Positions 1 through 64,000 of a stretch of 64,000 nucleotides of DNA are shown in pieces. A program made the translations under genes and the position numbers. Positions within the stretch are counted from its first letter, which is position 1. Each line of letters begins with the position of its first letter. Location: positions 2,604,001 to 2,668,000 of the forward strand of contig NC_088810.1 in NCBI RefSeq assembly GCF_011386835.1, in the 5' to 3' direction. Below the pieces are notes generated by a model. It ran no database searches. It was not told the DNA's origin and was given only the letters and a program-made list of their open reading frames with translations. This stretch comes from Chrysemys picta bellii. Taxonomy: Eukaryota.

Positions 1-903
1 CCATATCCTGCCAGCCACCCTTTCTGAATAGCAGAAAGGAATGGCCTAATGACCCATTGGTAGAGATACATTAGCCAGAATTTCTTTGTGTCTGTGCTGA
101 TTTCAAGGCAGTAACAGACCTTTGAGAGTCACCAATTTGTTATATGTTTAGCATTTCAAAATAAGTAAAAGAAAGCCGTGATTGTTTTCTTTTGCATTGC
201 AACTTGATGTTCCTGTTCAAAATGTTCTGTGTAAATTAATTCTGTTTTGCGTGTGAATGAGGAATGTGTGTGTTAAGAAGAGATAAGTGTGAAGGCCATC
301 GCTGAACCAGATGGTCTAGGGAGGAACCGGAGACAGACGCAAGGGTGCCAGGAGGCTACAACACGCCCCTATTGAAATGTCAGAGGAGGGCAGATTGACA
401 TCTCTAAAGATGAGACAGGCACCTATCAATGGGGATAAGATAGCTGTGATCAAAACCAGCCTGGGGTAACTCCCTGAGGAACTTGATGAAAGAACAAGAT
501 AAAGAATGAGAAGGACAATGTAAGAAAACAAGCACTCATCAAACAACAATTGATTACAGCACGACGGTGCAAAACTCATTGATCCAAATGAAGGAAGATC
601 ACTATATAAACAGGGGGCGTTGCCATGAAACTTTGGGTTTGTCCTGCCAAGACTTCCCGAGAGCATCATGTCATGACTGACAGAACCCGGCTCCTCTAGA
701 TTGATCTGATTTGTGGTTGCCCTCCCTCGCCTTCTGCTGTGCTGCTAGGAGTGCTAGTGACAATGTCGGATTCAGGGCTGTATCTTTGCCTGAGATAGAA
801 TTTAGAATCTTGTTTGCCCGTGTGACTTTTGATATACTTCTATTCTGACTAATATGGGTGGACAAAGGGCTCCTTACCAATATGTGTGCACAAAGGACAA
901 ATT

Positions 904-1023
904 TCAGAATAGCAGCCATGTTAGTCTGTATCAGCAAAAAGAACAGGAGTACTTGTGGCACCTTAGAGACTAACACATTTATTTGAGCATAAGCTTCCGT
1001 GGGCTACAGCTCACGTCTTCGGA
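904..1023 (-). mobile_element. Penelope-like element terminal fragment with degenerate hammerhead core
   Basis: The minus strand reads CCGAAGAC-GTGAGCTGTAGCCCAC-GGAAGCTTATGC...TTAGTCTCTAAGGTGCCACAAGTACTCC. This is the same family as 38744-38970, but both core boxes are mutated. Confidence 0.65.
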
Positions 1024-1355
1024 CAAAGACACTCCGTGTGTTGCTTCTGCCTGGCCAGATGGGTTTGTTAGTATCATGGGAATAGATAAGAACAGTTAAA
1101 GTGTTAGTGGGCCTGGTCGGAGTATAATATACAAGCACACACTTTAAGACTGCCTGAACTCCTATCTCAAGCAAGGTCAAGCAACCAGCTAGGAAGGGTA
1201 ATGGGGTTTTGCGGGGGGAAGGTATAAAACATTTAAAGGGCAAAGAAATGCCTGTCCCTGACCGTAGCACAATCTCACTCCTTACTCTTCCCATGGGATA
1301 CAAAAGAGGTGGGATGAAGACTCACATCCGCCCAAAATGGAGCATGATTATAGAT

Positions 1356-1520
1356 GGGAAGGATAGCTCAGTGGTTTGAGCATTGGCTTGCTAAACCCAG
1401 CGTTGTGAGTTCAATCCTTGAGGGTGGGCTCTGGGGCAAAATCAGTACTTGGTGCTGCTAGTGAACACAGGGGGCTGGACTTGATGACCTTTTAGGGTCC
1501 CTTCCAGTTTTATGAGATAG
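1356..1520 (+). mobile_element. tRNA-derived SINE with CR1-like tail (turtle PolIII/SINE type)
   Basis: A-box TAGCTCAGTGG, B-box GAGTTCAATCC, and 3' tail GGACTTGATGACCTTTTAGGGTCCCTTCCAG. Confidence 0.8.
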
Positions 1521-2744
1521 GTCTATCTCCATATATTATTTTATAAATGGTAAGGGGTGGGTTGAGGGTGTGCATTTCAGGTATAATGATGCCTGCTAAG
1601 GAGGGGAGGGGAGAACGAGACACTGGTGGGAAACAAGGCTGTGCGGTGTCAGAGTGTGACGTTATATGATTATAATACAACATCCCATTGAAATATGGCA
1701 CATAGGCTGAATGGCCCCAGGGTCGACCTTTAAAGGCTTGTTAGGAAGACATGCAAATGATAGCTAGGCTATTCTACTAGGATGGAGTAGAACTCTGAAG
1801 TGCAAATCTGTATTGTTAAAAGTTAGAGGTAATGCTAATTCTATATGTTTACTTATATCTTATAGATGCTAAGGGTATAAACAGACAGTTCCTGTCTCTT
1901 ACCTTAGCTATTGCTGCAGAGATCAAATGGGAAGAATAACATTTAGATGTAACTTGCAATCGTGACATTGTTATATGTCTCTTTAAAATGTGTGGTGAAT
2001 GTATATGAACTCTTTAATGCACAAATTACCTTGTGCTTATCTTCACAGTTAATTGCCAGGATATTTGGAAAACAGAAGGTCCAATCAAAAGAATATTGTT
2101 CGCCCAGGACTGGATGGTCAAGAGGCTGCTAGAGATGTATAAAAAGCCTTGGGACCTGATTCTGTTGATCTCAGATCTGCTTAGGGTTTCATGCAGGGGA
2201 GACCTAAGTCTTAATGCTGAAAATCACCCTGAATATGGACAATATTCAATTGTTTGTTTACAACTTATACTATATATATGCATGAGGTTCAGTCTCACTT
2301 CCAAAATGTATGTTAGTGTTAATAGGCCACACACCCATTTTAGCGTGGTCGCCTGAACACAGCTAGGTCACTTCAGCTGGGAATCACATTGTCTATTTCC
2401 AGTTTAGACATATTCATAGAGAGACCAGTACAATTGCTAGTGTGGACTCGGTTATATGGCTAAAAGGTGACTCATACCAATATGGCTTTTTCTCCTTCTC
2501 CTACAGGACTATTCTGTCCCGGCACCTGCGTACCGATCTAACTACATGCACACTAGAGGAGCTGTACCACTGGTATCTTTAATGCAGTATATCGCTCTAG
2601 TGTAGAAAAGCCCTCGGATCTTGGTCAGGTCTCAAGAAAAGCAGAGTTTAGTTGGTAGCTCACAATAAGCAGAAGAACCGTGTCTGGCAAAAGCCACAGG
2701 GGCCAAAATCTGCTCCCAGCCTGGTGTAAATCAGGAGTAAGTTA

Positions 2745-3012
2745 GGTTAGGGTGGGGGAGGGGCACTGCAGTGAGCGGGCGCTCTAGGCAGGGTCTCTAT
2801 GGTGAGGGTGGGGGAGGAGCACTGCAGTGTGTGGGGTGCTCTAGGTGGGGTTTCTGTGGTTAGGGGAGGGGAGGATCACTGCAGTGGGGGGTGCTCTAGT
2901 CAGGGTCTCTATGGTTAGGGTGGAGGAGGGGCACTGCAGTGGGGGGGGTGCTCTAGTCAGGGTCTCTATGGTTAGGGTGGAGGAGGGGCACTGCAGAGTG
3001 GGGGCGCTCTAG
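2745..3012. repeat. G-rich minisatellite, ~55-58 bp unit, ~5 copies
   Basis: Repeated GGGTCTCTATGGTTAGGGTGGAGGAGGGGCACTGCAGTGGGGGGTGCTCTAG. Confidence 0.8.
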
Positions 3013-3105
3013 GTGTGAAATACTGATTTGCCCCAGGATGGTTATCTCCTGTCTATCAGGAAGACCTATTGAATCCAAACGGGCCACTGTTGGGACATCA
3101 TAGAC

Positions 3106-3499
3106 CAGAGGTTATCAACCAGGGATACATGTACCCCTGGGGGTACGCAGAGGTCTTCCAGGGGGCACAGCAACTCATCTAGACATTTGCCCAGTTTTAC
3201 AACAGGCTACATAAAAAGCACTAGCCTAGTCAGTACAAACTGAAATTTCATACAGACAATGACTTCGTTATACTGCTCTATAGACTATCCACTGAAATGT
3301 AAGTACAAGATTTATATCCCAATTGATTTATTTTATATGGTAAAAATGAGAACGTAAGCAATGTTTCAGTAGCAGTGTGCAGTGACACTTGTGTATGCTT
3401 ATGTCTGATTCTGTAAGCAAGTCGTTTTTAAGTGAGGCGCAACTTGTGGGTATGCAAGACAAATCAGACTCCTGCAAGGGGAAAGGTTGAGAGCCACTG
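3106..3499. mobile_element. hAT-type non-autonomous DNA transposon (MITE)
   Basis: Termini CAGAGGTTATCAACC...GGTTGAGAGCCACTG; 8-bp TSD TCATAGAC/TCATAGAT; same family inverted at 16049-16443. Confidence 0.8.
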
Positions 3500-4126
3500 T
3501 CATAGATCAAAGACCACCATGAGTGGTGTAGAGTCAAAATTGTTGTAGTTAGGTTGATGTAGTGTCAGTGTAGACACTCCATTGCTCACATCGACTGTTA
3601 CCAGCTTTCAGGGACCGTCCCACAATGCCCCACGCTGACAGTACAGTTGTTAGACGTGCTCCTGGCCAGGCCGTGCACCACTGACACGAGGAGCGAAGTA
3701 TGCACAACCGATGTAATTACGGGCGATGGCTGTATGCCGACCTATGGTAGGTCAACTTAATTTTGTAGTGCAGACATGGCCTCACAAAGCTAAGTTTTAA
3801 GTTTAGAACAAGCCTAAGGTTGCAGAGAGCCTGAAACAATCACTTTGAGGTGTGAATTGCCCCGTCCATTCCGGTGGGTATGAACTCAGATGCTCAAGAT
3901 GATTTTGATGGGCCTCAAAGGGGGTGTCTGTAATATATGCCCACTGTCGGTTGCTCTGGCAGTGTCGAGGGGCTTTCCAGGGGCTTGAGTGTAACTGCAA
4001 ATAAAACTCTAACTGGCCACACTGTGAACTATTTCACGGCTCAAACCATGAAAGAAAGGAGAAAAGGGATCGTATTCTGAAGATCGATACCTGCCAAGTG
4101 TGTGATGGATATGGAGAACTAGTCTG

Positions 4127-4129
<3 letters not shown>

Positions 4130-4168
<39 letters not shown>
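4130..4168. repeat. (TG)n microsatellite
   Basis: Seen directly in the sequence. Confidence 0.95.
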
Positions 4169-4171
<3 letters not shown>

Positions 4172-4993
4172 CACTAAGATGTTTAAGCTTGTTGATTTAA
4201 TCACCTTGTGACAATATTGTTTATATTGCTGCCAAGCCAAGAGCCTGAATTACCCTGACCCTCTAAACCTAACTTGAAAGCTGTAATGTTTTTATAAACA
4301 GGAAAGTTCTTGTAAGTCCTTCTGGGAATCTCTCGCTCTATTGAGACCTTCTAACTTGCCCTTGGTGACTGGCCCATTGCACAGCAGTTCCAGGAACCGG
4401 GAATCAAAGGCTATCTACGCTCTATGGGCATATTGTATTGGGCTGTATACGCTCTATGGGCGTATTGTATTGATTTCAAAAATTATTGACTTGGATCTAA
4501 CTGTACAGACATAGCTCAACCTCAGTTATACGGAGGGTGACCAGACAGCAAATGTGAAAAATCGGGACAGGAGTAGGGGGTAATAGGAGCCCATATACGA
4601 AAAAGACCCCAAAATCATGACTGTCCCTATAAAATCGGGACCCTCGTTAGACGTTATATTTTTGGAGGTCGATCTTACTACAATTCGTCGCCTTTGGTTT
4701 TCTCTCGGCTTTCTACCTACTTTACTTTTTTTTTTGTATTTCCGCCTTTCCTCCCTGCCTCCCAGAAATAAATAAATAACAATTAATGAGCTCAGGGCCT
4801 GATTCCCAGTTCAATCCAAGGCCAGTCAGAACTTGGAGACTCTCGCCCTCTGCTGGGAGCCTTAACACACTACGCTCTGGATTCCTTCGTATCATTTCCC
4901 AGATGATCCAAGCTAGCAAAGGTCTTTCAGCCCAGCTCCGGGTGTAGATTAAACTTTGGTTCCCTCTCCCGCACACCTGACGTCACCTCTCAC

Positions 4994-5900
4994 TGTCCCG
5001 GGCTGTCTGGTCATTTAAGGATGGATCTGCAAAGCAGAGACTACAATATTCATTAGCCCCGTCCCTGCCCCCCGGCTAGGTAAGAGGAAGGGCCCTGAAC
5101 CAGGAATCGCTGCTGGGCTCTGCATGAACGGGTTGGCTGCATGGCAGCGAGGAGGTGGGAACAAGCCCCAGGAGCTGTGGACAGGCCAGAGCTGTGAGCT
5201 GTAAGTGCCGGACAGCCCAGCTGGGTGCAAGTCTGTGTGGAGTGTCTGGAGGAGCCGAGGGGCCCCGATGAGAGACGCTAACTGAGCCCAGCTTGGAAAC
5301 CCACCAATGCCTATTTGCCCGGAACAGAGAATGGACTGGAGAGGACAGTTTTCGTAGCCCCCGTCCTACCCTTTACCTCCCTGGGTGAACATCCACCTGT
5401 GATCCTGCTGTGACCTATTCCGGGGGGGGGGGGGGGGGGCGGCTTGTTCTGCGCTAACAGCTGTGATGAACTTGTAACCACAGAAAAACCCCAGTGGGGG
5501 GTTGAAGGACGGATCAGGGCCCAGAGCCCTGCTGGAGCTGGGGGTGAGCTCTGGGAAGCTTATCAGCACAGGTTCTTCTATTGTTTTTAATATGTTTTCT
5601 TTGCCCTGCCTTCACCTTAAGGCTAAATGTGCTGGCTTAGAAACAGCTGGGGGCTAACTCATACCTGCAGGCAGTTACACTGGTTATAGCCTTGGAGGAG
5701 ACAAGCAGTACAAGCCGGCTCAGGCAGTCTGGCTTGTGGGGGAATTCACAGTGTAGGCAGGGAATGGTGCAGCCTGGGAAAACCCCGATCAGGAGGCCCA
5801 GAGGTGCAGGTCTCCACCCAAGAGAGGTGACGGCTGGGGATCCTACAGTAGTTGCCCTTGCTAGACCACAGAGAGGGAACACGGTGAGAGCTGCAGCACA
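4994..5900. mobile_element. Probable solo LTR
   Basis: TG...CA ends and LTR-like composition; no clear TSD found. Confidence 0.4.
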
Positions 5901-6914
5901 CGTTGTTGAAACATGGGGAAAAAAGTGGCTTGTGCTGATTTAGTCCAGGCCGGGCAATTATTCATTTAAGTAAGGGACGTCCCGTATAATATGGAATGGG
6001 GCAACTCAGTAGCTCTAGCTGCTCAAGCACTGCTCGTCTCTGAGTCGTGGTGCCCCTGGCCCAGCACCGGCACCCTAGAGGTGTGGGGTAGTGGGCAGCC
6101 CCACTGATCAGGCTGCCTGTAGTACAAGCCAGGGCTGTGATTGCAGCTGAAGCAGACACACCTCAGCTAGCTCGGGTCGCGGAGCAGCAAAGCCGCGGCA
6201 GCACGTGCTGTGTGAGCCCCCACGGCATCCTGGGTAATTACTGCCCGGGCTGGCCCGCTCCCGTTAAAGCAGCTCGGATACGTCCAGGAGCTGCAGTGCC
6301 CCCGTGACTGAAGTACAGACGTACCCCGAGGGCGGAACCAGAGCGTCCACACAGGAAGCTATTGCCGGGTGGCTATTCTGCAATAGCTGTTCCGGGCTAT
6401 TTCCCCAGACAGAGGCGCCCTCGGCTGACTTTCAGCCCTGATGAAGCACAGAGGACGCCGGGCAGCAGGCAGCATGATTAGCAAACAGCTGAAGCAATGC
6501 TATAGGTGGGCCAGACGTGCGTCTCAAGCCTTTGCGAGGTACCAAACAGTACAGTGCCTGGCAAACTTCTGTAGTGTAGACAAGGCCTAAGATTTTCTGC
6601 TCACCACATGCTTATTTCCGTGCATGCGACCCAGCACTGACCCGTCCACCAGCCCTGAATTAATCCAAGGTCTTCTGTGAGTGACGAGGTTCGGAAACAC
6701 AGACGCTTAATCCCAAAACACGCATGTTTAGTGGAGTATAAAACAAGTCTGACAAGAGGAGAACACACAGGCTATTGAACATACGCATTACAGTAGAGTC
6801 GCGCTAACCTGTGTGAGCAGGTCAAGCAATTACCTTTTAAAGGTATAAACCATCAGCTATCGCCCGGTTTGCAGTGCTATTGCTTGAAATGACTTATTGA
6901 GAAGAGGACTGGCT

Positions 6915-7180
6915 GTCCCTCGTGGGGCAGGGAATGGGACATGAGGCCTTTCCTCTCTAAGTGCTGCAGTTCCCATCCGGCCCCAGGGCAGGGACTGACT
7001 GGCTCAGGGGGGCAGGGAATGGGACACAGGGCCTGTCCCTTCTAGGGGGCACCGGCTCCCATCCGGCCCCAGGGCAGGGACTGGCTGGCTCATGGGGGCG
7101 GGGAATGGGACATGGGGCTGTCTCTTCTAGGGGGCACCGGCTCCCATCCGGCCCCAGGGCAGGGATTGGCTGGCTCAGGA
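6915..7180. repeat. GC-rich tandem repeat, ~85 bp unit, ~3 copies
   Basis: Repeated GGGGCAGGGAATGGGACA...CCCATCCGGCCCCAGGGCAGGGA. Confidence 0.7.
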
Positions 7181-8240
7181 TGCAGAGGGCGATATGATGC
7201 AGACTGAGGGACTCAAACCCATTTCCTAGCCAGGAAACCTACTGCATTAATAGCGATACACACAGTGTTTCTATCAGCGACCGTCTTCTCGAGGGCCCCA
7301 GGCTAGTCTGGCGGGAGGCTTGGGACGGAGGAGAACACGAGGATGCAGAAATTTGCGCACCCCTGGCTCTGCCCCCGCTGTGAAGATGCGTCCCTAGGGC
7401 TGCAGGGAAAGCAGCAGTAGCTCCCGCAGCAGACCGCACAGATGGCAGAGCTGCCAGGCCCAGATTTTCTTTTCCTGTAGGCTAGCGCCGCTGAGCTGAG
7501 ATGCCAGGACCTGTGCAGCCCCCCGGGAGCCCCCATCCCAGGCGGCACGGAGCCTGCTGCTGAGTGGTGAACAAGGAAGCAGAGCTAAAAGGATGAGAGA
7601 GGAAGCGAGGGATGCGGTTTGTTATCCCACTAGCCTTGGAGTCAGGAGACGCAGGGTGTGTTTCTGGCCTGCTTGGGGTCTCGCTCTGTGCCTCCATTTC
7701 CCCTCCCACCTTTTGTCTGTTTGTAAACTCTTAGGGACAGGGACTGTCTCCGGCTGTGTCTGGGCAGCACCTGGCATGTCGGGGCCCTGATCTCAGCTGG
7801 GGTCTCTAGTAAGTGTTGCTGTAATATAACTAGATAACAGGAAAAGAAACAATATAAGAAAGAAAGAACTATGGGCAGGAAAGTAGAACAGGGCCAGCTG
7901 CCTGGGCTGGGAATACACGAAAGGACTCAGACTGTGAGCCAGACTTTCCCACACACCTACATTCAATCATTTCACTATTCATCTGTTGACCCGGATTTAT
8001 GATGCTGGTTCTTCCAATCTAAGCCCGTCTGGTGTGACAACCTCAGCCCAGTTCCCGTGTCAAGTGGAAGCTGGCGGAGTTACGCTCTGGAGGATTACAT
8101 CAGGGGAGCTTCAAAAGGAAGGACCAGAACAGGGACAAGAACAGCAGAATAAGCACATGGTGCTCGTGAAGCGTGTGCCTTGAACATTTGGATGCCGGTC
8201 CTGGAAATCCTTCCTCATTTGAGTCGTCTCGTTAGCTTCG

Positions 8241-9452
8241 TTAGCTTTCCTTGTTGTCATATGGATTTAGCTTCTGTAGGATTCTTTGGGCATCTTCAGT
8301 AGCACGGCTGAGAAAGGTTTTCAGCAGGATATACTTGGTAGCCAATGAAATTCCAAAAGCAACCAAGAGTCCTACCCCTACAACTCCTCCAGACACCATG
8401 AATCCTAGCACCCGTAAAGGCCTCAGAAATAAATCTGCTACTATCAATATGCCACACCCAACCGAGGACAGGAGCTGCAAGACCACGTTAATGCTAATTT
8501 CCTTGGCCAGCAGGGGCTTCATAATGGCCTTCAGCTCTTCCGCTGGTTTGCCAAACTGCCTCGCGAGAGCCATGAAGGAGACATCATCGAGGCCAAAGAC
8601 CTGGCAATAATATCTCATGCATGTCAGCAGGATGGTTACGTCAATAATGGTGGAGACACCGGGTATGTGAATAACCGTGAGAAGAGAGGACGCAAGAGCT
8701 ATTTTCCAGATCTGCTTCTGCAGGGCTTCCTTTTTCTTTTGCAAGATTTGCAGAGAGGAGTTGGGCAGGGCCAGTATCAAAGCCCTTTTCTTGTCGCCCG
8801 GGAGCGCTTTCTCCATGCTCGCTCTCAGGAGGGGAAAATCGTACTTCTCTAATTGAAATGTACAGAGGAGGAAAACCTCAGGATTGATCATCCCTCCCAC
8901 TTCCAGGCATCTGATGCAGTGGTTACGGATGTTGTGCAGTATTTCCTCCTCATCATGGGTGGAGGGCCGGCTATGTCTGTCAGAATCCAAATCTGCCTCC
9001 ACCTTGGAGCGCACAAAGTAACACATCTTCCCTGCCTTCCGGATCTCCTGGGCGAGCTCAACATGCTTAGGTGTGAATCCCTCTGAACACATGATGATGA
9101 CAAAGTCATAGAGGACAAATTTCACCTGCTGGAGATATGCCTCTGGCTGAACATCTTCTGTCCCACTTATCGGCAGTCTCCAGAAAGTCACACTCGGGTG
9201 TTTGGGATGCTGATAAGCTGTTGGCTTCATCATAATTTCTTCCTCCTCAACTGGGGCAGCACCTTCGTCTTCATCACATAGCCCCCGCATGGCGTTAATG
9301 AAGGACGATTTCCCACAGCCTCGCTCTCCCATAATGGCGATATTTAACCTGGTGTATTCCAAAGCCCACTTCTGCATTATAGAAATCATTGTAGGTACTA
9401 ATTGAAATCCAGGAGCAGCCCTTGGTTCTCCCATGTCTTTGGCAGTCTGCCC
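8241..9452 (-). CDS. Terminal coding exon: full-length IRG (IIGP/p47) fold with degenerate GTPase motifs; unit 1
   Basis: 404-codon exon behind acceptor TTTTCAG|GGG (phase 0), internal ATG at 9434. G1 is GERGCGKS, switch I PVEEEEIMM, G3 WRLPISG, G4 SKVEAD. The C-terminal helical region aligns with the + strand IRGs. Confidence 0.92.
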   Translation of the reverse strand, partial: GQTAKDMGEPRAAPGFQLVPTMISIMQKWALEYTRLNIAIMGERGCGKSSFINAMRGLCDEDEGAAPVEEEEIMMKPTAYQHPKHPSVTFWRLPISGTEDVQPEAYLQQVKFVLYDFVIIMCSEGFTPKHVELAQEIRKAGKMCYFVRSKVEADLDSDRHSRPSTHDEEEILHNIRNHCIRCLEVGGMINPEVFLLCTFQLEKYDFPLLRASMEKALPGDKKRALILALPNSSLQILQKKKEALQKQIWKIALASSLLTVIHIPGVSTIIDVTILLTCMRYYCQVFGLDDVSFMALARQFGKPAEELKAIMKPLLAKEISINVVLQLLSSVGCGILIVADLFLRPLRVLGFMVSGGVVGVGLLVAFGISLATKYILLKTFLSRATEDAQRILQKLNPYDNKES

Positions 9453-11262
9453 CTGAAAACACAAAAACCCAGACCAAATATTGATCGTGTATTCTCAAGG
9501 GCAACATTTATAATGTAATCAGCTCACAGAAGAATCACAGAAGGCTCAAAGTGAATTTGCAACAATCTGCAGTTAAATTGAAGAAATTGCTGGTAGGAAG
9601 GAGACTGAGGACATCTTGTCCTTCTTCCCCCACCCCCATAGATGTCAGACCGTCAAAGATCCCTCACCAGGACCCGTGAGAAGTGGTAACACTACCATAA
9701 AGGCATGTGTGCAGCCCCCTTTCTGCAAGGAAGGTGTGAGATGCATTTGCAGAGGATCCTTTCTGAGCGAGCATCCCAGACGCACAACTGGAATCTGAAA
9801 ATCTCTGCCTGTTTTGGGGACCCAGGGCAATTTTGGAGAAGACATTCCAAAGTTACATCTTCACAACTTTCAAATAGCGGGAGCAATTGTCTTCAGAATT
9901 GGCTTGATCTTTAGAGCACCACAAGATCTACCAAACAAGTTAGGTTTGATATTTCTGGCTTCAGTAAGTGGGAGTTAAGTCTGGGCAGAAACTTTCTGAG
10001 TCAAGTGTCTGTGAGCTGGTTACACAGTTTGCAAAATCAGTTTACAGAGCAGTTTGCAAGTGCAGTAGGAAAATTCTGCCCCTCTTTGTGAGCTGTGGCA
10101 CCTGTTGCTGAGAACGTTCAGGGCCAGATCTTCAACTCCTGTTCTGGTTGGAAATCTGCCCTAATAAGGTAGCCAATAGTGGGGAAGTGGGCTGTCTTCT
10201 GGTATGAGGGTCATGTAACGCTGGGCTAACTGGCTCTATGCCCCTCACGTCTGCATAGTGCTCTGGGAAGAGGTATTCTGGAGGTTAGAAGAGGTTGGGG
10301 ACTCATGCTGAACCTCAGCTGCTGGAGCTGTCCCTATGGGACTGCTGCAGATGGCATAATTTAGAGTAACTGTGAGCTTGACTACATATGACAATCAATC
10401 CAGAATAAAGGAGAATGTGAATTTAAAGCAGACTAGCTAGTCTGGATTAACTCCCTACATGAATGCTTTGGAAGTGGATTAAGCTAGCTCCAGATAAAGC
10501 ATTCTTTCTAGGAATAAGAGCATCCACACATGGAGTTAATCAGGAACGGTTAATCAGGAATCATTCCCTGTGTAGTGGCAGGTCTAAACTACAGGGGAAA
10601 GTCGATCTAAGCTACACGATTTGAGTTAGGTTAGTAGCGTAACTCAAATTAATGTGTCTTAGATCTACTTACCACGGGGTCCACTCTCCCGTCGACTCCC
10701 CTTACTCATTTCGTTCTGGTGGAGTACCAGAGTCAACGGGAGAGTGATCGGCAGTTGATTTAACGGGTCTTCACTAGACCCAATAAATCGAAGCCCGGTG
10801 GATCGATTGTCACAGCATCGATCCACCCTGTAGTGTAGACCTGCTCTAGGCAAGCCCTTAATCCACTTTGGACAAAAGAAAAAGGCACTCTCATTCTGGA
10901 ATAGGAATATTCCCTTATGGAGTTATTATGGAATCGTTATTCTGCTTTAAATTCACACATTTACCTTATTCCGGATTAACTTTCATGTGTAAACAAACCT
11001 TAAATAAAGCAAAGGTGAAGTCTCTGCGCCAAGAGGCTTTGAGATGTGACAAAAGAAAGAAAACACGACAGTTTTCAAAACCGCAATCCTGATCTCTTTT
11101 CCCTTTCCACGTTTGCCTGACAAGGGCATCATTTCAAACGGGCAGCAGGGCCTTGAGAAATCCAAAGAGAAAGACCTAGTGACCCAGCCTCCTCCCCTCA
11201 AATCTAATGACCTCAGACACATGTGCAAACAAAGAAGGGAAGCGAAATGTCCGGAGCCGTAC

Positions 11263-11546
11263 CGGGGAGGAATGCGCAGGTGGACTGTGGGTGGGATTGG
11301 CCACTCCTGGCTCCATAGAGGTTGACGAGGATGCCCGGAGCAGATGTTTGTTCTCCTCTTCGTCTTTTTTATGGTCGGACACAGTCTGCTGGGACTCACT
11401 TCGAGGTGACTTTTTGTTCAGCCACAGTTTCCACAAGGAAGGATAATACATTCGAAGGAAAGCGAATGCTAATATCACCAGTAACACTCCCAGACTAATC
11501 CACCACAGACTGCACCATGTTGATGGGCTCTGGAGAAGCTCAGCAT
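11263..11546 (-). CDS. Transmembrane/juxtamembrane exon, unit 1
   Basis: Acceptor TTTTCCAG|AT (phase 1); encodes WCSLWWISLGVLLVILAFAFLR. Candidate donors are CCG|GTACGG (11263, phase 0) and CGAA|GTGAGT (11400, phase 1); unspliced read-through stops at 11176. Confidence 0.75.
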
Positions 11547-11901
11547 CTGGAAAACACAAAATAAACCCAACGGGACGCAGCATGAGAGATGGGATATTCC
11601 CCTGGGGCACGTGGGGAAGGGGTTAGAAATGTCCCACAGACTCCAGCCCGATGGCTCTCAGCATTTCCGTAGCGTGGATCGCAGCTTCCAAGAAAGAGGG
11701 TGTCATGGACACCCTCCCTTCCACAGGCCCCACTCCCCTTCCCATTTGACATCACCAAACCTCACCTCCCACTTCCTGGTTATCGCCTAGACCCCCCGCT
11801 CCCCTGCACAGAGCTCCACTCCCTGCCGCGTGGAGCAGTTTCTAGCAGCCCAGCTGCCCAGACCCTGGGACTTGTGCGGTGCCCTGTGAGAGGAGCCCTA
11901 C

Positions 11902-12252
11902 CCTTCTCCACGGCCACTCTCATCCGCATGGAAAACCTGCCCAGTTGGGGCTTGACGTGGCAGGTGTAGACCCCGTCGTCCGCCAGCTGGACGTTCTTGA
12001 GTCTCAGGGACGCGTTTCCCTCGCAGAATCTCTCCGGATACAGCTGGGTCCGGCCCCGGTAAGCCTCATCCTGTGTTTCCAGTGGGTCCAGCTCAGAGCA
12101 GTAGCTGTGAACCAGGAGATGTGGTCCCTCCTCTTCTTCCTTCTTCCAGGTGATGTTCAGTGGCTGGTGGTTTAACTTGGGTTGGAAGGAGCAATTCAGG
12201 ATGACGTCCTTCCCTGGCTGAACGATGATGGGCCTTTCCGTTTCACTGTCAC
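11902..12252 (-). CDS. IgV exon 2 (B7/butyrophilin-type V-set), unit 1
   Basis: 351 nt, phase 1-1 (CTTTCAG|GT ... AAGG|GTAGGG). Has C...W...YRGRTQL..GNASLRL..DDGVYTC V-set motifs. Confidence 0.92.
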
Positions 12253-13198
12253 CTGAAAGGGAAACAAACATCCAGACAGGAGAGGGGATTAGGGCCCGAG
12301 CCTGGGACGCCAGAGTCCTGACTTAATTCCCTGCTCGACCACAAAACCCCTGGGTGAACTTGGACAAGTCACTACATCGCCCCATACCTCAGTTTCCCCA
12401 TTTGTACAGTGTCAGTAACAGCCCTGTCCTACCAAACGGGCCCTGTGAGGAGAAGTACATTAAACTTTGAGAAACGCCTGGATCCTATGGAAATGGAAGA
12501 GTGATAACTGCCTGCAATCAAATCCTCATTTTCCCCCAAAATTTTTTCACCCGTTTTTTCTGAAATGTAGAAGTTACGTACACAGAACACATCGGTGGGG
12601 GTTGGACTGAACTGGCTCATGGCCCCTTAGACTTTCCCTGGTGCCAGCCTTGTTCAGCTCCAGAATCTAAGAGCTCATTTTAAGAAAATGTCACGCTCCA
12701 GCCTTTATGGTTGTGAAACTTATCCAAAAGAAGAGGTGGCATGATTACCGTGTATAAGGATTTTCACAGGGAGAAAATACCAGGTACTAATGGGCTCCTT
12801 AAGCTAGCAGAGACAAGCAGACCACGAACCAATGGCTGCCGGTATCTGCCGAGAGCCTGAAACAATCTCTTTGAGATGCAGGAGCTGCACTGAGCGTTAC
12901 CCATTTCTCCCCACCACACAAAATCTGCATGGAAAATCATACGGCTACATGGCCTTTTAAGTCGCACTGGGTATGAAAGTGCGGGTCTGCAGGGGAGTTC
13001 TCCTTCCCTTGCCTGGAAGGTAACAGGTAGTACAGAAAGCAGACAAAGTCAAGGCCAGACGAGTGTGGTGTTTTTGGTGGATACACTGTGGCTTTGCAAT
13101 GAGGCACCCATCTGCCCTGCTGGGTGATCACATGGTACACCAGGCCTGGAGTGATTGTCGCGGATGCTATGACCGGGGTACAGGAAGAGGAACCGTAC

Positions 13199-13552
13199 TT
13201 AGCACTATAAGTGAAATCTTCTGGGACCAGCTTCCCAGCTCACAGGTGACGTTGCAGAGGTAGGATCCCTCATCCTGGAGGCGAACGTCGCTGAGTCTCA
13301 GGGATGCATTTCCCTGGGGGAATTTCTGTGGATATAGCTGTGTTCGGCCCCTGTAAGCCTCTTCCTGTCCCTCCAGCCAGTTCATCTTCAGATAGAATCT
13401 GTGAACCAGGAGACCCTGGCCCTGGGCTCCTTCCTTTGTCCAGGTGATGCTCAGTCGATGGAAGCTTATCTTAAATTTGGACGGGAAGATGCAGGTCAGG
13501 GTGACGTCTTTCCCATACTGAGCTGTGATGGCTGTCTCCTCTCCAGCAATGC
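13199..13552 (-). CDS. IgV exon 1 (B7/butyrophilin-type V-set), unit 1
   Basis: 354 nt, phase 1-1 (CCTTTAAG|GC ... CTAA|GTACGG). Translates IAGEETAITAQYGKDVTLTC...ITW...YRGRTQL...DEGSYLC. Confidence 0.92.
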
Positions 13553-14356
13553 CTTAAAGGAAAGCGAAGATCAACATCAGAGTCTTTCATCCTCCAACCT
13601 CCACCATGACCCCCAAATCTTATTCAGAGTCACTGGTCCCCAGGAGAGAGCCCCCCAGCCTGTAAGTTGGGCCAACATACTTTGAATCCTAAGGAGGGAG
13701 CAAAGAAGTGTTAAACTGCTACCTTACTAGTTGGCCACCATCCTAGTTTTACAGCTTTCTGAAGGCCAGATCTTGTATGTCCACCAAACCTCGTCTTTTG
13801 GGGGGTGTAAAGCTAGTTAGAGGAATGCTTTTGGAACAATTTATTGGCTAATGAATAAACAGAGAAAAAATAAATGAAAAGGTGGCATGTTCCAAACTGA
13901 TTAAAGGATGTACTTTTTCGTGGAACAGTGAGCTTGTGGAACTCCCTGCCACATGATGTCATTGAGCCCAGGAGCTTGACAAGATCTAAACAGGGATTGG
14001 GTGGTTAGCTGGATAACAGGGAAAGCCAGAGTTAGAGTAGTTAATGCTAACATACATTTTGGAAGTGAGACTGAACCTCACGCTTAAACCAATCTCGAGT
14101 TATAAAAGATTAGCATGAGACCTCACATGTCGGGCAGACCATCCACAGCTATGGAGATATATATATACTGTGTATATAAGTTTTAAACAAACAGTTCAAT
14201 ACTGTACACAGCAATGAGGATTGTGAAGCTTGGTTGAGGTGGAGGAGTCAGAGGGTGGGATATTTCCCAGGGAGCCTTACTGCTAAATGATGAACTAGCA
14301 CTCGGCTGAGCCCTCAAGGGTTAACACATTGTTATTAATGTAGCCTCACACTCTAC

Positions 14357-14414
14357 AAGGCAGCACAAGAGGCAGGAGACACAAAAGACGCATGGCAGTG
14401 GCTGCAAACATTCC
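14357..14414 (-). CDS. Candidate signal-peptide exon, unit 1 (MRLLCLLPLVLP)
   Basis: Acceptor TTTCCGCAG|, Kozak-like TGCCATG at 14393, hydrophobic peptide. The only in-phase donor (CCTT|GTAGAG) is weak. Confidence 0.5.
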
Positions 14415-14538
14415 CTGCGGAAACTGAACGTGATGATGAACCCAGGTTATCCCACTGGAGCGCACCACTCCCTCCCCTTTCCAAAGTGCCGGGGTGTGTG
14501 TGTGTGTGTGTGTGTGAGCGAGACAGAGAAACAGAGAC

Positions 14539-14871
14539 NNNNNNNNNNNNNNNNNNNNNNNNNNNNNNNNNNNNNNNNNNNNNNNNNNNNNNNNNNNNNN
14601 NNNNNNNNNNNNNNNNNNNNNNNNNNNNNNNNNNNNNNNNNNNNNNNNNNNNNNNNNNNNNNNNNNNNNNNNNNNNNNNNNNNGTGTGAGTGTGTGCGTG
14701 AGACAGNNNNNNNNNNNNNNNNNNNNNNNNNNNNNNNNNNNNNNNNNNNNNNNNNNNNNNNNNNNNNNNNNNNNNNNNNNNNNNNNNNNNNNNNNNNNNN
14801 NNNNNNNNNNNNNNNNNNNNNNNNNNNNNNNNNNNNNNNNNNNNNNNNNNNNNNNNNNNNNNNNNNNNNNN
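14539..14871. other. Assembly gaps (N runs 14539-14683 and 14707-14871) within a TG/AG microsatellite tract
   Basis: Seen directly in the sequence. Confidence 0.98.
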
Positions 14872-16048
14872 TTTACGTACGCTGACCCCACTCTAAGTAC
14901 ATTGCCTTTTTAAGTAGATCAGCAAGTTGAGACAGCAGCTGCTGCCAGCATGCTCCCTCCGTCCTGAGCCCCGTCGTGCCCCCCACTGCTCCGTGTAGAT
15001 GGGGTACAGGAGTGGGGGGCAGGAGCGGGGGGAGAGGGACACCCTGACATCAGCCCTCCTCTTCCCCCCCGCCCCGCACAGCAAGCAGGAGGCTCCGGGG
15101 AGCAGCTCCAAGGCAGAGGGCAGGAGCAGCACATGGCAGTGGGGGGAGGGACACCTGAACTGCCGGCAGTCGATAGCCTGCTGGGCAGCTGCCGCACAGG
15201 GAACTCAGGGGAGCTGATAGGGGGGGCTGCTGGTCCACCCTGGCTCCAAGCCCCCCCCCCGCCCCCCCAGCTCCAGCAGGCTGCTCTTAAAGCAGGCGGC
15301 TGCCAAAGGACGTTAGAAGGGAGCACTGCACAACTTTAAACGAGCCTGTTCCCTAATTGATCAGCGACGTAACCACGAAACATCGTTAACCGGGACGCCG
15401 TTCAGTGAGGGGTTACTGTAATAACGCACAGCACTGAGCCCAATGGGGCCTTGGCCAGGACTGGGGTTCTTGTGTGTTACCGTGATACACCTAATAAACA
15501 GCAATCAGAATGGACAGCACCGAGCAAAGTGGGGGCCTGGGTTGTGACGGGGCTCCGGGGCACTGAAGTCGTTATCACCAAAGGCGAGCAGAGCTGGAAT
15601 ACTTACAGCAGAGAGTCCACAGCACAATCGAGTGAAGTGAGCAAACGAGACTGACTCTCATCATGGTGCGGAGCAGCCTGCGTCTGCAAGCGAAGGCGGG
15701 ACGGTCTCTGAAGGGCTGGCTCCTGCCCCAGGCGAGCCGCTGAACGTCAGGAATGAAGGCACCGGGCGCGATTCTCCTCTCGCTCACCCCAGTAGCGCTC
15801 AGGTGTAACGCCGGGCTGGTTCCGATCTCTCATCTCCTATGTCATTTAATAGCCAAGAAAGCAAAGCGATTGCAGACGTATTTGGCAGGGTGCTGTGGAA
15901 ATGCTTTTAACAAATGCAGACCTGGTTTCTCACTAATGCTCACACCTCTTTTGCTGGGTGTAAATTACATTCAATGCAATTCCGTAGCAGGAATCCAATT
16001 CTCTGACATCCCAGGGGAAGCCGAAATGAAGCCCCAGCCCCTCTAGAG

Positions 16049-16443
16049 CAGCGGCTCTCAACCTTCCCAGACTACTGTTGTTCCCCTTGCAGGAGTCTGA
16101 TTTGTCTTGCGTACCCCCAAGGTTCACCTCACTTGAAAACGACTTGCTCACAAAATGAGACATAAAAGTACAAGTGTCACAGACGCACTACTCCTGCCAA
16201 AGTGTTTCCTTTCTCATTGTTCCCATATAATTATAACATAAATCGATTGGGATATAAATATTGTACTTGCATTTCAGTGGACAGTCTATAGAGCAGTGTA
16301 AACAAGTCGTATGAAATTTCAGTTTGCACTGACTTCGCCAGTGCTTTTTATGTGGCCTGTTGTAAAACTAGGCAAATATCTAACTGAGTTGATGTACCCC
16401 TGCGAGACCCCCAGGGGACGTGTACCCCGGTTGAGAACCACTG
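16049..16443. mobile_element. hAT-type MITE
   Basis: Termini CAGCGGCTCTCAACC...GGTTGAGAACCACTG; 8-bp TSD CTCTAGAG/GTCTAGAG. Confidence 0.82.
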
Positions 16444-16801
16444 GTCTAGAGAAAGGGGATTGTTTTCTATTACAAATAGAAAATGGGGGAGGGTGTTTCT
16501 GTCCTGGGAACTGAGGGCTTGTGCCTCTCCCAGAGAACGTGTCTTCCTGGTCAGACTGGAGAGCCTCCCCCATGGCCACGTGCTGCCCGGGGTCCTGCAA
16601 AGGGTGGCCTCACCCTGGCTAACTCGATGGCCCGTGTGGAGCGTTGATAGCAGAGCCCAGCTCTGTGCCATTATTCATCGGTATGTGGCGTTCAGGACAC
16701 CTAAAATGGCTGCTAGTCAGCAGCAGCTATAGTGCCTCTTTGGCCTTCCAACAACCAGCCCCCCGACAAAACAAGACCCAAAGCCAAGAAAGGCCACTTA
16801 C

Positions 16802-16915
16802 CGGCTTCCCTCCCGGGAGCCCCAGGTGCGCCCACTCAGCAAAGAGCTTACAGAACCGGAGTGATTTGTGTTCGGTTTCCCATCTCTCTCCTGTCTCTCC
16901 CACTGACGCCGAGCA
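16802..16915 (-). other. Putative non-coding exon 1, unit 1
   Basis: Strong donor GCCG|GTAAGT ~127 nt downstream of an ISRE; the 5' end is approximate. Confidence 0.55.
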
Positions 16916-16928
16916 GGGTGAATAATCT

Positions 16929-16941
16929 GGAAAGTGAAAGC
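16929..16941 (-). promoter_or_regulatory. ISRE/IRF element, unit 1 promoter
   Basis: GGAAAGTGAAAGC (+) = GCTTTCACTTTCC (-), matching the GAAANNGAAA consensus. Confidence 0.7.
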
Positions 16942-17519
16942 AACTGGCAGGGTTTTTTTTCCTGTTTGTCTTTGAAAGCAGCGAGCAAACAGCCCAGTTC
17001 CAGCGCTGCTGTTCCCAGCCAACGAGCCTGGACGTCGACCCCAACCAAGAATCCTGAACATCACAGACAGTGGGAGATTAGGGGCAGATCTGCACTAGAA
17101 ATTGACATCGGCACAACTGCACCGTGGTAGCGCATCTGGGGAGACGCTCTAAGCCGACGGGAGAGAGCTCACCCTATAACTCCACCTCTGTGAGAAACGC
17201 TAGTTATGTCGGCAGGAGACACTCTCCCATCCACATACAGCTGTCTACACTGGGGGTGTGTGTGGATTTTTCACACATCCCCCCCAAGCGACGCAATAAG
17301 TGTGTAGTGTAGCCCTGGCCAAAGAGCTGAAGGGGATGCTGCAAAATTTTCTTGGTGGACGTTCTTTGACTCTTGCCAGAGGGTTTACTCTTGCCCTAAT
17401 GGGGTCCCCTGGCAGAGAGCTGCGTTAGCTTGGCAGGAACTGGTCAGTCTCAAGCTAAGAGGGCTTGCACATACTCAGTCCTTGGCTAGGAAAAAAATCC
17501 AGAGAGCACTGCAGGGAAC

Positions 17520-18240
17520 GGAGTTAGTAATCCAGTACTAACGGGCGCTCTCCCCAGGCACTCAGGGCTGGCTCTGATGCCCCCGGCTGGTGCTTGGGGG
17601 TGCTGTGCTGCAGGGAGCAGGGTGGGGACTCTCCCCTGGCAGTCAGGGCTGGCCCCAATGCCCCAGTGCTGTGCTGGGGGGGCTTTGCTGCAGGGGGCGG
17701 GGTGGGATGTCTCCCCTGGCAGTCAGGGCTAGCCCCAATGCCCCTGCTGGGTGCTAGGGGGCGCTGTGCTGCAGGGAGCGGAGCAGGGGTTCTCCCAGGC
17801 AGTCAGGGCTGCCCCGATGCCCCAGGGTGGCGCTAGGGGGCGCTGCGCTGCAGGGGGCAGCGTGGGGGCTCTCCCCTGGCACTCAGGGTTGGCCCCGATA
17901 CCCCAGGCTGGCACTAGGGGGCGCTGTGCTGCAGGGGGCTGGATGGGAGCTCTCCCCTGGCACTCAGGGCTGCCCTGATGTCCCAGACTGGCACTAGGGG
18001 GCGCTGTGCCGCAGGGGGCAGCGTGAGGGCTCTCCCCTGGCACTCAGGGTTGGCCCCAATGCCCCAGGCTGGCACTAGGGGGCGCTGTGCTGCAGGGGGC
18101 GGGGTGGGGGCTCTCCCCTAGCACTCAGGGCTGGCCCCAATGCCCCAGGCTGGCACTAGGGGGCGCTGTGCTGCAGGGGGCGGGGTGGGAGCTCTCCCCT
18201 GGCAGTCAGGGCTGCCCCGATGCCCCTGCGGGGCGCTAGG
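17520..18240. repeat. G-rich minisatellite, ~81 bp unit, ~9 copies
   Basis: Period 81 seen at 17980/18061/18142; unit GGGGCGCTGTGCTGCAGGGGGCGGGGTGGGGGCTCTCCCCTGGCACTCAGGGCTGGCCCCAATGCCCCAGGCTGGCACTAG. Confidence 0.9.
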
Positions 18241-18589
18241 GGTCACCGATCTCCTTTCTCTGGTGTTTCCAGAGAATCATGGCCATGTCAGGCTGGATGG
18301 GATCATCACGTCCCCCAGCGTGAAGGAGAGTGCGGGGGGAGGTGTCACCGAGGGGCTTGTCTGGAAATGCACCCAGTGGGCGATGGCAGCTGGCAGCACG
18401 GGCCGACCCGAGGTGGGAGTGCGAACGAGAGACGAAAGGTCGGGTGGGGATTGGCCGTGAAGGCCCGTCTGAGCGAAGAGAAGCAGCTGATGTTTGAGGA
18501 GCTGGAGAAGGGGGAGCCAGTGCAGGGCTGCAAAGCAAAGAGAGGGGTGATGCAGACAAAGCGGTGGGCTCGGGGAGTGATCTCTGCAG

Positions 18590-18780
18590 CAGCTTTCTGA
18601 ATGCCAGGATGGGCAGGGATGGTGTCCCCAGCCTCTGTTTGCCAGGAGCTGGGAATGGGCGACGGGGGATGGATCACTTGATGATTCCCTGTTCTGTTCA
18701 TTCCCTCTGGGGCACCTGGCATTGGCCACTGTTGGCAGACAGGATACTGGGCTGGATGGACCTTTGGTCTGACCCGGTCC
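18590..18780 (+). mobile_element. CR1 LINE 3' end fragment
   Basis: GGCATTGGCCACTGTTGGCAGACAGGATACTGGGCTGGATGGACCTTTGGTCTGACCC, a CR1 3' UTR also seen at 27120-27325. Confidence 0.75.
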
Positions 18781-18949
18781 AAACGCTGGACTTTGATTTT
18801 GTATATACTCCGAAGAGTAATGTCTATTATATGCGTTGCTCATTACAACAGTATATCCTTGGGCTTGGCAGAATTCAGCTCATAATATTGATGTTTATTT
18901 TTAAGCCTTTTGTTCGATTTGTATCTATTTAAATGTTCACAGTTGCGGG

Positions 18950-20102
18950 TGTGATGTTGCACTCTATATGATTTGATAAAAATATGCTAATGAGTGTGAA
19001 TATGATGTAACTGGAATATGCTTCATGCAAAAGGTCTCTTGTAAGGTATCATTACAAAGCTTATAATCTACTGAGTGTGATCATCCTATTTGTATAAATG
19101 TATCACTCTTGTATCTGAAACTAGAAATATGAAATATAACTCTGAGGGCCTATTGTAATTATGCAAAGTGTGGACCATTAATGGTGGTTTGGAATCTTGA
19201 TGACTCCCATTAGCCAGGACAATTGACTGTGGATGGCTGTGTTTGCTTGCAGGCCTTCCTGTGAGTCAGGCTGGGAGGAATGAAGGCTTGGGGTCTTACA
19301 GTGACATGTGATCATGTCACCTGAACTGGAATCCATCTTTAACCTGGTGCTTTTCCATTGAGAAGGAGGGGGTGGGAACGCAGAGAGGGACAAAGGATTC
19401 CCGCCTTGTGCAAAAGATATATAAGTGAGTGGAACAGAACACAGGGAGAGCTATCATGAGAAATCCCCTAGCTACCACCTGAGCTGGACCAAGGGCTGTA
19501 CCAGGGGAAAGGATTGTGCCCAGACTAGGAAGGCGTCCAGTCTGTGAAAGAAACTTATTGAAACATCTCTAAGGGTGAGGTTTTATCTGTATTCAGTTTA
19601 CTAGACTTAGACTTGCGTGTTCTATTTTACTTTTGTTTGATAATTCACTTTGTTCTGTCTGTTACTACTTGGAACCACTTAAAACCTACTTTCTGTATTT
19701 AATAAAATCACTTATTAATTAACCCAAAGTATGTATTAATACCTAGGGGAGCAAACAGCTGTGCATATCTCTCTATCAGTGTTATAGAGGATGAACAATT
19801 TATGAGTTTATCCTGTATAAGCTTTATACAGGGTAAAATGGATTTATTTGGGGTTTGGACCCTATTGGGAGTTGGGCATCTGAGTGTTAAAGACAGGAAC
19901 ACTTCTTAACTTGCTTTCATTTAAGTCTGCTGTTTTGGGGCAAGTAATTCAGACCCTGGGTCTGTGTTGGGGCAGACGGGCGTGTCTGGCTCAGCAAGAC
20001 AGGGTGCTGGCGTCCTGAGCTGGCAGGGAAAGCAGGGACATAAGTAGTCTTGGCACATCAGGTGGCAGCTCCCAGGTGGTTTCTGTGATCCAACCTGTCA
20101 CA
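18950..20102. mobile_element. Solo LTR
   Basis: TGTGATG...TGTCACA termini; 5-bp TSD GCGGG/GTGGG; the 3' half is shared with 43070-44394. Confidence 0.8.
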
Positions 20103-21764
20103 GTGGGAAAGTATGAAGGGGGATCAGATACTAAGTGTTCAATGACAGTAGATGCTGAGATTCAAAAAGTGAAAGCTTTATAGCCATTAAAACAAAAATT
20201 GTCAATATCGCATGTCAAAATACACCAAGTAAATAGTCTTAAATCAAACTCTGATAAGTTCTCAAGCAGCGTTTCTCTGACTCTGCCGGTCTGTACATTT
20301 CAGTTATTATCAATGGAAATATTTTTTCCTCCATTTGTGGGTGTCCAGTGAAATTGACGCTTACCGACATTTACCAGTAAAAACAAATCCTTCCACGCCT
20401 GTAATGAACAATCTCTCTTTGTAATGTTTCCTGGTGCACGTTTACTGCAGTACTGTTTCAAACAGCACCTTCGCAAAGAACACTAGCGATCCACTAGTGC
20501 ACACCAGCAGCACCTACACAGAGAAATTAATGCGCCACATGATAGTGCGGTTTAGAAACCACACCCCTGCCGTCAGCGTTACCGCTCGGTGTAGATACAA
20601 GTAAACGTTTCTGGTGTTCTGGCGGGATGTGCTGGATAAACACCATTTTGGTTTCGTATCAGTTCAAAGAGCGCAGTGATTGTCTCGGTTCACCCACGTA
20701 CTTGTTATTGCTCAATATGCTACACAATGTGTCCCAGCTTGTATTTAGCTGTGATATTCTGATGCCTTTCCCAGACCTGAAGATGCGCTCTGTGTCAGCC
20801 CCGAAACTTGTCTCTCTCCCCAGCAGAAGTGGGTTCAATAAAAGCTATTCCCTCTCCCGCCTTGTCTCTCTAATATCCTGAAACCAACACGGCTACAACA
20901 ACGCTACAAACAACACCATTTTGTTGTCATTTTCTAAGATCGCTCTGGCTATTCTCATTAGATGTACAAATGGCCAATCCCTGTGAATCTTGTTAAACTC
21001 TTTGCCTTAATCGAATCATAGAATATCAGGGTTGGAAGGGACCTCTGGAGGTATCTAGTCCAACCCCCAAACAACATCATGGGGTGGTGAGTTCCAGTGT
21101 TCCCTGTAATTTTTTCATGTCCATGCAGAATGACTTTTGTTATGTGCACCACTATGATACATCACCTCCATATTGGTGCACATAACAAAAGTTACTCCAC
21201 ACATGGACAGTGTGTGGCGGGACTGGGGCTGAGGGGTTGGGGTGCGGCCGGAGGGCCTCAGGGCTAGGGCCCAGGATTTGGGTGCAGGAGGGTAAGGGCT
21301 CTGGCTGGCAGTGCAGGCTCTGGAGTGGGGAATGAGGGGTTCAGCGTGCAGGAGGGGGCTCAGGGATGGGGCAATAGTTTGGGGTCTGGGGTGAGGGCTC
21401 TGGCTGGGGGTGTGGACTCGGGGGTGGGGCTGCCCCGGGGAGAGAGGACAATCCCCAGCCCTCTCTCACCGCAGCAGCTTGGGGCCAGATGAGCTGCACC
21501 TCTCTCCTGCCCCGGCAGCTCCAACAGGCCCTGCCGGGGGGAGAGCGCCACTCCCCCGGCTGCAACAGCTCCAGTTTGGGGCTGGCGGGCAGAGGTGCCA
21601 CAGAAGCGCTGGGTTGGGGCCAGCTGGCAGAGGCTCCTCTCCCCGGGCCGCCACAGCTTCAGGGCTTGGGGAGAGGCATCTCTCCCCACAGCAGCCCTGA
21701 ACCCCTGTGCGGGGCTTAATAGGTAGCATGGCCATACAGCTTAGAGGGAACTTAGGTGAGTTCC

Positions 21765-22065
21765 ACACGCTGTGTGAAAAAGGAACTCCTTTCCTCGGGT
21801 TTGAATTTCCCAACCTTTACTTTTATTAAATGCTCCCTTGCTCTTGTGTTAGGGGACAGGGAAGACAGAAGCTCCAGATCTCACTTCTCTGTCCCAGTCA
21901 TTATTTTATAGACTTTTATGCTGTCCCCTCTTCTTTGTCTCCTTTCTAAGGGAACCCCAATTTTTTTTCAATCTTTCTCCATAAGCACGTTTTTCTCATC
22001 CCTTGATCATTCTCATGGTTCTTCTCTAAACCCCCTCTGGTTCTGCCAGGTCCTCTTGGAGATTT
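21765..22065 (-). mobile_element. Old CR1 ORF2 3' fragment immediately downstream of the truncated IRG
   Basis: The minus strand reads AGAGAAGAACCATGAGAATGATCAAGGG...CACACAGCGTGTGGAACTCA, resembling a degraded CR1 ORF2 end. Confidence 0.65.
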
Positions 22066-22162
22066 ATATGAATATTTTCAGTATTATAACTTGAAGCAAG
22101 GGCTGGTTTCTGACTCTGCATGGCTGCTTTTTCCTTGTGCAAGATTTTTGGGGAACAAGAGC

Positions 22163-22857
22163 TCAGCCAGCCAAACGACTCCCCAATTCTTGCTGTAATA
22201 TTTCCTCTAGGAGAGGAAAGTCGTGCCGGCCATATTCAAAGTTAGACAGGAGAAAGACCTGTGGGGAAGTCACCCCTTCTCTCTGCAAGTCTTTCACGCA
22301 AGTGTCTCTGATTCTCTGCAGAATTTGCTCTTCATTATAGGTAGAAGGCCGATTCCTCCGGGCAGCAAGCAAGTTCCTGTCGACCTTGGAGCGCACAAAA
22401 TAAACCTTCTTCCCTGCTCGCTGGATCTTCCGGGCCAGGCCAGTGTGGGTGGCTGTGAAGTGACGGGAGGAGAAGATGAGGAATACATCGTATTGGCTCA
22501 AACTGAAGAGATCGTGGTCCATGTCTGATTGACGTGTCATCAACCCGAACCCCGGCAGGTCCCATATGGTAACATTGGGTTGTTTGGGAAGCTGATAAGA
22601 AGTTGGTACCATTGTCGTTTCCACCACCCCGGTTTTAGCAGCACCTTCCTCTTCATCACCCAGGCCTCTAATGACATTGACAAAGGATGATTTCCCAGCA
22701 CCCGTCTGCCCCAGGAGAGCGACGCTTCGCATGGTGTTTTGTGATGACCCCCCATCCTCCTGCCATGCAGAATCTGCTTCAGAAAGGTCACTTGTGTCAG
22801 AAGTAAATGTGTAGCTCCAGGAATCGGCACTATCCCCGTCAGAGTCCAGCCTCTGGC
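22163..22857 (-). CDS. Terminal coding exon: acidic linker plus IRG G domain, C-terminal helical domain missing; unit 2
   Basis: Acceptor TTTTCCTTTTCCAAG|GC (phase 1); open for 41 codons before ATG 22732. G1 GQTGAGKS, switch I KTGVVETTM, G3 WDLPG, G4 SKVD. Stops after QELGSRLAG. Confidence 0.88.
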
Positions 22858-22955
22858 CTTGGAAAAGGAAAAGAAACGTTTCAATTACAGTTGGCTTTAA
22901 AAGTCCCTGTTAAACATGAAACTTTCAACTCTTATTTCAGCCTTCAGTGACATTC

Positions 22956-23516
22956 TGTAGAGGGCTGGCTCGGCTGTTCCCCACGCATGGCTGGGACGCG
23001 GCTGTGGGCTGCCAATTCATAATTCCCCGGGGGGCATTGCCAGCCTCTGTCATTTACAACATCCAGTACATGCCCATATCTGTACCTGCCCCTACCTGAA
23101 GCTGTTGGCTTGTTCTCCAGAATCGTGGTGTGACGGGGTAGATTAGGCCCTGAGGCCCCCTGCTGGAGGGACCCCTGATGGGTCCTGCCACACCCTGCCC
23201 CAGAAAAAAGAGCAGTAGAGAGGTCCTCCAAGCAGGCTAAGCAGGCTAGAGTGGCTGCAGGGGAAGCAGCCAATCAGGGGCCAGGAGGGCCATATAAAAG
23301 GAGCTGCAGAACAGCGCAGCAGGCAGGTGCTGTGTGGAGCTCAAGGAGTGAAGACTGGGTGACTGGCTGGCTGGCAGAGTAGCAATTCATAGTGAAGACT
23401 GTGTGTGACTTGGCTGGAGGGCTGAGTCACCGAAGAGCCACCAAAAACAAAGAAGAGAGTGAAGGCACATGCACTCAGCCAGGGGGCGCTCACGAGGGGT
23501 GAGTCATCCTGTTACA
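22956..23516 (+). mobile_element. Solo LTR with CCAAT and TATA boxes
   Basis: TGTAG...GTTACA ends; CCAAT at 23270, TATAAAA at 23293, and a GGGTGAGT donor near the 3' end. Confidence 0.6.
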
Positions 23517-24976
23517 CGCGGCTTTCCTTTTCCTTTTTTAAAGTAATTCTCTAGCTGTTACACTTGTGAAAACAACATCAAAATAATGAGCCGAGGGTAA
23601 CGGATGGAGAGATGAGTCTACAGACAGCCTGGGACAACAGATGTCAGAGGAGGGACTTCCCACGTGTAACTGATGGAGCAACACCTGCCTGAGTCTGCAG
23701 AGAGCCTGAGACCATTGCTGGCCTAGCAGTGAGCTGCAGGTCAGGATCGAGGAGCACTGGAAGAGCTGTGGAGGGAGCCCAGAGCTGGGGCAGTAGCGGG
23801 GCTGCAGGTCAGGACTGAGCCTCATTGGCAGAGCCGTGAGGGTGGAGAGCTAAGGGCTGGGGTGGCAGGGGGGCTGCAGGTCAGGACTGAGCTGTGTCTC
23901 TGCCTTTTCTAGTGTCTCCTTCCCTTGCCTTCCGCACCCACAAGTTTGATTTACACATGGAAGTGACATTTTACCATAGATCATACCCTATCCACAGCCC
24001 AGTGTGGCTGGGAGCCAGGAGACAGCATGTGTGTGTGGGGGACACAGAGGCATTTCCCTTCCCAGCCACTAACAGACCCACTTGATGCTTTTCTCTCAGC
24101 TCCAGGCTCTGTGGGGAAAGCCGTTTTCAGCATTCTGAGCTCCCCTGGGGCTGCCTGCTTTGCTGAGGCATTCGCTCCCAGCTGCAATGCCGTGGTACCC
24201 TGGGGGGACAACACATTTACTAATAGATCCAGGACCAGAACCTGGTCTCCGGGTGTCTCCTGCCTGTTCAGCTGGATGGGATGGTCGGGAATCGGGGCCT
24301 GTAGCAGAGCTGGTCTCTGAGCGCAGCCATCCTGGAGTACGCTCCTACTTGGCCACCCCGCCCGATTAGCTGGAAGGCTCAACAGACCAGCTCTGCTTAA
24401 AGATGTGACTAAGCAATTACATGCAGAATGAAGCCACTTTCCGCTTGCTGGGAGCCGGCTTGGTGGCTTCATGGCACCTGCTTGTTCCTAGCCCTGCTCC
24501 AGCCTGGCTCCTCTCCAGGGAACCTGCCTCGACCCGCAGCCCCAGGCCCTGATTTCTGACGGGGAGTAACACACAAGCACACCAGCCCCAGAACTTGTAT
24601 TAGAGTCCAAACATGGATCGGGGCCCCATGTAGCACTGGGCACTGCCACCCCCTGACCGAAATCAGGGCTGCATATCAAGATCCGGGGTCCCGGGGCGCT
24701 GGGTGCTGCACAAACCCAGTGAGACATTCCCCTGCCCCTAAGAGCGTCTGATCTATTTAACATCTTCATTCTGATCTGGAAGAGGGGAGCAATTTGTTAG
24801 TTACATGCCTAGATACGAAATTGGGAAGAAGGCAAACACGTGTGAGAAATAATCCACAGAGAGCTAGAGAGTTAAGAAATAATGAGAGGTCTATGAAATA
24901 AACATGCCTAACTCATTCTTTTGAACTGGTTTTCCTTCTTCTGTGAAAATAGCGCTGCTTACAAGTGGGACTTTAC

Positions 24977-25097
24977 CTGTTTTGCTAGGCTTCTGGGCAA
25001 TATTTCTGGGATCCTTTTCCTTTGCAGGAGATTTTCCACGGGAGAATTTTGGCTGTTCAGGCTTCTCCCATGCGTGTCTTTCATCCCAGGCTGGCGT
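24977..25097 (-). CDS. Cytoplasmic linker exon, unit 2 (TPAWDERHAWEKPEQPKFSRGKSPAKEKDPRNIAQKPSKT)
   Basis: 121 nt, acceptor GAATCTTTTCTAG|, donor CAG|GTAAAG. Phase 0 in and phase 1 out, matching both flanking exons, with no stop. Confidence 0.78.
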
Positions 25098-26329
25098 CTA
25101 GAAAAGATTCACATTGGAGTGAATAGAAAGGGTGAGTTTACACGGCAATCGGCACGACTCTGATTGCACTCGCTTGTTAAAAATACTGGCGTGGCTGCAG
25201 GCGGCGGCTCAGGCTAGCTGCCCCAGGACGTGTCTAGGATCTCGGACGGGACTGTACAGGGGACCACTGCTTGGGTCTCCGTGGCCCCACTGCTAGGGGC
25301 TAGCTGGATCGGAGCTGGCATGTGCACCTCTGCCCACGCCAGCCCCCGCCCATGGTCTCTTCACCTCAGCTTCACTCCTCTGACTCCATTCCCCTCAGCA
25401 CCCCTATCCCCCCTTGTCCCTTCCTTGGTGCTAACGAAACACACCTCGTTTGCAGCCATCCCATCGCTCGTGCGTTCTCCCCCTTCCCAACCATGTCTGA
25501 CTGGCCTATTTAAACAATAGTCTTTAATTGTTTCCTTGCCCTCCCCCATCCATCTGGCTGTCTCCAGCTGGTGTCTCTTGTACATAGACTAGAAGCTCTT
25601 CGCAGCAGGGACTCTCTTTGTTCTGTGTTTGTGCAGCACCTAGCGCGCTGGGGTTCAGGGTCAGGATGGAGTGCCTGGGCACTACCATGATACGCCTAAT
25701 AAAGGGCACTAATAATTTACAGCGCCCAGCACAGTGGGGCCCTGCACCAGGATATGGGCATGTGGGTGCTACCGTAATGCACCTAATTAAGGGCAGTAAT
25801 AATGTACAGTACCTAGCACAGTGGGGTCCCAGGCCGGGTTAGGGGTGCTACTGTAATGCACCAAATAAACAATAGGTTTTTATTATTAGGAGTTAGACCT
25901 GATGACCTTTGCAGTCCCTTTTAACCCTATGGGTCTACGATTCCATTATTATTATTATTATTTATTATTTATTATCACAACATTTCAATTTTCTGCTGCA
26001 ATTTTCTAAACAAAATAAAATTCAATTCAAACTGAATATTTTCATTCTCAAAATGTTGATTTGTTTCCCTTTTTTTTAATTTTCAGGGAGTGGGTTTTCC
26101 CCCCTTTTTTGGCGCCCCCCATTTTTGGCATTGGATAAAGGCAAGGAAAGGTTTTTCAGCTAGAAGCCCGGTCGGCCCAGTGGCTAATCTGCTACTGATC
26201 TTGACAGATCAAAAGGAATTGATCACAGAACTAAAAATGCGTGGCTCTTTTAGATGCAAGTGGTCATGACTTGATCACATTTGTCGTGTGCAATGAGAAT
26301 AAAGTCCCAACCAGTAATATAGATACAGG

Positions 26330-27325
26330 GTGTTTTAATTATGTATCAGCTGGCAGAAAGAATGTAAAGAGAAAACGGTGAATGATAATTGGGAATGGTT
26401 TAAGAACATTTTACTAGATGCCCAGAAAACCACAATCCCAGATGAGAAAGAGTTTAAAAAACCAGCCTACTTAGAGAGGAAATGAAAACCACTTCAAACA
26501 ATAATATATAACAATTGGAAGAAACGGGAAGTTGATAGCAATGAATATAAATTAGATGTACATCAGAAGCAGGAAGCCTGCTAAACAACCAGTGGGGCCC
26601 CTGGACGATCGAGATACAAAAGGAGCGCTTAAAGACGATAAAGTCATTGCAGAGAAACTAAATGGATTCTTTGCTTCAGTCTTCACGTCTGAGGATGTTA
26701 GGGAGATTCCCAAACCTGTCGTCCTTTGTAGGTTGAAGTGTCTTTAGAAGAGGCTTTAGAATTGATACACTTAACATTAACAAGTCACCGGGACCAGATG
26801 GCATTCACCCAAGAGTTCTGAAAGAACTCAAATGTGAAATTGCAGGACTATTAACTATGGTTTGTAACCTGTTCTTCAAATCAGCTTCTGTACCCAATGA
26901 CTGGAAGATAGCTAATGTAACGTCAATATTTAAAAAGGACTCCAGAGGTGATCCTGGTAATTACAGACCGGTAAGTCTAACGTCAGTACCGGCCAAATTA
27001 GTTGAAACAACAGTCAACCTGGGGAACTCCTTGCCTGAGGAGGTTGTGAAGGCTAGGAATATAGCAGGGTTTAAAAGAGAACTAGATAAATTCATGGAGA
27101 TTAAGTCCATTAATGGCTACTAGCCAGGCTGGGTAAGGAATGGTGTCCCTAGCCTCTGTTTGTCAGAGGGTGGATATGGATGGCAGGAGAGAGATCACTT
27201 GATCATTACCTGTTAGGTTCACTCCCTCTGGAGCACTTGGCATTGGCCACTGTTGGCAAACAGGATACTGGGCTGGATGGACCTTCAGTCTGACCCAATA
27301 TGGCCATTCTTATGTTCTTATGTTA
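26330..27325 (+). mobile_element. CR1 LINE fragment (RT remnant plus 3' UTR, internally deleted)
   Basis: ORF 26857-27123 contains DWKIANVTSIFKK..GDPGNYRPVSLTSVP, the CR1 RT N-terminal motif, followed by a CR1 3' UTR. Confidence 0.9.
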
Positions 27326-27987
27326 AGCTAGGCATTGTAGAAAATTGATGAGGAAAGCAAATGGACACAAAGAGAAATATATGGCCTCCAGAATTAGAAG
27401 ATCACTTACATGGGGAATAAATACCTACATGGGAAATAGAAAATTGATAACAGACGGCTCTTCAGTCGAGCAGAAAAAGGAAGCAAGACAAACTCAGACT
27501 GGAAATAAGGTTTAACCGTGAGAGTAATTAATCATTGGAACAAATTACCAGGGGTTGTGATGAATTCTCCATCACTGGCAATTTTAAAATCAAGACTGGA
27601 TGTTTTTCTAAAGGATCTGATTGGGGCAGTTCTCTGGTCTGCGTTATCCAGGAGGTCAGACCAGATGATCAGAGTGGTCTCTTCTGGCTGGAATCTATGC
27701 ATTTCTGAGCAATTATAAACTCCTCACAGTCCATCCAGGGGCCGGGTAACTGCACCCTGACATTCGGGGTCAGAAAACAATCAACCTTAAAAATTCTGGT
27801 GGAGAAGGGGAGGCAGGGAATTTTTTTTCTTCGTGTCTGGAGATCGCTGAGTGCAAATGTAATTAAACAGAGGGATTTCAAACAGGCAAAAGAAAAATGC
27901 TCAAAGCAGCGTAAACCCTCCCCACATCTGTAATGAAGATGCCTCCCCACAGACGCGCCAAGGAGAGAAAAATGTTTTGAAACTCAC

Positions 27988-28226
27988 CTGCCGGGACTCT
28001 AGAGTCTGTTTGGTATCATCCACTCTTAAGTCCCACAAGAAATAGGCTTCCGGCTGCGCTCTTCCCTCCTCATAGTCAGCCTCCAATCCAAAGGCGTGTT
28101 TGGATGGCCTCAGTTTCCATCGGCCGGGAAGACGACGCATTTTAATGATGATAAGCATTACCAACAGGGAAAGAGGAAGAAGTAGAAGAGGAAGAGGTGC
28201 CCAATAGAACCAGACACACCTGGCAC
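27988..28226 (-). CDS. Transmembrane/juxtamembrane exon, unit 2
   Basis: Acceptor TTTCTTACAG|GT (phase 1); encodes WFYWAPLPLLLLPLSLLVMLIIIKMRR; consensus donor CAG|GTGAGT (phase 0). Confidence 0.85.
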
Positions 28227-28975
28227 CTGTAAGAAATGTGGGAGGGGAAGAAAAATCCACAAAACCCAGAATGCTTCTGTGAGCGCAGCAGGGTCCCAGG
28301 AAACCCCCGCTCTCCCCCCCAAGAGGTGCTGGGAATTGCAGACACCTTTCCCACTGCCACGAGCCCAGGGGATCTCAAATATTGTCAGAGCTGCACAGAG
28401 AGATCATACCTCTCCTCCCATTTGCCTGTAGGGTTCCCTCCTTTCTAATTGCTGGTAACCAGACCCGCGAGGAGACCACGCCCCCTTCTTCATCTCTTCC
28501 CAAGGCCCCACCCCATTGCTTGCTCCTCTCCCCACATCTCTCACTGGATCGTCTCATGGGACCTGCCAGCAGGTAGGAGGTGGCCTTGGTCGAGCAGGGG
28601 CTGGTGCGGGGTAATGACCCAGTGCCTCCGTCCACCCCGTGGTAACCGGACTTTTGGTTTGGGTGCCATTGAGGGTTGCCAGGTCCCAGAAAATCACCCA
28701 GACAGAGAAGCCAAAAACAAGACTGCCTGGATAAAAACAAGACAGTTGGCAACCCTATTTGTCTGTGCTTGGCCCCTCTCACTCCTTCCCCTTTGCTACC
28801 ACTGAGATTCACCAGCGATCACCTGGGCTCCCATCTACCATCTCGCTGAGCCATCCAGCTCTGCTCCCCAGTGGGTTACGGTGATGTGAGAACCCACCGC
28901 CGCGTGGAGCTGTTCCTAGCGGCCCAGCTGCCCGGACCCTGGGACTCGTGCGGTGCCCTGTGAGAGGAGCCCTAC

Positions 28976-29326
28976 CCTTCTCCACGGTCACTCTCATCCG
29001 CACGGAAAATGTGCCCAGTTGTGGCTTGACGTGGCAGGTGTAGACCCCGTCATCCGCCAGCTGGACGTTCTTGAGTCTCAGGGACGCAATTCCCTCGTGG
29101 AATCTCTCCGGATACAGCTGGGTCCGGCCCCGGTAAGCCTTATTCTGTCTCAGCCTCTGGTCCCTCCCCTTATAGTACGTGTGAACCAGGAGATCCCGTC
29201 CCTCCGCTGTTTCCTTCTTCCAGGTGATGTTCAACAGCTGCAGGTTTCGCTCAGGTTCGAAGGAGCAGCTGAGAGTGATGTCCTCCCCTTCCTGAACTAC
29301 AATGGGCGACTCTCGTTGTCTTGCCC
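28976..29326 (-). CDS. IgV exon 2, unit 2
   Basis: 351 nt, phase 1-1 (CTCTTTAAG|GG ... AAGG|GTAGGG); close paralog of 11902-12252. Confidence 0.92.
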
Positions 29327-29838
29327 CTTAAAGAGAAAAATCAATATTTTTTGTTGAGTTTTTCAAACATCAAGCAGTGGCCCATGCACTCATGACATGC
29401 ATACGCTGTAGTCTAAAAAGTACCCACAACACAGCCTGCACCCGTTTTCCATTTCACCCCAAAATCTGTAACTGCAAAACCTGAGTGGATTAGCAGAAGG
29501 GGAGATGGTGGTTAATACTGGAGCTAGTGATGGAGGGTGTCAGAGAAGCTTTGGTATCAAAGCCATGGATGCACCAAGACGGCATGAGGGGATTTCCAAA
29601 GGGATTCAGGTGCCTACAGATGCAGAGAGGTGCTTTTGAGAATCCCTCTACGTGCCTAACTCCCTCGACTTCTATGGGAATTAAGCAACAAAAAATGGAA
29701 AAAAAAAATTGGTGTGTGTGTGTGACAATTTGCATTTAGTTGAAAAGCTGTTTTCCTCCCAACAAATGTTTGAACGGCATCTTTTCGACCAGCTGTAGCC
29801 TCAGAGGCCAGCAAAGCCCATTGTAGGAGGTGTCATAC

Positions 29839-30183
29839 TCAGCACTGTCAGCGATGTCTCCTCAGACCGCGGGCCCAGCTCAGAGTTGACGAAGCAGCTG
29901 TAAGACCCCTCGTCCTCAATGTGAACATCCCTCAGTCTCAGGGACGCGTCCCCTTTGGCGAATCCTTCTGGGTCCAGCTGCGTCCGCCCCCTGTAAGCCT
30001 CAGATTGTTTCTCCATTCCCAAAGAGTAGCTGTGGACCAGCAGATCTGGTCCATCGGCTCTTGGCTTCTTCCAGGTGACGTTCACTTGTTGATTTGCTGC
30101 CAAGCCGAGTGTGGAAAAGGTGCAGCTCAGGGTGACGTCCTCGCCGCACTGAGCTGTGATGGATAACTGTGACATGATCACCC
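29839..30183 (-). CDS. IgV exon 1, unit 2
   Basis: 345 nt, phase 1-1 (CCTTTCAG|GG ... CTGA|GTATGA); ITAQCGEDVTLSC...VTW...YRGRTQL...DEGSYSC. Confidence 0.92.
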
Positions 30184-31516
30184 CTGAAAGGAAAGCGAGG
30201 GTCAGTATTAGAGTGTTAAAATGACAAGCTATCTCTTTAACAGGTAAGAGGTTTCCAGGTCCTAATCAAAAGCTGGGGGTCTGCAGGGAAGTGTGCGATC
30301 ATCAGTCAGTCTGCAAAGAGCCAGCCTAGAGTAAGGTGGGTTGAGTTACGCCTCTCCGCCTTAGGAGCAGCCTGCTTTGTCTCTCTCTGGTTTTGGTTCT
30401 TCTGTGTCAGGGTTCTGGAGCCTAAGAAATAAGTTTGTGTTATGTCACAATCTTCCCGTAAGTGGATTTGATGTTTGTTTCTAACTTCTCTATTTGTATG
30501 CTGTCAACAGAACATCTTTCACTTTCAGAACCAGTCTCTCTCCGCCCGTACATTTTTCGGCCCTAATTGACACAGAAGCTGCTTTGTGCCCCTCTGACTG
30601 CATGAAGGGATCTGAAAATGGGTGAAAATTACAGGGCCAGTGTGGGACTCGGGGGAACCAAGAACCGGAAGCGTAGATATTAAAGCCAGAATGGACCATT
30701 ATGACCATCTGCACAACATAGGCCAGAGAAACTCATTTCCTGGCCTGCTTTTGCTAGGTTAAACAAGCCAAGCTTTTCCAGTCTCCTCTCATAAGATCAG
30801 TTCTCCATTCCTCTGATCATCCTAGCAGCCCTTCTCTGCACCTGGCCCAGGCCGGATTCATCTTCCCTGAGCAGAATTGGACACAGTTTTCCAGATGAGG
30901 TCTCCCCAGTGCCTCGTACGCTGACATGAATGTTTCTCCCAGAGCGTGACAAGGGCAGCGTGTTACAGGGACCAACATCATTTGGAAGGGGGGAGTACAG
31001 GAGCAGGGGAGAAAAACAGGCACAGCTCCAGGCCAGAGGTAAAATGTCTCCAAATCCAGACGGGACAAACGGCAAAACATTTTGTTAATGCTAGTGTGGC
31101 CATATTTTCCCAAAGGGAAAACGGGACACTGCATGGGGCTGGCCCATGGCCCCCCGCCGCCCACCCACGTGGGGCCAGCCTCAGGCCTCCCTCAAACCCC
31201 TGCACGCGGGGCTGGCCCAGAACCCCCTGTCACCTGCCCACGTGGGGCTGGGCTGGCTGGGCCCCAGCCGCTCTCCTGAGCCCTCCCTCCCATGCAGGGC
31301 TGGCGTTGCCACTTGTCTCCCCTCCCCACAGGTTCCTCCATGCCCTGCTAGGGTTCGCGCCCCACTTTTTTGATACAACTGTGCATTTGTCCAGTTTGCT
31401 CTTGCCAGCTGAGCCAGGACAGGACTTAAAAATGGGACTCCCTCGGCCAAAGCGGGACGTGTGGTCACCCTGGTTAATGCAGAGTTAAGGATGCCTGGTG
31501 ATAGCTCCTGCCTTAC

Positions 31517-31618
31517 CAGAATGTCGAGTTCAACAAAACTCAGGCTTCTGAAAACCAGGAAATACTGAGTTAAGGTCAACACCCATTTAACCTTAACTCT
31601 GGCCCCTGGAGTTGACAT
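31517..31618 (-). CDS. Candidate leader exon, unit 2 (MSTPGARVKVKWVLTLTQYFLVFRSLSFVELDIL)
   Basis: TGCCATG start and strong donor CTG|GTAAGG, but phase 0. It needs a 0-to-1 micro-exon; the candidate 30666-30708 has only a weak donor. Confidence 0.45.
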
Positions 31619-32476
31619 GGCAAGAGAATGATCGGTGTGCACACTAGTTGCCTTCAAAGGGTGGGGTGTAGCTGTATTGAACGGTGGAGGGATTAGTTGG
31701 AGCAGTGTGGGAGAGCTGTGAGTGTGACGTGCGTGGGATCTGGGACTGAGCCCCTCCACGGGTGTGATCAAAGGACCGAGGCGCACGTGTCCAAGCCTGC
31801 GTCGTTCCAATCAGAACTGTACCGAACTGGGGACTTACTGTAGAGGGTCCACAGAGCGAGCGAGTGAAGTGACAATGCGGGGCCGGTTCCCATTACGCTG
31901 CAGGCTTGTCGGACATCTGCAAGAGAAGGAGCAACATGCTCTGAAAGGCATTCGGGGCAGGATCCGGCCAGTTTGACACTGACAAACCGATTCTCAGCTC
32001 GGCCCAGCAGGGCCCTAGTGAAATGTCTCTACAAACCTAGAGAAACTAATAGAGACTGAAGCCAGGTCTACGCTACGAACGTACAGCGATATAATCACCT
32101 CGCTCAGGGGGGTGAAACATCCACCCCCCTGAGCCACGCAATTACACCGACTGAACCCCTGGTGTAGACAGCGCTAGGCCGGCTTCTCCCGTTGCCGTAG
32201 CTACTGCCTCCTGGGGTCTTACAGCGAATGTGAATTACATTTACTCCCATTTATACGACCAAACCGGTGTGAAGTGCCCTTTGAGAATCCAGCACTACCA
32301 TTCTGATCTGTTGACGTTTTTACACTTCGTTTGCACCAGGGTAAATGAGGAGCACGGGTGCAAGGAGAATCCGGATTTGGATTTTGCTACATGGACTTTG
32401 CTATCGAGTCTACACTTGCGAGGGTGTAATTCTGAGTGTGGGCCATGTTTAAACAGCCACGCAAAGGTGTAAGTAC

Positions 32477-32784
32477 CAGAGGTCCCCAAACTGTGGGGCA
32501 CGGAGGAATCTTTGGGGGGGCATGGTGGGCCAGGGCCAGCCCCCACAGGAGCATGGAGGAAGCAACACCCAGCCCCGCTCTGCCCCCATCTCAGCTTCAG
32601 GCCCACCCCCTGCCTCAGCCCCTGGCTGCGGCCCTGCTCCCAGCACCAGCCTCGGCCCCCTCACCCCTTCCACATCCACCCCCAACCCCGGAAGTGTGGC
32701 CATGTTCCCAGCCCTGGCTTGGGGCGAGGGGCGGCAGACAGGGGTAAGTGGGGGATCTGACCCTGAAAAGTTTGGGGACCACTG
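32477..32784. mobile_element. hAT-type MITE
   Basis: Termini CAGAGGTCCCCAAACT...AGTTTGGGGACCACTG. Confidence 0.7.
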
Positions 32785-33102
32785 GTTTAGATACATACTG
32801 GGGATTTGGGGCTTCTTCCCCCTCCCTTCCACCGAGCCACAAAAGTCTTCCCCCATCTCCACATGTTGCTAGGCATCATCATCCCCCAAAGGTCGGGGTC
32901 CCCCTGACTAAATCCACAGGGCACGTGAAGCTGTTACAGCCGTGACCCCGTTAGAGCAGCAGAGATCGGTTCTGTGCAGAGCCATTAACGTGCAGTTCAG
33001 TGTTTAGCAGCCATGTTCGAGGTGCCTTAGCAGGCCTTAGAAACATATTTTGGAGAAAATCCCAGCAACAAAACAGCCCCACCTGGGAGGGGAATCTCTT
33101 AC

Positions 33103-33215
33103 CTTCCACCCCAAAGGCATCAAACCCTCCGATCTTCTCGGGGTGCTGGGAGAAATGGAATAATCCCTGTTTGTTCCACCGGCACCCGCCCCATCTCTCC
33201 CCCGGCAAGGGCAGC
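33103..33215 (-). other. Putative non-coding exon 1, unit 2
   Basis: Donor GAAG|GTAAGAGATTCCC 125 nt downstream of the ISRE, with a GC box GGGGCGGG in between; the 5' end is approximate. Confidence 0.6.
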
Positions 33216-33227
33216 CTCTGAGGAACA

Positions 33228-33241
33228 GGGAAAGTGAAAGT
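33228..33241 (-). promoter_or_regulatory. ISRE/IRF element, unit 2 promoter
   Basis: GGGAAAGTGAAAGT (+) = ACTTTCACTTTCCC (-). Confidence 0.72.
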
Positions 33242-33719
33242 AAACAGGCAACCGTTTATTGAAACAGCACAAAATTCACGCAGCAGCACTGGACTAGTTT
33301 AGCTAAAGGAGGCACAGCCCTGGAACGTGCGTCCTGAAAGCCACAAAGTGATGAAGCCCTAATGTTTGCGGATGGCGCTTTATGGATTCAGGACTGGACC
33401 CTCGAGGCCTTGTCTACACACAGAGAAGTTACACGTCTTCAGCTGATGCATTTCAATTGCTTCTTAAATGCTTTGAGAGGGTCCATGCAAGGGTTTACAC
33501 TCAATGAGTTACATCGTTTAAACAAAGAAACCTGAAGTTAAATCACTTCAGCTCTGTTTCATCCCTGTAAAATCCTTGCCCAGCTGTTCCGAAAGGTTCC
33601 CCTGGCACACAGCAGCCTTGATCTCAGATACTCAAGACCAGCAGGGTTGGCAGCACTCGGTGCTTGGGTGGGACACCAGAAAATTTAAGGTGGCTCCAGG
33701 GTGTGGGGTAGGTGACTCA

Positions 33720-34330
33720 GTAGGGGACGCTCTCCCCTTGCAGTCAGTGCAATGAACCAGGGCAACACTAGAGGCGCTGTGCTGTGGGGGGCGCTCTCCT
33801 GTGGCAGGCAGGGCTGGTCCTAATGCCCCAGGGTTTTGGGGAGGGGGGTGCTCTCCCCTTGCAGTCAGTGCAATGAACCAGGGTGGTGCTAGGGGGCGCT
33901 GTGCTGCAGGGGAGTGGGGTGGGGGGCGCTTTCCCGTGGCAGGCAGGGCTGGCCCTAATGCCCCAGAAAGGCACTAGGGGGCGCTGTGCTGCAGGGCGTG
34001 GGATGGGGGCTTTCCCTGACTGTCAGGACTGGCCCCAATGCCCCAGGGCGGTGCTAGGAGGCGCTATGCTGCAGGGGAGTGGGGTGGGGGTCGCTATCCC
34101 CTTGCACTCAGTGCAATGCCCCAGGGTGGTGCTAGGGGGCGCTGTGCTGCAGGGGGCAGGGTGGGGGGCTCTCCCCTAGCTGTCAGGACAGGCCCCAATG
34201 CCCCGGGGTGGGGCTAGGGGGCGCTGTGCTGCAGGGGGCAGGGTGGGGGCTCTCCTCTGGCAGTCAGGACTGGCCCCAATGACCCAGGGAGGCGTGGGGA
34301 GGGGGCTGTGCTGCAGGGGGGCGAGGGTGG
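33720..34330. repeat. G-rich ~81 bp minisatellite, same family as 17520-18240
   Basis: Repeated GGGGGCGCTGTGCTGCAGGGG...CTCTCCCCT...GGCCCCAATGCCCCAGGG. Confidence 0.85.
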
Positions 34331-34847
34331 GCTGAACAGACCTATTTGAGCACCTCTAGCAGTTAAAGTGTTACTGCTTTCTGTATGTTTGCCAGCTGCT
34401 GAGTTTGGGTTTCCTGTTTGTTCTGGAAGGGGAAATGGGTGGGAACATGTGTTCAGAGCTAATACTGCCCTCTGCAGGCTGCCAGATGACATAAACACAC
34501 GGGACTTGGATGGCTAAACTCGGGACTTCCAATTCCTTCTCATCATGGAAAGGCGCAGAACTCATGGGTGATTCGCAGCTTCTTTGATAAGGGATGTTCC
34601 TTTTTTTGGACCCTAATGTGTCTCCATTCTGCTCCCTCCCCCAACACACATGCAGAGTGTCTCTTCATTTTTTTATTGTATTTGCATTTCAAAACACAAA
34701 AACCTGCAATCACAGTGCTAGCAAGTGGTGTTAGCTCACACATTTATGAGCTGCTGATGGATTATTTTGTCCCTCCTTTGGGAGTCTATTGCTTTTACTT
34801 TTAGATACTGGCAGGGGGAGATGAAGCTGTTTGCTCTGTAAATAATA

Positions 34848-35027
34848 CATAGAATATCAGGGATGGAAGGGACCAAAGGAGGTCATCTAGTCCAACCCGC
34901 TGTGCAAAACAGGACCAATCCCCAGACAGATTTTTGCCTCAGACCCCTGAGTGGCCCTTTCAAGGATTGAACTCATAACCCTGGGTTTAGCAGGCCAATG
35001 CTCAAACCATTGAGCTATCCCTCCCCC
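34848..35027 (-). mobile_element. tRNA-derived SINE with CR1 tail
   Basis: The reverse complement has A-box TAGCTCAATGG, B-box GAGTTCAATCC and a CR1 tail; absent at the paralogous site near 55015. Confidence 0.82.
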
Positions 35028-35329
35028 CATATGGGAATTGAATAATATCCAAATAAACAAGAAGCAGGAGTAAACATTTCAAAAGTGCCTTAAGAGCTAA
35101 GGGCTGGATTTTCAAAGGGATTTAGGTGCCCGAGGATGCAGAAAGGCACCTAGTGGAGTTTTTGGAAGTCCTTCAGCAGGGTAGCCACCCAACTCCCATT
35201 GATTTCCAACCTCTCTTTACATCTTTAGGTACCTAAATAGCTATGGAAATGTAGCCTTCAGTCACTTATGAAAATAGAATGTTGGTGCCTAAGTCCCTTA
35301 GGCATTGCTATGACCTGAATCAAACAGCC

Positions 35330-36610
35330 TCCACTGTCTACCTGCTCTCTCTGAGAAGTCTCCATTGTATCCAGTTCCTGGGAAAGTCCTTGGGAGTGTG
35401 AATTCCCTTTAATGGCCCATCAGCGCATCTGGCTCCTCCATTGCTGCACCTGAAAGGCTGGTTGTGGGTGTTCCCAATAAGGCAGCCCTCCCCAGAAACC
35501 TTCTGGAAAGGATTGCAGAGAACCTCCATGAAAGTTTCCTAGAGCTCTCCATGGAGGATTCCTGGGCCATCCCTGTGCACATAAACAGCCTTTTTGGGGG
35601 AGAACCCTCTGTGAAGCTAGGGCGGCCACCGGGACTCAGATACCCACTGCACCTCACTTTTCTTTCATATTAAACAAAATATAAGAGCACGTAACCCCTA
35701 CAGTTTCATTGGAATTGCATCCTCACCAGAGGTGCCTTCCCCGGCATCACACCTGACCACGATGCTGTTCTGGGAATGGCTGGACTGCTCCGGGGTTAAA
35801 AATAGCTTCTGGCTCTCAGGAAGAATGGATCCTCTGCTCGCCTGCCTTCCATTGTCCTCCTGCTGGTCTTTGTCCAAGTGTCCTCCTCGTTGTTGCCTGA
35901 GGTGGTCTGGGACTCCCGGGAGGTATCCGTGCTGCATTTTGGGGTAGTGGTGGGGTCGCCACTGAGAATCGCATGTAGCTCATTGTAGAACCAGAACGGC
36001 TGTTCACCTCCCTTGTCTTCTGGTACCTCTGCCTGCTGAAGTGCTTTGGTTTTCACGCAGCACTGCAGTGTGTCCTGGGTGTAGCCTGTCTCCCCCATGC
36101 CCCGCGTGATCTTTGCGTAGATGTCGACGTTTCTTCGGCTGGATGGGAGCTCTGCCTGCAGAGACTCTACTCCCCACGCAGCAATAAGATCCATCACCTG
36201 CTGTGTACTCCAGGCTGGGGCGCGTTTGGAGCGTTGAGTCACCATGCTCGGCGAGCTCGCCACGCTGATCACACAGGAAATGGGAATTCAAACGTTCCCA
36301 GGGCTTTAACCGGGAAGCGGCTGTTGCCCGTGTACTTGGCTGCCGTGCAGCGGAGCTGAAAACCATCTCCGCAGCGGTCACAGCGGAACATTGTGGGACA
36401 CCGCCAGGAGGCCAATTCAGTCGACGTACACAACACTGGGTCTACACTGCCTGTCTGTCGACCCATCAACGTCGAATTCATTACGTAATTAAGTCAACGC
36501 TACAGGTGGGTTAGGTTGGCCGAAGGGACCTCGTACTGTAGATGCAGACATTTTTAGGTTGACGTAAGGCAGCTTCCTTTGACCTAACTTTGCTGTGTAG
36601 ACCAGGCCTT
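35330..36610 (-). mobile_element. Harbinger/PIF-like element remnant with frameshifted Myb/SANT-like ORF (35698-36272)
   Basis: KRAPAWSTQQVMDLIAAWG...RRNVDIYAKI...QCCVKTKAL resembles a Myb/SANT-like domain; GTCTACAC/GTGTAGAC motifs are nearby. Confidence 0.7.
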
Positions 36611-38743
36611 AATTAATTAACACAATGGGAGCTTCATCACCACTCATCAGCAGGTCTGCACTGCCCTAGTGAGATGGCCCAGAGGGCAGCTCACAGTCTG
36701 GTCTGGGATCCAGGCCACCAGGAGGTGGGTGTGTTACTGGCTAGTTTTCCAGCTGAAGCTGGTGTCCATGGGGCCCAGCTCTTGTCAGGGCGGAAAAGGG
36801 AATGGAGCCAGGATCAGGGGGACAACAGAGTCCAGAGAGAGACAGGCAGGATGGGAGGGGTAAGAAACTAGGGGCTGGGGGCAACAGGGATGGGCAGGAG
36901 GGGTCTGGGACAGTAAAAGGGGCAGTGACATGGGCAGATGATTTGGGGCAGGTGGGGGATTGATTGTTTTTATGAATGTCAATTTGCACCCCTCCCCGGG
37001 AGCAGGTCAGGGTTAGAAGTAAGGTAAGGAATGACCGTGGGTTGGAAGCCAGGTCCACACGCTCCTTGTTCAAGGAGACTCTATGAAGAGCCAGAGGGGA
37101 AGCTGTGGCCGGGGCTTCACAGAGCAGGGGGCTCCTGCCCGGGATGCTTCACTCTGAGGAGGGGTGTTTGAATGGAGAAACTCCTGTGTGTGGCATTGGG
37201 TGAGGAGCCCGGAAGAAGGGAAACTGAGGCAGCGTGCTGTGGAGCTGCTATGCCCACAAGGGGACACTCAGCGGGCAGCTGGTCTGGTTACCTGAAGGCT
37301 CTGGGTGCAAGGAGAGAGCACAGAAGTTGCTGAGGGGAGTTTTGATGGTGGTTTTGTCAGCAAGGTGAGGTGAATGTCCGAGCAGTCACATCCCCCGTTC
37401 TCTTACTGCGTTCACCTCCAGCTGCAGGCAACTTCCATACAGTGCTTATGCAAAGTTGAGGAACTGGCCTGGCTTTTTCAATGTTGGTGACTAATTGCCA
37501 GGTGGAGTGTGACCCCGACAACAAAACCCCTGCACTTTGCTCCTGCCTCCTCAGAAGAAAGCCGGGAGCTGCTGTGGCTGCAAGGCGGAGGAACCTCTGA
37601 GGTATCTGGGGAGGGGAGGGCGTTGAGGGGCGGGAAAGGGGGCACAAGGGGAATGATGAGGAGCCCTGGAGGGCGCCTGAGGGGCCGGGTGGGGCAAACA
37701 GAGTTGTGGAGCTCTGAGGGGAATTATAGGGCGTGGGGAAGGACTAGGGAGATTCTCAGTTACACTAAATCCCCTTCGTGTTGCCCCAGTGGTGAGACGA
37801 AGCATAACTCAGATTTCGGACCCCGCATTCCTCTCCACAAACCCAAAGGCTGTTCCTGTCATTTACAAGGCCCGAAAACGAGGCATTAGGGACGTCAGAA
37901 ATCTCTCACCCCCCCACAGAACGCACATAAAAATACAACCGCTGGTTTGGGCTGTTTAATCTCCCAGAGATTTAAAACCCGGAGCTGGACTGGAACCAGC
38001 GCTGTGGAGAAGAAAGACCCAGATCTAGGCTTGGCAGAATGTTTATTTTTATTTTATAGCGATGTTTGTTTTTAAGGATTTATTTTATTTGTTTTGATTT
38101 CAGTTTTCTCAGTTGTGCAAAATTATGGGCTTTAAGCATGTTTATCGATTTACACTTTCACAGTTGCGGGAAGCCAGGGAAGGTCAGACGATCGGGTGTC
38201 AGACAACAATGGCAGTAGACATTGAGACTCAGAAACTTGAAACTTGGTAGCTGTTAAAACACAAACTGTCAACGTCATGGGTCGAAACTTTGACCTTAAA
38301 TCAAATTCTAATCAGCTCTGAAGCACCATTTTCCGTACTTTGCTGACCTGTCAGTTTCAAGTATCGATGGCAATATTTTGCATTCCCAGCTCCCGTGAGC
38401 CAGCCAACGCCCTGGAGAACACAAACAAAACAAGGGCACGTTCTCTTGGCCCTTCCTCCTATTATAGTGGGCCAGCAGCCCTGTTAGAGTTAAGGTTTAG
38501 ACCAGCTTTCGGTATCTTCTAAGTGCTCTAAAATCTGCATCGTTAATTAGACTGCCTTGAACCACGGTTTGCCTAATGGGGGTACTGGCTAGGGTTACTG
38601 ATCCAAATTTGGGGTCATTTAAGCAAGGGATTCCCAAGATCCAGTCTTCCCCCTCTTCCCCCTCCCCAAAAAATCCTTCTCTTAAGGGTTCTACCAATGT
38701 TTTTTTGGTACCTGACCTGAAGAAGAACTCTGTGAAGTTTAGT

Positions 38744-38970
38744 ATCTGAGGGGTCGCCGTGTTAGTCTGGATCTGTAAAAAGCGACAAAGAGTTCTGTGG
38801 CACCTTATAGACTCACAGATGTATTGGAACATAAGCTTTCGTGGGTGAATATCCACTTCGTCAGACGCATGTCATGGAAATTTCCAGAGACAGGTATAAA
38901 TAGGCAGGCAAGAATCAGTCTGGAGATAACGAGGTTAGTTCAATCAGGGAGGGTGAGGCCCTCTTCTAGC
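38744..38970 (-). mobile_element. Penelope-like element terminal fragment
   Basis: Contains the hammerhead core followed by TGAGTCTATAAGGTGCCACAG...CAGACTAACACGGC; nested in another degenerate hammerhead-bearing repeat. Confidence 0.7.
38829..38868 (-). ncRNA. Minimal type I hammerhead ribozyme motif
   Basis: GCGT-CTGACGA-A-GTGG(ATATTCAC)CCAC-GAAA-GCT-T-ATGT: both core boxes, 4-bp stem II, palindromic AGCT stem III, and stem I with G:U pairs. Confidence 0.65.
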
Positions 38971-39229
38971 ACTTGAGGTGTGAACACCAAGGGAGGAGAA
39001 AAGTTTGGAAGGTTGCAAGGTTGTGTTTCTTCCACCCAGAAGCTGGTCCCATAAGGATATTCCCTCACCCACAGGGGCGGCGAGATGTATGGGCCCATGG
39101 TGCCCCTACTCCACCAATATGAGAGCACGGGGGCCCGGCTCCACCAAAGTTCAGGGCTGGGTCTCTCCCCCAACCCCATCTGCCAGCCCCGCACACCTCC
39201 CCCTCCTACCTCATTTTCACTGGCATTCA

Positions 39230-40335
39230 CTATGGTAGACGTCCAATCACCACCAACCTTCTTGGTGAAAATCAAAACAAAGACGTCATTAAGCACCTCT
39301 GCCATTTCTACATTTTGTGTTGTCTTTCCCCCCTCGTTGAGTAACGGCCCTACTCTGTCCTTGGTCTTCCTCTTGCTTCTAATGTACTTGTAGAATGTTT
39401 TCTTGTTACCCTTTATGTCTCTAGCTAGTTTGATCTCGTTTTGTGCCTTGGCCTTTCTAATTTTGTCCCTACAGACTTGTGTTAGTTGTTTATATTCATC
39501 CTTTGTAATTTGACTGAGTTTCCACTTTTTGTAGGGCTCTTTTTTGAGTTTTAGATCATCCAAGATCTCCTGGTAAAGCCAGGCTGGTCTCTTGCCAGAC
39601 TTCCTATCTTTCCTATGCAGTGGGATAGTTTGATCTTGTGCCCTTAATAATTACTTTTTGAAAAACTGCCAACTGTCTTCTATTGTTTTTCCCCTTAGAC
39701 TTGCTCCCCATGGGATCTTACCTTCCAACTCCCTGAATTTGCTAAAGTCTGCCGCCTTGAAATCCATTGTCTTTATTGTGCTGTTCTCCCTCTTACCATT
39801 CCTTAGAATCATGAACTCTATCATTTCATGATCACTTTCCCACAAGCTGCCTTCCACTTTCAAATTCTCAACCAGTTCCTCCCTATTTGGCAAAACCAAA
39901 TCTAGAACAGCCTCTCCCCTGGTAGCTTTCTCGACCTTCTGAAATAAAAACTTGTCTCCAATACATTCCAAGAACTTGTGAGATAATCTGTGCCCTGCTG
40001 TCTTATTTTCCCAACAGATGCCTCGGGAGTTGAAGTCCACCATCACCACCAAGTCCTGTGTTTTGGATGTTTTGTTAGTTGTTTAAAAAAAGCCTCATCC
40101 ACCTCTTCTTCCTGGTTAGGTGGTCTGTAGTAGACCCCTACCATGGCATCACCTTTGGTTTTTACCCCTTTTATCCTTACCCAGAAACTTTCAACAAGTC
40201 TGTCTTCTATTTCCATGTCAACCTCAGTCCGAGTGTGTACATTTTTAATATATAAGGCAACACCTCCTCCCTTTTCCCCCGTTTACCCTTCCTGAGCAAG
40301 CTGTACCCTTCTATATCAATATTCCAGGCATGAGT
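39230..40335 (-). mobile_element. CR1 LINE ORF2 fragment (endonuclease and linker remnants)
   Basis: ORFs 39651-40052 ([12 protein letters not shown]...LDLVL...SDHEMIEF) and 38940-39563 ([17 protein letters not shown]). Confidence 0.88.
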
Positions 40336-40339
40336 ATCA

Positions 40340-40690
40340 GTTGACAAATACATGATACAGTTTTCAAGTACATAAAAGGTTGTTACAAGGAGGAGGGAGA
40401 AAAAAATTTCTTGTTAGCCTCTGAGGACAGGACAAGAAGCAATGAGCTTAAATGGCAGTAAGGGCGGTTTAGGTTGGACATTAGAAAAAACTTCCTGTTG
40501 GGATGGTTAGGTACTGGAATAGATTCCCTAGGGAGGTTGTGGAATCTCCATCACTGGAGGTTTTTAAGAGCAGGTTGGACAAACACCTGCCAGGGATGGT
40601 TTAGATAATACTTAGTCCTGCCATGAGTGCAGGGGACTGGACTAGATGACCTCTCAAGGTCCCTTCCAGTCCTATGTCTATGATTCTCTC
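40340..40690 (+). mobile_element. CR1 3' end (empty site for the LTR found in paralogs)
   Basis: GGTTGTGGAATCTCCATCACTGGAGGTTTTTAAG...GATGACCTCTCAAGGTCCCTTCCAGTCCTATG. Confidence 0.85.
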
Positions 40691-41540
40691 CAAGTAGTTT
40701 TTTATTCTGGTTATTGTGGTTTAGGGCTGCAGCGAGGGGAGGGGGATAAATGGGGTGGTTGATGGGGAGGGATTGGGGGCCACCTCAGGGGGAAGGGGTG
40801 GGGATGAGGGGTGTGACACTAGGATGGGTGACACACAGGTGAGTAGCAGAGAAAGGGGGAGGGATGAGGGGTGAAGGAGTGTGTCAGCCCCACATAGTCT
40901 CCTCCCAGGTATGTACCAGGATCTGGGAGTCTCTGAGGCCTTCTCCCGTTCACCCCTCGTGTCAGCCAGGATCGGGGGGGGCAGCCCCCCATGTGGGAGT
41001 TGGGAATGAGGAGCAGTTTGCTCTCTGGGGGGGGGGCTGTCTGAGCCCCTCTCCCTGCCCTCCGTTCCTGTGCTGGGTGGGCCTTGGCTTTCACTCCCAT
41101 CTCCAACACATCCCGAAAAGCAACACGTACTCCAGACATCATCAGACACCCCTCATGGTGACCTCCTGCTCTCCTGGCTCCGCAAAGTGGCACATCTGAT
41201 GGCCCCATAGTCTACTCCTGAGGGAATTCTGTGCCAAAATATTAAAAATATTCATAGCTCGTTAATTTTGTGCACATACGGTAGCACAGAATTCCCGCAG
41301 GAGTAAAAGTCCGTGCAGTGGGGAGGTTAATCTGTATTAACAGTGCTTAAGGTTTGTGCACAGTGGGGACGGGGATGCAAGTTTCAGAACACGTGCTGGT
41401 GGGGGTGAAAACAGCCCCACGGCTGCGTGTCTGTAAGTTGCTATATGAACAGTTTTATTTTTTAAAGGCTACATTTACACTAACCGAAACATGCCTTTTC
41501 CTTTTCTTGTCTTGGGAAGAGAGAATCTGCTGTAGGTGTC

Positions 41541-42875
41541 ATGGATATGGATCTAGTCTCAGTGCTCAGGAAGGGTATGGAGTCTGTCTCAGCACGCATG
41601 AAGGGTATGGAGTCTGTCTCAGCACTCATGAAGGGTATGGAGTCCATCTCAGTGCTCATGAAAGCTCTGCATGTAAGGTTGGACCCAAAGGAATTCTTCA
41701 ATGGCTCCATAAAGGTGTTTGAGGAGTTCATGGATATTTTCAAAGACAAAGAACAGGCAGAAGTGGCTTCTATAGCGCAGGCGGAGCTGGATTTGTTCAA
41801 ATCCACCATGCTCAACATCGCAGTCACGGGGGAGACGGGTGCCGGGAAATCGTCCTTCATCAACGCCCTCCGGGGACTGACCGCTGAGGATGACGGGGCT
41901 GCCCCAACGGGGGTGACAGAAATGACGACGGAGCCGACTGTTTATCCCTATCCAAACCACCCCAACGTGAGGCTGTGGGACCTGCCCGGCATTGGTGCCC
42001 CAGATTTCCAGCCAACCACGTACCTGCAACAGGTGAACTTCGAATGCTATGACTTCTTCGTGATCATCGCTTCGGAGCGCTTCAAATGCAACCATATGGC
42101 CCTGGCCCAGGAGATCGAGAGAATGGGGAAGAGGTTCTATTTTGTGCTCTCCAAGGTGGATGAAGACTTGTGCAACGAAGAAAGGGATCACCCTAGAACA
42201 TTCAGTCAGGAGAGCGTCCTGGAGAGACTCAGGATGGACTGCAGGAAACACCTGCAAAAGGCAGGGATGAGCAACCCAGAGATTTTCCTTCTCTCCAGCT
42301 GTGAATTCACCAAGTATGATGCTCCTGGCCTGGTCAAGACTTTGAAGGATGATCTCCCAGGGCCGAAGAGACTTGCCTTTCTACTCAGTCTGCCACACCT
42401 GTCTGCCGAAATCATAGAGGAGAAGAAAGCTGCCCTGAAGAAGCTGATATGGTTAATCTCTCTCGCGTCGGCTTTAGTTAATATCATTCCTATCCCGCGG
42501 CTCTCTGTTGCTTGTGATATTAGCATCCTGCTAGGATTCATGATTGCCTTCTACAAGTACTTTGGCCTAGATGACGGCTCCTTGGCTAATCTGGCCAGGC
42601 AGAGTGGGAAACCAATAGCGGAGCTGAAGGCTGTTATCCTATCTCCTGAGGCAAAAGAAATAAACAGAGATTTTGTAATCAAACTGCTTCTAAAGGAGGA
42701 GAAGGTTTTGCCTAGATTAATTGCATATGTACCAGTGCTTGGTCCCATGTTAACTGTGGGAATCTCTTTTTCAACCACCTACTTCATGCTGTTGAGATTT
42801 CTCAGTGAAGTGGCTGAAGATGCCGAAAGGGTTCGGAAGACCGCTTTGAAGGAAGACAAGAAAAAGCGTAAATGA
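41541..42875 (+). CDS. IRGC-like: Immunity-related GTPase, GKS class, copy A (444 aa), apparently intact
   Basis: Single coding exon; G1 GETGAGKS, switch I PTGVTEMTT, G3 WDLPG, G4 SKVD; four N-terminal 10-aa repeats; C-terminal KEDKKKRK. Confidence 0.95.
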   Translation: MDMDLVSVLRKGMESVSARMKGMESVSALMKGMESISVLMKALHVRLDPKEFFNGSIKVFEEFMDIFKDKEQAEVASIAQAELDLFKSTMLNIAVTGETGAGKSSFINALRGLTAEDDGAAPTGVTEMTTEPTVYPYPNHPNVRLWDLPGIGAPDFQPTTYLQQVNFECYDFFVIIASERFKCNHMALAQEIERMGKRFYFVLSKVDEDLCNEERDHPRTFSQESVLERLRMDCRKHLQKAGMSNPEIFLLSSCEFTKYDAPGLVKTLKDDLPGPKRLAFLLSLPHLSAEIIEEKKAALKKLIWLISLASALVNIIPIPRLSVACDISILLGFMIAFYKYFGLDDGSLANLARQSGKPIAELKAVILSPEAKEINRDFVIKLLLKEEKVLPRLIAYVPVLGPMLTVGISFSTTYFMLLRFLSEVAEDAERVRKTALKEDKKKRK

Positions 42876-43069
42876 TCAGCAGACGTGTTCATGAATCAGA
42901 GACACAATCCCACATGGAGATTGGGCCACCACACCTTTAAATGTTAAAAATCAAGCCGAAAAGAAGCAGCCTTTTTATTCTTTAATTTCCCACAGTGAGT
43001 CAGGTTTCTAGGCTTTCTCTTGGACTTGTTAGGGTAGCCAAACCATTTTTCTAATACAGGAAAACCAAC

Positions 43070-44394
43070 TTCTCCCATTTTTCCTTATTCTTTTCTTTAG
43101 ATTAATTGTTAATTAAAAAACTTGTATTTGCTTTAAATTGTATGGAATAATCAGTGGGTCAGGGAGGTGCCCAGTGCAGAGAGGGTACCCTGGAGTGGGG
43201 ACACCCTAGCCCCTGTTGGAATCCTGGGCCCAGCCTTGTTGGGGTTATGAGGACTCTGCCAGACAGGAGAGTGGAAGGGGAGCCCTCGAGGGCAGGGAGG
43301 CCTCTGGGTAAAGGGAGTGGGAGCGAGGACTCAGATCCTTTCGCTCGCCCATTTCACTGGGGTAGTGCAGAAGCCAGGAAAGTCCCCCACAATAGCGGGA
43401 TCATTTCCCCGCTTACATTTAGGAAGGAATTCGCCAGGTTAAGTACCTGATCAGGAAACACGTGGAGAACAATGCATCTTGGAATGCTCCAATCCACAAA
43501 AGAAGTCTTCCTGGAGACATGCAAGATACCTTGTGGACAATGGCTTCGGCCTGTAAAGACTGAGTCATGCAGGGGCATGTGACTTGCCCAGGTGACTCCA
43601 GAACTCCATCTTGGAGCTGGACTTTGCATAGGAGGGAGGAGGGGGGTCTCCACCCACAAGAGAGAGTCTATTTAAACCCGTGGGAGACCCCTCCATTTTG
43701 TCTTCAGCTGGCTAAGGAAGAAGCCTCTCCACCCCCCCCCCCCCCAGGATACTTAAAGGGAACTGGAACAAAGGACAGTAACTACAGGGGGTGTGAGTGA
43801 TTGCTGGACCCAGGCTAAAAGGAGATTAGCCTGTAAAAGGGGAGCATTCTGGAACTGGTGAGGAACTTACCTGTATTTAGTTTGATTAGACATAGATTTG
43901 CACATTTTATTTTATTTTACTTGGTGACTTACTCTGTTCTGTCTGTTCCTACTTGGAACCACTTAAATCCTACTTACTGTATTTAATAAAATCACTTTTT
44001 ATTTAGTAATTCACTCAGAGTATGTATTAATACCTGGGGGAGCAAACAACTGTGCATATCTCTCTATCAGTGTTATAGAGGGCGAACAATTTCTGAGTTT
44101 GCCCTGCATAAGCTTTATGCAGGGTAAAACGGGTTTATCTGGGTTTAGACCCCATTGGGAGTTGGGCATCTGAGTGCCAAAGACAAGCACACTTCTGTGA
44201 GCTGTTTTCAGGTAAACCTGCAGCTTTGGGACAAGTGATTCAGACCCTGGGTCTGAGTTGGAGAAGACGGGAGTGTCTGGCTCAGCAAGACAGGGTGCTG
44301 GAGTCCTGCGCTGGCAGGGAAAACAGGAGCAGGGGTAGTCTTTGCACATCAGGTGGCAGATCCCAAGGGGGTTTCTGTGATCCAACCCATCACA
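43070..44394. mobile_element. LTR fragment (family of 18950-20102)
   Basis: Shares the block from AATAAAATCACTT to GTTTCTGTGATCCAACCCATCACA with the 18950 LTR; its 5' end is not a TG terminus. Confidence 0.7.
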
Positions 44395-44635
44395 CCAACT
44401 AATTCCCAGTGTCAGGGATTCCTGTGCTTAACCCTGCTAATTCCCAGTGGCAGGGAGTCCCACTGGTTAACACTGTTAATGCCCACAGGACCCTCTGTTG
44501 CCTTTTACTGTTAATGCCCAGTGGCAGGGAGTCCTGTGGGTTAACCCCGCTCATTCCCAGTGGCAGGGAGTCTCTCTGGTTAACACTGGTAAGGCCCAGA
44601 GGCAGGGAGTCCGTGGGTTAACACTGCTACTCCCC
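44395..44635. repeat. 39-bp minisatellite, ~6 copies
   Basis: Unit CTAATTCCCAGTGGCAGGGAGTCCTGTGGGTTAACCCCG. Confidence 0.85.
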
Positions 44636-47600
44636 AGTACCATAACAAAATGCTTAGGCATCACTTTAAACACAAGACATCAGTGAGGTTGCCGCTCAAG
44701 GATTTAAAGTTCTGCACGTCTTTAAATGCTTTGCTGAACCAGGGCTCCAAAGAAGGGGGCAGACAGTCATACAGGGGGTGCGTCATGTGATGAGCTTTTA
44801 GATCAGAGAGGAAATGGAAGGCGAGAGCAGCCTCACGACTTTGAAATGAGCCAAAGCTTTGTCTGGACTAGGGGAAAAGGGGTGCCTTGCATTAAAACGG
44901 GGATCTCATGGGTGATCTCAGCCAGCTGATCACAGCGGAACATTGTGGGACACCGCCATGAGGCCAATTCAGTCGACGTACACAACACTGGGTCTACACT
45001 GCCTGTCTGTCGACCCATCAACGTCGAATTCATTACGTAATTAAGTCAACATTACAGGTGGATTAGGTTGGCGGAAGAGACCTCACAGTGTAGATGCATA
45101 CGTTATTAGATCAACGTAAGGCGGCTTCCTTTGACCTAACTTTGTCATGTAGACCAGGCCTTAATTAATTAATACAACGGGAGCTTCATCACCACTCATC
45201 AGCAGGTCTGCACTGCCCTAGTGAGATGGCCCAGAGGGCAGCTCACAGTCTGGTCTGGGATCCAGGCCACCAGAGGGTGGGTGTGTTACTGGCTGTCCAT
45301 GGGGCCCAGATGTTGTTGGGGCGGAAAAGGGAATGGAGCCAGGATCAGGGGGACACACAGAGTCCAGAGAGAGACAGGCAGGATGGGAGGGGTAAGAAAC
45401 TAGGGGCTGGGGGCATCAGGGATGGGCAGGAGGGGTCTGGGACAGTAAAAGAGGCAGTGACATAGGGGGATGATTTGGGGCAGGTGGGGGATGGATTGTT
45501 TTTACGTGTGGCAATTTGCACCCCTCCCCGGGAGCAGGTCAGGGTTAGAAGTAAGGGAAAGAATGATGGTGGGTTGGAAGCCAGGCCCTCACGCTCTGTA
45601 AAATGACAGTACCCCTTGTTCAAGGAGACAGTACCCCTTGTTCAAGAGCCAGAGGGAAAGCTGTGGCCGGGGCTTCGCAGAGCAGGGGGCTCCTGCCCGG
45701 GATGCTTCACTCTGAGGAGGGGTGTTTGAACAGAGAAACTCCTGTGTGTGGCATTGGGTGAGGAGCCTAGAAGAAGGGAAACTGAGGCAGGGTGCTGCGG
45801 TGCCACTTCACCCACAAAGGGATGCTCATGGGGCAGCTGGCCTGGTTACCTGGAGGCTCTGGGTGCAAGGAGAGAGCACAGAAGTTGCTGAGGGGAGTTT
45901 GGGTGGAGTTTTTATCAACAAGGTGAGGTGGAATCCGAGCAGTCATGGCCCCTGTCTCATTACTGCGTTCACCTCCAGCTGCAGGTAACTTCTCTGTATG
46001 TTTATGCAAAGCTGAGGCACTGGCCTGGCTTCTTCAATGTTGGTGACTAATTGCCAGGTGGGGTGTGACCCCGATAATAAACCCCCTGCACTTTGCTCCT
46101 GCCTCGTCAGAAGAAAGCTGGGAGCTGCTGTGGCTGCAAGGCGGAGGAAGCTCTGAGGTATCTGGGGAGGGGAGGGCGTTGAGGGGAGGGGAAGAGGGCA
46201 CAAGGGGAACGATGAGCCCTGGAGGGCGCCTGAGGGGCCGGGTGGGGCAAGGCAGAGTTGTGGAGCTCTGAGGTACCGGGCGGGGGAATTATAGGGTGGG
46301 AGGAAGGTACCGAGGGACTAGGGAGATTCTCAGTTACACTAAATCCCCTTCATGCTGCCCGAGGGGTGAGATTTCAGACCCTGCATTTCTCTCCACAAAA
46401 TCCAAAGGCTGTTTCTGTCATTTACAAGGCCCGAAAACGAGGCATTAAGGACGTCAGAAATCTCCCACCTCCCACAGAACACATATAAAAATACAACCAC
46501 CCAGAGCCGGTGCAAGGATATTTTGCACCCTAGGTGAAACTTCCACCTTGTCCCCCCACCCCACAGAATCAGAATCCTGCCCCAATAACAGAGAAAACTG
46601 GGGATCCCACACCAGCCAAAGTAACCACTTTGAGTTGCTGTTGTTTCATGCCAGGCGGGTGGGTGTGCCTATGCAAACCAGATCAGCCCCTGGAGTTCTT
46701 TCCACACTCGCCATAATTCCCCACCAGATGTCAGGGTAGAGCTCATCCGGACTCTGCTTACATCTACACGCTAAAAGCCCCTGTAAATCTCTTGAAGTTT
46801 AAGTTCAATGCACCAGTTCCTGCCAGGGCCGGTGCAAGGATATTTTGCGCCCTAGGCAAAACTTCCACCTTGCCCGCCCCCCCCCCCCCCCCCGCACTTC
46901 GGTTCATTGAGGGGCAAATCCCAATGAGCCTTTATAGACCCCAGGGGCCAGCCGTGCCCAGGGGCTGCTCCCCAGACCAGGTCCCCCCTCCCCGCCCCCT
47001 GAACTCCCCTGGAGTGTGCACAGCCCCCCTGTGAGCCCTCCCCACCCCACCCCGGCGGCCCCCGCCCCGAGTCCACTCACTGGCTTTGCCGGGCTTGGGC
47101 CGCTGCAGCAACTCGGCAGGGACGAGCCGCCTCCTGGGGGCTCCTACAGCAGATGCATGTGGGAGGAGGCCCCCTTGCGCCCCTCCAGCTCCCCCCTCAC
47201 TGCGCTCGGGCTCTGCGGCTCCTGGGAGTATGAGCCACCACCGCCGCTGCCCTTCCTGGAGCAGGCTCAGGGCCTCGCACCCCCGGGTGTTGGTACCTCC
47301 CTTGTCATTGTCTCTGGAGAGTCAGTATCTGGGCGCCTCCCAAACCCACAGCATTTTAGTAACAACCAAGCAACACAATTCTCATAACTTCAGATGTATT
47401 CATGATAAACATATTTAAATAGAACAGTGACTTTCAGGAGATAATAACCTTTCCGCTGGTACCTCACACGACCTGCTTTATATGCAATATCACAATTATA
47501 TATAAATGAGGAATATGGGGGTTACAGGGCACGTCCCCAAGGTACAGAATGTCACCATCACTGGAGGTTTTTAAGAGCAGGTTAGATGAACACCTGTCAG

Positions 47601-48580
47601 GGATGGTGCTTGGTCCCCACCTGACCTGTGGGTGCTTGGTCCTGCCATGAGTGCAGGGGACTGGACTAGATTACCTCTCAAGGTCCCTTCTAGTCCTATG
47701 TATATGATTCTCTCCAAGTAGTTTTTTATTCTGGTTATTGTGGTTTAGGGCTGCAGCGAGGGGAGGTGGATAAATGGGGTGGTTGATGGGGAGGGGTTGG
47801 GGACCACCTCAGGGGGAAGGGGTGGGGATAAGAGGGGTGGGATGCTAGTATGGGTGACACACAGGTGAGTGGCAGGGAAAGGGGGAAGGATGAGGGGTGA
47901 AGGAGTGTGTCAGCCCCACATAGTCTCCTATCAGGTGTGTACCAGGATCTGGGAATGTCTGAGTCCTTCTCTCGCCTACCACTCATGTCAGCCAGGGTCT
48001 GGGGGGCCCTGCATTCTAGGAGTGCCTGCCCCCCATGTGGGAGTTGGGAATTAGGAGCAGTTTGCTCTCTGGGGGGGGCTGTCTGAGCCCCTCTCTCTGC
48101 CCCCCCGTGCCTGTGCTGGGTGGTCCTTGGCTTTCACTCCCATCTCCAACACATCCCGAAAAGCAACACGTACTCCAGACATCATCAGACACCTCCATGG
48201 CGACCTCCTGCTCTCCTGGCTCCACATGCAGCACATCTGACAGCCCCATAGTCTACTCCTGGGAGAATTCTGTGCCAAAATATTAAAAATATGCACAGCT
48301 CATTAATTATGCACGCACTCAGTAGCGCAGAATTCCCCCAGGAGTAAGAGTCCGTACACCGGGAGGTTAACCTGTATTAACAGTGCTTACGGTTTGTGCA
48401 GAGTGGGGATGGGGATGGAAGTTTCAGCACATGTGCTGGTGAGGGTGAAACCAACCCCACGGCTGCAAGTCTGTAAGTTGCTACATGAACAGTTCTATTT
48501 TTTTCAGGTTACATTTACACTAACCTAAACGTGCCTTTTCCTTTTCTTGTCTTGGGAAGAGGGAATCTCTTGTAGGTGCC

Positions 48581-49834
48581 ATGGATATGGACTCCATCTC
48601 AGTGCTCATGAAGGGTCTGGTATTAATCTCAGCTCCCATGGAAGCTCTGGATCTAGGGTTGGACCCAAAGGAATTCTTCAATGACTCCATAAAGGTGTTT
48701 GAGGAGTTCATGGATCTTTTCAAAGACAAAGAACAGGCGGAAGTGGCTTCTATCGCGCAGGCAGAGCTGGAGTCGTTCAAATCCACCATTCTCAACATCG
48801 CAGTCACGGGGGAGACGGGTGCCGGGAAATCGTCCTTCATCAACGCCCTCCGGGGACTGACCACTGAGGATGACGGGGCTGCCCCAACTGGGGTGACAGA
48901 AACGACGGCAGAGCCGACTGTTTATCCCTATCCTAACCACCCCAACGTGAGGCTGTGGGACCTGCCCGGGATTAGCGCCCCAGATTTTGAGCCAAACACG
49001 TATCTGGAGCAGGTGAACTTCGAATGCTATGACTTCTTCGTGATCATCGCTTCGGAGCGCTTCAAATGCAACCACACGGCCCTGGCCCAGGAGATCGAGA
49101 GGATGGGGAAGAGGTTCTATTTTGTGCGCTCCAAGGTGGATGAAGACTTGCGCAACGAAGAAAGGGATCACCCTAGAACATTCAGTCAGGAAAGCGTCCT
49201 GGAGAGACTCAGGATGGACTGCAGGAAACACCTGCAAAAGGCAGGGATCAGCAACCCAAAGATTTTCCTTCTCTCCAGCTGTGAATTCACCAAGTATGAT
49301 GCTCCTGGCCTGGTCAAGACTTTGCAGGATGATCTCCAAGGTCTGCAGAGACTTGCCTTTCTACTCAGTCTGCCAAACCTGTCTGCAGAAATCATAGAGG
49401 AGAAGAAAGCTGCCCTGAAGAAGTGGATATGGCTAATCTCTCTCGCTTCGGCTTTAGTCAATGTCATTCCTATCCCGCAGCTCTCTGTTGCTTGTGATAT
49501 TAGAATCCTGCTAGGATCTATGATTGCCTTCTACAAGTACTTCGGCCTAGATGACGGCTCCTTGGCTAATCTGGCCAGGCAGACTGGGAAACCGATAGCA
49601 GAGCTGAAGGCTGTTATAATATCTCCCAGGGAAGAAGAAATAAACAGAGATGTTGTAATCAAACGGCTGCTAAAGGAGGAGAAGGGTTTGCCTAAATTAA
49701 CGGCAAATCTACCAGTGCTTGGTCCCATGTTAACTGCGGGAATCTCTTTTTTAACCACCTATTTCATGCTGTTGAGATTTCTCGATGAAGTGGCTGAAGA
49801 TGCCGAAAGGGTTCGGAAGACCGCTTTGAAGTAA
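48581..49834 (+). CDS. IRGC-like: Immunity-related GTPase, GKS class, copy B (417 aa), C-terminal basic tail lost
   Basis: G1, G3 and G4 motifs intact; two N-terminal repeats; TAA at 49832 replaces the GAA found in paralogs. Confidence 0.93.
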   Translation: MDMDSISVLMKGLVLISAPMEALDLGLDPKEFFNDSIKVFEEFMDLFKDKEQAEVASIAQAELESFKSTILNIAVTGETGAGKSSFINALRGLTTEDDGAAPTGVTETTAEPTVYPYPNHPNVRLWDLPGISAPDFEPNTYLEQVNFECYDFFVIIASERFKCNHTALAQEIERMGKRFYFVRSKVDEDLRNEERDHPRTFSQESVLERLRMDCRKHLQKAGISNPKIFLLSSCEFTKYDAPGLVKTLQDDLQGLQRLAFLLSLPNLSAEIIEEKKAALKKWIWLISLASALVNVIPIPQLSVACDIRILLGSMIAFYKYFGLDDGSLANLARQTGKPIAELKAVIISPREEEINRDVVIKRLLKEEKGLPKLTANLPVLGPMLTAGISFLTTYFMLLRFLDEVAEDAERVRKTALK

Positions 49835-50678
49835 GACAAGAAAAAGCGTAAATGATCAGCAGACGTGTTCATGAATCAGAGACCCAATCCCACATGGAGA
49901 TTGGGCCACCACAGCCCTAAATGTTAAAAATGAAGCTGAAAAGAAGCTGCCATTTCATGCTTTAATTTCCCACAGTGAGTCAGGTTTCTAGGCTCTCTCT
50001 TGGACTTGTTAGGGTAGCCAAACCATTTGTCTAAAACAGGAAAACCAACAAAATACACCAAGATCCTCAACTAATGTAAATCAATGTAGCAACCAACCAT
50101 CAGCTGCTGTCTCTTTAGTACCCGGCTTGCACGACTGTCCCGCCATTGCCTACAGCAGACTTTGTGCACCTTAAACAATGCCTTTGATTTGAAGAACTGA
50201 AGACACCGGCTAATTTGTGTGCTAGCAGCCGGGTTACAAATGAATGAGGGGGCTGGAACAAGCATTTCCCAGTAATGTCACCGCAAGCATTTAAAAATCA
50301 CCATTCAGGCCCCTCAAAATCATACGATTTTTTTAAATGTTCGGCTTTTTTTCATTTGCCTCCTGTTTTCAGAGTTTGCTGGTCACCTTTTCCTGCTGTT
50401 CTCCACGGCCACTAAAAACTAGGGCTAGAAACTTCTTTTTAATAAAAATTGAGATTCTCCTATGATCACACGACTCCAGGAAGCTTTAAAGGGAAATACC
50501 AATAATTGCAAGAATCACAAGAGTTTGCAACACTCATATATCGACTGTAACAATGCTGTGTTTTGCATCAGGTGATCCGAGGTGCAATTTAATCATATCA
50601 TGATCTCAACAGCCTGTGTGAGCCCTTGGACAATCCAGCATATTGCTACAAGTTGGTTATAGAAGCTAAATTCTAGAT

Positions 50679-51077
50679 CAGTGGTTTTCAACCTTTTTTT
50701 CTGGTGACCCAGTTGAAGAAAATTGTTGATGCCCGTGACCCAATGGAGCTGGGAATGAGGGGTTTGGAGTGTGGGAGGGGCTCAGGGTTGGGGCAGAGGG
50801 TTGGGGTGCACGGATGAGGGCTGCAGGGTGGGCCTGGGAATGAGGGGTTCAGGGTGTGGGAGGGGTATCTGGGCTGAGGCAGGGGGTTCGGGTGTGGGAG
50901 GGGGTCAGTGCTCTGGGCTGGGGGTGCAGGCTCAGGGGTGGGGCCAGGGATGAGACTTTTAACCGCTGATGGGACTTTTAACGGCCGGTCAGCGGTACTG
51001 ACCAGAACCATCGCGACCCAGTGCCTTACATCCCACGACCCAGAACTGGGTCACAACCCACAGTTTGAAAACCACTG
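50679..51077. mobile_element. hAT-type MITE
   Basis: TIRs CAGTGGTTTTCAA...TTGAAAACCACTG; TSD TTCTAGAT/TTCTCTAT. Confidence 0.75.
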
Positions 51078-51259
51078 TTCTCTATAATCTATAGCCAGGG
51101 CAACTGCATTTATGCTGAATCAATAGTTAGTGTGCTTGTTTCTTTATGATTACTACTCGTGCAGATAGAGTCGTATCATGTAATAAATTCACTTATAACC
51201 TGGATTAAGCCTCTATGTAGATCATGATGACAATGGTTAGAGAGAAAAACCCAGTAGTA

Positions 51260-51600
51260 GGGAGTTCCGTGGGTCAACCCCACTAATTCCCAGTGGCAGG
51301 GATTCCTGTGGGTTAACCCCGCTAATTCCCAGTGGCAGGAAGTCCCACTGGATAACCACACTAATTCACAGTGGCAGGAAATCCCATGGGTCAACCCCAC
51401 TAATTCCCAGTGTCAGGGATTTCTATGGGTTAACCCTGCTAATTGCCAGTGGCAGGGAGTCCTGTGGGTTAACCCCGCTAATTCCCAGTGGCAGGGAGTC
51501 CTGTGGGTTAATCCTGCTAATTCCCAGTGGCAGGGAGTCCTGTGGGTTAACCCCACTAATTCCCAGTGGCAAGGAGTCCCGTGGGTTAACACTGCTACTC
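51260..51600. repeat. 39-bp minisatellite, ~9 copies
   Basis: Same unit as 44395-44635; the 13-aa periodicity (THRTPCHWELAGL) shows in the ORF track. Confidence 0.88.
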
Positions 51601-52903
51601 CCCAGTACCGTAACAAAACGTTTAGGCATCACTTTAAACACAAGACTTCAGTGACTTTGCTGCTCAAGGGTTTAAAGTTCTGCAGGCCTTTAAATACTTT
51701 GCTGAAGCAGGGATCCAAAGAAGGGGGCAGACAGTCCTCCAGGGCATGCGTCCTGTGAGGAGCTTTCAGATCAGGGAGGAAATGGAAGGCGAGAGCAGCC
51801 TCGCGACTTCCAAAGAAGCCAAAGCTTTGTCTGGACTAGGGGAAAAGGGGTGCCTTGCATTAAAACGGGGGATCTTATGGGTGATAGCAACCAGCTGAGC
51901 CGTGTCAGAGCTACAACCGGCCTGGCCTGCGTTAGGATGTTAACACCAGTGAGCTCACACACGTGAATAACACCACACCTTTCCTTCTAGTGCAGACAGA
52001 GCCCGAAAGTGTGTGTGTCCCCGCTGCGTGGGATGAGCCCTGCTCTGTGTGCGTGTGTGTGTGTGTGTCCCTGCTGCCCTCTGCTGGGTATGATATGTGT
52101 GTGTGTGAGAGTGTTTCTGTTCAGGTTGCCAACTTTCTAATCTCACAAAACCGAACACCCTAGACCCGCCCCTTCCATGAGGGCCCGCCGCTGCCCCGCC
52201 CATTCCCCCGAGGCCTCATCCCCCACTCACTACATTCCCCTTCTCACGGTGGCTCTCCCCCACCCTCACTCACATTCACTGGGCTGGGGCTGGGGGTTGG
52301 GGTGCAGGGAGGGTGAGGGCTCTGGTGTGGGGCCAGAGAATGAGGGGTTTGGGGTGTAGGAGGGGGCTCCAGGTTGGGGGGGTGTGGCCGAGTGCGGGAG
52401 GGGATACGGGCTCTGGGCTGGGGGTGCAGGCTCTGGGGTGGAGCCTGGGATGAGGGGTTCAGGGTGTGGGAGGAGGCTCTGGGTTGGGATAGGGATGTGC
52501 GGGGGTGCAGGCTCTGCCAGGATAGGTAGGGACTAGCCTGCCTTAGCCCCGCAACACCGCGGACTGGATTTGGTGGTGCTGACCGGAGCTGTCAGGGTCC
52601 CTTTATGACCAGGCGTTCCGGTCGAAAACCGGACACCTGTCAACCCTAGCGTGTGTGTGTGTGTGTGTGTCTGTCTGTCTGCTGCCCCCTGCTGGAGGGG
52701 CTGAGCCCTGCACTCTCTGTGTGCGTGTGTTAGAACTACACACAGGCTCCCCTGACTGCATGGCAACATTTAGAGCTGTGTCCACCAGGAAATGCGCTGG
52801 GGGGATGGGGTGTTCCTAGGCCCTGCTCTGTCCCTCCCCTGTTACCCACCACAGCCGGGCCCGGGGGGGATGAGGCCCTGCCCGGCTTCCTCAGCCAGCT
52901 GCT

Positions 52904-52917
52904 GCTTTCACTTTCCC
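52904..52917 (+). promoter_or_regulatory. ISRE/IRF element with downstream GC box, putative promoter of IRG copy C
   Basis: GCTTTCACTTTCCC, then GGGGCGGGGG at ~52942 and donor GAAG|GTAAGA at 53167. Confidence 0.7.
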
Positions 52918-52959
52918 AGGGAAGAGGAAGGGCCGGACGCGGGGCGGGGGCAGTGGGAT

Positions 52960-53167
52960 TGAGCCAGCCGCAGAGCAGAGGGAAGGGAAGAAAGAGGGGC
53001 ACACAAAGAGGGGGGCTGGCAGAAAGAGGGGGAGCTAGGAGCCCACAGAAGGCGAGACAGCAGCTGAGACACTGAGTGCAAGAGACGGGGGATCTGCGTG
53101 TGCCCACAGCTTGTTGCCCCTTCCTGGACCCATCAGCCCCCCTGAGCACAGCACAGCCTGGGCGAAG
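52960..53167 (+). other. Putative non-coding exon 1 of IRG copy C
   Basis: Ends at a strong donor AAG|GTAAGA; the 5' end is approximate. Confidence 0.55.
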
Positions 53168-55314
53168 GTAAGAGATTCCCTGCCGCCCTCCCCCCCCGAA
53201 TTCTCCCATCCCCGCTTAGGGGCCAGCTGCCGGGCTTTGATTCCAGTGTCCTCTGGTCCTGTGCGCGTGTAACGCCGACAGGCCCCGGTTGTCGGTGGGC
53301 AGAATCGAACCGGGGAGCCTCTACAGCATGAGCTAAAAGTCAACTGGCTGTTAGCTAAGGCTGTAGAGCAGAATCAATCACCACATCCAGGAAGTGTCTG
53401 GGTTACACACGGAGCCGCGATGGGGTCCAAGAAAGCTGGTGCATTCCCCGTCTTCCTGCCAGGCCTTTGGGGTGAGCAAGAGCAGCTGCAGGGCTCCCCC
53501 TGGCTCCCCCGGCCGAGGGCATGCCGAGGGAGGGCTGGGTCTGAGCACGGCTCTGCTCATTCACAGCTGATATGTTGTCCCCATCAGGGAGCAGGGTACT
53601 GGGCTGGCTCAAAAATCTCCCAACGTATGTCTGTGTCTTCATGGGGGCTGAGATCTCCCATGGACCCCGCTTCTTCCAAGGATAGGAGAGTCCTGCCCTT
53701 AATCTACGTGGGTCCAGCAAGCCGGAAATAGAACCCAGGAGTCTAGCCACCCCCTTCCTGGTGTGACCCGCTACCCCACATTGCCACCCCAACCCTTCCA
53801 AGGGGAGATGGTTCCCCTCATTCGATTTCCCGGCAGGAAGGGAGGAGAATTTGTCAGTGTGCAAAGACACCTAAAGGGTGGGTAGGGCCGGCGAGGGGAA
53901 TGGAAACTTACAGACTCTACCAAACAAAGCTTGACAATCTATTTAAGTTTCTATATTACACGTGAGTCCTTCTATAAAAGGAGAGAAAGAAGCAGAGATG
54001 GGAAACAGTGAGAGACTAGTACATCTTCTCTGCTTTGCAGAATTACCCACTGACTTCTCCCCAGGAACACTTTACTCTTCTAGAGCCAGCGATAGAACCC
54101 AGGAGCCCTGGCGCCCACCCCCACTCCTCCACCCTATGAATGGTGATGAAGGCGAGAGCCAACGTGCAAATGGGGTAACTGATGGGTGTGACGCGGTCGT
54201 ACCAAAGGGGAAACACTGTTAATCTCCAATTCTCCTCCCAGCGAGTGCAAACAGCTCCCTGAGACTGAGGGATGGTGGGGTGAGAGAGCTGCCCGCTGCC
54301 GCACCGGAGAGGTGACTCTCTGACTCCCGTGTAAACTCTTGGACTGCTTCTCCTGGGACCAAGGAATCAGCTCTGCCCCCCCCCCTTACCAGGGAGCATG
54401 GGGCAGCTGAGCCCCCAGCTAAATGTGGGGAAATGGAGGCAGCTGCAGATCCCTGGCAATGCCATGACACCCTCAAGGGGGGGAGCTCCAAAGCTCAGTG
54501 CACAGGGGTGGGCGGGAGGGGAGATGACAGATGCTGCTGCCACCAAGAGGGAGGGGGAATTTCTCTCCCCCCCGCCCCGTCTATGACAGCCTGATGGTCT
54601 GTGACAACATGAATGATACCGAGGGATTGGGAGGGAGTACCACGGCTGTGTGGTGTGGGGAGAGAAATAAACACACTGGACCCGGATGGCTAAACTCAGG
54701 GCTTCCAATTTCTTTTCATCATGGAAAGGTGCAGAACTCATGGGTGAGTCGCAGCTTCTTTGATAAGGGACGTTCCTTTTTTTGGACCCTAATGTGTCTC
54801 CATTCTGCTCCCTCCCCCAACACACACACACACACACACACTGTCTCTTGATTTTTTTATTATATTTGCATTTCAAAACAAAAAATCCTGCACTCACAGT
54901 GCTAGCAAGTGGTGTTAGCTCACACATTTATTAGCTGCTGATGTATTATTTTGTCCCTCCTTTGGGAGTCTATTGCTTCTACTCTTGGACATTGGCTGGG
55001 TGAGATGAAGCTGTTTGGGGAATTGAATAATATCCAAATAAACAAGAACCTGGAGTAAACATTTCAAAAGTGCCTTAGGAGCTAAGGGCTGGATTTTCAA
55101 AGGGATTTAGGTGCCCGAGGATGCAGAAAGGCACCTAGTGGAGTTTTTGGAAGTCCTTCAGCAGGGTAGCCACCCAACTCCCATTGATTTCCAACCTCTC
55201 TTTACATCTTTAGGTACCTAAATAGCTATGGAAATGTAGCCTTCAGTCACTTATGAAAATAGAATGTTGGTGCCTAAGTCCCTTAGGCTTTGCTATGACC
55301 TGAATCAAACAGCC

Positions 55315-56595
55315 TCCACTGTCTACCTGCTCTCTCTGAGAAGTCTCCATTGTATCCAGTTCCTGGGAAAGTCCTTGGGAGTGTGAATTCCCTTTAATGG
55401 CCCATCAGCGCATCTGGCTCCTCCATTGCTGCACCTGAAAGGCTGGTTGTGGGTGTTCCCGATAAGGCAGCCCTCCCCAGAAACCTTCTGGAAAGGATTG
55501 CAGAGAACCTCCATGAAAGTTTCCTAGAGCTCTCCATGGAGGATTCCTGGGCCATCCCTGTGCACATAAACAGCCTTTTTGGGGGAGAACCCTCTGTGAA
55601 GCTAGGATGGCCACCGGGACTCAAATACCCACTGCACCTCACTTTTCTTTCATATTAAACAAAAAATATAAGAGCACGTAACCCCTACAGTTTCATTGGA
55701 ATTGCATCCTCACCAGAGGTGCCTTCCCCAGCATCACACCTGACCACGATGCTGTTCTGGGAATGGCTGGACTGCTCCGGGGTTAAAAATAGCTTCTGGC
55801 TCTCAGGAAGAATGGATCCCGTGCTCGCCTGCCTTCCATTCTCCTCCTGCTGCTCTTTGTCCACAGTGTCCTCCTCGTTGTTGCCTGAGGTGGCCTGGGA
55901 CTCCCGGGAGGTATCCGTGCTGCATTTTGGGGCAGTGGTGGGGTCGCCACTGAGAATCGCATGCAGCTCATTGTAGAACCAGAATGGCTGTTCGCTTCCC
56001 TTGTCTTCTGGTACCCCTGCCTGCTGAAGTGCTTTGGTTTTCACACGGCACTGCTGTGTGTCCCGGGGGTAGCCTGTCTCCCCCTTGCCCCATGTGATCT
56101 TTGCGTAGATGTCGACGTTTCTTCGGCTGGATGGGAGCTCTGCCTGCAGAGACTCTACTCCCCACGCAGCAATAAGATCCATCACCTGCTGTGTACTCCA
56201 GGCTGGGGCGCGTTTGGAGCGTTGAGTCACCATGCTCGGCGAGCTCGCCACGCTGATCACACAGGAAATGGGAATTCAAACGTTCCCAGGGCTTTAACCA
56301 GGAAGGGGCTGTTGCTTCTGTACCTGGCTGCCGTGCAGCGGAGCTGAAAACGATCTCCGTAGCGGTCACAGCGGAACATTGTGGGACACCGCCAGGAGGC
56401 CAATTCAGTCAACGTACACAACACTGGGTCTACACTGCCTGTCTGTCGACCCATCAACATCGAATTCATTATGTAATTAAGTCAACGCTACAGGTGGGTT
56501 AGGTTGGCGGAAGAGACCTCACAGTGTAGATGCATACATTATTAGATCAATGTAAGGCGGCTTCCTTTGACCTAACTTTGTCATGTAGACCAGGC
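55315..56595 (-). mobile_element. Harbinger/PIF-like remnant with open Myb/SANT-like ORF (55685-56260)
   Basis: Segmental paralog of 35330-36610; 191-aa ORF without the frameshift. Confidence 0.7.
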
Positions 56596-59500
56596 CTTAA
56601 TTAATTAATACAACGGGAGCTTCATCACCACTCATCAGCAGGTCTGCACTGCCCTAGCGAGATAGCCCAGAGGGCAGCTCACAGTCTGGCCTGGGATCCA
56701 GGCCACCAGAGGGTGGGTGTGTTACTGGCTGTTCATGTCATCCAGCTCTTGTCGGGGTGGAAAAGGGAATGGAGCCAGGATCAGGGGGACACACAGAGTC
56801 CAGAGAGAGACAGGCAGTATGGGAGGGGTAAGAAACTAGGGGCTGGGGGGAAGAGGGATGGGCAGGAGGGGTCTGGGACAGTAAAATAGACAGTGATATG
56901 GGGGGATGATTTGGGGTAGGTGGGGGACTGATTGTTTTTATGAGTGTCAATTTGCACCCCTCCCCGGGAGCAGGTCAGGGTTAGAAGTAAGGGAAGGAAT
57001 GATGGTGGGTTGGAAGCCAGGTCCACACACTTTGTCAAATGACAGAACCCCTTGTTCAAGGAGACTCTATGAAGAGCCAGAGGGGAAGCTGTGGCCGGGG
57101 CTTCACAGAGCAGGGGGCTCCTGCCCGGGAGGAGGTGTGTTTGACTGGAGAAACTCCTGTGTGTGGCGTTGGGTGAGGAGCCCGGAAGAAGGGAAACTGA
57201 GGCAGCGTGCTGTGGAGCTGCTATGCCCACAAGGGGACACTCAGTGGGCAGCTGGTCTGGTTACCTGGAGGCTCTGGGTGCAAGGAGAGAGCACAGAAGT
57301 TGCTGAGGGGAGTTTTGGTGGAGCTTTTTGTCAACAAGGCGAGGTGAATCTCCGAGCAGTCACATCCCCCGTTCTCTTACTGCGTTCACCACCAGCTGCA
57401 GGTAACCTCTCTGTATGTTTATGCAAAGCTGAGGCACTGGCCTGGCTTCTTCAATGTTGGTGACTAATTGCCAGACGGGGTGTGACCCTGATAACAAAAC
57501 ACCTGCACTTTGCACCTGCCTCCTCAGAAGGGAAGCTGGGAGCTGCTGTGGCTGCAAGGCGGAGGAAGCTCTGAGGTATCTGGGGAGGGGAGGGCGTTGA
57601 GGGGAGGGGAAGAGGGGCACAAGGGGAATTATGAGCCCTGGAGGGCGCCTGAGGGGCCAGGTGGGGCAAGGCAGAGTTGTGGAGTCTTGTTATTCTTTCT
57701 GCCTTGTCCCTCCATCCCCGCCCCCGCCGGGCTGCAAGCCCAGGCTGCCGTCGGGCATAGGGGCACCAGTTTAATAATACTGCATAGGGCCCACAAATCC
57801 TAAGGACGGCCCTGGGGGCACCAAAAAGCGGTGCCCTGGCTCGGCAAGGAGGAGCTGCCTTCCAGAGGCACCAGAGAGCCAGAGCGTCGGCTTGTGGGGG
57901 CGGCGAGCCCCAGCCATGGAGAAGCCAGTGAGGCGCGGGAGGGGCAGGACCCTGCAAAGGGCGGAGGGACAAGGCTGAAAGAATAAGAAGACACCCGGCC
58001 CACCTCACGGTGGCGGAGAGTCACAGTTCCCCGCAGAGACCCCTGTGCCCTCTCCCTCACGCAGAATGGTCATGCAGACTAGACCTAATTAAAAGCACTC
58101 TACTTGGGAATAAAAAATGTCAGTCACAGGCTTTTTGCTATGCCCTGAAGTTTGTCAGACATTTATTTGCAAAAACTTTGTAGTAAGGATGAGTCAGCTG
58201 AATACAACATTCACTATTATGGACTACATGACGCAGCTCTTCTCTGTTTTATATTTTCTTAATCAGTATTTCGAAGCTGCTTTTATATTTTAAATGTACT
58301 CTTAAGCCTTCATAAAGTCATCATTCCAGATGACTACATATTTAACTCACTGAAACAGACATTATTGTAAATTAATCCGTCACAGAGGTTTAGTGTGTCC
58401 ATAACAATGTTCATTGCTTTTAGAAAAAGGGAACACTCATTTACGGTGTGTGATCTCCATAGCAATACACGTGTTTATGAAATTTCACCAACTTTAAAAA
58501 ATATGTTTCCAAAGATTTTAGGCATAACAAAGGTACTGATTTTGCTTAAAACTAGTTCATCTGATAGTCAGAAGTAAAGAAAGGGAAACTCTTTGTCCAG
58601 CTATCTGGCAGCAAAGGGCTGTTGCTTCCTTCAATGAGCGCAGCGGGGGTGGGTGGGTGAAGGGAGAAATGGATGGACAGAAAAGACTGGAAGTAAGTTT
58701 TTTTTACTATAGTAATTAAAATGTGTATTTTAGATAAGGGGGGGTCTTTTGAAGGATTTATATTAAAAACCATATGTCTGAAGATCCAAGTATTTAAGGC
58801 TAAAGATGATTGTGCATCTAAAAATCTATGCAAGGATTTTTTAGAGATGTGATTTTATAATCTTCACCATCTCACTAATGAAATATTTTTAAAGCAAATT
58901 TTACACTAAGGTCCTGTAGACTGACACGTTCTGAGTAAATATTACAGTCATGCACAACTGTTTTGGTCAGTACATTTTGAAACTGACAGTAAATACCTGG
59001 GGGTTGGCAAATTCCTGTTAAATGTCTTCATTACCCCTTGAATGGCTCTTTAACAGTTTCAGTGTTGTGCTAATAGGTCTAGCAGGCTGGAGTCTTTTTC
59101 TCTTTTAACTACTAGATCCCCTTCCCAGGAAGACTCAGAGCCTGCAGGAAGGGTCAGAACAGGGATAGGAAAACCAGTGGGGTGGACACTAAGACCCAGT
59201 GGTGCCCCAAATTTTGAGGTGCCCTACGCAGTTGCCTATGCCTGAGGATGGCCCTGGGCGCTCCCAACCACTTGGCGCTCTACGCAACCGCCTAGTTCGC
59301 CTAGTGGTTGCACCGGCCCTGCAACCACCAGTTTGAGCTGTTTAATCTCCCAGAGATTTAAAACTCGGAGCTGGACTGGAACTAGCACTGTCTAGGGTTA
59401 CTGATCCAAATTTGTGGTCATTTAAGCCAAGGATTTCCTCTCTCCCCCTGCTCCCCCAAAATGTCCTTTTCTTAAGGATCACGGGTTCTACCAATGATTT

Positions 59501-59639
59501 TTTGGTGCCAGACCTGATGAAAGCACTGTGAAGTTTTCAAGCTTGTGTCTCTTCCACCAACAGAAGCTGGGACCATAAGGATATTCCCTCACCCTCTTTG
59601 TATCTCTAATATCCTGGGACCAAGATGGCCTCAACCAAA

Positions 59640-60009
59640 TTATTGTGTCCAGTTCTGGGCACCACATTTCAGGAAAGATGTGGCCAGATAGGAGAAAGTC
59701 CAGAGAAGAGCAACAAAAATAACGAAAGGTCTAGAAAACATGACCTTTGAGGGAAGATTGAAAGAACTAGGTTTGTTTAGTCTGGAGAAGAGAAGGCTGA
59801 GGGGCAACATGGTAACAGTTTTCAAGTACATAAAAGGTTTTTACAAGGAAGAGGCAGAAAATTTGTTCTCGTTAACCTCTGAGGACAGGACAAGAAGCAA
59901 TGGGCTTAAATGGCAGTAAGGGCGGTTTAGGTTGGACATTAGGAAAAACTTGCTGTTGGGATGGTTAGGCACTGGAATGGATTCCCTAGGGAGATTGTGG
60001 AAGCTCCAT
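59640..60009 (+). mobile_element. CR1 3' fragment, left part, interrupted by an LTR
   Basis: TGTGTCCAGTTCTGGGCACCACATTTCAGGAAAGATGTGG...GGAAGCTCCAT; resumes at 61151. Confidence 0.85.
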
Positions 60010-61150
60010 TGTGACGGGATCCCTGGGGTGCAGCCTGGGACTGTGGGACTGCTGTGCCCCCTGAACTCTCTCCAGCCTGGGCTGTCTCCCACAATGCCTT
60101 GCTAGTGACCAGCAGCAAACCCCTCCAGATGCTGTTATCACTCACCACAACCGCATGTGGAGCCCCACACCCAGCTAGATTCCATGAATGCTCCCAGAGA
60201 CGGTCATGAATCACACAGAGAAAGGCACCAGAGCCGAATCCCCCCAGCTCCCAGCACTGTCCCTCAGGAATATACCGTCTTGCACTGCTCAAGACGAGCA
60301 GTGCAAATTTATTCATTGGTTCCCCACTTCATCAATGGAAAGTGGACATACACCAACCAGCCGCTGTAAAACCTGAGCAGATTTACCACATACTTCAGGC
60401 AAACTCACTGGTAAAGATAAACAGTAAAAGAAGTTTATTGACTACAAAATATTGTTTTTAAGTGACTATAAGTAATAGGCAAAAAGCGTTAGTTACCAAA
60501 AGAAAAGAAAATATAATTAGGCAGTCTAAACTCTCAACCCCATTAGATGGGGCAACATCTAGATTGACCAGTTTTTCTCACCCCACTGAATATTGCAGTC
60601 CATAGTACACAGGTTTCATCCTCGAAATCTGGGCCAGTCCCCTCTGTTGAAGTCTTTAGAGTAGGTTGGGGAAGGAGAAAGGCCAAGCATGGGCCCCCTG
60701 TGTTCTGTTTTATACCCTCAGTCCCATGTGCTTGGAGAAAACAAGTCCAGACATGTCTGGGGGCATTGCTAAGTTCCCAGGCAAGGTTGAGCAATTCCCT
60801 TGGTGTGGCCTTATGCAGGTGAGTCATTGCATTGTAGCTCCCTTGCTGGACAATGGCTGGCGATGACTGTTTAGCACCCACCCGGGTGTTGGTACCTCCC
60901 TTGTCATTGTCTCTGGAGAGTCAGTATCTGGGCGCCTCCCAAACCCACAGCATATTTTAGTGACAACCATACAACACAATTCTCATAACTTCATATATAT
61001 TAATGATATATTTATATAGAGCAGTGACTTTCAGGAGATAATAACCTTTCTGCTGGTAGCTCACACAACCTGCTTTATATGCAATATCACAATTATATAT
61101 AAATGATCAATATGGGGGTTACAGGGCAGCCCCCAAGGTACAGAATGTCA
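60010..61150. mobile_element. Solo LTR inserted into CR1
   Basis: TGTGACG...AATGTCA ends; 4-bp TSD CCAT (60006-60009 and 61151-61154); its right part is also present at ~47281-47554. Confidence 0.82.
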
Positions 61151-62175
61151 CCATCATTGGAGGTTTTTAAGAGCAGGTTAGATGAACACCTGTCAGGGAT
61201 GGTACTTGGTCCCCACCTGACCTGTGGGTGCTTGGTCCTGCCATGAGTGCAGGGGACTGGACTAGATTACCTCTCAAGGTCCCTTCTAGTCCTATGTATA
61301 TGATTCTCTCCAAGTAGTTTTTTATTCTGGTTATTGTGGTTTAGGGCTGCAGCGAGGGGAGGGGGATAAATGGGGTGGTTGATGGGGAGGGGTTGAGGGC
61401 CACCTCAGGGGGAAGGGATGGGGATTAGTGGGGTTGGGACGCTAGTATGGGTGACACACAGGTGAGTGGCAGGGAAAGGGGGAGGGATGAAGGGTGAAGG
61501 AGTGTGTCAGCCCCACATACTCTCCTCCCAGGTGTGTACCAGGATCTGGGAATGTCTGAGTCCTTCTCTCTCCCACCCCTCATGTCAGCCAGATTCTGGG
61601 GGGCCCTGCATTCTAGAGGTGCCTGCCCCCCATGTGGGAGTTGGGAATTAGGAGCAGTTTGCTCTCTGGGGGGTGGTCTGAGCCCCTCTCTCTGCCCCCC
61701 TGTGCCTGTGCTGGGTGGTCCTTGGCTTTCACTCCCATCTCCAACACATCCCGAAAAGCAACATGTACTCCAGACATCATCAGACACCCCCATGGCGACC
61801 TCCTGCTCTCCTGGCTCCGCATGCAGCACATTTGACAGCCCCATAGTCTACTCCTGGGAGAATCCTGTGCCAAATTATTAACAATATGCACAGCTCGTTA
61901 ATTACATGTGTGCAGTAGCGCAGAATTCCCCCAGGAGTAAGAGTCCGTGCACCGGGGAGGTTAACCTGTATTAACAGTGCTTAAGGTTTGTGCACAGTGG
62001 GAACAGGGATGCAAGTTTCAGCACATGTGCTGGTGAGGGTGAAACCAGCCCCACGCTGCATGTCTGTAAAAGTTGCTACATGAACAGTTTTATTTTTTTA
62101 AGGCTACATTTACACTAACCGAAACATGCCTTTTCCTTTTCTTGTCTTGGGAAGAGAGAATCTCTTGTAGGTGCC

Positions 62176-63474
62176 ATGGATATGGATCTAGTGTCCGTGC
62201 TCATGAAGGGTATGGAGTCCGTCTCAGTGCTCATGAAGAATATGGAGTTAATCTCAGCTCGCATGGAAGCTCTGGATCTAGGGTTGGACCCAAAGGAATT
62301 CTTCAATGGCTCCATAAAGTTGTTTGAGGAGTTCATGGATATTTTCAAAGACAAAGAACAGGCTGAAGTGGCTTCTATATCGCAGGCAGAGCTGGAGTCA
62401 TTCAAATCCACCATGCTCAATATCGCAGTCACGGGGGAGACGGGTGCCCGGAAATCGTCCTTCATCAACGCCCTCCGGGGACTGACCGCTGAGGATGACG
62501 GGGCTGCCCCAACGGGGGTGACAGAAATGACGACGAAGCCGACTGTTTATCCCTATCCAAACCACCCCAACGTGAGGCTGTGGGACCTGCCCGGCATTGG
62601 CGCCCCAGATTTTCAGCCAACCACGTACCTGCAGCAAGTGAACTTCAAACGCTATGACTTCTTCGTGATCATCGCTTCGGAGCGCTTCAAATGCAACCAC
62701 ACGGCCCTGGCCCGAGAGATCGAGAGGATGGGGAAGAGGTTCTATTTTGTGCGCTCCAAGGTGGATGAAGACTTGCGCAACGAAGAAAGGGATCACCCTA
62801 GAACATTCAGTCAGGAGAGCGTCCTGCAGCGACTCAGGATGGACTGCAGGAAACACCTGCAAAATGCAAGGATGTGCAACCCAGAGATTTTCCTTCTCTC
62901 CAGCTGTGAATTCACCAAGTATGATGCTCCTGGCCTTGTAAAGACTTTGCAGGATGATATCCAAGGTCTGCAGAGACTTGCCTTTCTGCTCAGTCTGCCA
63001 AACCTGTCTGCAGAAATCATAGAGGAGAAGAAAGCTGCCCTGAAGAAGCGGATATGGCTAATATCCCTCGCATCGGCTTTAGTCAATGTCATTCCTATCC
63101 CGCGGCTCTCTGTTGCTTGTGATATTAGCATCCTGCTAGGATCCATGATTGCCTTCTACAAGTACTTCGGTCTAGATGACATCTCCTTGCCTAATCTGGC
63201 CAGGCAGACTGGGAAACCGATAGCGGAGCTGAAGGCTGTTATCATATCTCCTGAGGCAAAAGAAATAAACAGAGATGTTGTAATCAAACTGCTGCTAAAG
63301 ACGGGTTTGCCTGGATTAACTGCAAATCTACCAGTGCTTGGTCACATATTAACTGCGGGAATCTCTTTTTTAACCACCTACTTCATGCTGTTGAGCTTTC
63401 TCAGTGAAGTGGCTGAAGATGCCGAAAGGGTTCGGAAGACCGCTTTGAAGGAAGACGGGAAAAAGCGTAAATGA
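62176..63474 (+). CDS. IRGC-like: Immunity-related GTPase copy C (432 aa) with P-loop Gly-to-Arg change
   Basis: G1 reads GETGARKS (CGG at 62449-62451 versus GGG in paralogs); three N-terminal repeats; 6-nt in-frame deletion near the C-terminus. Confidence 0.93.
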   Translation: MDMDLVSVLMKGMESVSVLMKNMELISARMEALDLGLDPKEFFNGSIKLFEEFMDIFKDKEQAEVASISQAELESFKSTMLNIAVTGETGARKSSFINALRGLTAEDDGAAPTGVTEMTTKPTVYPYPNHPNVRLWDLPGIGAPDFQPTTYLQQVNFKRYDFFVIIASERFKCNHTALAREIERMGKRFYFVRSKVDEDLRNEERDHPRTFSQESVLQRLRMDCRKHLQNARMCNPEIFLLSSCEFTKYDAPGLVKTLQDDIQGLQRLAFLLSLPNLSAEIIEEKKAALKKRIWLISLASALVNVIPIPRLSVACDISILLGSMIAFYKYFGLDDISLPNLARQTGKPIAELKAVIISPEAKEINRDVVIKLLLKTGLPGLTANLPVLGHILTAGISFLTTYFMLLSFLSEVAEDAERVRKTALKEDGKKRK

Positions 63475-64000
63475 TCAGCAGACGTGTTCATGAGTCAGAG
63501 ACCCAATCCCAGCTGGAGATCAAGGCATGACCCTCCCAAATTTTAAAAATCAAGCCAAAAAAGAAGCGGCATTTTTATTCTTTAATTTCCTGCAGTGTGT
63601 CAAGTTTCTAGGCTTTTTTAAACATTTTGTCTAATACAGGAAAACCAACAAAATGCACCAAGATCCTCAACTGATGTAACTCAACATGGCAACCAACGTT
63701 GCTGTCAGCTGCTGTCTCTTTAGTACCCGACCTGCACAACCATCCAGCCAGGGCCTACAGCAGACTTTGTGTACCTTTTAAACAATGCCTTTGATTTGAA
63801 GAACTGAAGACCATGGCTAGTTTGTGCGCTATCAGCCGCGTTACAAATGAATGAGGGCGCTGGAACAAGCATTTCCCAGTAATGTCACCACAAGCGTTCA
63901 AAAATCACCATTCAGGCCACTAAAAATCACGAGATTTAAAAAAAATGTTGTTGTTTTTTTGTTTGCCTCCTGTTTTGAGGGTTTGTTGGTCACCTTTTCC

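What the first reader, a model, noticed from the sequence alone, without database searches (positions are those of the whole stretch)
8241..16941. Second IgV-IgV-TM cassette spliceable in frame to a full-length IRG (unit 1)
Seen: the same order and strand recur (ISRE, exon 1, leader candidate, IgV, IgV, TM, IRG). Two in-frame routes exist. One is TM donor CCG|GTACGG (11263, phase 0) direct to the IRG acceptor at 9452 (phase 0), giving ~733 codons from IgV1. The other is the stronger CGAA|GTGAGT donor (11400, phase 1) through a 38-nt candidate exon (10999-11036, phase 1 to 0). The IRG exon is open for 6 codons before its ATG. Inference: repetition of the architecture suggests an old, duplicated fusion-gene family rather than chance adjacency. 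Support is weaker than for unit 2 because the TM exon could also read through to a stop at 11176.
Basis: partly seen in the sequence, partly recalled or inferred. Interest (0 to 1): 0.8.

Follow-up and report, generated by a model that had tools for sequence, protein, structure and literature searches.

The report
Turtle B7-like receptor fused to IRG
This stretch of painted-turtle DNA is one gene encoding a membrane protein with two antibody-like domains outside and an interferon-type IRG GTPase-like domain inside, an architecture shared by all major turtle lineages, annotated only as "uncharacterized", and not found in the papers searched.

Summary
On the minus strand, five coding exons join in frame into a 752-codon ORF: leader 15664-15607, IgV 13552-13199, IgV 12252-11902, TM/tail 11546-11263, IRG 9452-8241. 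The ORF is 100% identical to RefSeq XP_065429709.1, "uncharacterized protein LOC101946653" of Chrysemys picta bellii.

Gene models from at least ten other turtle species use the same junction, including a side-necked turtle and a trionychian. Route 2 (38-nt exon) is in frame, but its donor GT exists only in Chrysemys.

The N runs lie in intron 1 and touch no reading frame.

The IRG part is not canonical:
- It lacks the N-terminal helices.
- It keeps the P-loop.
- It has lost the switch-I threonines and the DxxG motif, making it a membrane-tethered "quasi-IRG".

Unit 2 belongs to a second old subtype that carries only a canonical G domain. Trees of the Ig parts and the IRG parts give the same subfamilies, which indicates duplication of an already fused gene.

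I could obtain no direct transcript evidence, and function is inferred. No paper describing this architecture was found.

The parts
16930..16940 (.). ISRE core GAAAGTGAAAG, read as CTTTCACTTTC on the gene strand, about 1.27 kb upstream of the leader ATG.
   Evidence: 8 ISRE-type matches against 1.2 expected. GCTTTCACTTTCCAGA is the only TTTCNNTTTC-type element in the 3 kb upstream of the leader in Chrysemys, Carettochelys, Pangshura and Mauremys. It lies at -1.2 to -1.44 kb. The same core sits 1.33 kb upstream of the leader of unit 2, at 33230.
16802..16929 (-). Candidate non-coding exon 1. The start is unknown. It ends at the donor CCG|GTAAGT, with GT at 16801-16800.
   Evidence: the donator GG|GTAAGTGGC and a second ISRE-like half site (GGGAAACCGAACA) are conserved in the type A orthologues. 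This is an inference; no transcript data were available.
15607..15664 (-). Leader (signal peptide) exon, coding part, from ATG 15664. Phase 0 to 1.
   Evidence: It forms residues 1-20 of P0265. Hydrophobic core at residues 3-21.
14539..14871 (.). Two N runs (14539-14683 and 14707-14871) inside intron 1.
   Evidence: these are the only N runs in the window, and they are intronic. Intron 1 is gap-free and 1.9-5.7 kb long in four other turtles.
13199..13552 (-). IgV1 exon, 354 nt, phase 1-1.
   Evidence: Pfam V-set E 2e-14. AF2 pLDDT is about 90 or higher. Omega 0.48, P=0.009 against 1.
11902..12252 (-). IgV2 exon, 351 nt, phase 1-1.
   Evidence: Pfam V-set E 1e-17. Best solved relatives are CD276/B7-H3 and VTCN1/B7-H4. 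Omega 0.31, P=4e-6.
11263..11546 (-). Exon of 284 nt (phase 1 to 0) holding the stalk, the TM helix and the cytoplasmic tail. It ends at the donor CCG|GTACGG.
   Evidence: The donor GT is conserved in 7 species. TM helix at residues 262-288. The internal GTGAGT at 11399 is read through as codons in all models.
9453..11262 (-). Intron 4, 1810 nt. It contains the read-through stop TAG 11178-11176 and the rejected 38-nt candidate exon 11036-10999.
   Evidence: The read-through peptides differ in length and stop position between species. The intron alignment carries indels that are not multiples of three. The gene strand has no AATAAA or ATTAAA. The mini-exon donor GT is present only in Chrysemys.
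8241..9452 (-). IRG exon, 1212 nt, phase 0, stop TAA at 8243-8241. It encodes the last part of the tether and a quasi-IRG domain.
   Evidence: Pfam IIGP E 8e-78, covering profile positions 30-374 only. Aligns to Irga6 from residue 52. AF2/Foldseek TM 0.72-0.77 to IRG structures. The frame is open in 7 species, against 0 of 2000 neutral simulations.

Best explanation
Unit 1 is a single gene, RefSeq LOC101946653 of the painted turtle.

Gene structure:
- A conserved ISRE and probably a short non-coding first exon come first.
- Five coding exons follow on the minus strand and are spliced into a 752-aa type I membrane protein.

Protein, from N to C terminus:
- a signal peptide;
- two B7-H3/B7-H4-like IgV domains, extracellular or lumenal, with five N-glycosylation sequons;
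- one TM helix;
- a disordered cytoplasmic tether of about 65 residues;
- an IRG fold consisting of a G domain plus a C-terminal helical domain.

The TM/tail exon is joined to the IRG exon by CCG|GTACGG (11263) to cag|GGG (9452), in phase 0. The junction falls in the middle of the tether.

The IRG module lacks the first 35 or so residues of a canonical IRG. It keeps the P-loop (GERGCGKS). It has lost the switch-I threonines and the G3 DxxG motif (WRLPI) in every orthologue, and here also the G4 aspartate (SKVE). It is therefore most likely a nucleotide-binding or nucleotide-free scaffold that does not hydrolyse GTP: a permanently membrane-anchored quasi-IRG.

The fusion predates the split of side-necked and hidden-necked turtles. 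The fused gene then duplicated as a unit into type A (this gene) and type B (unit 2), whose IRG part is a bare G domain with canonical GTPase motifs.

What is shown: the gene structure, the domain content, the conservation and the motif states.

What is inferred:
- interferon induction through the ISRE;
- the membrane topology;
- the function. My proposal is that the protein is an interferon-induced membrane-resident partner or regulator of catalytically competent IRGs. Partners could include its type B neighbour, through G-domain contacts. The ectodomain would give it a butyrophilin-like ability to couple an outside or lumenal ligand to the cytosolic IRG system.
For: Structure:
- The spliced ORF is 100% identical over 752 aa to XP_065429709.1.
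- The same five-exon structure, the same donor GT and the same acceptor are found in Carettochelys, Pangshura and Mauremys.
- The junction is conserved in Chelonia, Chelydra and Emydura.
- The PAHSSP|GQTAKD junction appears in models from several sources: NCBI RefSeq records and UniProt, Chelonia mydas, Chelydra and Pangshura records.
- The internal ATG at 9434 is replaced in Chelonia (AGG), Chelydra (ATA) and Emydura (ACG), whereas GQTAKD upstream of it is kept.
- The IIGP match starts at profile position 30, so an IRG-only product would be N-terminally truncated.
- Intron 4 has no AATAAA or ATTAAA on the gene strand.

Selection:
- Ig exons have omega 0.31-0.48, significantly below 1.
- The IRG exon is open in 7 species, against 0 of 2000 simulations.

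Domains:
- Pfam.
- PDB sequence matches to Irga6 and to CD276.
- AF2 mean pLDDT 79.9. Both Ig domains and the IRG part are mostly 85 or higher; the tether at 299-364 is below 50.
- Foldseek TM 0.72-0.77 to GM4951, Irga6 and Irgb10.
- Hydropathy and glycosylation sequons.

Motifs.

Family history:
- The Ig tree and the IRG tree are congruent.
- The AU test does not reject a single origin of all fused IRG domains (P=0.30).
- Tandem synteny of the subtypes.

ISRE conservation.
Against: - I could not reach any transcript evidence. A search for short junction-spanning proteins from assembled reads found nothing.
- All support for the junction comes from gene models plus comparative sequence. Homology-based pipelines can propagate one model to other species.
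- The average omega of the tail (1.14) and of the IRG exon (0.85, P=0.085) is not significantly below 1. Constraint on the amino-acid sequence of the cytoplasmic part is therefore weak or is mixed with diversifying selection.
- Trachemys has an IRG-only RefSeq model of 403 aa starting at the internal Met.
- ATG 9434 has a good Kozak context.
- A weak ISRE-like GAAAGGGAAAAG lies in intron 4 of five species.
- Two draft assemblies show a frameshift: Chelonia in the IRG C-terminus and Emydura in IgV2.
- The functional proposal is an analogy, not a test.
Confidence: 0.85

Rival explanations
1. There are two separate genes. The first is a CD276-like IgV-IgV-TM gene that reads through the 11263 donor to the stop at 11176 and ends there. 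The second is an independent IRG gene translated from ATG 9434. The fusion would then be an annotation artefact or only a minor isoform.
For: - The Trachemys RefSeq model XP_034612442.1 is IRG-only.
- The Kozak context gccaaagacATGG is good.
- A weak ISRE-like element is conserved in intron 4.
- In Mauremys reevesii the unit-2 equivalent is annotated as separate Ig-only and IIGP-only genes.
- Turtle 'CD276 antigen-like' Ig-only models exist.
Against: - ATG 9434 is not conserved in three species, while the six codons before it are.
- The frame opens essentially at the acceptor.
- The product would lack the N-terminal IRG helices.
- Read-through peptides differ in length and stop position, and the intron has non-triplet indels.
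- Intron 4 has no canonical poly(A) hexamer.
- The donor GT is conserved in 7 species.
- Ig-only models nest inside fused subfamilies in the Ig tree.
Confidence: 0.07
2. Route 2: the strong donor CGAA|GTGAGT at 11400 is used, together with the 38-nt exon 11036-10999, before the IRG exon.
For: The route is in frame and open, giving 719 aa. GTGAGT is close to the donor consensus.
Against: - The mini-exon donor GT exists only in Chrysemys. Five species read AAGGGCTT there, and in Carettochelys the region cannot be aligned.
- The 138 nt after 11400 are kept open in six species, with a 9-nt in-frame indel in two of them.
- These 138 nt are included in every gene model.
Confidence: 0.02
3. The IRG part is a decaying passenger. 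A B7-like gene captured a dying IRG exon, and the cytoplasmic part has no function of its own.
For: - Omega of the tail and the IRG is not significantly below 1.
- The GTPase motifs are degenerate.
- Small deletions occur around switch II in Pangshura and Chelonia.
- The Chelonia draft has a frameshift.
Against: - The 403-codon frame is open in all seven species examined, against 0 of 2000 neutral simulations.
- 171 of 417 columns are invariant.
- AF2 predicts a confident complete IRG fold.
- The same motif losses are shared by all orthologues, so they are old and stable rather than progressive.
- Standalone IRG paralogues in the window also run at dN/dS of about 0.5.
Confidence: 0.05

Closest known systems
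Mouse tandem IRGs (Irgb2-b1, Irgb5-b4) and zebrafish irgg-irgq1 (Bekpen et al. 2005, PMC1297648)
   Same: An IRG coding exon without an autonomous start is spliced in frame to an upstream gene. A canonical but truncated IRG unit is paired with a 'quasi' unit whose nucleotide-binding motifs are modified. The turtle type B plus type A pair, and the Carettochelys 990-aa model that carries both, parallel this arrangement.
   Different: Here the upstream partner is not another IRG. It is a signal peptide, two IgV domains and a transmembrane helix. That paper mentions no transmembrane or immunoglobulin partner (0 occurrences of either word).
Butyrophilins (BTN/BTNL)
   Same: They are type I membrane proteins with a B7-family ectodomain and a cytosolic innate-immunity recognition domain. 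Skate and shark butyrophilins are among the nearest non-turtle relatives of the Ig part, at 33-35% identity.
   Different: The butyrophilin ectodomain is IgV-IgC and its cytosolic domain is B30.2. Here the ectodomain is IgV-IgV and the cytosolic domain is an IRG fold. The comparison concerns how it works, not membership.
CD276 (B7-H3) and VTCN1 (B7-H4)
   Same: These are the best solved-structure sequence matches of the ectodomain: CD276 E 5e-30 over both domains, VTCN1 E 2e-18. NCBI names the Ig-only turtle relatives 'CD276 antigen-like'.
   Different: CD276 and VTCN1 have V-C units and short cytoplasmic tails with no GTPase domain.
Canonical GKS IRGs such as Irga6 (PDB 1TQ4, 5FPH)
   Same: The fold is the same (Foldseek TM 0.71-0.74), sequence identity is about 30%, and the P-loop is GX4GKS.
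   Different: Relative to the Irga6 alignment, there is no N-terminal myristoylation region and the first helices are missing. T102 is Val, T108 is Met, D126 is Arg, G129 is Ile and D186 is Glu. The protein is anchored by a TM helix rather than recruited to membranes.

Membership tests
IRG / p47 GTPases (Pfam PF05049 IIGP) | Significant match to the IIGP domain | tested here: met
   E 8e-78, 262.6 bits against a cut-off of 24. The match covers profile positions 30-374 of 375 only.
IRG / p47 GTPases (Pfam PF05049 IIGP) | G1 P-loop GX4GKS (or GMS) | tested here: met
   GERGCGKS in the window. GxxxCGKS in all 12 type A proteins.
IRG / p47 GTPases (Pfam PF05049 IIGP) | G3 DxxG (WDLPG) | tested here: not met
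   WRLPI in the window. The Asp and Gly are lost in all 12 type A proteins. All type B and standalone IRGs examined keep WDLPG or a close variant.
IRG / p47 GTPases (Pfam PF05049 IIGP) | G4 (N/T/S)KxD | tested here: not met
   SKVE in this window. SKVD or AKVD in the other 11 type A proteins.
IRG / p47 GTPases (Pfam PF05049 IIGP) | Switch-I threonines (Irga6 T102 and T108) | tested here: not met
   Val and Met at the aligned positions. E106 is retained.
IRG / p47 GTPases (Pfam PF05049 IIGP) | G domain plus helical domain fold | tested here: met
   The AF2 IRG part has pLDDT mostly 85 or higher. Foldseek TM to target is 0.72-0.77 over about 390 residues of GM4951, Irga6 and Irgb10. This is a prediction, not a solved structure.
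IRG / p47 GTPases (Pfam PF05049 IIGP) | GTP binding and cooperative hydrolysis | not testable with these tools
   A biochemical assay is needed. The motif states predict loss of hydrolysis.
IRG / p47 GTPases (Pfam PF05049 IIGP) | Interferon-responsive promoter (ISRE/GAS) and induction | tested here: inconclusive
   An ISRE motif is present and conserved in four species. Induction itself cannot be tested here.
Quasi-IRG (IRGQ class of Bekpen et al. 2005) | IRG homologue with a modified nucleotide-binding site and doubtful GTPase function | tested here: inconclusive
   Switch I, G3 and (here) G4 are modified, but the P-loop is intact. The definition is taken from PMC1297648. Orthology to IRGQ was not examined, because no IRGQ sequence was included in the tree.
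B7 / butyrophilin family | B7-type IgV domain | tested here: met
   V-set E 2e-14 and 1e-17. The nearest solved relatives are CD276, VTCN1, PD-L1 and MOG.
B7 / butyrophilin family | IgV-IgC ectodomain unit | tested here: not met
   Both domains score best as V-set. The best structural matches of the pair are V-V receptors, JAML and CD226.
B7 / butyrophilin family | Type I membrane topology (signal peptide plus a single TM) | tested here: met
   Hydrophobic leader at residues 3-21 and TM at 262-291, followed by basic residues. Five of the six N-x-S/T sequons are in the ectodomain. AF2 predicts a helix at 262-288.
Butyrophilins specifically | Cytoplasmic B30.2 (PRY/SPRY) domain | tested here: not met
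   No SPRY or PRY hit. The cytoplasmic domain is IIGP.

The most novel reading that the evidence does not exclude
Turtles carry an ancient multigene family, predating the split of the two living turtle suborders, of B7-like transmembrane receptors whose cytoplasmic module is an IRG. The family comes in complementary, tandemly arranged subtypes: a GTPase-dead full-fold type A, and type B, a bare G domain with canonical GTPase motifs. Together these would form a previously undescribed direct link between extracellular or lumenal recognition and the IRG cell-autonomous defence system. The link would be analogous to butyrophilin/B30.2 inside-out signalling and to the IRGM-type regulator versus effector division of labour.
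Probability: 0.3. Interest if true: 0.8.

Novelty: new variant of a known kind. Interest (0 to 1): 0.64.

Why it matters
To my knowledge, IRGs are described as cytosolic or peripherally membrane-bound GTPases that are recruited to pathogen vacuoles. A version hard-wired to a membrane through a B7-like receptor would be a new way of deploying this defence module. It would also be a second example, after butyrophilins, of a B7 ectodomain coupled to an intracellular innate-immunity domain.

The family is old, multi-copy and apparently restricted to turtles among the sequences I could reach. The type A/type B pairing gives a natural system for asking how catalytically dead IRG units regulate live ones.

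It also shows that database entries named "uncharacterized protein", "interferon-inducible GTPase 5-like" and "CD276 antigen-like" in turtle genomes belong to one family.

Tried and rejected
1. Direct transcript evidence. I searched the 5.8-billion-protein collection, which includes proteins from assembled sequencing runs, with the junction-spanning piece P0265:295-420. This gave no hits. The first search returned no read-assembly proteins above about 49% identity. P0265 is recorded on the genome contig only.

2. Ig-IRG fusions outside turtles.
- The exhaustive representative search listed 150 proteins. I scanned 20 N-terminally extended ones with Pfam. Only the Pangshura orthologue had Ig domains; the rest were tandem IRGs, one RING-B-box-IRG from Danio aesculapii, or had no Pfam hit in their N-terminal extension.
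- The Ig-part search reached fish at 23-35% identity but found Ig+IIGP only in turtles.
- Absence elsewhere is therefore likely but not proven.

3. Route 2 is rejected on conservation.

4. A single origin of all fused IRG domains. The backbone of the G-domain tree is unresolved, and the AU test neither rejects nor proves it. The congruence of the Ig and IRG subfamilies is the better argument.

5. Purifying selection on the cytoplasmic part. This is not demonstrable from average omega. Maintenance of the ORF had to carry the argument.

6. Literature. Seven full-text searches found no description of an Ig/TM-IRG fusion.

7. I did not fetch the same locus from the public Chrysemys assembly, so as not to see the letters under the N runs. 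As a result, the RefSeq annotation of unit 2 in this species was not checked.

8. P0002 (Gopherus isoform X2) could not be located on a contig.

Full report
**What is there**

The window is an IRG gene cluster. It holds three standalone IRG ORFs on the plus strand (41541-42875, 48581-49834, 62176-63474) and two composite units on the minus strand.

In the finding's interval the minus strand carries these features:
- a leader exon from ATG 15664 to 15607, with donor TGCT|GTAAGT;
- two phase 1-1 exons of 354 and 351 nt (13552-13199 and 12252-11902);
- an exon 11546-11263 encoding a hydrophobic helix and a tail, ending at CCG|GTACGG;
- after a 1810-nt intron, an exon opening at ttttcag|GGG (9452) that runs to TAA at 8241.

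Pfam calls both middle exons V-set immunoglobulin domains (E 2e-14 and 1e-17). It calls the last exon an IIGP (IRG) domain (E 8e-78). These include the six open codons before ATG 9434, the in-frame 38-nt candidate exon and the read-through stop at 11178-11176.

**The assembly gap**

The only N runs in the window (14539-14683 and 14707-14871) lie in intron 1. They are 735 nt below the leader donor and 986 nt above the IgV1 acceptor, so no reading frame crosses them. What depends on the scaffold being correct across the gap is only the link of the leader, and of the ISRE and exon 1 above it, to the rest of the gene. In Carettochelys, Pangshura, Mauremys and Chelonia the same two exons are separated by a gap-free intron of 1.9-5.7 kb. 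The estimated 2054 nt in the window is therefore unremarkable. I did not look up the letters.

**Which splice route**

Joining the five exons by route 1 gives a 2259-nt open frame of 752 codons. A protein search with the IRG ORF returned turtle gene models carrying both Ig and IIGP domains. A cluster look-up showed that XP_065429709.1, [quoted passage not shown], is 752 aa. My spliced translation is identical to it at every residue. The window is thus painted-turtle DNA, and route 1 is the current RefSeq model.

The same ...PAHSSP|GQTAKD... junction is present in models from Gopherus, Chelonoidis, Chelonia, Chelydra, Emydura, Emys, Mauremys, Pangshura and Carettochelys. These records come from several sources besides RefSeq, for example UniProt, Chelonia mydas, Chelydra and Pangshura entries.

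I fetched six orthologous loci.
- The five-exon structure is the same in Carettochelys, Pangshura and Mauremys.
- The donor is G|GTACGG in five species, GTATGG in Chelonia and GTACAG in Carettochelys. The acceptor is conserved throughout.

Three further observations argue that the IRG exon is an internal coding exon rather than a gene of its own.
- The frame opens only four codons above the acceptor.
- GQTAKD is kept in nearly all species, whereas the ATG that follows it is AGG in Chelonia, ATA in Chelydra and ACG in Emydura.
- The IIGP match starts only at profile position 30, corresponding to about Irga6 residue 36-52. An IRG-only product would therefore lack the N-terminal helices.

Past the donor, the read-through peptides are 20, 28 and 42 residues long in three species. 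The alignment shows 1-nt and 4-nt indels, as expected for an intron. The gene strand of intron 4 has no AATAAA or ATTAAA.

Route 2 fails on conservation. The donor GT of the 38-nt exon is created by a Chrysemys-specific change: five other species read AAGGGCTT there, and in Carettochelys the region cannot be aligned. The 138 nt after the GTGAGT at 11400 stay open in six species, with a 9-nt in-frame indel in two of them.

**Is the ORF maintained by selection?**

Codon models on 5-7 species gave these values:

| Part | omega | P against omega = 1 |
|---|---|---|
| IgV1 | 0.48 | 0.009 |
| IgV2 | 0.31 | 4e-6 |
| TM/tail exon | 1.14 | not significant |
| IRG exon | 0.85 | 0.085 |

The cytoplasmic half therefore evolves fast. 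However, simulating unconstrained substitution along the same tree left the 403-codon IRG frame open in all seven species in 0 of 2000 runs. On average 6.6 of 7 tips acquired a stop. In addition, 171 of 417 columns are invariant, and the three standalone IRG paralogues of the window also run at dN/dS of about 0.5. I read this as a functional, rapidly evolving immune gene and not a decaying one. Site-model tests are still needed.

**The protein**

Hydropathy shows a leader (residues 3-21) and a TM segment (262-291) followed by basic residues. Five of the six N-glycosylation sequons are in the Ig part.

AlphaFold2, run on a 74-sequence alignment, gave mean pLDDT 79.9. It predicts:
- two confident Ig domains;
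- a helix at 262-288;
- a disordered tether at 299-364 that contains the exon junction (residues 346/347);
- a confident IRG fold at 367-750.

Foldseek matches the IRG part to GM4951, Irga6, Irgb10 and Irgb6 (TM 0.65-0.77). It matches the Ig pair to V-V receptors and to B7-H3. By sequence, the ectodomain is closest to CD276/B7-H3 (E 5e-30) and VTCN1/B7-H4.

Against Irga6, the P-loop is intact (GERGCGKS). T102 is Val, T108 is Met, the G3 motif WDLPG is WRLPI, and G4 SKVD is SKVE. Across 12 type A proteins the switch-I and G3 losses are universal, while SKVE is specific to this Chrysemys gene. This is the profile of a non-hydrolysing "quasi" IRG in the sense of Bekpen et al. 2005 (PMC1297648), although the P-loop is preserved.

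**The family**

A search with the N-terminal 345 residues found two groups of Ig+IIGP proteins, all from turtles:
- type A, the orthologues of unit 1;
- type B, with 50-57% identity in the Ig part.

All 13 type B models end at canonical IRG residue about 268-299, so they carry a G domain only. Their G1, G3 and G4 motifs are canonical.

Unit 2 of this window is one of them. Its exons are leader 31893-31840, IgV 30205-29840, IgV 29324-28974, TM 28290-27985, a small exon 25097-24972, and a G-domain exon 22861-22166. They map at 62-95% identity, lowest in the TM exon, onto the Gopherus and Platysternon models; the Trachemys model matches at 95%, but only in the last two exons.

In the G-domain tree type A is one clade (100/99). 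Type B forms three well-supported groups. The backbone is unresolved, and an AU test does not reject a single origin of all fused domains (P=0.30).

The Ig-part tree recovers the same groups with the same membership. The five Ig-only "CD276 antigen-like" turtle models nest inside type B groups. Congruent Ig and IRG histories are what duplication of an already fused unit predicts. Each group contains a trionychian, and type A also contains the pleurodire Emydura. By the accepted turtle phylogeny, the type A fusion therefore predates the split of the two living suborders, and the subfamilies predate the cryptodiran radiation.

The tandem order, with type B upstream of type A on the same strand, is seen in Chrysemys and Carettochelys. 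In Mauremys, Ig-only and IIGP-only models occupy the same upstream position.

**Promoter**

The ISRE core GAAAGTGAAAG occurs four times in the window (8 ISRE-type matches against 1.2 expected). One copy lies 1.27 kb above the leader of unit 1 and another 1.33 kb above the leader of unit 2. In Carettochelys, Pangshura and Mauremys the same GCTTTCACTTTCCAGA is the only such element within 3 kb upstream. About 130 nt downstream of it lies a conserved GG|GTAAGTGGC donor. A non-coding first exon behind an interferon-responsive promoter is the classical IRG gene layout. Here it remains an inference.

**How it most likely works**

Shown: a conserved gene for a type I membrane protein with a B7-like IgV-IgV ectodomain, a flexible tether and a cytosolic IRG fold that has an intact P-loop but degenerate catalytic motifs.

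Inferred, in order of confidence:
- The gene is interferon-induced.
- The IRG module sits on the cytosolic face of the membrane that carries the protein.
- Being unable to hydrolyse GTP, the IRG module acts as a membrane-resident partner, regulator or decoy for catalytically competent IRGs. These may include its G-domain-only type B neighbour. From general knowledge of the field, this resembles membrane-bound IRGM regulators and the Irgb2-b1 tandem; irgg-irgq1 is described.
- The ectodomain may couple ligand binding to that cytosolic function, as in butyrophilins.

**Novelty**

The gene is already in RefSeq, but as "uncharacterized". Its relatives are named inconsistently. Seven full-text searches found no description of an immunoglobulin/transmembrane-IRG fusion. 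The reference survey of vertebrate IRGs contains neither "transmembrane" nor "immunoglobulin". I rate it a new variant of known kinds (IRG and B7/butyrophilin).

**Limits**
- I had no transcript data.
- Gene models can be propagated between species by homology.
- Restriction of the family to turtles rests on searches of limited sensitivity.

Noticed in passing
window 22166-33240 (minus strand): Unit 2 is a six-coding-exon type B gene: leader 31893-31840, IgV 30205-29840, IgV 29324-28974, TM about 28290-27985, a small exon 25097-24972, and an IRG exon 22861-22166. The IRG exon stops right after the G domain (...LGSRLAG*) and has canonical G1, G3 and G4 motifs. This truncation is shared by all 13 type B models from other turtles, so it is a family trait and not a local defect. 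An identical ISRE core lies at 33230.
   Followed up: partly
P0273 (Carettochelys insculpta XP_074837591.1, 990 aa): One gene model carries Ig-Ig-TM, then a canonical G-only IRG domain, then a second full-length IRG with GELGSGRSS and WELPP motifs (quasi). The second IRG is sister to the type A clade. It may preserve or mimic an ancestral tandem arrangement, or it may be a read-through model.
   Followed up: partly
P0158 (Danio aesculapii XP_056305067.1, 525 aa): A RING plus B-box plus IIGP protein. The IRG domain sits where TRIM proteins carry B30.2. This parallels the turtle case, where the IRG sits where butyrophilins carry B30.2.
   Followed up: no
window 41541-42875, 48581-49834, 62176-63474 (plus strand): The three standalone IRG paralogues (pairwise dN/dS about 0.5) begin with a variable number of roughly 11-residue repeats (MKGMESVSxL...). 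The third has a P-loop Gly-to-Arg change (GETGARKS).
   Followed up: no
window 30516-30526 and 52905-52915: Two further copies of the exact ISRE core GAAAGTGAAAG. One lies in intron 1 of unit 2. The other lies between the second and third plus-strand IRG genes.
   Followed up: no
window 11096-11107 (intron 4, gene strand): A weak ISRE-like GAAAGGGAAAAG lies about 155 nt after the TM donor. It is conserved in five of seven turtles. It could mark an internal promoter for an IRG-only transcript.
   Followed up: partly
window 8957-8968 (codons for SKVE): The G4 aspartate is Glu only in this Chrysemys gene. The other 11 type A proteins, including the second Chrysemys paralogue P0267 (LOC101936008, outside the window), keep the aspartate (SKVD or AKVD).
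   Followed up: partly
L002 15423-15425 (Chelonia mydas draft); L001 about 10010 (Emydura): There are apparent 1-nt frameshifts in the IRG C-terminus (Chelonia) and in IgV2 (Emydura). They could be assembly errors in draft genomes or lineage-specific decay.
   Followed up: no
P0278 (Trachemys scripta elegans XP model, 605 aa) against window unit 2: Its last two exons match unit 2 at 95%, but its Ig part matches at only 57-62% and falls outside the B2 group in the Ig tree. It is either a chimeric model or the result of recombination between paralogues.
   Followed up: no
window 35796-36272, 38940-40052, 55685-56260 (minus strand): There are two near-identical ORFs of unknown nature at 35796-36272 and 55685-56260. 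A pair of ORFs at 38940-40052 may derive from a retroelement, judged by eye only. All lie between the IRG genes.
   Followed up: no

Follow-up and report, generated by a model that had tools for sequence, protein, structure and literature searches.

Within the 64,000-nucleotide stretch of Chrysemys picta bellii DNA analyzed here (the window), a minus-strand open reading frame (ORF) at 8241-9464 encodes an IIGP/IRG protein (Pfam E-value 8e-78) in which several elements of the G motifs are changed. Such a locus raises the question of whether the encoded domain is a GTPase that still works, a pseudo-GTPase maintained for some other role, or a gene copy in decay. An earlier sequence-only reading of the window had proposed a catalytically dead scaffold, decoy, or inhibitor, paired with a motif-intact G domain in the neighboring gene; the two genes are referred to below as unit 1 and unit 2, respectively. 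We consider it likely that unit 1 ends in an exon for a quasi-IRG that is transcribed and kept by selection, forms the tail of a type I membrane protein, carries lesions dating from the turtle stem, and serves as a non-hydrolyzing scaffold or regulator, the mode of action being what we infer from the evidence below.

The IRG domain and its altered G motifs

Under the bacterial-start convention the ORF at 8241-9464 has 407 codons, and the true exon begins at 9452, directly after the acceptor ttttgtgttttcag. The encoded protein matches the IIGP profile (PF05049) with 262.6 bits, against a cut-off of 24, over profile positions 30-374 of 375. Both the G domain and the helical domain lie within this match, which places the exon in the IRG family by sequence. 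A phmmer comparison of unit 1 with Irga6 chains gave an E-value of 1.5e-59 with no gaps across the G domain. The sequence-only reading had called for a structure prediction against Irga6, and this supported the assignment: the AF2 model of the unit 1 IRG domain (pLDDT 83.8, pTM 0.82) is a confident, full IRG fold, whose best Foldseek matches are Irga6 (E about 1e-22, TM about 0.7), GM4951, Irgb6, and Irgb10, with TM values of 0.65-0.72 over the four.

The motifs were aligned among the four IRG paralogues in the window and 69 canonical IRGs from fish to reptiles. The residue register was set with the known P-loop residues K82 and S83 of Irga6. The elements of interest in unit 1 are as follows.

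9306..9329, minus strand: G1/P-loop GERGCGKS, intact, corresponding to Irga6 G76-S83
9231..9251, minus strand: switch I VEEEEIM in place of canonical TGVxExT, corresponding to Irga6 T102-T108; both Thr replaced (by V and M), E106 kept
9168..9179, minus strand: G3 RLPI in place of canonical DLPG; D126R and G129I, with AGA at 9177-9179
8997..9008, minus strand: G4 SKVE in place of canonical SKVD; D186E, a late, Chrysemys-specific change
8862..8864, minus strand: G5 LLS to LLC (Ser replaced by Cys), a change confined to Chrysemys and Trachemys
8355..8387 (approximate), minus strand: 11-residue insertion close to the C-terminus, hydrophobic and rich in glycine, found in the quasi-IRG clade only

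Alignment to both the paralogues and the canonical IRGs confirmed the motif changes first read from the sequence (VEEEEIM, RLPI, and SKVE, with GKS kept), and added two that had not been listed, namely R159G, at a catalytic-interface residue, and the LLS to LLC change in G5. In Irga6 numbering the changes read T102V, G103E, V104E, V105E, T108M, D126R, G129I, R159G, and D186E, while E106 is kept. Compared with a competent GKS-type IRG, unit 1 thus has the G1 GxxxxGKS and lacks the switch I Thr, the G3 DxxG, and the G4 [N/T/S]KxD. Across the 76 aligned sequences, conservation at the columns G103, T108, D126, G129, and D186 is 90% or higher, the turtle orthologs being the exceptions, and the lesions are therefore not chance drift at variable sites. 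To our knowledge, T108 is invariant in IRGs. Near the other end of the domain, the 19-residue Kyte-Doolittle maximum is 2.27 in unit 1 versus 1.7 in the plain paralogues; the 11-residue hydrophobic insertion is deleted in Trachemys.

Exon structure and receptor layout

RNA contigs from four studies contain a splice joint from 9451/9452 to 11262/11263, by which the IRG exon is joined to transmembrane and IgV exons, and these contigs agree with the window sequence without mismatch across 9024-9297. The features of unit 1 and its surroundings were placed as follows.

8241..9452, minus strand: final coding exon of unit 1, encoding the quasi-IRG domain; 403 codons and a stop at 8241-8243; Pfam IIGP match; RNA splice joint
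9453..11262, minus strand: intron between the transmembrane/linker exon and the IRG exon; GT..AG; joint present in 4/4 RNA runs
11263..11546, minus strand: transmembrane and cytoplasmic linker exon; start phase 1, end phase 0; matches orthologous protein models
11902..12252, minus strand: membrane-proximal IgV exon; RNA joints 11546/11902 and 12250/13197-8
13198..13552, minus strand: membrane-distal IgV exon; from RNA contigs, with the lower boundary uncertain by 2 bases
15607..15664, minus strand: coding portion of the signal-peptide exon, MMRVSLVCSLHSIVLWTLCC; RNA contigs with a loose end at 13552 give a consensus that aligns to 15607-15636
16930..16940, no strand assigned: ISRE-like element GAAAGTGAAAG, lying upstream of unit 1; the window contains 8 matches versus 1.17 expected
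22163..22732, minus strand: unit 2 G-domain ORF, in the adjacent upstream gene, which has the same orientation; every G motif intact, the protein ending right after the G domain

Unit 1 is a type I membrane protein composed of a signal peptide, two IgV domains, a transmembrane segment, a linker, and the IRG domain. Its quasi-IRG (IRGQ-like) domain, which is new and turtle-wide, is the cytoplasmic tail of a B7-like receptor. Existing annotation labels these genes only as "interferon-inducible GTPase 5-like" or "uncharacterized", and literature searches on turtle and reptile IRGs returned nothing relevant and no paper on this quasi-IRG receptor. The identical ISRE-like 11-mer recurs in the window at 30516, 33230, and 52905.

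Age and maintenance of the lesions

The ortholog set comprised 13 sequences from 11 turtle species, Pleurodira and Trionychia included, and these group in a single clade (100% bootstrap) whose branching agrees with the species tree. T102V/L, T108M/V/Q, D126R, and G129I/V/L are found in all 13 sequences, and R159 is lost in 12 of them. As the lesions are common to Pleurodira, Trionychia, and Durocryptodira, they are as old as crown turtles, a group of over 200 million years, and their distribution indicates a single origin of the switch I and G3 changes before the living turtles diverged. The P-loop, E77, E106, and K184 are conserved among the orthologs, as is D186 outside Chrysemys; GxxxCGKS is retained in 11/13 sequences, with GKLS in Trachemys and in the older Chrysemys model.

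Several of the changes in Chrysemys are of narrower distribution. The ancestral turtle switch I reads VGEEE[T/M]M; G103E occurs in Chrysemys and Trachemys, with E also present in Carettochelys, and the complete VEEEEIM is common to Chrysemys and Trachemys only. The SKVE motif is confined to Chrysemys, the other 12 sequences having [S/A]KVD. Additional pocket changes in Chrysemys are G103E, D186E, the G5 Ser to Cys replacement, and, in one allele, S83L, which is also found in Trachemys. The two Chrysemys alleles differ at 5-6% of residues, with many of the differing states common to Trachemys, and 4/6 variants listed in the RNA contigs are amino-acid-changing. The C-terminal tail is divergent in Trachemys and in the old Chelonia draft. 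On whether orthologs keep both the frame and the substitutions, a check asked for in the sequence-only reading, the result is mixed: the IRG exon is open with the same acceptor in 7/7 extracted loci, representing seven species, and the switch I and G3 changes are universal, but SKVE is not shared.

In neutral simulations, all seven frames stayed open in 0/20,000 cases. The mean dN/dS is 0.78 under a one-ratio model, marginally below 1 (p=0.02-0.03). On its own this value would look near-neutral; the site-class and regional models show it to be a mixture. Within the protein, constraint is strongest in the segment from the P-loop to G3 (omega 0.36, p=2e-4), followed by the helical core (omega 0.54, p=0.0025). 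Exon residues 97-215 and 326-391 have omega of about 1 or above, and for the entire G domain the departure from 1 is not significant (p=0.21). Given this high mean, and with much of the G domain near or above 1, constraint is patchy. M1a is preferred over M0 (2dlnL 43), indicating heterogeneous selection. M2a is preferred over M1a (p=0.0025), with 64% of sites at omega 0.24 and about 31% at omega about 2. These tests were run on 7 taxa only, with naive posteriors and our own implementation of GY94, and two Testudinoidea paralogues may be mixed in the seven-species codon set.

Because it has been open, transcribed, and selectively constrained since before the turtles diverged, the unit 1 IRG domain is an ancient pseudo-GTPase that still functions rather than a gene in decay. 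The original proposal of a pseudo-GTPase rather than a young pseudogene accordingly stands, on the strength of the lesions common to 13 sequences from 11 species, the open frames, the spliced RNA, and the constrained motif segment, with the qualification that constraint is patchy.

Catalysis, partners, and known relatives

The unit 1 IRG domain is very probably unable to hydrolyze GTP, a loss predicted from mouse Irga6 and GM4951 mutants. In Irga6, any mutation of T102 or T108, whether neutral or acidic, abolishes hydrolysis and oligomerization; the Thr-to-Ala mutants have GTP and GDP affinities in the wild-type range, and transfected phosphomimetic mutants are partial dominant negatives on loading of wild-type Irga6 (PMC3006384; PMC3042988). 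R159 is required for oligomerization-activated hydrolysis (PMC3042988). D126 corresponds to D125 of GM4951, a Mg2+-coordinating residue whose replacement in the D125G allele causes loss of function (PMC12749288). The idea that the acidic switch of unit 1 mimics phosphorylation was rejected for two reasons: V and M now occupy the former phospho-sites, with the acidic residues sitting between them, and Irga6 is disabled as fully by Thr-to-Ala as by Thr-to-Asp, neutral mutants being as dead as acidic ones (PMC3006384).

In the explanation that we favor, the stem of living turtles would have lost the G3 Asp and Gly, which serve to coordinate Mg2+ and to sense the gamma-phosphate, together with both switch I Thr (hydrolysis and GTP-dependent oligomerization) and R159. 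The complete IRG fold would have been retained along with the P-loop, E77, and E106, as would G4 and G5 in the ancestral form. What resulted would be a non-hydrolyzing, membrane-anchored IRG module, possibly still holding nucleotide, whose nucleotide-pocket face, altered yet conserved, presumably makes the protein contacts by which it scaffolds or regulates competent IRGs. Its leading candidate partner would be the G-domain-only receptor encoded by the adjoining unit 2. The domain may still bind nucleotide, and with the P-loop and G4 conserved a nucleotide-dependent function could persist; since the pocket has eroded further in Chrysemys, nucleotide binding may also be dispensable.

The alternative with the best prospects, possible though clearly behind the favored explanation, is a class i pseudo-GTPase whose empty pocket binds no nucleotide and whose role is that of a purely structural adaptor. 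Arg at the Mg2+ site and the four switch I Glu could close the pocket without a ligand, Chrysemys tolerates D186E and the G5 Ser to Cys change, one of its alleles and Trachemys tolerate S83L, and the orthologs lack the precomputed matches to PF01926-type general P-loop GTPase Pfam models that the paralogues have. However, the presence of GxxxCGKS and [S/A]KVD in nearly all orthologs, with omega 0.36 around the P-loop, would be hard to explain with nothing bound.

Mouse Irgb2-b1 captures Toxoplasma ROP5 as a decoy, and unit 1 might similarly be a decoy or sensor for pathogen effectors aimed at IRG switch regions, without regulating host IRGs. We regard this as unlikely. The preference for M2a with its class of sites at omega about 2, the distance between the two Chrysemys alleles and the states they have in common with Trachemys, and the amino-acid changes in four of the six listed RNA-contig variants are what a decoy might display, but the positive-selection signal is only moderate, the former kinase-target Thr are gone, the switch segment is conserved rather than diversifying, and we know of no turtle pathogen that targets IRGs. 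Still less probable is a working GTPase with non-canonical residues, in which, for example, the G3 Arg replaces Mg2+ or E106 acts with the acidic switch. Such an enzyme would accord with the conservation of the P-loop, E77, E106, K184, and (outside Chrysemys) D186, with purifying selection on the pocket segment, and with the Irga6 crystals, in which neither T102 nor T108 touches Mg2+ (PMC3006384). It is difficult to reconcile with the loss of hydrolysis in every tested Irga6 T102/T108 mutant (PMC3006384), the loss-of-function allele D125G of GM4951 (PMC12749288), the replacement of the gamma-phosphate-sensing G3 Gly by a branched residue in 13/13 sequences, and the loss of R159 in all but one of them. 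Finally, a young or decaying pseudogene, that is, an IRG copy recently rendered non-functional and open by chance, would fit the mean dN/dS, the two stretches at about 1 or above, the further motif losses in Chrysemys, and the differing C-terminal tails of Trachemys and the old Chelonia draft, but is rejected as scarcely credible in view of lesions of crown-turtle age, seven open frames that no neutral simulation reproduced, spliced mRNA in four studies, the low omega of the motif segment, and the strong preference for M1a over M0.

Quasi-IRGs, namely mammalian IRGQ/FKSG27 and zebrafish irgq1-3, are colinear with p47 GTPases and have a modified nucleotide-binding site; they are polyphyletic, having originated independently in different vertebrate groups from local IRG genes, and those adjoining truncated live IRGs have been proposed to be regulatory heterodimer partners (PMC1297648). 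Unit 1 resembles them in being a clear IRG homologue with an altered nucleotide-binding site that is maintained and expressed, and it lies downstream of the truncated, motif-intact unit 2 just as zebrafish irgq1 lies directly downstream of the truncated canonical irgg (PMC1297648). Unlike mammalian IRGQ, the turtle domain retains G1 and, ancestrally, G4 and G5, and is far less diverged (IIGP 8e-78; 44-48% identity to canonical reptile and fish IRGs). It also falls in its own turtle-only clade, in a tree that contained no IRGQ sequence, and is the tail of an IgV-IgV-transmembrane receptor, neither soluble nor an IRG-IRG tandem. The nearest relatives in both searches are canonical IRGs, which, along with the stated polyphyly of IRGQ, argues for an origin independent of mammalian IRGQ. 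Mammalian IRGQ is an autophagy receptor through its LIR motifs (PMC13172515), and no conserved LIR-like motif was seen in the turtle quasi-IRG domain.

With Irga6 the turtle domain shares the fold, and it is naturally changed at both T102 and T108; in contrast to Irga6, it is also without the G3 Asp, the G3 Gly, and R159, has a transmembrane segment and linker instead of the N-terminal helices and myristoylation site, and contains the hydrophobic insertion. The GMS IRGs (Irgm1-3) are membrane-bound proteins with an altered catalytic interface, through which they bind GKS proteins and keep them inactive (PMC3042988). Unit 1 is likewise a predicted membrane-bound IRG member with an altered catalytic interface, a likeness that implies no orthology: GMS proteins have GKS changed to GMS, E106R, R159Q, and D164H, whereas unit 1 keeps GKS and E106 and has other residues changed. 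Butyrophilins and butyrophilin-like proteins combine a B7-like ectodomain with a cytosolic B30.2 sensor, and adjacent genes form heteromers. Unit 1 has the same arrangement of B7-like Ig ectodomain, transmembrane segment, and large folded cytosolic immune domain, the latter with an IRG fold rather than B30.2, and by analogy the neighboring paralogous units 1 and 2 could pair.

That the G domain of unit 2 is motif-intact, as the sequence-only reading had stated, was borne out in Chrysemys, Trachemys, Chelonia, and Chelydra, in all of which unit 2 is consistently truncated and lies directly upstream on the same strand. Adjacency was assessed in these four species; the 10-kb flank of Gopherus stops about 270 bp before the place where the unit 2 exon would be expected, that of Chelonoidis stops further away still, and the Emydura flank is not alignable. 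It is this gene adjacency that suggests a unit 1/unit 2 pairing and its analogy to GMS/GKS regulation. A more elaborate, and doubtful, version is a heteromeric B7-like receptor with a split IRG machine in the cytoplasm, to which unit 2 would contribute a live G domain without a helical domain and unit 1 a hydrolysis-dead, nucleotide-presenting G domain, a helical domain, and an extra hydrophobic segment. If true, Ig engagement outside the cell would be linked to GTP-dependent assembly of the IRG type at the membrane, or the cytosolic IRG state would be signaled outwards, a butyrophilin-like logic on an IRG fold maintained since the origin of crown turtles.

IRGs are known as soluble or lipid-anchored effectors against pathogen vacuoles, and their dead relatives (IRGQ) are suspected regulators about which little is understood. 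In turtles, a dead IRG domain has persisted on the intracellular side of an Ig-superfamily receptor, as its tail, from a time before the living lineages split. Conservation in this domain is highest at the altered face of the nucleotide pocket, and a live, truncated candidate partner gene adjoins it. The locus offers a natural, evolutionarily validated system for asking what quasi-IRGs do, as well as whether IRG G-domain contacts can serve signaling in place of membrane attack and which residues serve contact as opposed to catalysis.

Altered G motifs and predicted fold of the unit 1 IRG domain

Unit 1, a minus-strand gene encoding a signal peptide, two IgV domains, a transmembrane (TM) segment, a linker and an IRG domain, contains an open reading frame (ORF) of 407 codons (8241-9464, minus strand) that covers the Pfam IIGP profile (PF05049) almost end to end (8e-78). 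Five IRG reading frames are present in the window, unit 1 and four paralogues:

22163-22732, minus strand, G-domain-only ORF of unit 2, the neighbouring gene (189 residues)
41541, plus strand, plain IRG
48581, plus strand, plain IRG
62176, plus strand, plain IRG

Two alignments of the unit 1 ORF were made, one to these four paralogues and one to 69 canonical IRGs ranging from fish to reptiles. G1 is retained as GERGCGKS, whereas switch I reads VEEEEIM rather than the TGVxExT of the other IRGs aligned, G3 reads RLPI rather than DLPG (Arg codon AGA at 9177-9179), G4 reads SKVE rather than SKVD, and G5 reads LLC rather than LLS. A sequence-only reading had described this domain as a pseudo-GTPase, and both alignments bear out the changes it claimed in switch I, G3 and G4 with GKS kept, as well as the AGA codon. 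The phmmer alignment with Irga6 has no gaps over the G domain; with the register set by the known P-loop residues K82/S83, the changes correspond to T102V, G103E, V104E, V105E, T108M, D126R, G129I and D186E, with E106 retained. Among the catalytic interface residues listed by Pawlowski et al. (PMC3042988), R159 is absent from unit 1, and E77 and E106 are retained.

Two of the plain IRGs also deviate in motifs, being full length otherwise: 62176-63474 (plus strand) has the P-loop GETGARKS, with Arg in place of the second conserved glycine of GxxxxGKS, and 41541-42875 (plus strand) has FVLSKVD versus FVRSKVD in other copies. Interspersed among the IRG genes are two near-identical ORFs, 35796-36272 and 55685-56260 (both minus strand), which both start with MISVASSPSMVTQRSKRAPAWSTQQVMDLIAAWG and may be transposon-derived.

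AlphaFold2 modeling of the unit 1 domain from a 76-sequence alignment yielded complete G and helical domains (pLDDT 83.8, pTM 0.82), and the best Foldseek matches of this full IRG fold were Irga6, GM4951, Irgb6 and Irgb10 (TM 0.65-0.72). In contrast to Irga6, the unit 1 domain has a single N-terminal helix before beta1; it lacks the helices that come before this one in Irga6, along with the myristoylation site, and the TM segment and linker stand in their place. Near the C-terminus (about 8355-8387, minus strand) lies a clade-specific Gly/Val/Leu insertion of 11 residues, with which the 19-residue Kyte-Doolittle hydropathy maximum is 2.27, versus 1.7 in the plain paralogues. Of the 13 orthologous sequences, 11 contain the insertion; it is deleted in Trachemys, and the annotated Chelonia model diverges at this point, yet the Chelonia exon reads the insertion in frame. 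It may form an extra membrane-embedded segment, in a region where AlphaFold2 is least confident.

Gene structure and transcription

A polypyrimidine tract and AG immediately before 9452 (minus strand) form the acceptor side of the IRG exon. Assembled RNA contigs from four public runs (four studies) were examined over 8100-14000, and their joints are canonical GT..AG on the minus strand. The resulting model of unit 1, with an upstream ISRE-like element, is as follows:

9451/9452 to 11262/11263, minus strand, splice joint (RNA contigs, four of four runs)
11546 to 11902, minus strand, splice joint (RNA contigs, four of four runs)
12250 to 13197/8, minus strand, splice joint (RNA contigs, two runs)
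11263-11546, minus strand, TM/linker exon, spliced to the IRG exon in RNA contigs
11902-12252, minus strand, IgV exon (RNA contigs)
13198-13552, minus strand, IgV exon (RNA contigs)
15607-15664, minus strand, signal-peptide exon, placed via a loose end of the RNA contigs
16930, ISRE-like GAAAGTGAAAG upstream of unit 1

As contigs without introns can derive only from RNA, the IRG exon is transcribed and spliced to the TM/linker exon. The exon phases are consistent, the Ig exons being phase 1 and entry into the IRG exon phase 0. Two RNA contigs match the window with 100% identity over 9024-9297, and the transcripts therefore contain the altered switch I and G3. The public full-length protein model P0122 (752 residues) has an IRG part identical to that of unit 1. 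The 11-mer GAAAGTGAAAG occurs four times in the window (16930, 30516, 33230 and 52905), upstream of both unit 1 and unit 2 and close to another IRG; a looser ISRE-like pattern has 8 matches versus 1.17 expected.

Two Chrysemys versions of the IRG exon (8241-9452), that of the window and that of the older reference (protein models P0001/P0123), differ at 19-22 of ~362 residues (5-6%). A dozen or so variant states are common to Trachemys (P0121), e.g., L18I, M22L, K28Q, Y33H, S49L, V118F, A254V and G332A, and A254V (8692 G>A) is present in one RNA contig. These variants could reflect long-lived polymorphism, gene conversion or copy-number variation.

Age and selection of the turtle clade

Two word-based protein searches identified orthologues with 68-94% identity in Trachemys, Emys, Mauremys (two genes), Pangshura, Gopherus, Chelonoidis, Chelydra, Chelonia, Carettochelys and Emydura, as well as a second Chrysemys gene; the next-best matches were canonical IRGs with at most 49% identity. 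In a maximum-likelihood tree the 13 sequences form a single clade with 100% bootstrap and a long stem, and the branching within it agrees with the turtle species tree. Chrysemys and Mauremys have two genes apiece, suggesting that a gene was duplicated inside Testudinoidea, with weak support at the nodes concerned. The second Ig-TM-quasi-IRG gene of Chrysemys, LOC101936008 (P0134), is 83% identical and lies outside the window; those of Mauremys reevesii are P0136 and P0140, and one lineage of the duplicated genes has a short deletion directly after RLPI.

All 13 sequences have V or L at the T102 position, M, V or Q at T108, R at D126, and I, V or L at G129. R159 is lost in 12 of 13; GxxxCGKS is retained in 11, [S/A]KVD in 12 and LLS (G5) in 11. 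The shared switch I and G3 states therefore had a single origin before the Pleurodira/Cryptodira split, which took place more than 200 million years ago. SKVE is a late change found only in Chrysemys; G103E is found in Chrysemys and Trachemys, and Carettochelys also has E. In seven species the orthologous loci share an identical acceptor, and every frame is open, at 384-414 codons, with variation confined to the extreme C-terminus (Trachemys and an old Chelonia draft). In 20,000 neutral simulations (substitutions alone, branches scaled by dS to a total of 0.57), all seven frames were never open together, the maximum being four. The reading as a young pseudogene is rejected on the shared old lesions, the seven open frames, these simulations and the spliced RNA.

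Selection was estimated on a codon set of seven taxa in which paralogues are possibly mixed. Pairwise NG86 dN/dS values for the exon range from 0.43 to 0.85.

Omega for the unit 1 exon: one-ratio maximum likelihood (whole exon, G domain, C-terminal half) and by region (residue ranges)
Whole exon: 0.78 (p about 0.02-0.03 versus 1)
G domain: 0.81 (p=0.21)
C-terminal half: 0.68 (p=0.03)
Residues 35-96 (beta1, P-loop, switch I, G3): 0.36 (p=2e-4)
Residues 97-145 (rest of G domain): 1.08 (no significant difference from 1)
Residues 146-215 (rest of G domain): 1.44 (no significant difference from 1)
Residues 216-325 (helical core): 0.54 (p=0.0025)
Residues 326-391 (C-terminal part): 1.43 (no significant difference from 1)

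Constraint is patchy: it holds for residues 35-96 and the helical core but is not evident in the three regions above 1. Site-class models favored M1a over M0 (2dlnL 43, p=5e-11) and M2a over M1a (2dlnL 12, p=0.0025), with omega 0.24 for 64% of sites and about 2 for 31%; obtained with our own GY94 implementation, seven taxa and naive posteriors, these figures are indicative only. Column conservation across the 13 sequences follows the same regional pattern as omega, and the remodelled nucleotide-pocket face is therefore the best-conserved part of the protein. Such conservation speaks for that face having kept a function or gained a new one, and against mere decay.

Comparison with other IRGs and predicted function

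By definition the unit 1 domain qualifies as a quasi-IRG (IRGQ sensu Bekpen et al.), and it would work like one. It belongs to a clade confined to turtles that stands much nearer to canonical IRGs, which argues, on a tree built without IRGQ sequences, against orthology with mammalian IRGQ. No paper was found that places this domain at the cytoplasmic end of a B7-like IgV-IgV-TM receptor. Further unusual IRG proteins of turtles include a fusion of IIGP (PF05049), stonustoxin-type and fibronectin type III domains in the 971-aa "verrucotoxin subunit beta-like" proteins of Mauremys mutica and Pangshura tecta (P0166, P0167), and proteins of 1225-1263 aa with apparently three tandem IRG units (P0131-P0133 and P0137; Pangshura, Mauremys, Gopherus, Terrapene).

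In Irga6, each mutation tested at T102 or T108, neutral or acidic, abolished GTP hydrolysis and strongly suppressed GTP-dependent oligomerisation, the Thr-to-Ala mutants kept GTP and GDP affinity within the wild-type range, and transfected phosphomimetic mutants lowered the amount of wild-type protein loaded on the vacuole (PMC3006384; PMC3042988). D126 coordinates Mg2+, and D125G of GM4951 is a loss-of-function allele (PMC12749288). R159 is required for oligomerisation and hydrolysis in mouse IRGs, and the catalytic interface is used by all regulatory and activating IRG-IRG contacts (PMC3042988). By analogy, the turtle domain would be unable to hydrolyse GTP or to build canonical GTP-driven oligomers; given the conservation of G1, G4 and G5, nucleotide binding may persist. 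The suggestion that its acidic switch I mimics phosphorylation is not supported: the glutamates are present, but they lie between, not at, the two former threonine sites, which are V and M, and neutral Irga6 mutants are as inactive as acidic ones.

The G domain of unit 2, described as motif-intact in the sequence-only reading, has all motifs intact across the species compared and is more conserved than that of unit 1 (NG86 0.29-0.59, informative pairs). Unit 2 lies directly upstream of unit 1 on the same strand in Chrysemys, Trachemys, Chelonia and Chelydra, the flanks of three other species being too short or not alignable. In Chrysemys, Trachemys and Chelonia, the three species with a checkable stop, its IRG part terminates at one shared position directly behind the G domain (...QQELGSRLAG*), so that the truncation is a conserved feature rather than an error of assembly. 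The unit 2-unit 1 arrangement mirrors that of zebrafish irgg-irgq1, for which a regulatory heterodimer has been proposed (PMC1297648). By way of the conserved face of its pocket, the turtle domain would act as an IRG module that is anchored in the membrane and non-catalytic, and its most plausible candidate partner is the G domain of unit 2, which is live but lacks a helical domain.

Follow-up and report, generated by a model that had tools for sequence, protein, structure and literature searches.

The 64,000-nucleotide stretch of Chrysemys picta bellii DNA analysed here (the window) raises the question of whether its minus strand encodes a single protein that joins a B7-like Ig receptor to an IRG GTPase. 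The first-pass annotation had proposed such an Ig-Ig-TM-IRG chimera, referred to as unit 2, from five exons. When re-read from the sequence, these exons have the positions and phases proposed; they form a 1751-nt chain that is free of stop codons, has AG...GT boundaries throughout, and ends with a TGA at 22165-22163. The leader exon, which the annotation had left unresolved, is located at 31893-31839, and its start codon lies 9 kb upstream of the IRG exon. The complete coding sequence comprises six coding exons and 1806 nt for 601 residues, with the exon phases being 1,1,1,0,1 (leader, IgV, IgV, TM, linker, and G-only IRG; Table 1). Comparison among turtle sequences strongly supports unit 2 as one intact gene (22163-31893, minus strand) for a type I membrane protein of 601 residues. 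It equally strongly supports the order of signal peptide, two B7-H3-type IgV domains, TM helix, disordered tail of ~125 residues, and IRG G domain.

Table 1. Sequence features of unit 2 and its surroundings in the window.
Feature	Position	Strand	Description
ISRE-like motif	33230..33240		GAAAGTGAAAG (GGGAAAGTGAAAGT in context); ~1.35 kb upstream of the unit 2 ATG
Leader (signal-peptide) exon, coding part	31839..31893	-	ATG at 31893, 18 codons + 1 nt, donor TACA|GTAAGT, phase 1
IgV1 exon	29839..30183	-	345 nt, phase 1-1; Pfam V-set E 3e-15
IgV2 exon	28976..29326	-	351 nt, phase 1-1; Pfam V-set E 1e-17
TM exon	27988..28226	-	239 nt, phase 1-0; sole hydrophobic helix by hydropathy, aa ~254-284
Linker exon	24977..25097	-	121 nt, phase 0-1; codes for a Lys/Pro/Glu-rich disordered segment
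Alternative terminal mini-exon	24753..24775	-	23 nt, …DQNEDVK + stop, phase-1 acceptor
IRG exon, first part	22733..22857	-	phase-1 acceptor ccttttccaag|GCC, then 41 acidic/Ser-rich codons
IRG exon, G domain only	22163..22732	-	189 codons + stop; GKS P-loop, switch I GAAKTGVVETT, DLPG, SKVD
First canonical poly(A) signal	21822..21827	-	AATAAA, 336 nt past the IRG stop codon

The leader of unit 2 is identical to those of Gopherus, Platysternon, and Carettochelys at 16-17 of 18 residues. The orthologous Ig exons of Gopherus and Carettochelys have the same lengths as in the window, and dN/dS is 0.30 for IgV1 and 0.25-0.54 for IgV2. Both Ig domains score best as V-set and align to the IgV domains of CD276 (B7-H3), their best solved relative (E 1e-36 for IgV2 and 1e-32 for IgV1), and VTCN1, MOG, and the butyrophilins come next; the earlier assignment of these domains as B7/butyrophilin-like is thus borne out. 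In terms of fold, the ectodomain is best matched by the V-V ectodomains of JAML and CD226. In the TM exon, the helix precedes a basic stop-transfer segment and the first part of the tail. The orthologous TM exons in the comparison with Gopherus and Carettochelys are 224 and 257 nt long, and hence differ from that of unit 2 by multiples of three. The AlphaFold model of the Gopherus orthologue has two Ig folds, a TM helix at 256-277, disorder at 281-407, and a G domain at 410-590. The IgV ectodomain of unit 2 is predicted to face the outside of the cell or the lumen of an organelle. The cytoplasmic tail has ~315 residues and ends in the IIGP G domain; the ~125-residue tether in front of this domain is predicted to be cytosolic and disordered, first basic and then acidic/Ser-rich. 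A Pfam domain search found no SPRY match in the unit 2 protein.

The last exon matches Pfam IIGP with an E of 2e-66, but only over profile positions 31-218 of 375. Its G domain aligns without gaps to residues 67-248 of Irga6, as well as to 69-251 of Irgb10, and contains the G1, G3, and G4 motifs (GQTGAGKSS, DLPG, and SKVD). The fold is matched by the G domains of Irga6, Irgb6, and Irgb10 at 3.0 Å over 185 columns. The domain ends where the C-terminal helical domain of a canonical IRG is expected to start, and tblastn found no remnant of that domain downstream of the stop codon; helical domains are absent on both the N- and C-terminal sides. In Irga6, the G dimer is parallel, E106 is catalytic, and the roles of G103 and E106 have been described (PMC4774019). 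The window protein and Gopherus retain the equivalents of Irga6 K82, S83, G103, E106, T108, D126, G129, K184, and D186. Carettochelys differs in having a Glu at D126, and Platysternon an Arg at K184; G103 and E106 are kept in all three of these orthologues. Several side chains of the Irga6 G interface (S132, R159, K161, K162, and D164) are not conserved. With a dN/dS of 0.24-0.35, the G domain is under purifying selection. The 41 acidic/Ser-rich codons preceding ATG 22732 are open, as had been reported, and this holds for all species compared; AlphaFold treats the segment as disordered.

The linker exon was said to convert phase 0 to phase 1, and it does so exactly. As evidence for the fusion, this conversion carries little weight by itself: the 5.1-kb intron contains seven equally good open AG..GT segments with a length of 1 mod 3, and at least one frame-fixing linker with decent splice sites occurs in 78% of Markov-shuffled introns. 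The phase match of the linker, taken alone, is not above chance. The linker rises above chance because other turtles have this exon, with the same splice-site sequences and in the same phase, annotated as coding: Gopherus (121 nt), Carettochelys (127 nt), Mauremys, Caretta, and Pelodiscus (106 nt, in a paralogous clade). Its length is always 1 mod 3, and the acceptor motif tgtgaatcttttctag is common to the turtles compared. The linker and the acidic segment have a dN/dS of about 0.5-1.1, with the linker frame kept throughout. In a neutral simulation, the linker and acidic codons stayed open in only 26%, 7%, and 3% of cases at 13%, 27%, and 50% divergence, respectively.

The unit 2 model aligns end to end with collinear annotated orthologues from Gopherus flavomarginatus (596 aa, LOC127038016, P0281), Platysternon megacephalum (625 aa, P0278), and Carettochelys insculpta (606 aa, LOC142003777, P0277), which argues for the in-frame chimera as first proposed. 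The Platysternon record is mis-named 'putative urea transporter'. Amino-acid identities between unit 2 and Gopherus are.94/.91/.87/.80/.72/.89 from the first to the last exon. Exon models for Gopherus and Carettochelys, recovered exactly from the annotated proteins and fetched DNA, agree with unit 2 in all six coding exons and their phases, and so does the paralogous Pelodiscus gene; the exon conservation that was to be looked for in other turtles is therefore present. In Caretta caretta P0302, the linker exon is joined to the IRG exon. A tree of G domains places unit 2 in a clade (clade B) with support of 100/99, separate from unit 1, and the clade-B orthologues have G domains 71-92% identical, truncated in the same way and in the same domain order. 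A paralogous clade A, including LOC142819709 of Pelodiscus sinensis (P0266) and others, shares this plan. Gopherus, Platysternon, Carettochelys, Mauremys, and Caretta all share the truncation point …HDFPLLEE…, as do Pelodiscus, Chelonia, Lepidochelys, and Mauremys mutica of clade A. As to the suggested reptile search, proteins combining V-set and IIGP are annotated in at least 12 turtle species, by several annotation pipelines. These comparisons strongly support the placement of unit 2 in a turtle-wide Ig-TM-IRG fusion family; they draw on gene models made by others, which may borrow from one another by homology. The orthologue records show no structural difference from unit 2, and are computer-predicted, unnamed, and without literature. 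A literature search found no published work on the architecture, in agreement with the annotation's remark that no characterised example was known, though the architecture is already public in RefSeq under the label 'uncharacterized'. A search of the protein collection for transcript-derived contigs across the fusion junction returned none.

Unit 2 adjoins unit 1, which encodes a full-length IRG. The two are in tandem on the same strand and share the order leader-IgV-IgV-TM-IRG, and their IgV2 exons are 82.5% identical in DNA. Unit 1, whose orthologues have ~750 residues (Chrysemys LOC101936008, Emys, Mauremys, Pangshura, and Carettochelys), differs in keeping the C-terminal helical domain (IIGP 30-374) and in splicing the TM exon straight to the IRG exon (phase 0-0) without a linker exon. 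The G domains of the two units are ~44% identical and fall in separate clades.

Upstream of the leader, the ISRE-like motif and its flanks (TTTACTTTCACTTTCCCTG) are kept within an alignable block at -1363 in Gopherus and -1875 in Carettochelys. Eight such motifs occur in the window against 1.17 expected, and the flanks of this one contain no repeat common to the other matches in the window. The motif probably indicates where, near 33.2 kb, the promoter of a non-coding first exon lies. Its conservation is the one feature that suggests interferon control of unit 2; the promoter-element check found no GAS-like site.

From this anatomy, we infer a receptor mechanism. Where canonical IRGs use lipid- and helix-based targeting to reach a membrane, unit 2 would use its TM anchor. 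Since the G domain keeps the GTP-binding and catalytic residues, it should still be able to form an Irga6-type dimer, which would be GTP-dependent, parallel, and head-to-head, as is typical of Irga6 and of the dynamin superfamily. If the IgV ectodomains became engaged or clustered, whether on the cell surface or on a phagosome or pathogen vacuole derived from the plasma membrane, the tethered G domains would meet. Clustering could also join them with canonical cytosolic IRGs of the same gene cluster. Contact between G domains would then trigger GTP hydrolysis and, on the membrane concerned, nucleate or control the assembly of IRGs. An intact Ig-TM-IRG fusion gene, with such clustering as its proposed mode of action, is in our judgment probable as the overall explanation.

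The same gene might act differently, with the tethered G domain serving as a membrane-resident guard or decoy instead of an activator. Mouse IRGM (GMS) proteins keep cytosolic GKS IRGs inactive on self membranes, and the tandem IRG Irgb2-b1 has been proposed as a sink for pathogen effectors that target the IRG switch I. By likeness to these, unit 2 could restrain cytosolic GKS IRGs on self membranes or absorb effectors directed at switch I. A G domain that is permanently anchored in the membrane without effector helical domains would suit either role, as would the conserved switch I with its Thr residues and the canonical IRG genes in the same cluster. However, the P-loop is GKS and not GMS, and neither role has an obvious need for two IgV ectodomains under purifying selection. 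We regard the two variants, even taken together, as unlikely, if worth keeping in view.

A further alternative concerns the gene itself. The locus could contain two genes: a B7-H3-like Ig-Ig-TM gene that finishes with the mini-exon and, downstream of it, an independent IRG gene or relic in truncated form. The fusions in the databases would then be artefacts of gene predictors reading through from one gene into the other. For Mauremys reevesii, RefSeq gives exactly such a split, into a 378-aa Ig gene, whose last coding exon is the mini-exon, and a 238-aa IRG. Gopherus and Mauremys share the mini-exon and its stop codon with the window, while a search for it in Carettochelys and Pelodiscus found none; the ease with which a frame-fixing linker arises by chance and a linker dN/dS near 1 also speak for two genes. 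Against this, linker and IRG exon match in phase across clade B and the paralogous clade A, with all indels being multiples of three. A stand-alone G domain has no start codon in Carettochelys, Pelodiscus, or Caretta; specifically, no in-frame ATG occurs between the upstream stop and the P-loop in the first two. The sole ATG of the window IRG exon lies only 6 codons ahead of the P-loop, and the 238-aa Mauremys model begins within the polypyrimidine tract of the acceptor. The stretch from the mini-exon stop to the IRG exon contains neither AATAAA nor ATTAAA, purifying selection acts on the G domain, and the Ig-TM-IRG order recurs with a different junction in unit 1 and in two further clades. 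Two separate genes are thus improbable, and the mini-exon, spliced after the linker, may also yield an Ig-Ig-TM-only isoform of the fusion gene. That unit 2 arose as a truncated duplicate of unit 1, now decaying and with its working GTPase lost, as the missing C-terminal helical domain and the out-of-frame result of a unit 1-style TM-to-IRG splice might imply, is scarcely credible given a truncation point common to both clades, the low dN/dS and fully intact nucleotide-binding motifs of the G domain, and the old clade that sets unit 2 apart from unit 1.

The intact fusion gene can be compared with several known families. Like the mouse GKS IRGs Irga6 (IIGP1), Irgb6, and Irgb10, unit 2 has an IIGP-type G domain with a GKS P-loop, G103 and the catalytic switch I Glu E106, DLPG, and (S/T)KVD, and its modelled fold superposes on theirs at ~3 Å. 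It also resembles them in lying in an IRG gene cluster with an ISRE-like element in the putative promoter (Bekpen, 2005). A canonical IRG has its ORF in one long exon (Bekpen, 2005) with the Met at its start, whereas unit 2 has six coding exons, and lacks the N- and C-terminal helical domains. In contrast to the soluble or peripheral cytosolic IRGs that are recruited to vacuoles, its signal peptide, two Ig domains, and TM helix would make it an integral membrane protein. With CD276 (B7-H3), VTCN1 (B7-H4), and the butyrophilins, unit 2 shares the plan of a type I membrane protein with B7-type IgV; as in the butyrophilins, an Ig ectodomain is paired with a folded intracellular domain of an innate-immunity family. 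The ectodomain is V-V instead of the V-C of B7/butyrophilin proteins, e.g. BTN3A1 (IgV-IgC-TM-B30.2), and the intracellular part is an IRG GTPase instead of B30.2/PRY-SPRY or a short tail. To our knowledge, none of atlastin, mitofusin, the GIMAPs, and IRGM carries an Ig ectodomain, whether extracellular or lumenal, or has the topology of a type I receptor. Atlastin, mitofusin, the GIMAPs, and mouse IRGM do hold a G domain at a membrane and undergo nucleotide-dependent parallel G-G dimerisation (PMC4774019). By analogy, and with no membership claimed, unit 2 may work like these membrane-anchored GTPases of the dynamin and septin superfamilies.

Unit 2, the gene under study, comprises six coding exons on the minus strand. 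The first-pass annotation had described five of them, and these do chain open, giving 1751 nt in a single frame up to the TGA at 22165-22163; the 41 acidic/Ser-rich codons preceding the ATG at 22732 in the IRG exon are likewise free of stops. The leader exon, which had been left open, was located, and it completes a coding sequence of 1806 nt, or 601 aa, with the leader-IgV1 join reading …LWTLY-R-VIMSQ…. Direct splicing of the TM exon to the IRG exon, in the manner of the adjoining tandem gene unit 1, is out of frame owing to a one-base shift in the acceptor (CAAG/G versus CAG/G in unit 1), so that a linker exon is required. A search downstream of 22163 for a frameshifted C-terminal helical domain found none. 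The idea that unit 2 is a recently broken full-length IRG was dropped because the same stop recurs in distant turtles.

Features of the window discussed in the text
Feature	Position	Strand	Description
Unit 2 leader exon, coding part	31893-31839	minus	ATG, 18 codons plus 1 nt; donor TACA/GTAAGT; phase 1
Unit 2 IgV1 exon	30183-29839	minus	AG/GT bounded; Pfam V-set E 3e-15
Unit 2 IgV2 exon	29326-28976	minus	AG/GT bounded; Pfam V-set E 1e-17
Unit 2 TM exon	28226-27988	minus	AG/GT bounded
Unit 2 linker exon	25097-24977	minus	AG/GT bounded; 121 nt; phase 0 to 1
Unit 2 mini-exon	24775-24753	minus	phase-1 acceptor
Unit 2 IRG exon	22857-22163	minus	Pfam IIGP E 2e-66, profile positions 31-218 of 375 only
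ISRE-like motif GGGAAAGTGAAAGT	33230-33240		1.35 kb upstream of unit 2 ATG
Exact GAAAGTGAAAG motif	16930-16940		~1.27 kb upstream of unit 1 start codon
Exact GAAAGTGAAAG motif	30516-30526		unit 2 first coding intron
Exact GAAAGTGAAAG motif	52905-52915		between plus-strand IRG genes
Unit 1	8241-15664	minus	intact Ig-Ig-TM-IRG gene, 752 aa
Unit 1 exons	15664-15607, 13552-13199, 12252-11902, 11546-11263, 9452-8241	minus
Canonical single-exon IRG genes	41541-42875, 48581-49834, 62176-63474	plus	444, 417 and 432 aa
~81-nt tandem repeat	~17600-18200		upstream of unit 1
Related repeat copy	~33889-33996		upstream of unit 2
Near-identical ORFs	35796-36272, 55685-56260	minus	same first ~70 residues
ORFs, perhaps retroelement-derived	38940-40052	minus
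N runs	14539-14683, 14707-14871		unit 1 first coding intron, beside CA/TG-rich sequence

The linker had been singled out for converting phase 0 to phase 1 exactly. The exactness holds, but the fit is not significant by itself. The 5.1-kb intron contains 276 AG..GT open segments with a length of 1 mod 3, seven of which have splice sites equalling those of the linker, and at least one such segment occurs in 78% of 200 Markov shuffles of the intron. The 41-codon open run is unremarkable too. The case for the fusion therefore rests on cross-genome comparison.

We scored the unit 2 G domain against 1.8 billion representative proteins. Its closest relative is a 238-aa Mauremys reevesii protein with 86% identity and the same …GSRLAG end as the window model, and the next matches are a set of turtle proteins bearing the G domain at the C-terminus. 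The suggested search for V-set plus IIGP proteins was productive: a query with P0266, a Pelodiscus fusion protein of a paralogous clade, returned them from 10 turtle genera (Pelodiscus, Carettochelys, Lepidochelys, Mauremys, Platysternon, Chrysemys, Gopherus, Pangshura, Emys, and Chelonia), and in that search the architecture occurred in turtles only. Querying with the unit 1 IRG (9464-8244) also gave orthologues annotated with both domains in several turtles. Three proteins are collinear with the 601-aa window model over the full length, namely P0281 of Gopherus flavomarginatus (596 aa), P0278 of Platysternon (625 aa), and P0277 of Carettochelys (606 aa). The Platysternon protein is misnamed "putative urea transporter", and records elsewhere are called "interferon-inducible GTPase 5-like".

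For Gopherus, Carettochelys, and Pelodiscus, exon models recovered from the locus DNA give precisely the annotated proteins. Each has six coding exons with phases 1, 1, 1, 0, and 1, as in the window. In the TM and linker exons, the window, Gopherus, and Carettochelys differ in length only by multiples of 3. The linker length is 1 mod 3 in every species compared, including Pelodiscus, and the linker acceptor motif tgtgaatcttttctag is common to the window and these loci, even Pelodiscus. P0302 of Caretta caretta, a model with a different 5′ end, likewise splices the linker exon onto the IRG exon. Transcript-derived contigs for the junction were sought in the protein collection with residues 251-450 of P0281, which returned only Caretta P0302 and Mauremys P0122, and zero Logan RNA contigs. 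The gene models agree across pipelines, yet the models are not fully independent.

Exon lengths (nt), identity and dN/dS of unit 2 and its relatives; Pelodiscus belongs to the paralogous clade
Exon or part	Window	Gopherus	Carettochelys	Pelodiscus	Identity, window vs Gopherus	dN/dS vs Gopherus	dN/dS vs Carettochelys
Leader	55	55	55	58	.94
IgV1	345	345	345	354	.91	0.30	0.30
IgV2	351	351	351	339	.87	0.25	0.50
TM	239	224	257	176	.80	0.32	0.22
Linker	121	121	127	106	.72	1.08	0.91
IRG	695	695	686	674	.89
Acidic extension						0.71	0.84
G domain						0.24	0.28

The proposed dN/dS comparison with other turtles found the unit 2 G domain to be constrained (0.24 and 0.28); hence, the truncated domain is not decaying. 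The tether, judged by its substitutions, is free to change, as in disordered linkers, with its frame retained. In a neutral simulation, the 82 linker and acidic codons stayed open in only 26% of copies at 13% divergence, 7% at 27%, and 3% at 50%. The sole ATG ahead of the P-loop in the window lies six codons before it. Between the upstream stop and the P-loop, no in-frame ATG was found in Carettochelys or Pelodiscus, and the Met is missing in Caretta too, so that the G domain is translatable there only within the spliced gene. In unit 2, the stretch from the linker region to the IRG exon contains no AATAAA or ATTAAA, and the first poly(A) signal occurs 336 nt past the IRG stop.

In Mauremys reevesii, whose syntenic locus (L001 1-10717) has 86-93% DNA identity to the window, RefSeq annotates the orthologue as two genes, an Ig gene of 378 aa and the 238-aa IRG. 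The Ig coding sequence is composed of the leader, IgV1, IgV2, and TM exons, the same linker exon, and then a 23-nt terminal exon ~200 nt on, which reads …DQDEDVK followed by a stop. This mini-exon has a counterpart in the window and in Gopherus, the latter with an immediate stop; it was looked for in Carettochelys and Pelodiscus and not found. The 238-aa model starts at an ATG within the polypyrimidine tract of the IRG-exon acceptor, which looks like a prediction artefact. In our reading, the linker donor would have two alternative phase-1 acceptors, one yielding a short isoform with the Ig part only and the other the long fusion. As a practical flag, the annotation of Ig-TM-IRG genes is inconsistent between turtle species.

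The nearest relatives of the two unit 2 Ig exons are the CD276/B7-H3 IgV domains (E 1e-36 and 1e-32), ahead of VTCN1, MOG, and butyrophilins. Both IgV domains carry the canonical Cys pair, and in each an N-x-T sequon is conserved. The protein has a single hydrophobic segment (aa ~254-284), with basic residues after it. The AlphaFold model of the Gopherus orthologue has a signal helix, two Ig sandwiches, a TM helix (256-277), a disordered region (281-407, pLDDT <30), and a compact G domain (410-590). By fold, the predicted ectodomain matches the V-V receptors JAML and CD226 as well as B7-H3, and the predicted G domain matches Irga6, Irgb6, and Irgb10 at ~3 Å over 185 columns. By sequence, the latter corresponds to Irga6 67-248 and Irgb10 69-251; in contrast to these two proteins, unit 2 has neither helical domain. 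Equivalents of Irga6 K82, S83, G103, E106, T108, D126, G129, K184, and D186 are retained in the window protein and Gopherus, the exceptions being Glu at D126 in Carettochelys and Arg at K184 in Platysternon. In Irga6, the G domains dimerise in parallel, with G103 touching the opposing ribose and E106 being catalytic (PMC4774019). Several Irga6 side chains are not kept, namely R159, K161, K162, and D164 of the trans-stabilising loop and also S132.

The ISRE-like motif upstream of unit 2 belongs to a class with eight members in the window versus 1.2 expected. Gopherus has the same motif with its flanks at -1363, and Carettochelys has it at -1875; the flanks hold no repeat common to the other window sites. 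The motif is compatible with interferon control of unit 2. No GAS elements were found in the 3 kb upstream. In mouse IRG genes, ISRE/GAS promoters are typical, located on 5′ untranslated exons (Bekpen 2005). The three other exact motifs in the window have unrelated flanks.

Unlike unit 2, unit 1 has the C-terminal helical domain (IIGP 30-374), and its TM exon is spliced straight to the IRG exon in phase 0-0 (…HSSP/GQTAKD…) with no linker. A blastn search of unit 1 with the unit 2 TM and linker exons gave no match, unit 1 having its own TM exon. Orthologues of ~750 aa are present in Chrysemys, Emys, Mauremys, Pangshura, and Carettochelys. The IgV2 exons of the two units (11902-12233 and 28976-29326) share 82.5% DNA identity, whereas the G domains share ~44% protein identity, which suggests exon-level gene conversion or separate Ig recruitment. 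The ~81-nt repeat upstream of unit 1 and its related copy upstream of unit 2 came to light through a series of overlapping matches to Mauremys L001 14796-15011. The three plus-strand IRGs are 86-89% identical to one another and carry a variable count of short "KGMESVS"-like repeats at their N-termini. The shared starts of the two near-identical ORFs point to a ~20-kb segmental duplication around these genes.

The G-domain tree unites unit 2 with Gopherus, Platysternon, Mauremys, and Carettochelys in one clade (100/99 support). The sister of this clade, likewise made up of G-only fusions, comprises Pelodiscus, Chelonia, Lepidochelys, and Mauremys mutica (100/99), and unit 1 and a fourth fusion clade fall separately. 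The free tree does not show the Ig-fused IRG G domains arising only once, and the AU test does not reject such a single origin (p 0.135). Emydura, a side-necked turtle, carries a unit-1-type fusion; therefore, the family is older than the split of the two living turtle suborders. The Ig-IRG lineage is under purifying selection in both suborders and has divided into several clades. The same G-only module (IIGP profile 3-219) also ends P0172 and its cluster ("verrucotoxin subunit beta-like", Mauremys mutica and M. reevesii), behind SNTX MACPF-like, stonustoxin helical, thioredoxin-like, and two FN3 domains. In stonustoxins and butyrophilins, that position is normally occupied by PRY/SPRY-B30.2. 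The G-only module may be a portable cassette in turtles.

From topology and domain anatomy, we infer how unit 2 could work. The protein is of type I, its IgV pair facing the cell exterior or a lumen, and a flexible tether of ~125 residues holds the G domain at the cytosolic face. In place of the lipids and helices by which canonical IRGs bind membranes, the TM helix would serve as the anchor, leaving GTP binding and parallel G-G dimer formation to the remaining part. Given this anchor and the retained part, ectodomain clustering is proposed to unite tethered G domains, which may also meet the cytosolic IRGs encoded nearby on the plus strand. GTP hydrolysis would ensue, and then nucleation or gating of IRG assembly on that membrane. 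The main mechanistic rival, a guard or decoy role of the tethered G domain, is equally compatible with the sequence. The clustering mechanism can be extended to a joint reading, less likely than not, of turtle "receptor IRGs" with the G-only module as a portable effector cassette. B7-H3-like IgV ectodomains would bind ligand at the cell exterior or inside a phagosome or pathogen vacuole, on its lumenal face; parallel cytosolic G-domain dimers would directly seed or gate assembly of neighbouring cytosolic IRGs, and the module on the Mauremys stonustoxin-like proteins would fill the slot usual for B30.2. If true, receptor IRGs would couple trans-membrane recognition to a dynamin-like resistance GTPase, a signalling principle that, to our knowledge, is undescribed in any vertebrate immune receptor.

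The earlier statement that no characterised example exists agrees with the literature searched (IRG with turtle, reptile, Ig, V-set, or transmembrane), where no Ig- or TM-bearing IRG is described; the founding vertebrate IRG survey is likewise silent on TM, Ig, and reptiles (Bekpen 2005). The architecture is already in public predicted proteomes, for example as "uncharacterized protein". Unit 2 combines known domain families and is no new sequence discovery; its design is unstudied and would surprise IRG specialists. The B7-H3-like ectodomain points to a ligand or counter-receptor, and the minimal tethered G domain could show whether G-G dimerisation alone nucleates or regulates IRG coats. Textbook IRG proteins are cytosolic, interferon-induced GTPases that locate pathogen vacuoles by the absence of host "self" markers, and how the membrane is chosen is debated. 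For that choice, an IRG G domain fixed to both a membrane and an Ig ectodomain amounts to a natural experiment.

What the first reader, a model, noticed from the sequence alone, without database searches (positions are those of the whole stretch)
33090..33241. Fusion genes and a plain IRG share a similar ISRE-exon 1 module, suggesting Ig exons were inserted into an IRG gene
Seen: CTTTCACTTTCCC (13 nt) and GAAG|GTAAGAGATTCCC (17 nt) are identical between the minus-strand unit 2 promoter (33228-33240, 33090-33106) and the + strand copy C promoter (52905-52917, 53164-53180). Unit 1 has the same ISRE at 16929 with a donor 127 nt away, against 125 nt in unit 2. Established: mammalian IRGs typically have interferon-responsive promoters, non-coding 5' exons and one coding exon. 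Inference: the Ig-TM cassette sits inside the first intron of an IRG-type gene, i.e. exon shuffling that put a B7-like ectodomain under interferon control.
Basis: partly seen in the sequence, partly recalled or inferred. Interest (0 to 1): 0.7.

Follow-up and report, generated by a model that had tools for sequence, protein, structure and literature searches.

The report
Shared interferon-type first exon in turtle IRG genes
This stretch is the start region and non-coding first exon, next to an interferon-response motif, of a painted-turtle gene that joins antibody-like domains to an IRG immunity GTPase; related start cassettes sit in front of the other fusion genes and beside some plain IRG genes, but this does not show which gene type owned the cassette first.

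Summary
Both motifs are exact at the stated coordinates. Assembled RNA contigs show that the predicted donor of unit 2 is used: exon 1 ends at 33103. It splices to a signal-peptide exon, then to two IgV exons and a TM exon, so exon 1 is a true 5' untranslated exon lying 8 nt below the ISRE.

The cassette is ISRE, about 125 nt, then GAAG|GTAAGAGATT. It is an old family in the turtle IRG cluster. A profile built from it recovers the 5' ends of three fusion paralogs in Chelydra, Pangshura, two Mauremys species and (3' half only) Carettochelys.

The link to a plain IRG is weaker.
- The copy C module shares only the two short islands. Its interior is twice as long and not detectably similar.
- It is transcribed and conserved in Mauremys, but its splice partner was not seen.
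- Copies A and B and the Chelydra and Emydura plain IRGs lack it.
- A second cassette without Ig exons lies 2.4 kb upstream of an IRG coding exon in Pelodiscus.

Sharing is therefore real, and exon 1, Ig cassette, IRG exon is an accurate description of the gene. The direction of the shuffling, Ig exons into an IRG intron or an IRG exon captured by an Ig gene, remains open. Interferon induction is untested. The scan had already noted the fusion genes on this same window.

The parts
33228..33240 (-). ISRE / IRF-E of unit 2. It reads GGGAAAGTGAAAG on the + strand, so it is inverted relative to the gene.
   Evidence: Exact match. Identical in the Chelydra ortholog at L003 1385-1395. No GAS element within about 300 nt.
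33103..33220 (-). Non-coding exon 1 of unit 2, as covered by RNA contigs. Its true 5' end is at or above 33220. It contains a GC box and a short uORF.
   Evidence: X4 contig 22 lies on 33220-33103. The joint 31916/33103 is seen in X4 and X16, and the skipped part ends CT..AC on the + strand, which is GT..AG on the gene strand. Sequence.
33090..33102 (-). First 13 nt of intron 1 (GTAAGAGATTCCC), the intronic part of the shared 17-mer.
   Evidence: GTAAGAGATT is also kept in M. reevesii L005 8024 and 21605, in the C and D copies and in M. mutica L007. Chelydra has one change.
31839..31916 (-). Exon 2 of unit 2. A 7-codon uORF comes first, then the start codon at 31893 and the signal peptide. The exon ends in phase 1.
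   Evidence: Joints 30182/31838 (cut +1) and 31916/33103. Sequence.
29839..30183 (-). IgV1 exon of unit 2, 345 nt, phase 1-1.
   Evidence: Joints in all four runs. V-set similarity.
28976..29326 (-). IgV2 exon of unit 2, 351 nt, phase 1-1.
   Evidence: Joints 29325/29838 and 28224/28974.
27988..28226 (-). Transmembrane exon of unit 2, 239 nt, ending in phase 0. It splices on to an exon that ends at 25097.
   Evidence: pieces and the loose end before 27988. The loose end maps to 25068-25097. The translation has a hydrophobic stretch.
22163..22870 (-). IRG exon of unit 2, G domain only. Its splicing to the Ig/TM exons was not seen here.
   Evidence: PF05049 hit at 4.6e-66. tblastn covers residues 53-252 of a plain IRG.
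16928..16940 (-). ISRE of unit 1 (CTTTCACTTTCCA).
   Evidence: Identical with its flanks in Pangshura L004, M. reevesii L005 and M. mutica L006.
16802..16927 (-). Predicted non-coding exon 1 of unit 1, 126 nt, donor G|GTAAGTGG. It holds a second ISRE-like site, GGGAAACCGAAC.
   Evidence: Profile hit at 16953-16733, E 4e-53. The donor is conserved in Pangshura, and a 15-nt deletion there shows the exon is not coding. No RNA was laid here.
8241..9452 (-). IRG coding exon of unit 1. It starts in phase 0 at 9452, and an in-frame ATG lies 18 nt inside it.
   Evidence: The exon boundary matches residue 350 of the Pangshura model P0124. Sequence.
52905..52917 (+). ISRE of the copy C module.
   Evidence: The D copy and the M. 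mutica ortholog each carry one different single-base change in it.
52918..53167 (+). Putative exon of the copy C module, 250 nt, GA-rich, with a GC box at 52941. It is transcribed; its splice partner is unknown.
   Evidence: Run X1 holds 0.71 of the exon's sampled words. X1 covers only exons and carries spliced contigs, so it is RNA. The module is conserved at 84% in M. mutica L007 26088-27304 and duplicated 13 kb downstream at L001 13129-14937.
53168..53180 (+). Predicted donor and intron start of the copy C module (GTAAGAGATTCCC).
   Evidence: Identical in the D copy and in M. mutica.
56352..57687 (+). 'Region X', the block shared upstream of all three plain IRG ORFs (also at 36365-37940 and 44915-46498). 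It is a candidate for the ancestral 5' region of the plain IRGs.
   Evidence: Self-BLAST identity 87-93%. Conserved in Chelydra L003 7250-8015 and Emydura L002 4624-5859. Untested by RNA.
62176..63474 (+). Plain IRG copy C ORF. Copies A and B are at 41541-42875 and 48581-49834. The acceptor lies 5 nt before the ATG.
   Evidence: PF05049 hits. Acceptor alignment.
33723..34331 (.). 80-nt minisatellite just upstream of the unit 2 promoter. Its twin lies upstream of unit 1 at 17490-18242.
   Evidence: Also present in Pangshura, M. reevesii and M. mutica.

Best explanation
Positions 33090-33241 (minus strand) hold the core promoter, the non-coding first exon and the first intron bases of unit 2, an IgV-IgV-TM-IRG gene of the painted turtle.

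Shown: exon 1 ends at 33103 at the predicted donor. It is spliced to an exon that carries the start codon and signal peptide, then to two phase 1-1 IgV exons and a TM exon. The 5' end of the assembled transcript lies 8 nt below a perfect IRF-E/ISRE.

Shown: this cassette (inverted ISRE, about 125 nt of untranslated exon, GAAG|GTAAGAGATT donor) belongs to a family of homologous 5' cassettes. They head the three fusion paralogs (units 1, 2 and 3) from softshell relatives to emydid turtles.

Inferred: ISGF3 or IRF proteins bind the ISRE and drive interferon-inducible transcription that starts a few bases downstream. The uORFs in exons 1 and 2 may dampen translation.

Probable but not proven: cassettes without Ig exons belong to the same family. 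These are the copy C and D modules in the painted turtle and Mauremys, and one 2.4 kb upstream of an IRG coding exon in Pelodiscus. If so, fusion genes and some plain IRGs use one kind of promoter and first-exon cassette, and in the fusion genes the Ig-TM exons lie between that exon and the IRG exon. Which gene type owned the cassette first is not resolved.
For: Motifs are exact.

RNA: joints 31916/33103, 30182/31838, 29325/29838 and 28224/28974 all have GT..AG ends on the gene strand and appear in 2-4 runs. X4 contig 22 spans exon 1, exon 2, IgV1 and IgV2. The start codon and signal peptide are in exon 2.

Family: an nhmmer profile hits unit 1, unit 2, Chelydra, Pangshura, M. reevesii (three copies) and M. 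mutica at E 1e-39 to 1e-55, and the 3' half twice in Carettochelys at E 3e-5. Exon interiors, with the ISRE and donor removed, are similar above shuffles for unit 2 against unit 3 (z 6.5), unit 1 against unit 3 (z 3.9), and the Pelodiscus cassette without Ig exons against unit 1 (z 3.7, p 0.002).

Orthologs keep the ISRE: unit 1 in 4 of 4 species and unit 2 in 2 of 2.

Copy C module: 71% of its words are in RNA run X1. It is conserved in M. mutica with an identical donor island. No Ig exon remnants follow the C, D, M. mutica, Pelodiscus or second M. reevesii cassettes. In Pelodiscus the cassette is followed after 2.4 kb by an acceptor and an IRG coding exon.

The known IRG gene plan matches (PMC1297648).
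Against: - The copy C module shares only two islands of 13 and 17 nt with unit 2. Its interior is twice as long and not similar to any fusion cassette (p 0.04-0.58). Each island alone has E about 0.3.
- Its splice to copy C was not observed. It lies 3.1 kb downstream of the copy B stop codon, so read-through from copy B could also explain its presence in RNA.
- The ISRE carries a change in the D copy and in M. mutica, and it is lost in Carettochelys, so constraint on it is not uniform.
- Contigs cannot place a transcription start. Low coverage and a + strand spliced contig exist above the ISRE.
- No data on interferon induction were available.
Confidence: 0.7

Rival explanations
1. One reading: an Ig-TM exon cassette (signal peptide, IgV, IgV, TM) was inserted as DNA into the first intron of an ordinary interferon-driven IRG gene. 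The cassette's promoter and first exon are therefore of IRG origin and are shared with plain IRGs by descent.
For: - Genes with the cassette exist both with and without the Ig exons between exon 1 and the IRG exon.
- The Ig exons are phase 1-1. The TM exon ends in phase 0, and the unit 1 IRG exon starts in phase 0 with an in-frame ATG 18 nt inside it, like a former 5' UTR plus start codon.
- The IRG gene plan is known.
- The data do not reject one clade for all fusion IRG domains (p-AU 0.49), so a single event is possible.
Against: - No plain IRG outside turtles was examined.
- Copies A and B and the Chelydra and Emydura plain IRGs lack the cassette and share region X instead.
- The plain A/B/C clade groups with a lizard IRG apart from the fusion domains. 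Descent would therefore need a 17-nt non-coding identity kept for a very long time, although unit 1, a fusion paralog of unit 2, has lost it.
- The IRG lineage of the Pelodiscus gene without Ig exons is unknown. It could be a fusion that lost its Ig exons.
Confidence: 0.4
2. The reverse direction: an ISRE-driven B7-like Ig-TM gene lying upstream of an IRG gene began to splice into the native acceptor of the IRG coding exon, by read-through or loss of the intervening sequence. The cassette is then of Ig-gene origin, and copies of it later landed beside plain IRGs within this rearranging cluster.
For: - The cassette is universal in the fusion paralogs but patchy among plain IRGs.
- The cluster is visibly mosaic. 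The IgV2 exons of units 1 and 2 are 85% identical in DNA while their IRG domains are 38% identical in protein. In M. mutica a unit 1 type promoter lies upstream of different Ig exons, with the counterpart of the unit 2 3' part behind them. In M. reevesii and Pangshura the stretch holding the unit 2 IRG exon is missing.
- Non-coding first exons and IRF sites are also common in B7/BTN genes (my own knowledge).
Against: - Every close Ig relative examined is itself a fusion or a decayed fusion. The 'Ig-only' P0130 is followed by an IRG G-domain remnant.
- No relic IRG promoter was found in the intron before the IRG exon; the nhmmer profile hits no other place in the window.
- The interior of the copy C module is too diverged to be a recent copy of a fusion cassette.
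Confidence: 0.3
3. The resemblance between unit 2 and the copy C module is not homology. The ISRE was selected independently for interferon control, and the donor match is a coincidence helped by the splice consensus.
For: - There is no interior similarity.
- Isolated 17-19 nt matches are not rare in this window.
- Nine of the 17 bases fit the donor consensus.
- The spacing differs twofold.
Against: - The two islands are collinear and on the same strand, with a joint chance of about 1e-4.
- Eight of the matching bases lie outside the splice consensus.
- The same donor island is kept among unit 2, unit 3 and the C, D and M. mutica copies while their interiors diverge.
Confidence: 0.2
4. The shared motifs are part of a dispersed repeat or transposable element.
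For: The cassette occurs several times per locus. The copy C module lies next to a tRNA-like SINE fragment near 53300, and repeats such as 40415-40687 recur through the cluster.
Against: - Similarity stops at the islands, with no shared flanks on either side.
- All full profile hits sit in the promoter position of genes of this cluster, on the gene strand.
- The orthologous copies are syntenic.
Confidence: 0.03

Closest known systems
Mouse Irg (p47 GTPase) gene plan (Bekpen et al. 2005, PMC1297648)
   Same: Interferon response elements lie next to the first exon. [quoted passage not shown] The GTPase is encoded on one long 3' exon, with the methionine near its start. The position and orientation of the ISRE vary. 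The genes form tandem clusters that keep duplicating.
   Different: Here a signal-peptide exon, two IgV exons and a TM exon lie between the untranslated exon and the GTPase exon, so the ORF is not on one exon. Only an ISRE was found, with no GAS element. Induction is untested.
Irga6 and Irgd alternative 5' exons, each with its own promoter (PMC1297648; PMC2848866)
   Same: Alternative untranslated first exons are spliced to one coding exon. This would fit copy C having both region X and the distant copy C module.
   Different: Use of either exon by copy C was not shown here.
Butyrophilins (B7-like Ig ectodomain joined to an intracellular B30.2 domain by exon shuffling); from my own knowledge
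   Same: A B7-like ectodomain and TM segment are joined to an intracellular innate-immunity domain encoded on a large 3' exon. The Ig exons are phase 1.
   Different: The intracellular part here is an IRG GTPase domain. Both Ig domains are V-set. No homology of the promoters was tested.
Single-ISRE bidirectional promoter between two head-to-head IRG genes 1.1 Mb away in this genome (scan note s1-329952)
   Same: One ISRE sits at the start region of turtle IRG genes. Unit 2 is also head-to-head with plain copy A, and the Pelodiscus fusion gene is head-to-head with a plain IRG.
   Different: That promoter is described as a compact CpG-rich region of 145 bases. Here the two start codons are 8.3 kb apart, and bidirectional use is only hinted at by one contig. 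I did not check that note.

Membership tests
IRG (p47) gene architecture | Encodes an IIGP/IRG GTPase domain (PF05049) | tested here: met
   unit 1 8e-78, unit 2 4.6e-66 (G domain only), copies A, B and C 1e-103 to 1e-107.
IRG (p47) gene architecture | [quoted passage not shown] | tested here: met
   Unit 2 exon 1 (33220-33103) is spliced to exon 2. The start codon is at 31893 in exon 2. Unit 1 by homology only. Copy C not shown.
IRG (p47) gene architecture | Whole ORF on a single long 3' exon | tested here: not met
   In unit 2 the ORF starts in exon 2 and runs through the IgV, IgV and TM exons. Only the GTPase part is on one exon. The feature is met for plain copies A, B and C.
IRG (p47) gene architecture | ISRE and/or GAS elements at the promoter | tested here: met
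   A perfect GAAAGTGAAAG lies 8 nt above the 5' end of the transcript contig. No GAS element within about 300 nt.
IRG (p47) gene architecture | Induction by interferon or infection | not testable with these tools
   The tissues and treatments of the coded runs are unknown.
Functional ISRE (ISGF3/IRF site) | Match to GAAANNGAAA(C/G)(T/C) with a GG upstream | tested here: met
   GGGAAAGTGAAAGT in unit 2...GC in units 1 and C. The core occurs 15 times in the window against 2.9 expected.
Functional ISRE (ISGF3/IRF site) | Kept in orthologs and paralogs beyond the neutral level | tested here: inconclusive
   Kept in unit 1 (4 species), unit 2 (2 species), unit 3 and copy C, while exon interiors are saturated. 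Changed by one base in the D copy and in M. mutica, degenerate in Pelodiscus and lost in Carettochelys. The flanks are also 85-90% conserved.
Functional ISRE (ISGF3/IRF site) | Factor binding and ISRE-dependent induction | not testable with these tools
   Needs a reporter assay or ChIP.
Exon shuffling into an intron | Inserted exons are phase-symmetric and in frame with the downstream exon | tested here: met
   IgV exons of 345 and 351 nt are phase 1-1. The TM exon ends in phase 0, and the unit 1 IRG exon starts in phase 0. This is equally expected if an Ig gene captured the IRG exon.
Exon shuffling into an intron | A homologous gene without the insert keeps the same flanking exons | tested here: inconclusive
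   In Pelodiscus the cassette is followed directly by an IRG exon, but the lineage of that IRG is unknown. For the copy C module no junction was seen and homology rests on islands only.
Exon shuffling into an intron | Donor locus of the inserted exons identified | not tested
   The closest Ig relatives found were themselves fusions or decayed fusions. More distant hits were not followed.

The most novel reading that the evidence does not exclude
An interferon-responsive promoter and first-exon cassette has been kept as a portable unit in the turtle IRG cluster since before the turtle lineages split. It has been paired both with bare IRG exons and with a signal-peptide, IgV, IgV and TM cassette placed in its first intron. 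That placement created a family of interferon-inducible transmembrane receptors with an IRG GTPase tail. The Pelodiscus gene without Ig exons and the copy C module would then be the 'empty' state of the same gene plan.
Probability: 0.35. Interest if true: 0.7.

Novelty: new variant of a known kind. Interest (0 to 1): 0.5.

Why it matters
IRG proteins are known as cytosolic, interferon-induced effectors against vacuolar pathogens. A version anchored in a membrane with a B7-like ectodomain would be a different kind of molecule. How it is regulated is the first clue to what it does. This work shows that the 5' end of one such gene is real and spliced as predicted, and that it carries the element expected for interferon control. 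The same cassette heads all fusion paralogs across turtles. This gives a concrete reporter and knock-out target, and a dated marker for reconstructing how the fusion arose. If the plain IRG link holds, it would be a clear vertebrate case of a promoter and first-exon unit reused around inserted exons.

Tried and rejected
- Extended homology between unit 2 and the copy C module. Local alignment of 900-nt regions, interior-only alignments against dinucleotide shuffles, and a profile search found only the two islands.
- Gene ranges from the look-up of encoding contigs as a source of UTR exons. The ranges run from start codon to stop codon only.
- N-terminally extended IRG protein models as a clue to upstream exons. 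The extensions map to other IRG copies, not to the module or region X.
- Ig exon remnants downstream of the cassettes without Ig exons. None were found apart from one isolated 19-mer.
- An 'Ig-only' relative as evidence that the cassette belonged to an Ig gene. It proved to be a fusion with a decayed IRG exon.
- A copy C module at the matching place in Chelydra. It is absent there.
- Shared acceptor sequence of the IRG exon in fusion and plain genes. Only a pyrimidine tract is shared, which is not informative.
- The identity of the Pelodiscus 379-aa IRG.
- Papers on turtle IRGs or Ig-IRG fusions. None were found.
Exons were handled one by one.

Full report
**Where we are.** The window is painted turtle chromosome record CM062337.1 of assembly GCA_011386835.2, at about 2.60-2.67 Mb. 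It holds an IRG gene cluster.
- On the minus strand lie two units in which IgV exons precede an IRG exon. Unit 1 has its IRG ORF at 8241-9464 and IgV exons near 11800-12270 and 13200-13570. Unit 2 has an IRG G domain at 22163-22870 and IgV exons near 28860-29336 and 29816-30190.
- On the plus strand lie three plain IRG ORFs: A (41541-42875), B (48581-49834) and C (62176-63474).
- Copies A, B and C are 87-93% identical in DNA. They share the sequence just before the ORF and a block I call region X, 4-5 kb upstream.

**The observation.** GAAAGTGAAA occurs four times in the window, three of them at these places. The spacing from the ISRE to the donor is 126 nt in unit 1, 125 nt in unit 2 and 250 nt in copy C.

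I checked how unusual a 17-nt identity is in this window. About eight isolated, unexplained exact matches of 17-19 nt exist, so the length alone proves little. The position is what counts. One copy is a donor proven by RNA. The other lies downstream of an identical ISRE, on the same strand and in the same order. From the profile search, each island scores E about 0.3 and the two lie 262 nt apart, which gives a joint chance near 1e-4 (the product is my rough inference).

**Is unit 2 exon 1 real?** Yes. I first asked which runs hold the putative copy C exon, then laid four runs on 27750-33700. Contigs give four introns with GT..AG ends on the gene strand: 33102-31917, 31838-30184, 29838-29327 and 28975-28227.
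- One X4 contig carries exon 1 (33220-33103), exon 2, IgV1 and part of IgV2.
- Exon 2 (31916-31839) opens with a seven-codon uORF whose stop overlaps the real start codon at 31893. A signal peptide follows and the exon ends in phase 1.
- The IgV exons are 345 and 351 nt, both phase 1-1. The TM exon (28226-27988) ends in phase 0 and splices on to an exon that ends at 25097.
- Exon 1 is thus a true untranslated exon. The contig's 5' end at 33220 is 8 nt below the ISRE. Contigs cannot fix a transcription start, and there is weak coverage above the ISRE, so the start is 'at or near' that point, not mapped.

**A cassette family.** The Chelydra locus L003 holds the ortholog of this promoter. It is 90% identical over about 500 nt, with the ISRE intact and one change in the donor island, and it is again head-to-head with a plain IRG 8.6 kb away.

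Using an IgV exon as the query, I found annotated Ig-IRG fusion proteins in Pangshura, Pelodiscus, Carettochelys and Chelonia and fetched loci.
- Pangshura L004 is the unit 1 ortholog. The ISRE, a second ISRE-like site and the donor are kept. A 15-nt deletion inside exon 1 shows that the exon does not code.
- M. reevesii L005 holds the unit 1 promoter and two further cassettes (7888-8025 and 21479-21606). Both end in GGTGGAAG|GTAAGAGATT.
- The first of these heads an 'Ig-only' gene that is in fact a third fusion paralog (unit 3) with a decayed IRG exon.

With the ISRE and donor removed, exon interiors are similar above shuffled controls for unit 2 against unit 3 (z 6.5) and unit 1 against unit 3 (z 3.9). 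Unit 1 against unit 2 directly is not significant. Homology of the fusion cassettes is therefore shown through intermediates. A profile built from seven cassettes hits all of them at E 1e-39 to 1e-55, and hits the 3' half twice in Carettochelys, where the ISRE is gone.

**The plain IRG side.** This is the weak link.
- The profile sees the copy C module only as two islands. Its interior is not similar to any fusion cassette (p 0.04-0.58).
- The module is real in other ways. Run X1 holds 71% of its words, and X1 behaves as a clean transcriptome.
- It is duplicated 13 kb downstream, just beyond the window (the D copy).
- It has an ortholog in M. mutica, again about 3 kb downstream of a plain IRG ORF, with an identical donor island.
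- In the D copy and in M. mutica the ISRE carries one change each. The three copies together point to an ancestral CTTTCACTTTCCCTG, which is 15 nt identical to unit 2.

Several points count against the link.
- I could not see what the module splices to.
- It lies 3.1 kb past the copy B stop codon, so read-through from copy B is possible.
- It is absent at the matching place in Chelydra.
- Copies A and B and the Chelydra and Emydura plain IRGs have no cassette. Instead they share region X, which is conserved down to a side-necked turtle.

A better example may be Pelodiscus. L008 31551-31708 has TTGCTTTCACTTCC, a second GAAAAAGAAAAG site and, 122 nt after the start of the motif, CTGGAAG|GTAAGAC. 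Its interior resembles unit 1 exon 1 (z 3.7, p 0.002). It is followed after 2.4 kb, without Ig exons, by an acceptor and an IRG coding exon annotated as a 379-residue IIGP-only protein. Only 23 residues of that protein were within reach, so its lineage is unknown.

**Direction of the event.** On a tree of the GTPase domains, the fusion domains fall into a unit 1 plus unit 3 group and a unit 2 group. Both groups include softshell-lineage members. The plain A/B/C clade includes Emydura and groups with a lizard IRG. The data do not reject a single clade of all fusion domains (p-AU 0.49). The fusion is therefore old and possibly arose once.

Both scenarios use the native acceptor of the IRG exon. 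In unit 1 the exon starts in phase 0 and has an in-frame ATG 18 nt inside it. Phase data therefore do not discriminate between them.
- Against it: the patchy presence among plain IRGs, the great age that descent would imply for a 17-nt non-coding identity, and the evident mosaicism of the cluster.
- My odds: about 0.4 for insertion into an IRG intron, 0.3 for capture of the IRG exon by an Ig gene, and the rest for no true homology with the plain copies.

**Comparison with what is known.** The mouse Irg gene plan is interferon elements of variable position and orientation, untranslated 5' exons and one long coding exon (PMC1297648). It matches the outer parts of these genes. The Ig-TM exons in between are the new feature. 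I found no paper on turtle IRGs or on such fusions. Earlier notes of this scan on the same window describe the fusion genes, and another note describes an ISRE promoter between two IRG genes 1.1 Mb away. I used these as leads only.

**Limits.**
- The runs are coded and their tissues are unknown.

**Verdict.** The unit 2 promoter and first exon are real and belong to an old, conserved cassette family of the fusion genes. Sharing with plain IRGs is probable but rests on islands and position. The exon-shuffling direction is unresolved, and interferon control is predicted but not shown.

Noticed in passing
window 32468-33505 (+): In run X2 (a second, coded species) one contig shows a plus-strand GT..AG joint from 32468 to 33215 and then runs on 33215-33505, through the unit 2 ISRE on the opposite strand. 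It may be an antisense RNA or 5' exons of plain copy A, which is head-to-head with unit 2.
   Followed up: no
window 31893-31916 and 33120-33194 (-): Both untranslated parts of unit 2 carry short uORFs. The one in exon 2 ends in TAATG, so its stop overlaps the signal-peptide start codon, a layout that suggests reinitiation control.
   Followed up: no
window 17490-18242 and 33723-34331; L004 2342-3505; L005 4445-5333; L006 355-760: An 80-nt minisatellite lies just upstream of both fusion promoters and is present in three other turtles. The two arrays are about 80% alike although the neighbouring exon 1 interiors are saturated.
   Followed up: partly
window 11825-12233 vs 28899-29307: The IgV2 exons of units 1 and 2 are 85% identical in DNA, while the IgV1 domains are about 45% and the IRG domains 38% identical in protein. 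This points to a mosaic history, probably gene conversion.
   Followed up: no
window 29926-29944 (-) and 54256-54274 (+): A 19-nt exact match links the unit 2 IgV1 exon (codons for SLRLRD) to a site 1.1 kb downstream of the copy C module donor, in the same gene orientation. No other Ig remnant is found there, so it may be chance.
   Followed up: partly
window 36365-37940, 44915-46498, 56352-57687; L003 7250-8015; L002 4624-5859: Region X is a block upstream of every plain IRG ORF, with long invariant runs even against Emydura. Near its 3' end it has donor-like sites (for example CTCTGAG|GTATCTGG). It is likely the usual promoter and first exon of the plain IRGs.
   Followed up: partly
L005 8001-16829 (Mauremys reevesii): The annotated 421-residue 'Ig-only' protein P0130 ends where an IRG G-domain remnant begins (15946-16431, weaker to 16829). 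It is a third fusion paralog whose GTPase part has decayed.
   Followed up: yes
L004 1123-3505, L005 4445-6615, L006 (Pangshura, M. reevesii, M. mutica): Gene content differs between species. In Pangshura and M. reevesii the stretch holding the unit 2 IRG exon (window about 18300-24070) is missing. In M. mutica a unit 1 type promoter lies upstream of different Ig exons, and the counterpart of the unit 2 3' part follows them. These may be real rearrangements or assembly errors.
   Followed up: no
window 30735-31145: Very high contig depth with loose ends on both sides (30800-30844, 31106-31145) inside unit 2 intron 2. It looks like a dispersed repeat expressed elsewhere, not an exon.
   Followed up: no
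window 30517-30526 (-): A fourth GAAAGTGAAA lies in forward orientation in unit 2 intron 2, 335 nt upstream of the IgV1 exon. No function is assigned.
   Followed up: no
L008 5429-8033 (Pelodiscus): The annotated first coding exon of the Pelodiscus fusion gene lies in a CpG-rich region 1.4 kb from the start codon of a minus-strand plain IRG, and 13 kb upstream of its IgV exons. The head-to-head pairing of a fusion gene and a plain IRG recurs in three turtle families.
   Followed up: no
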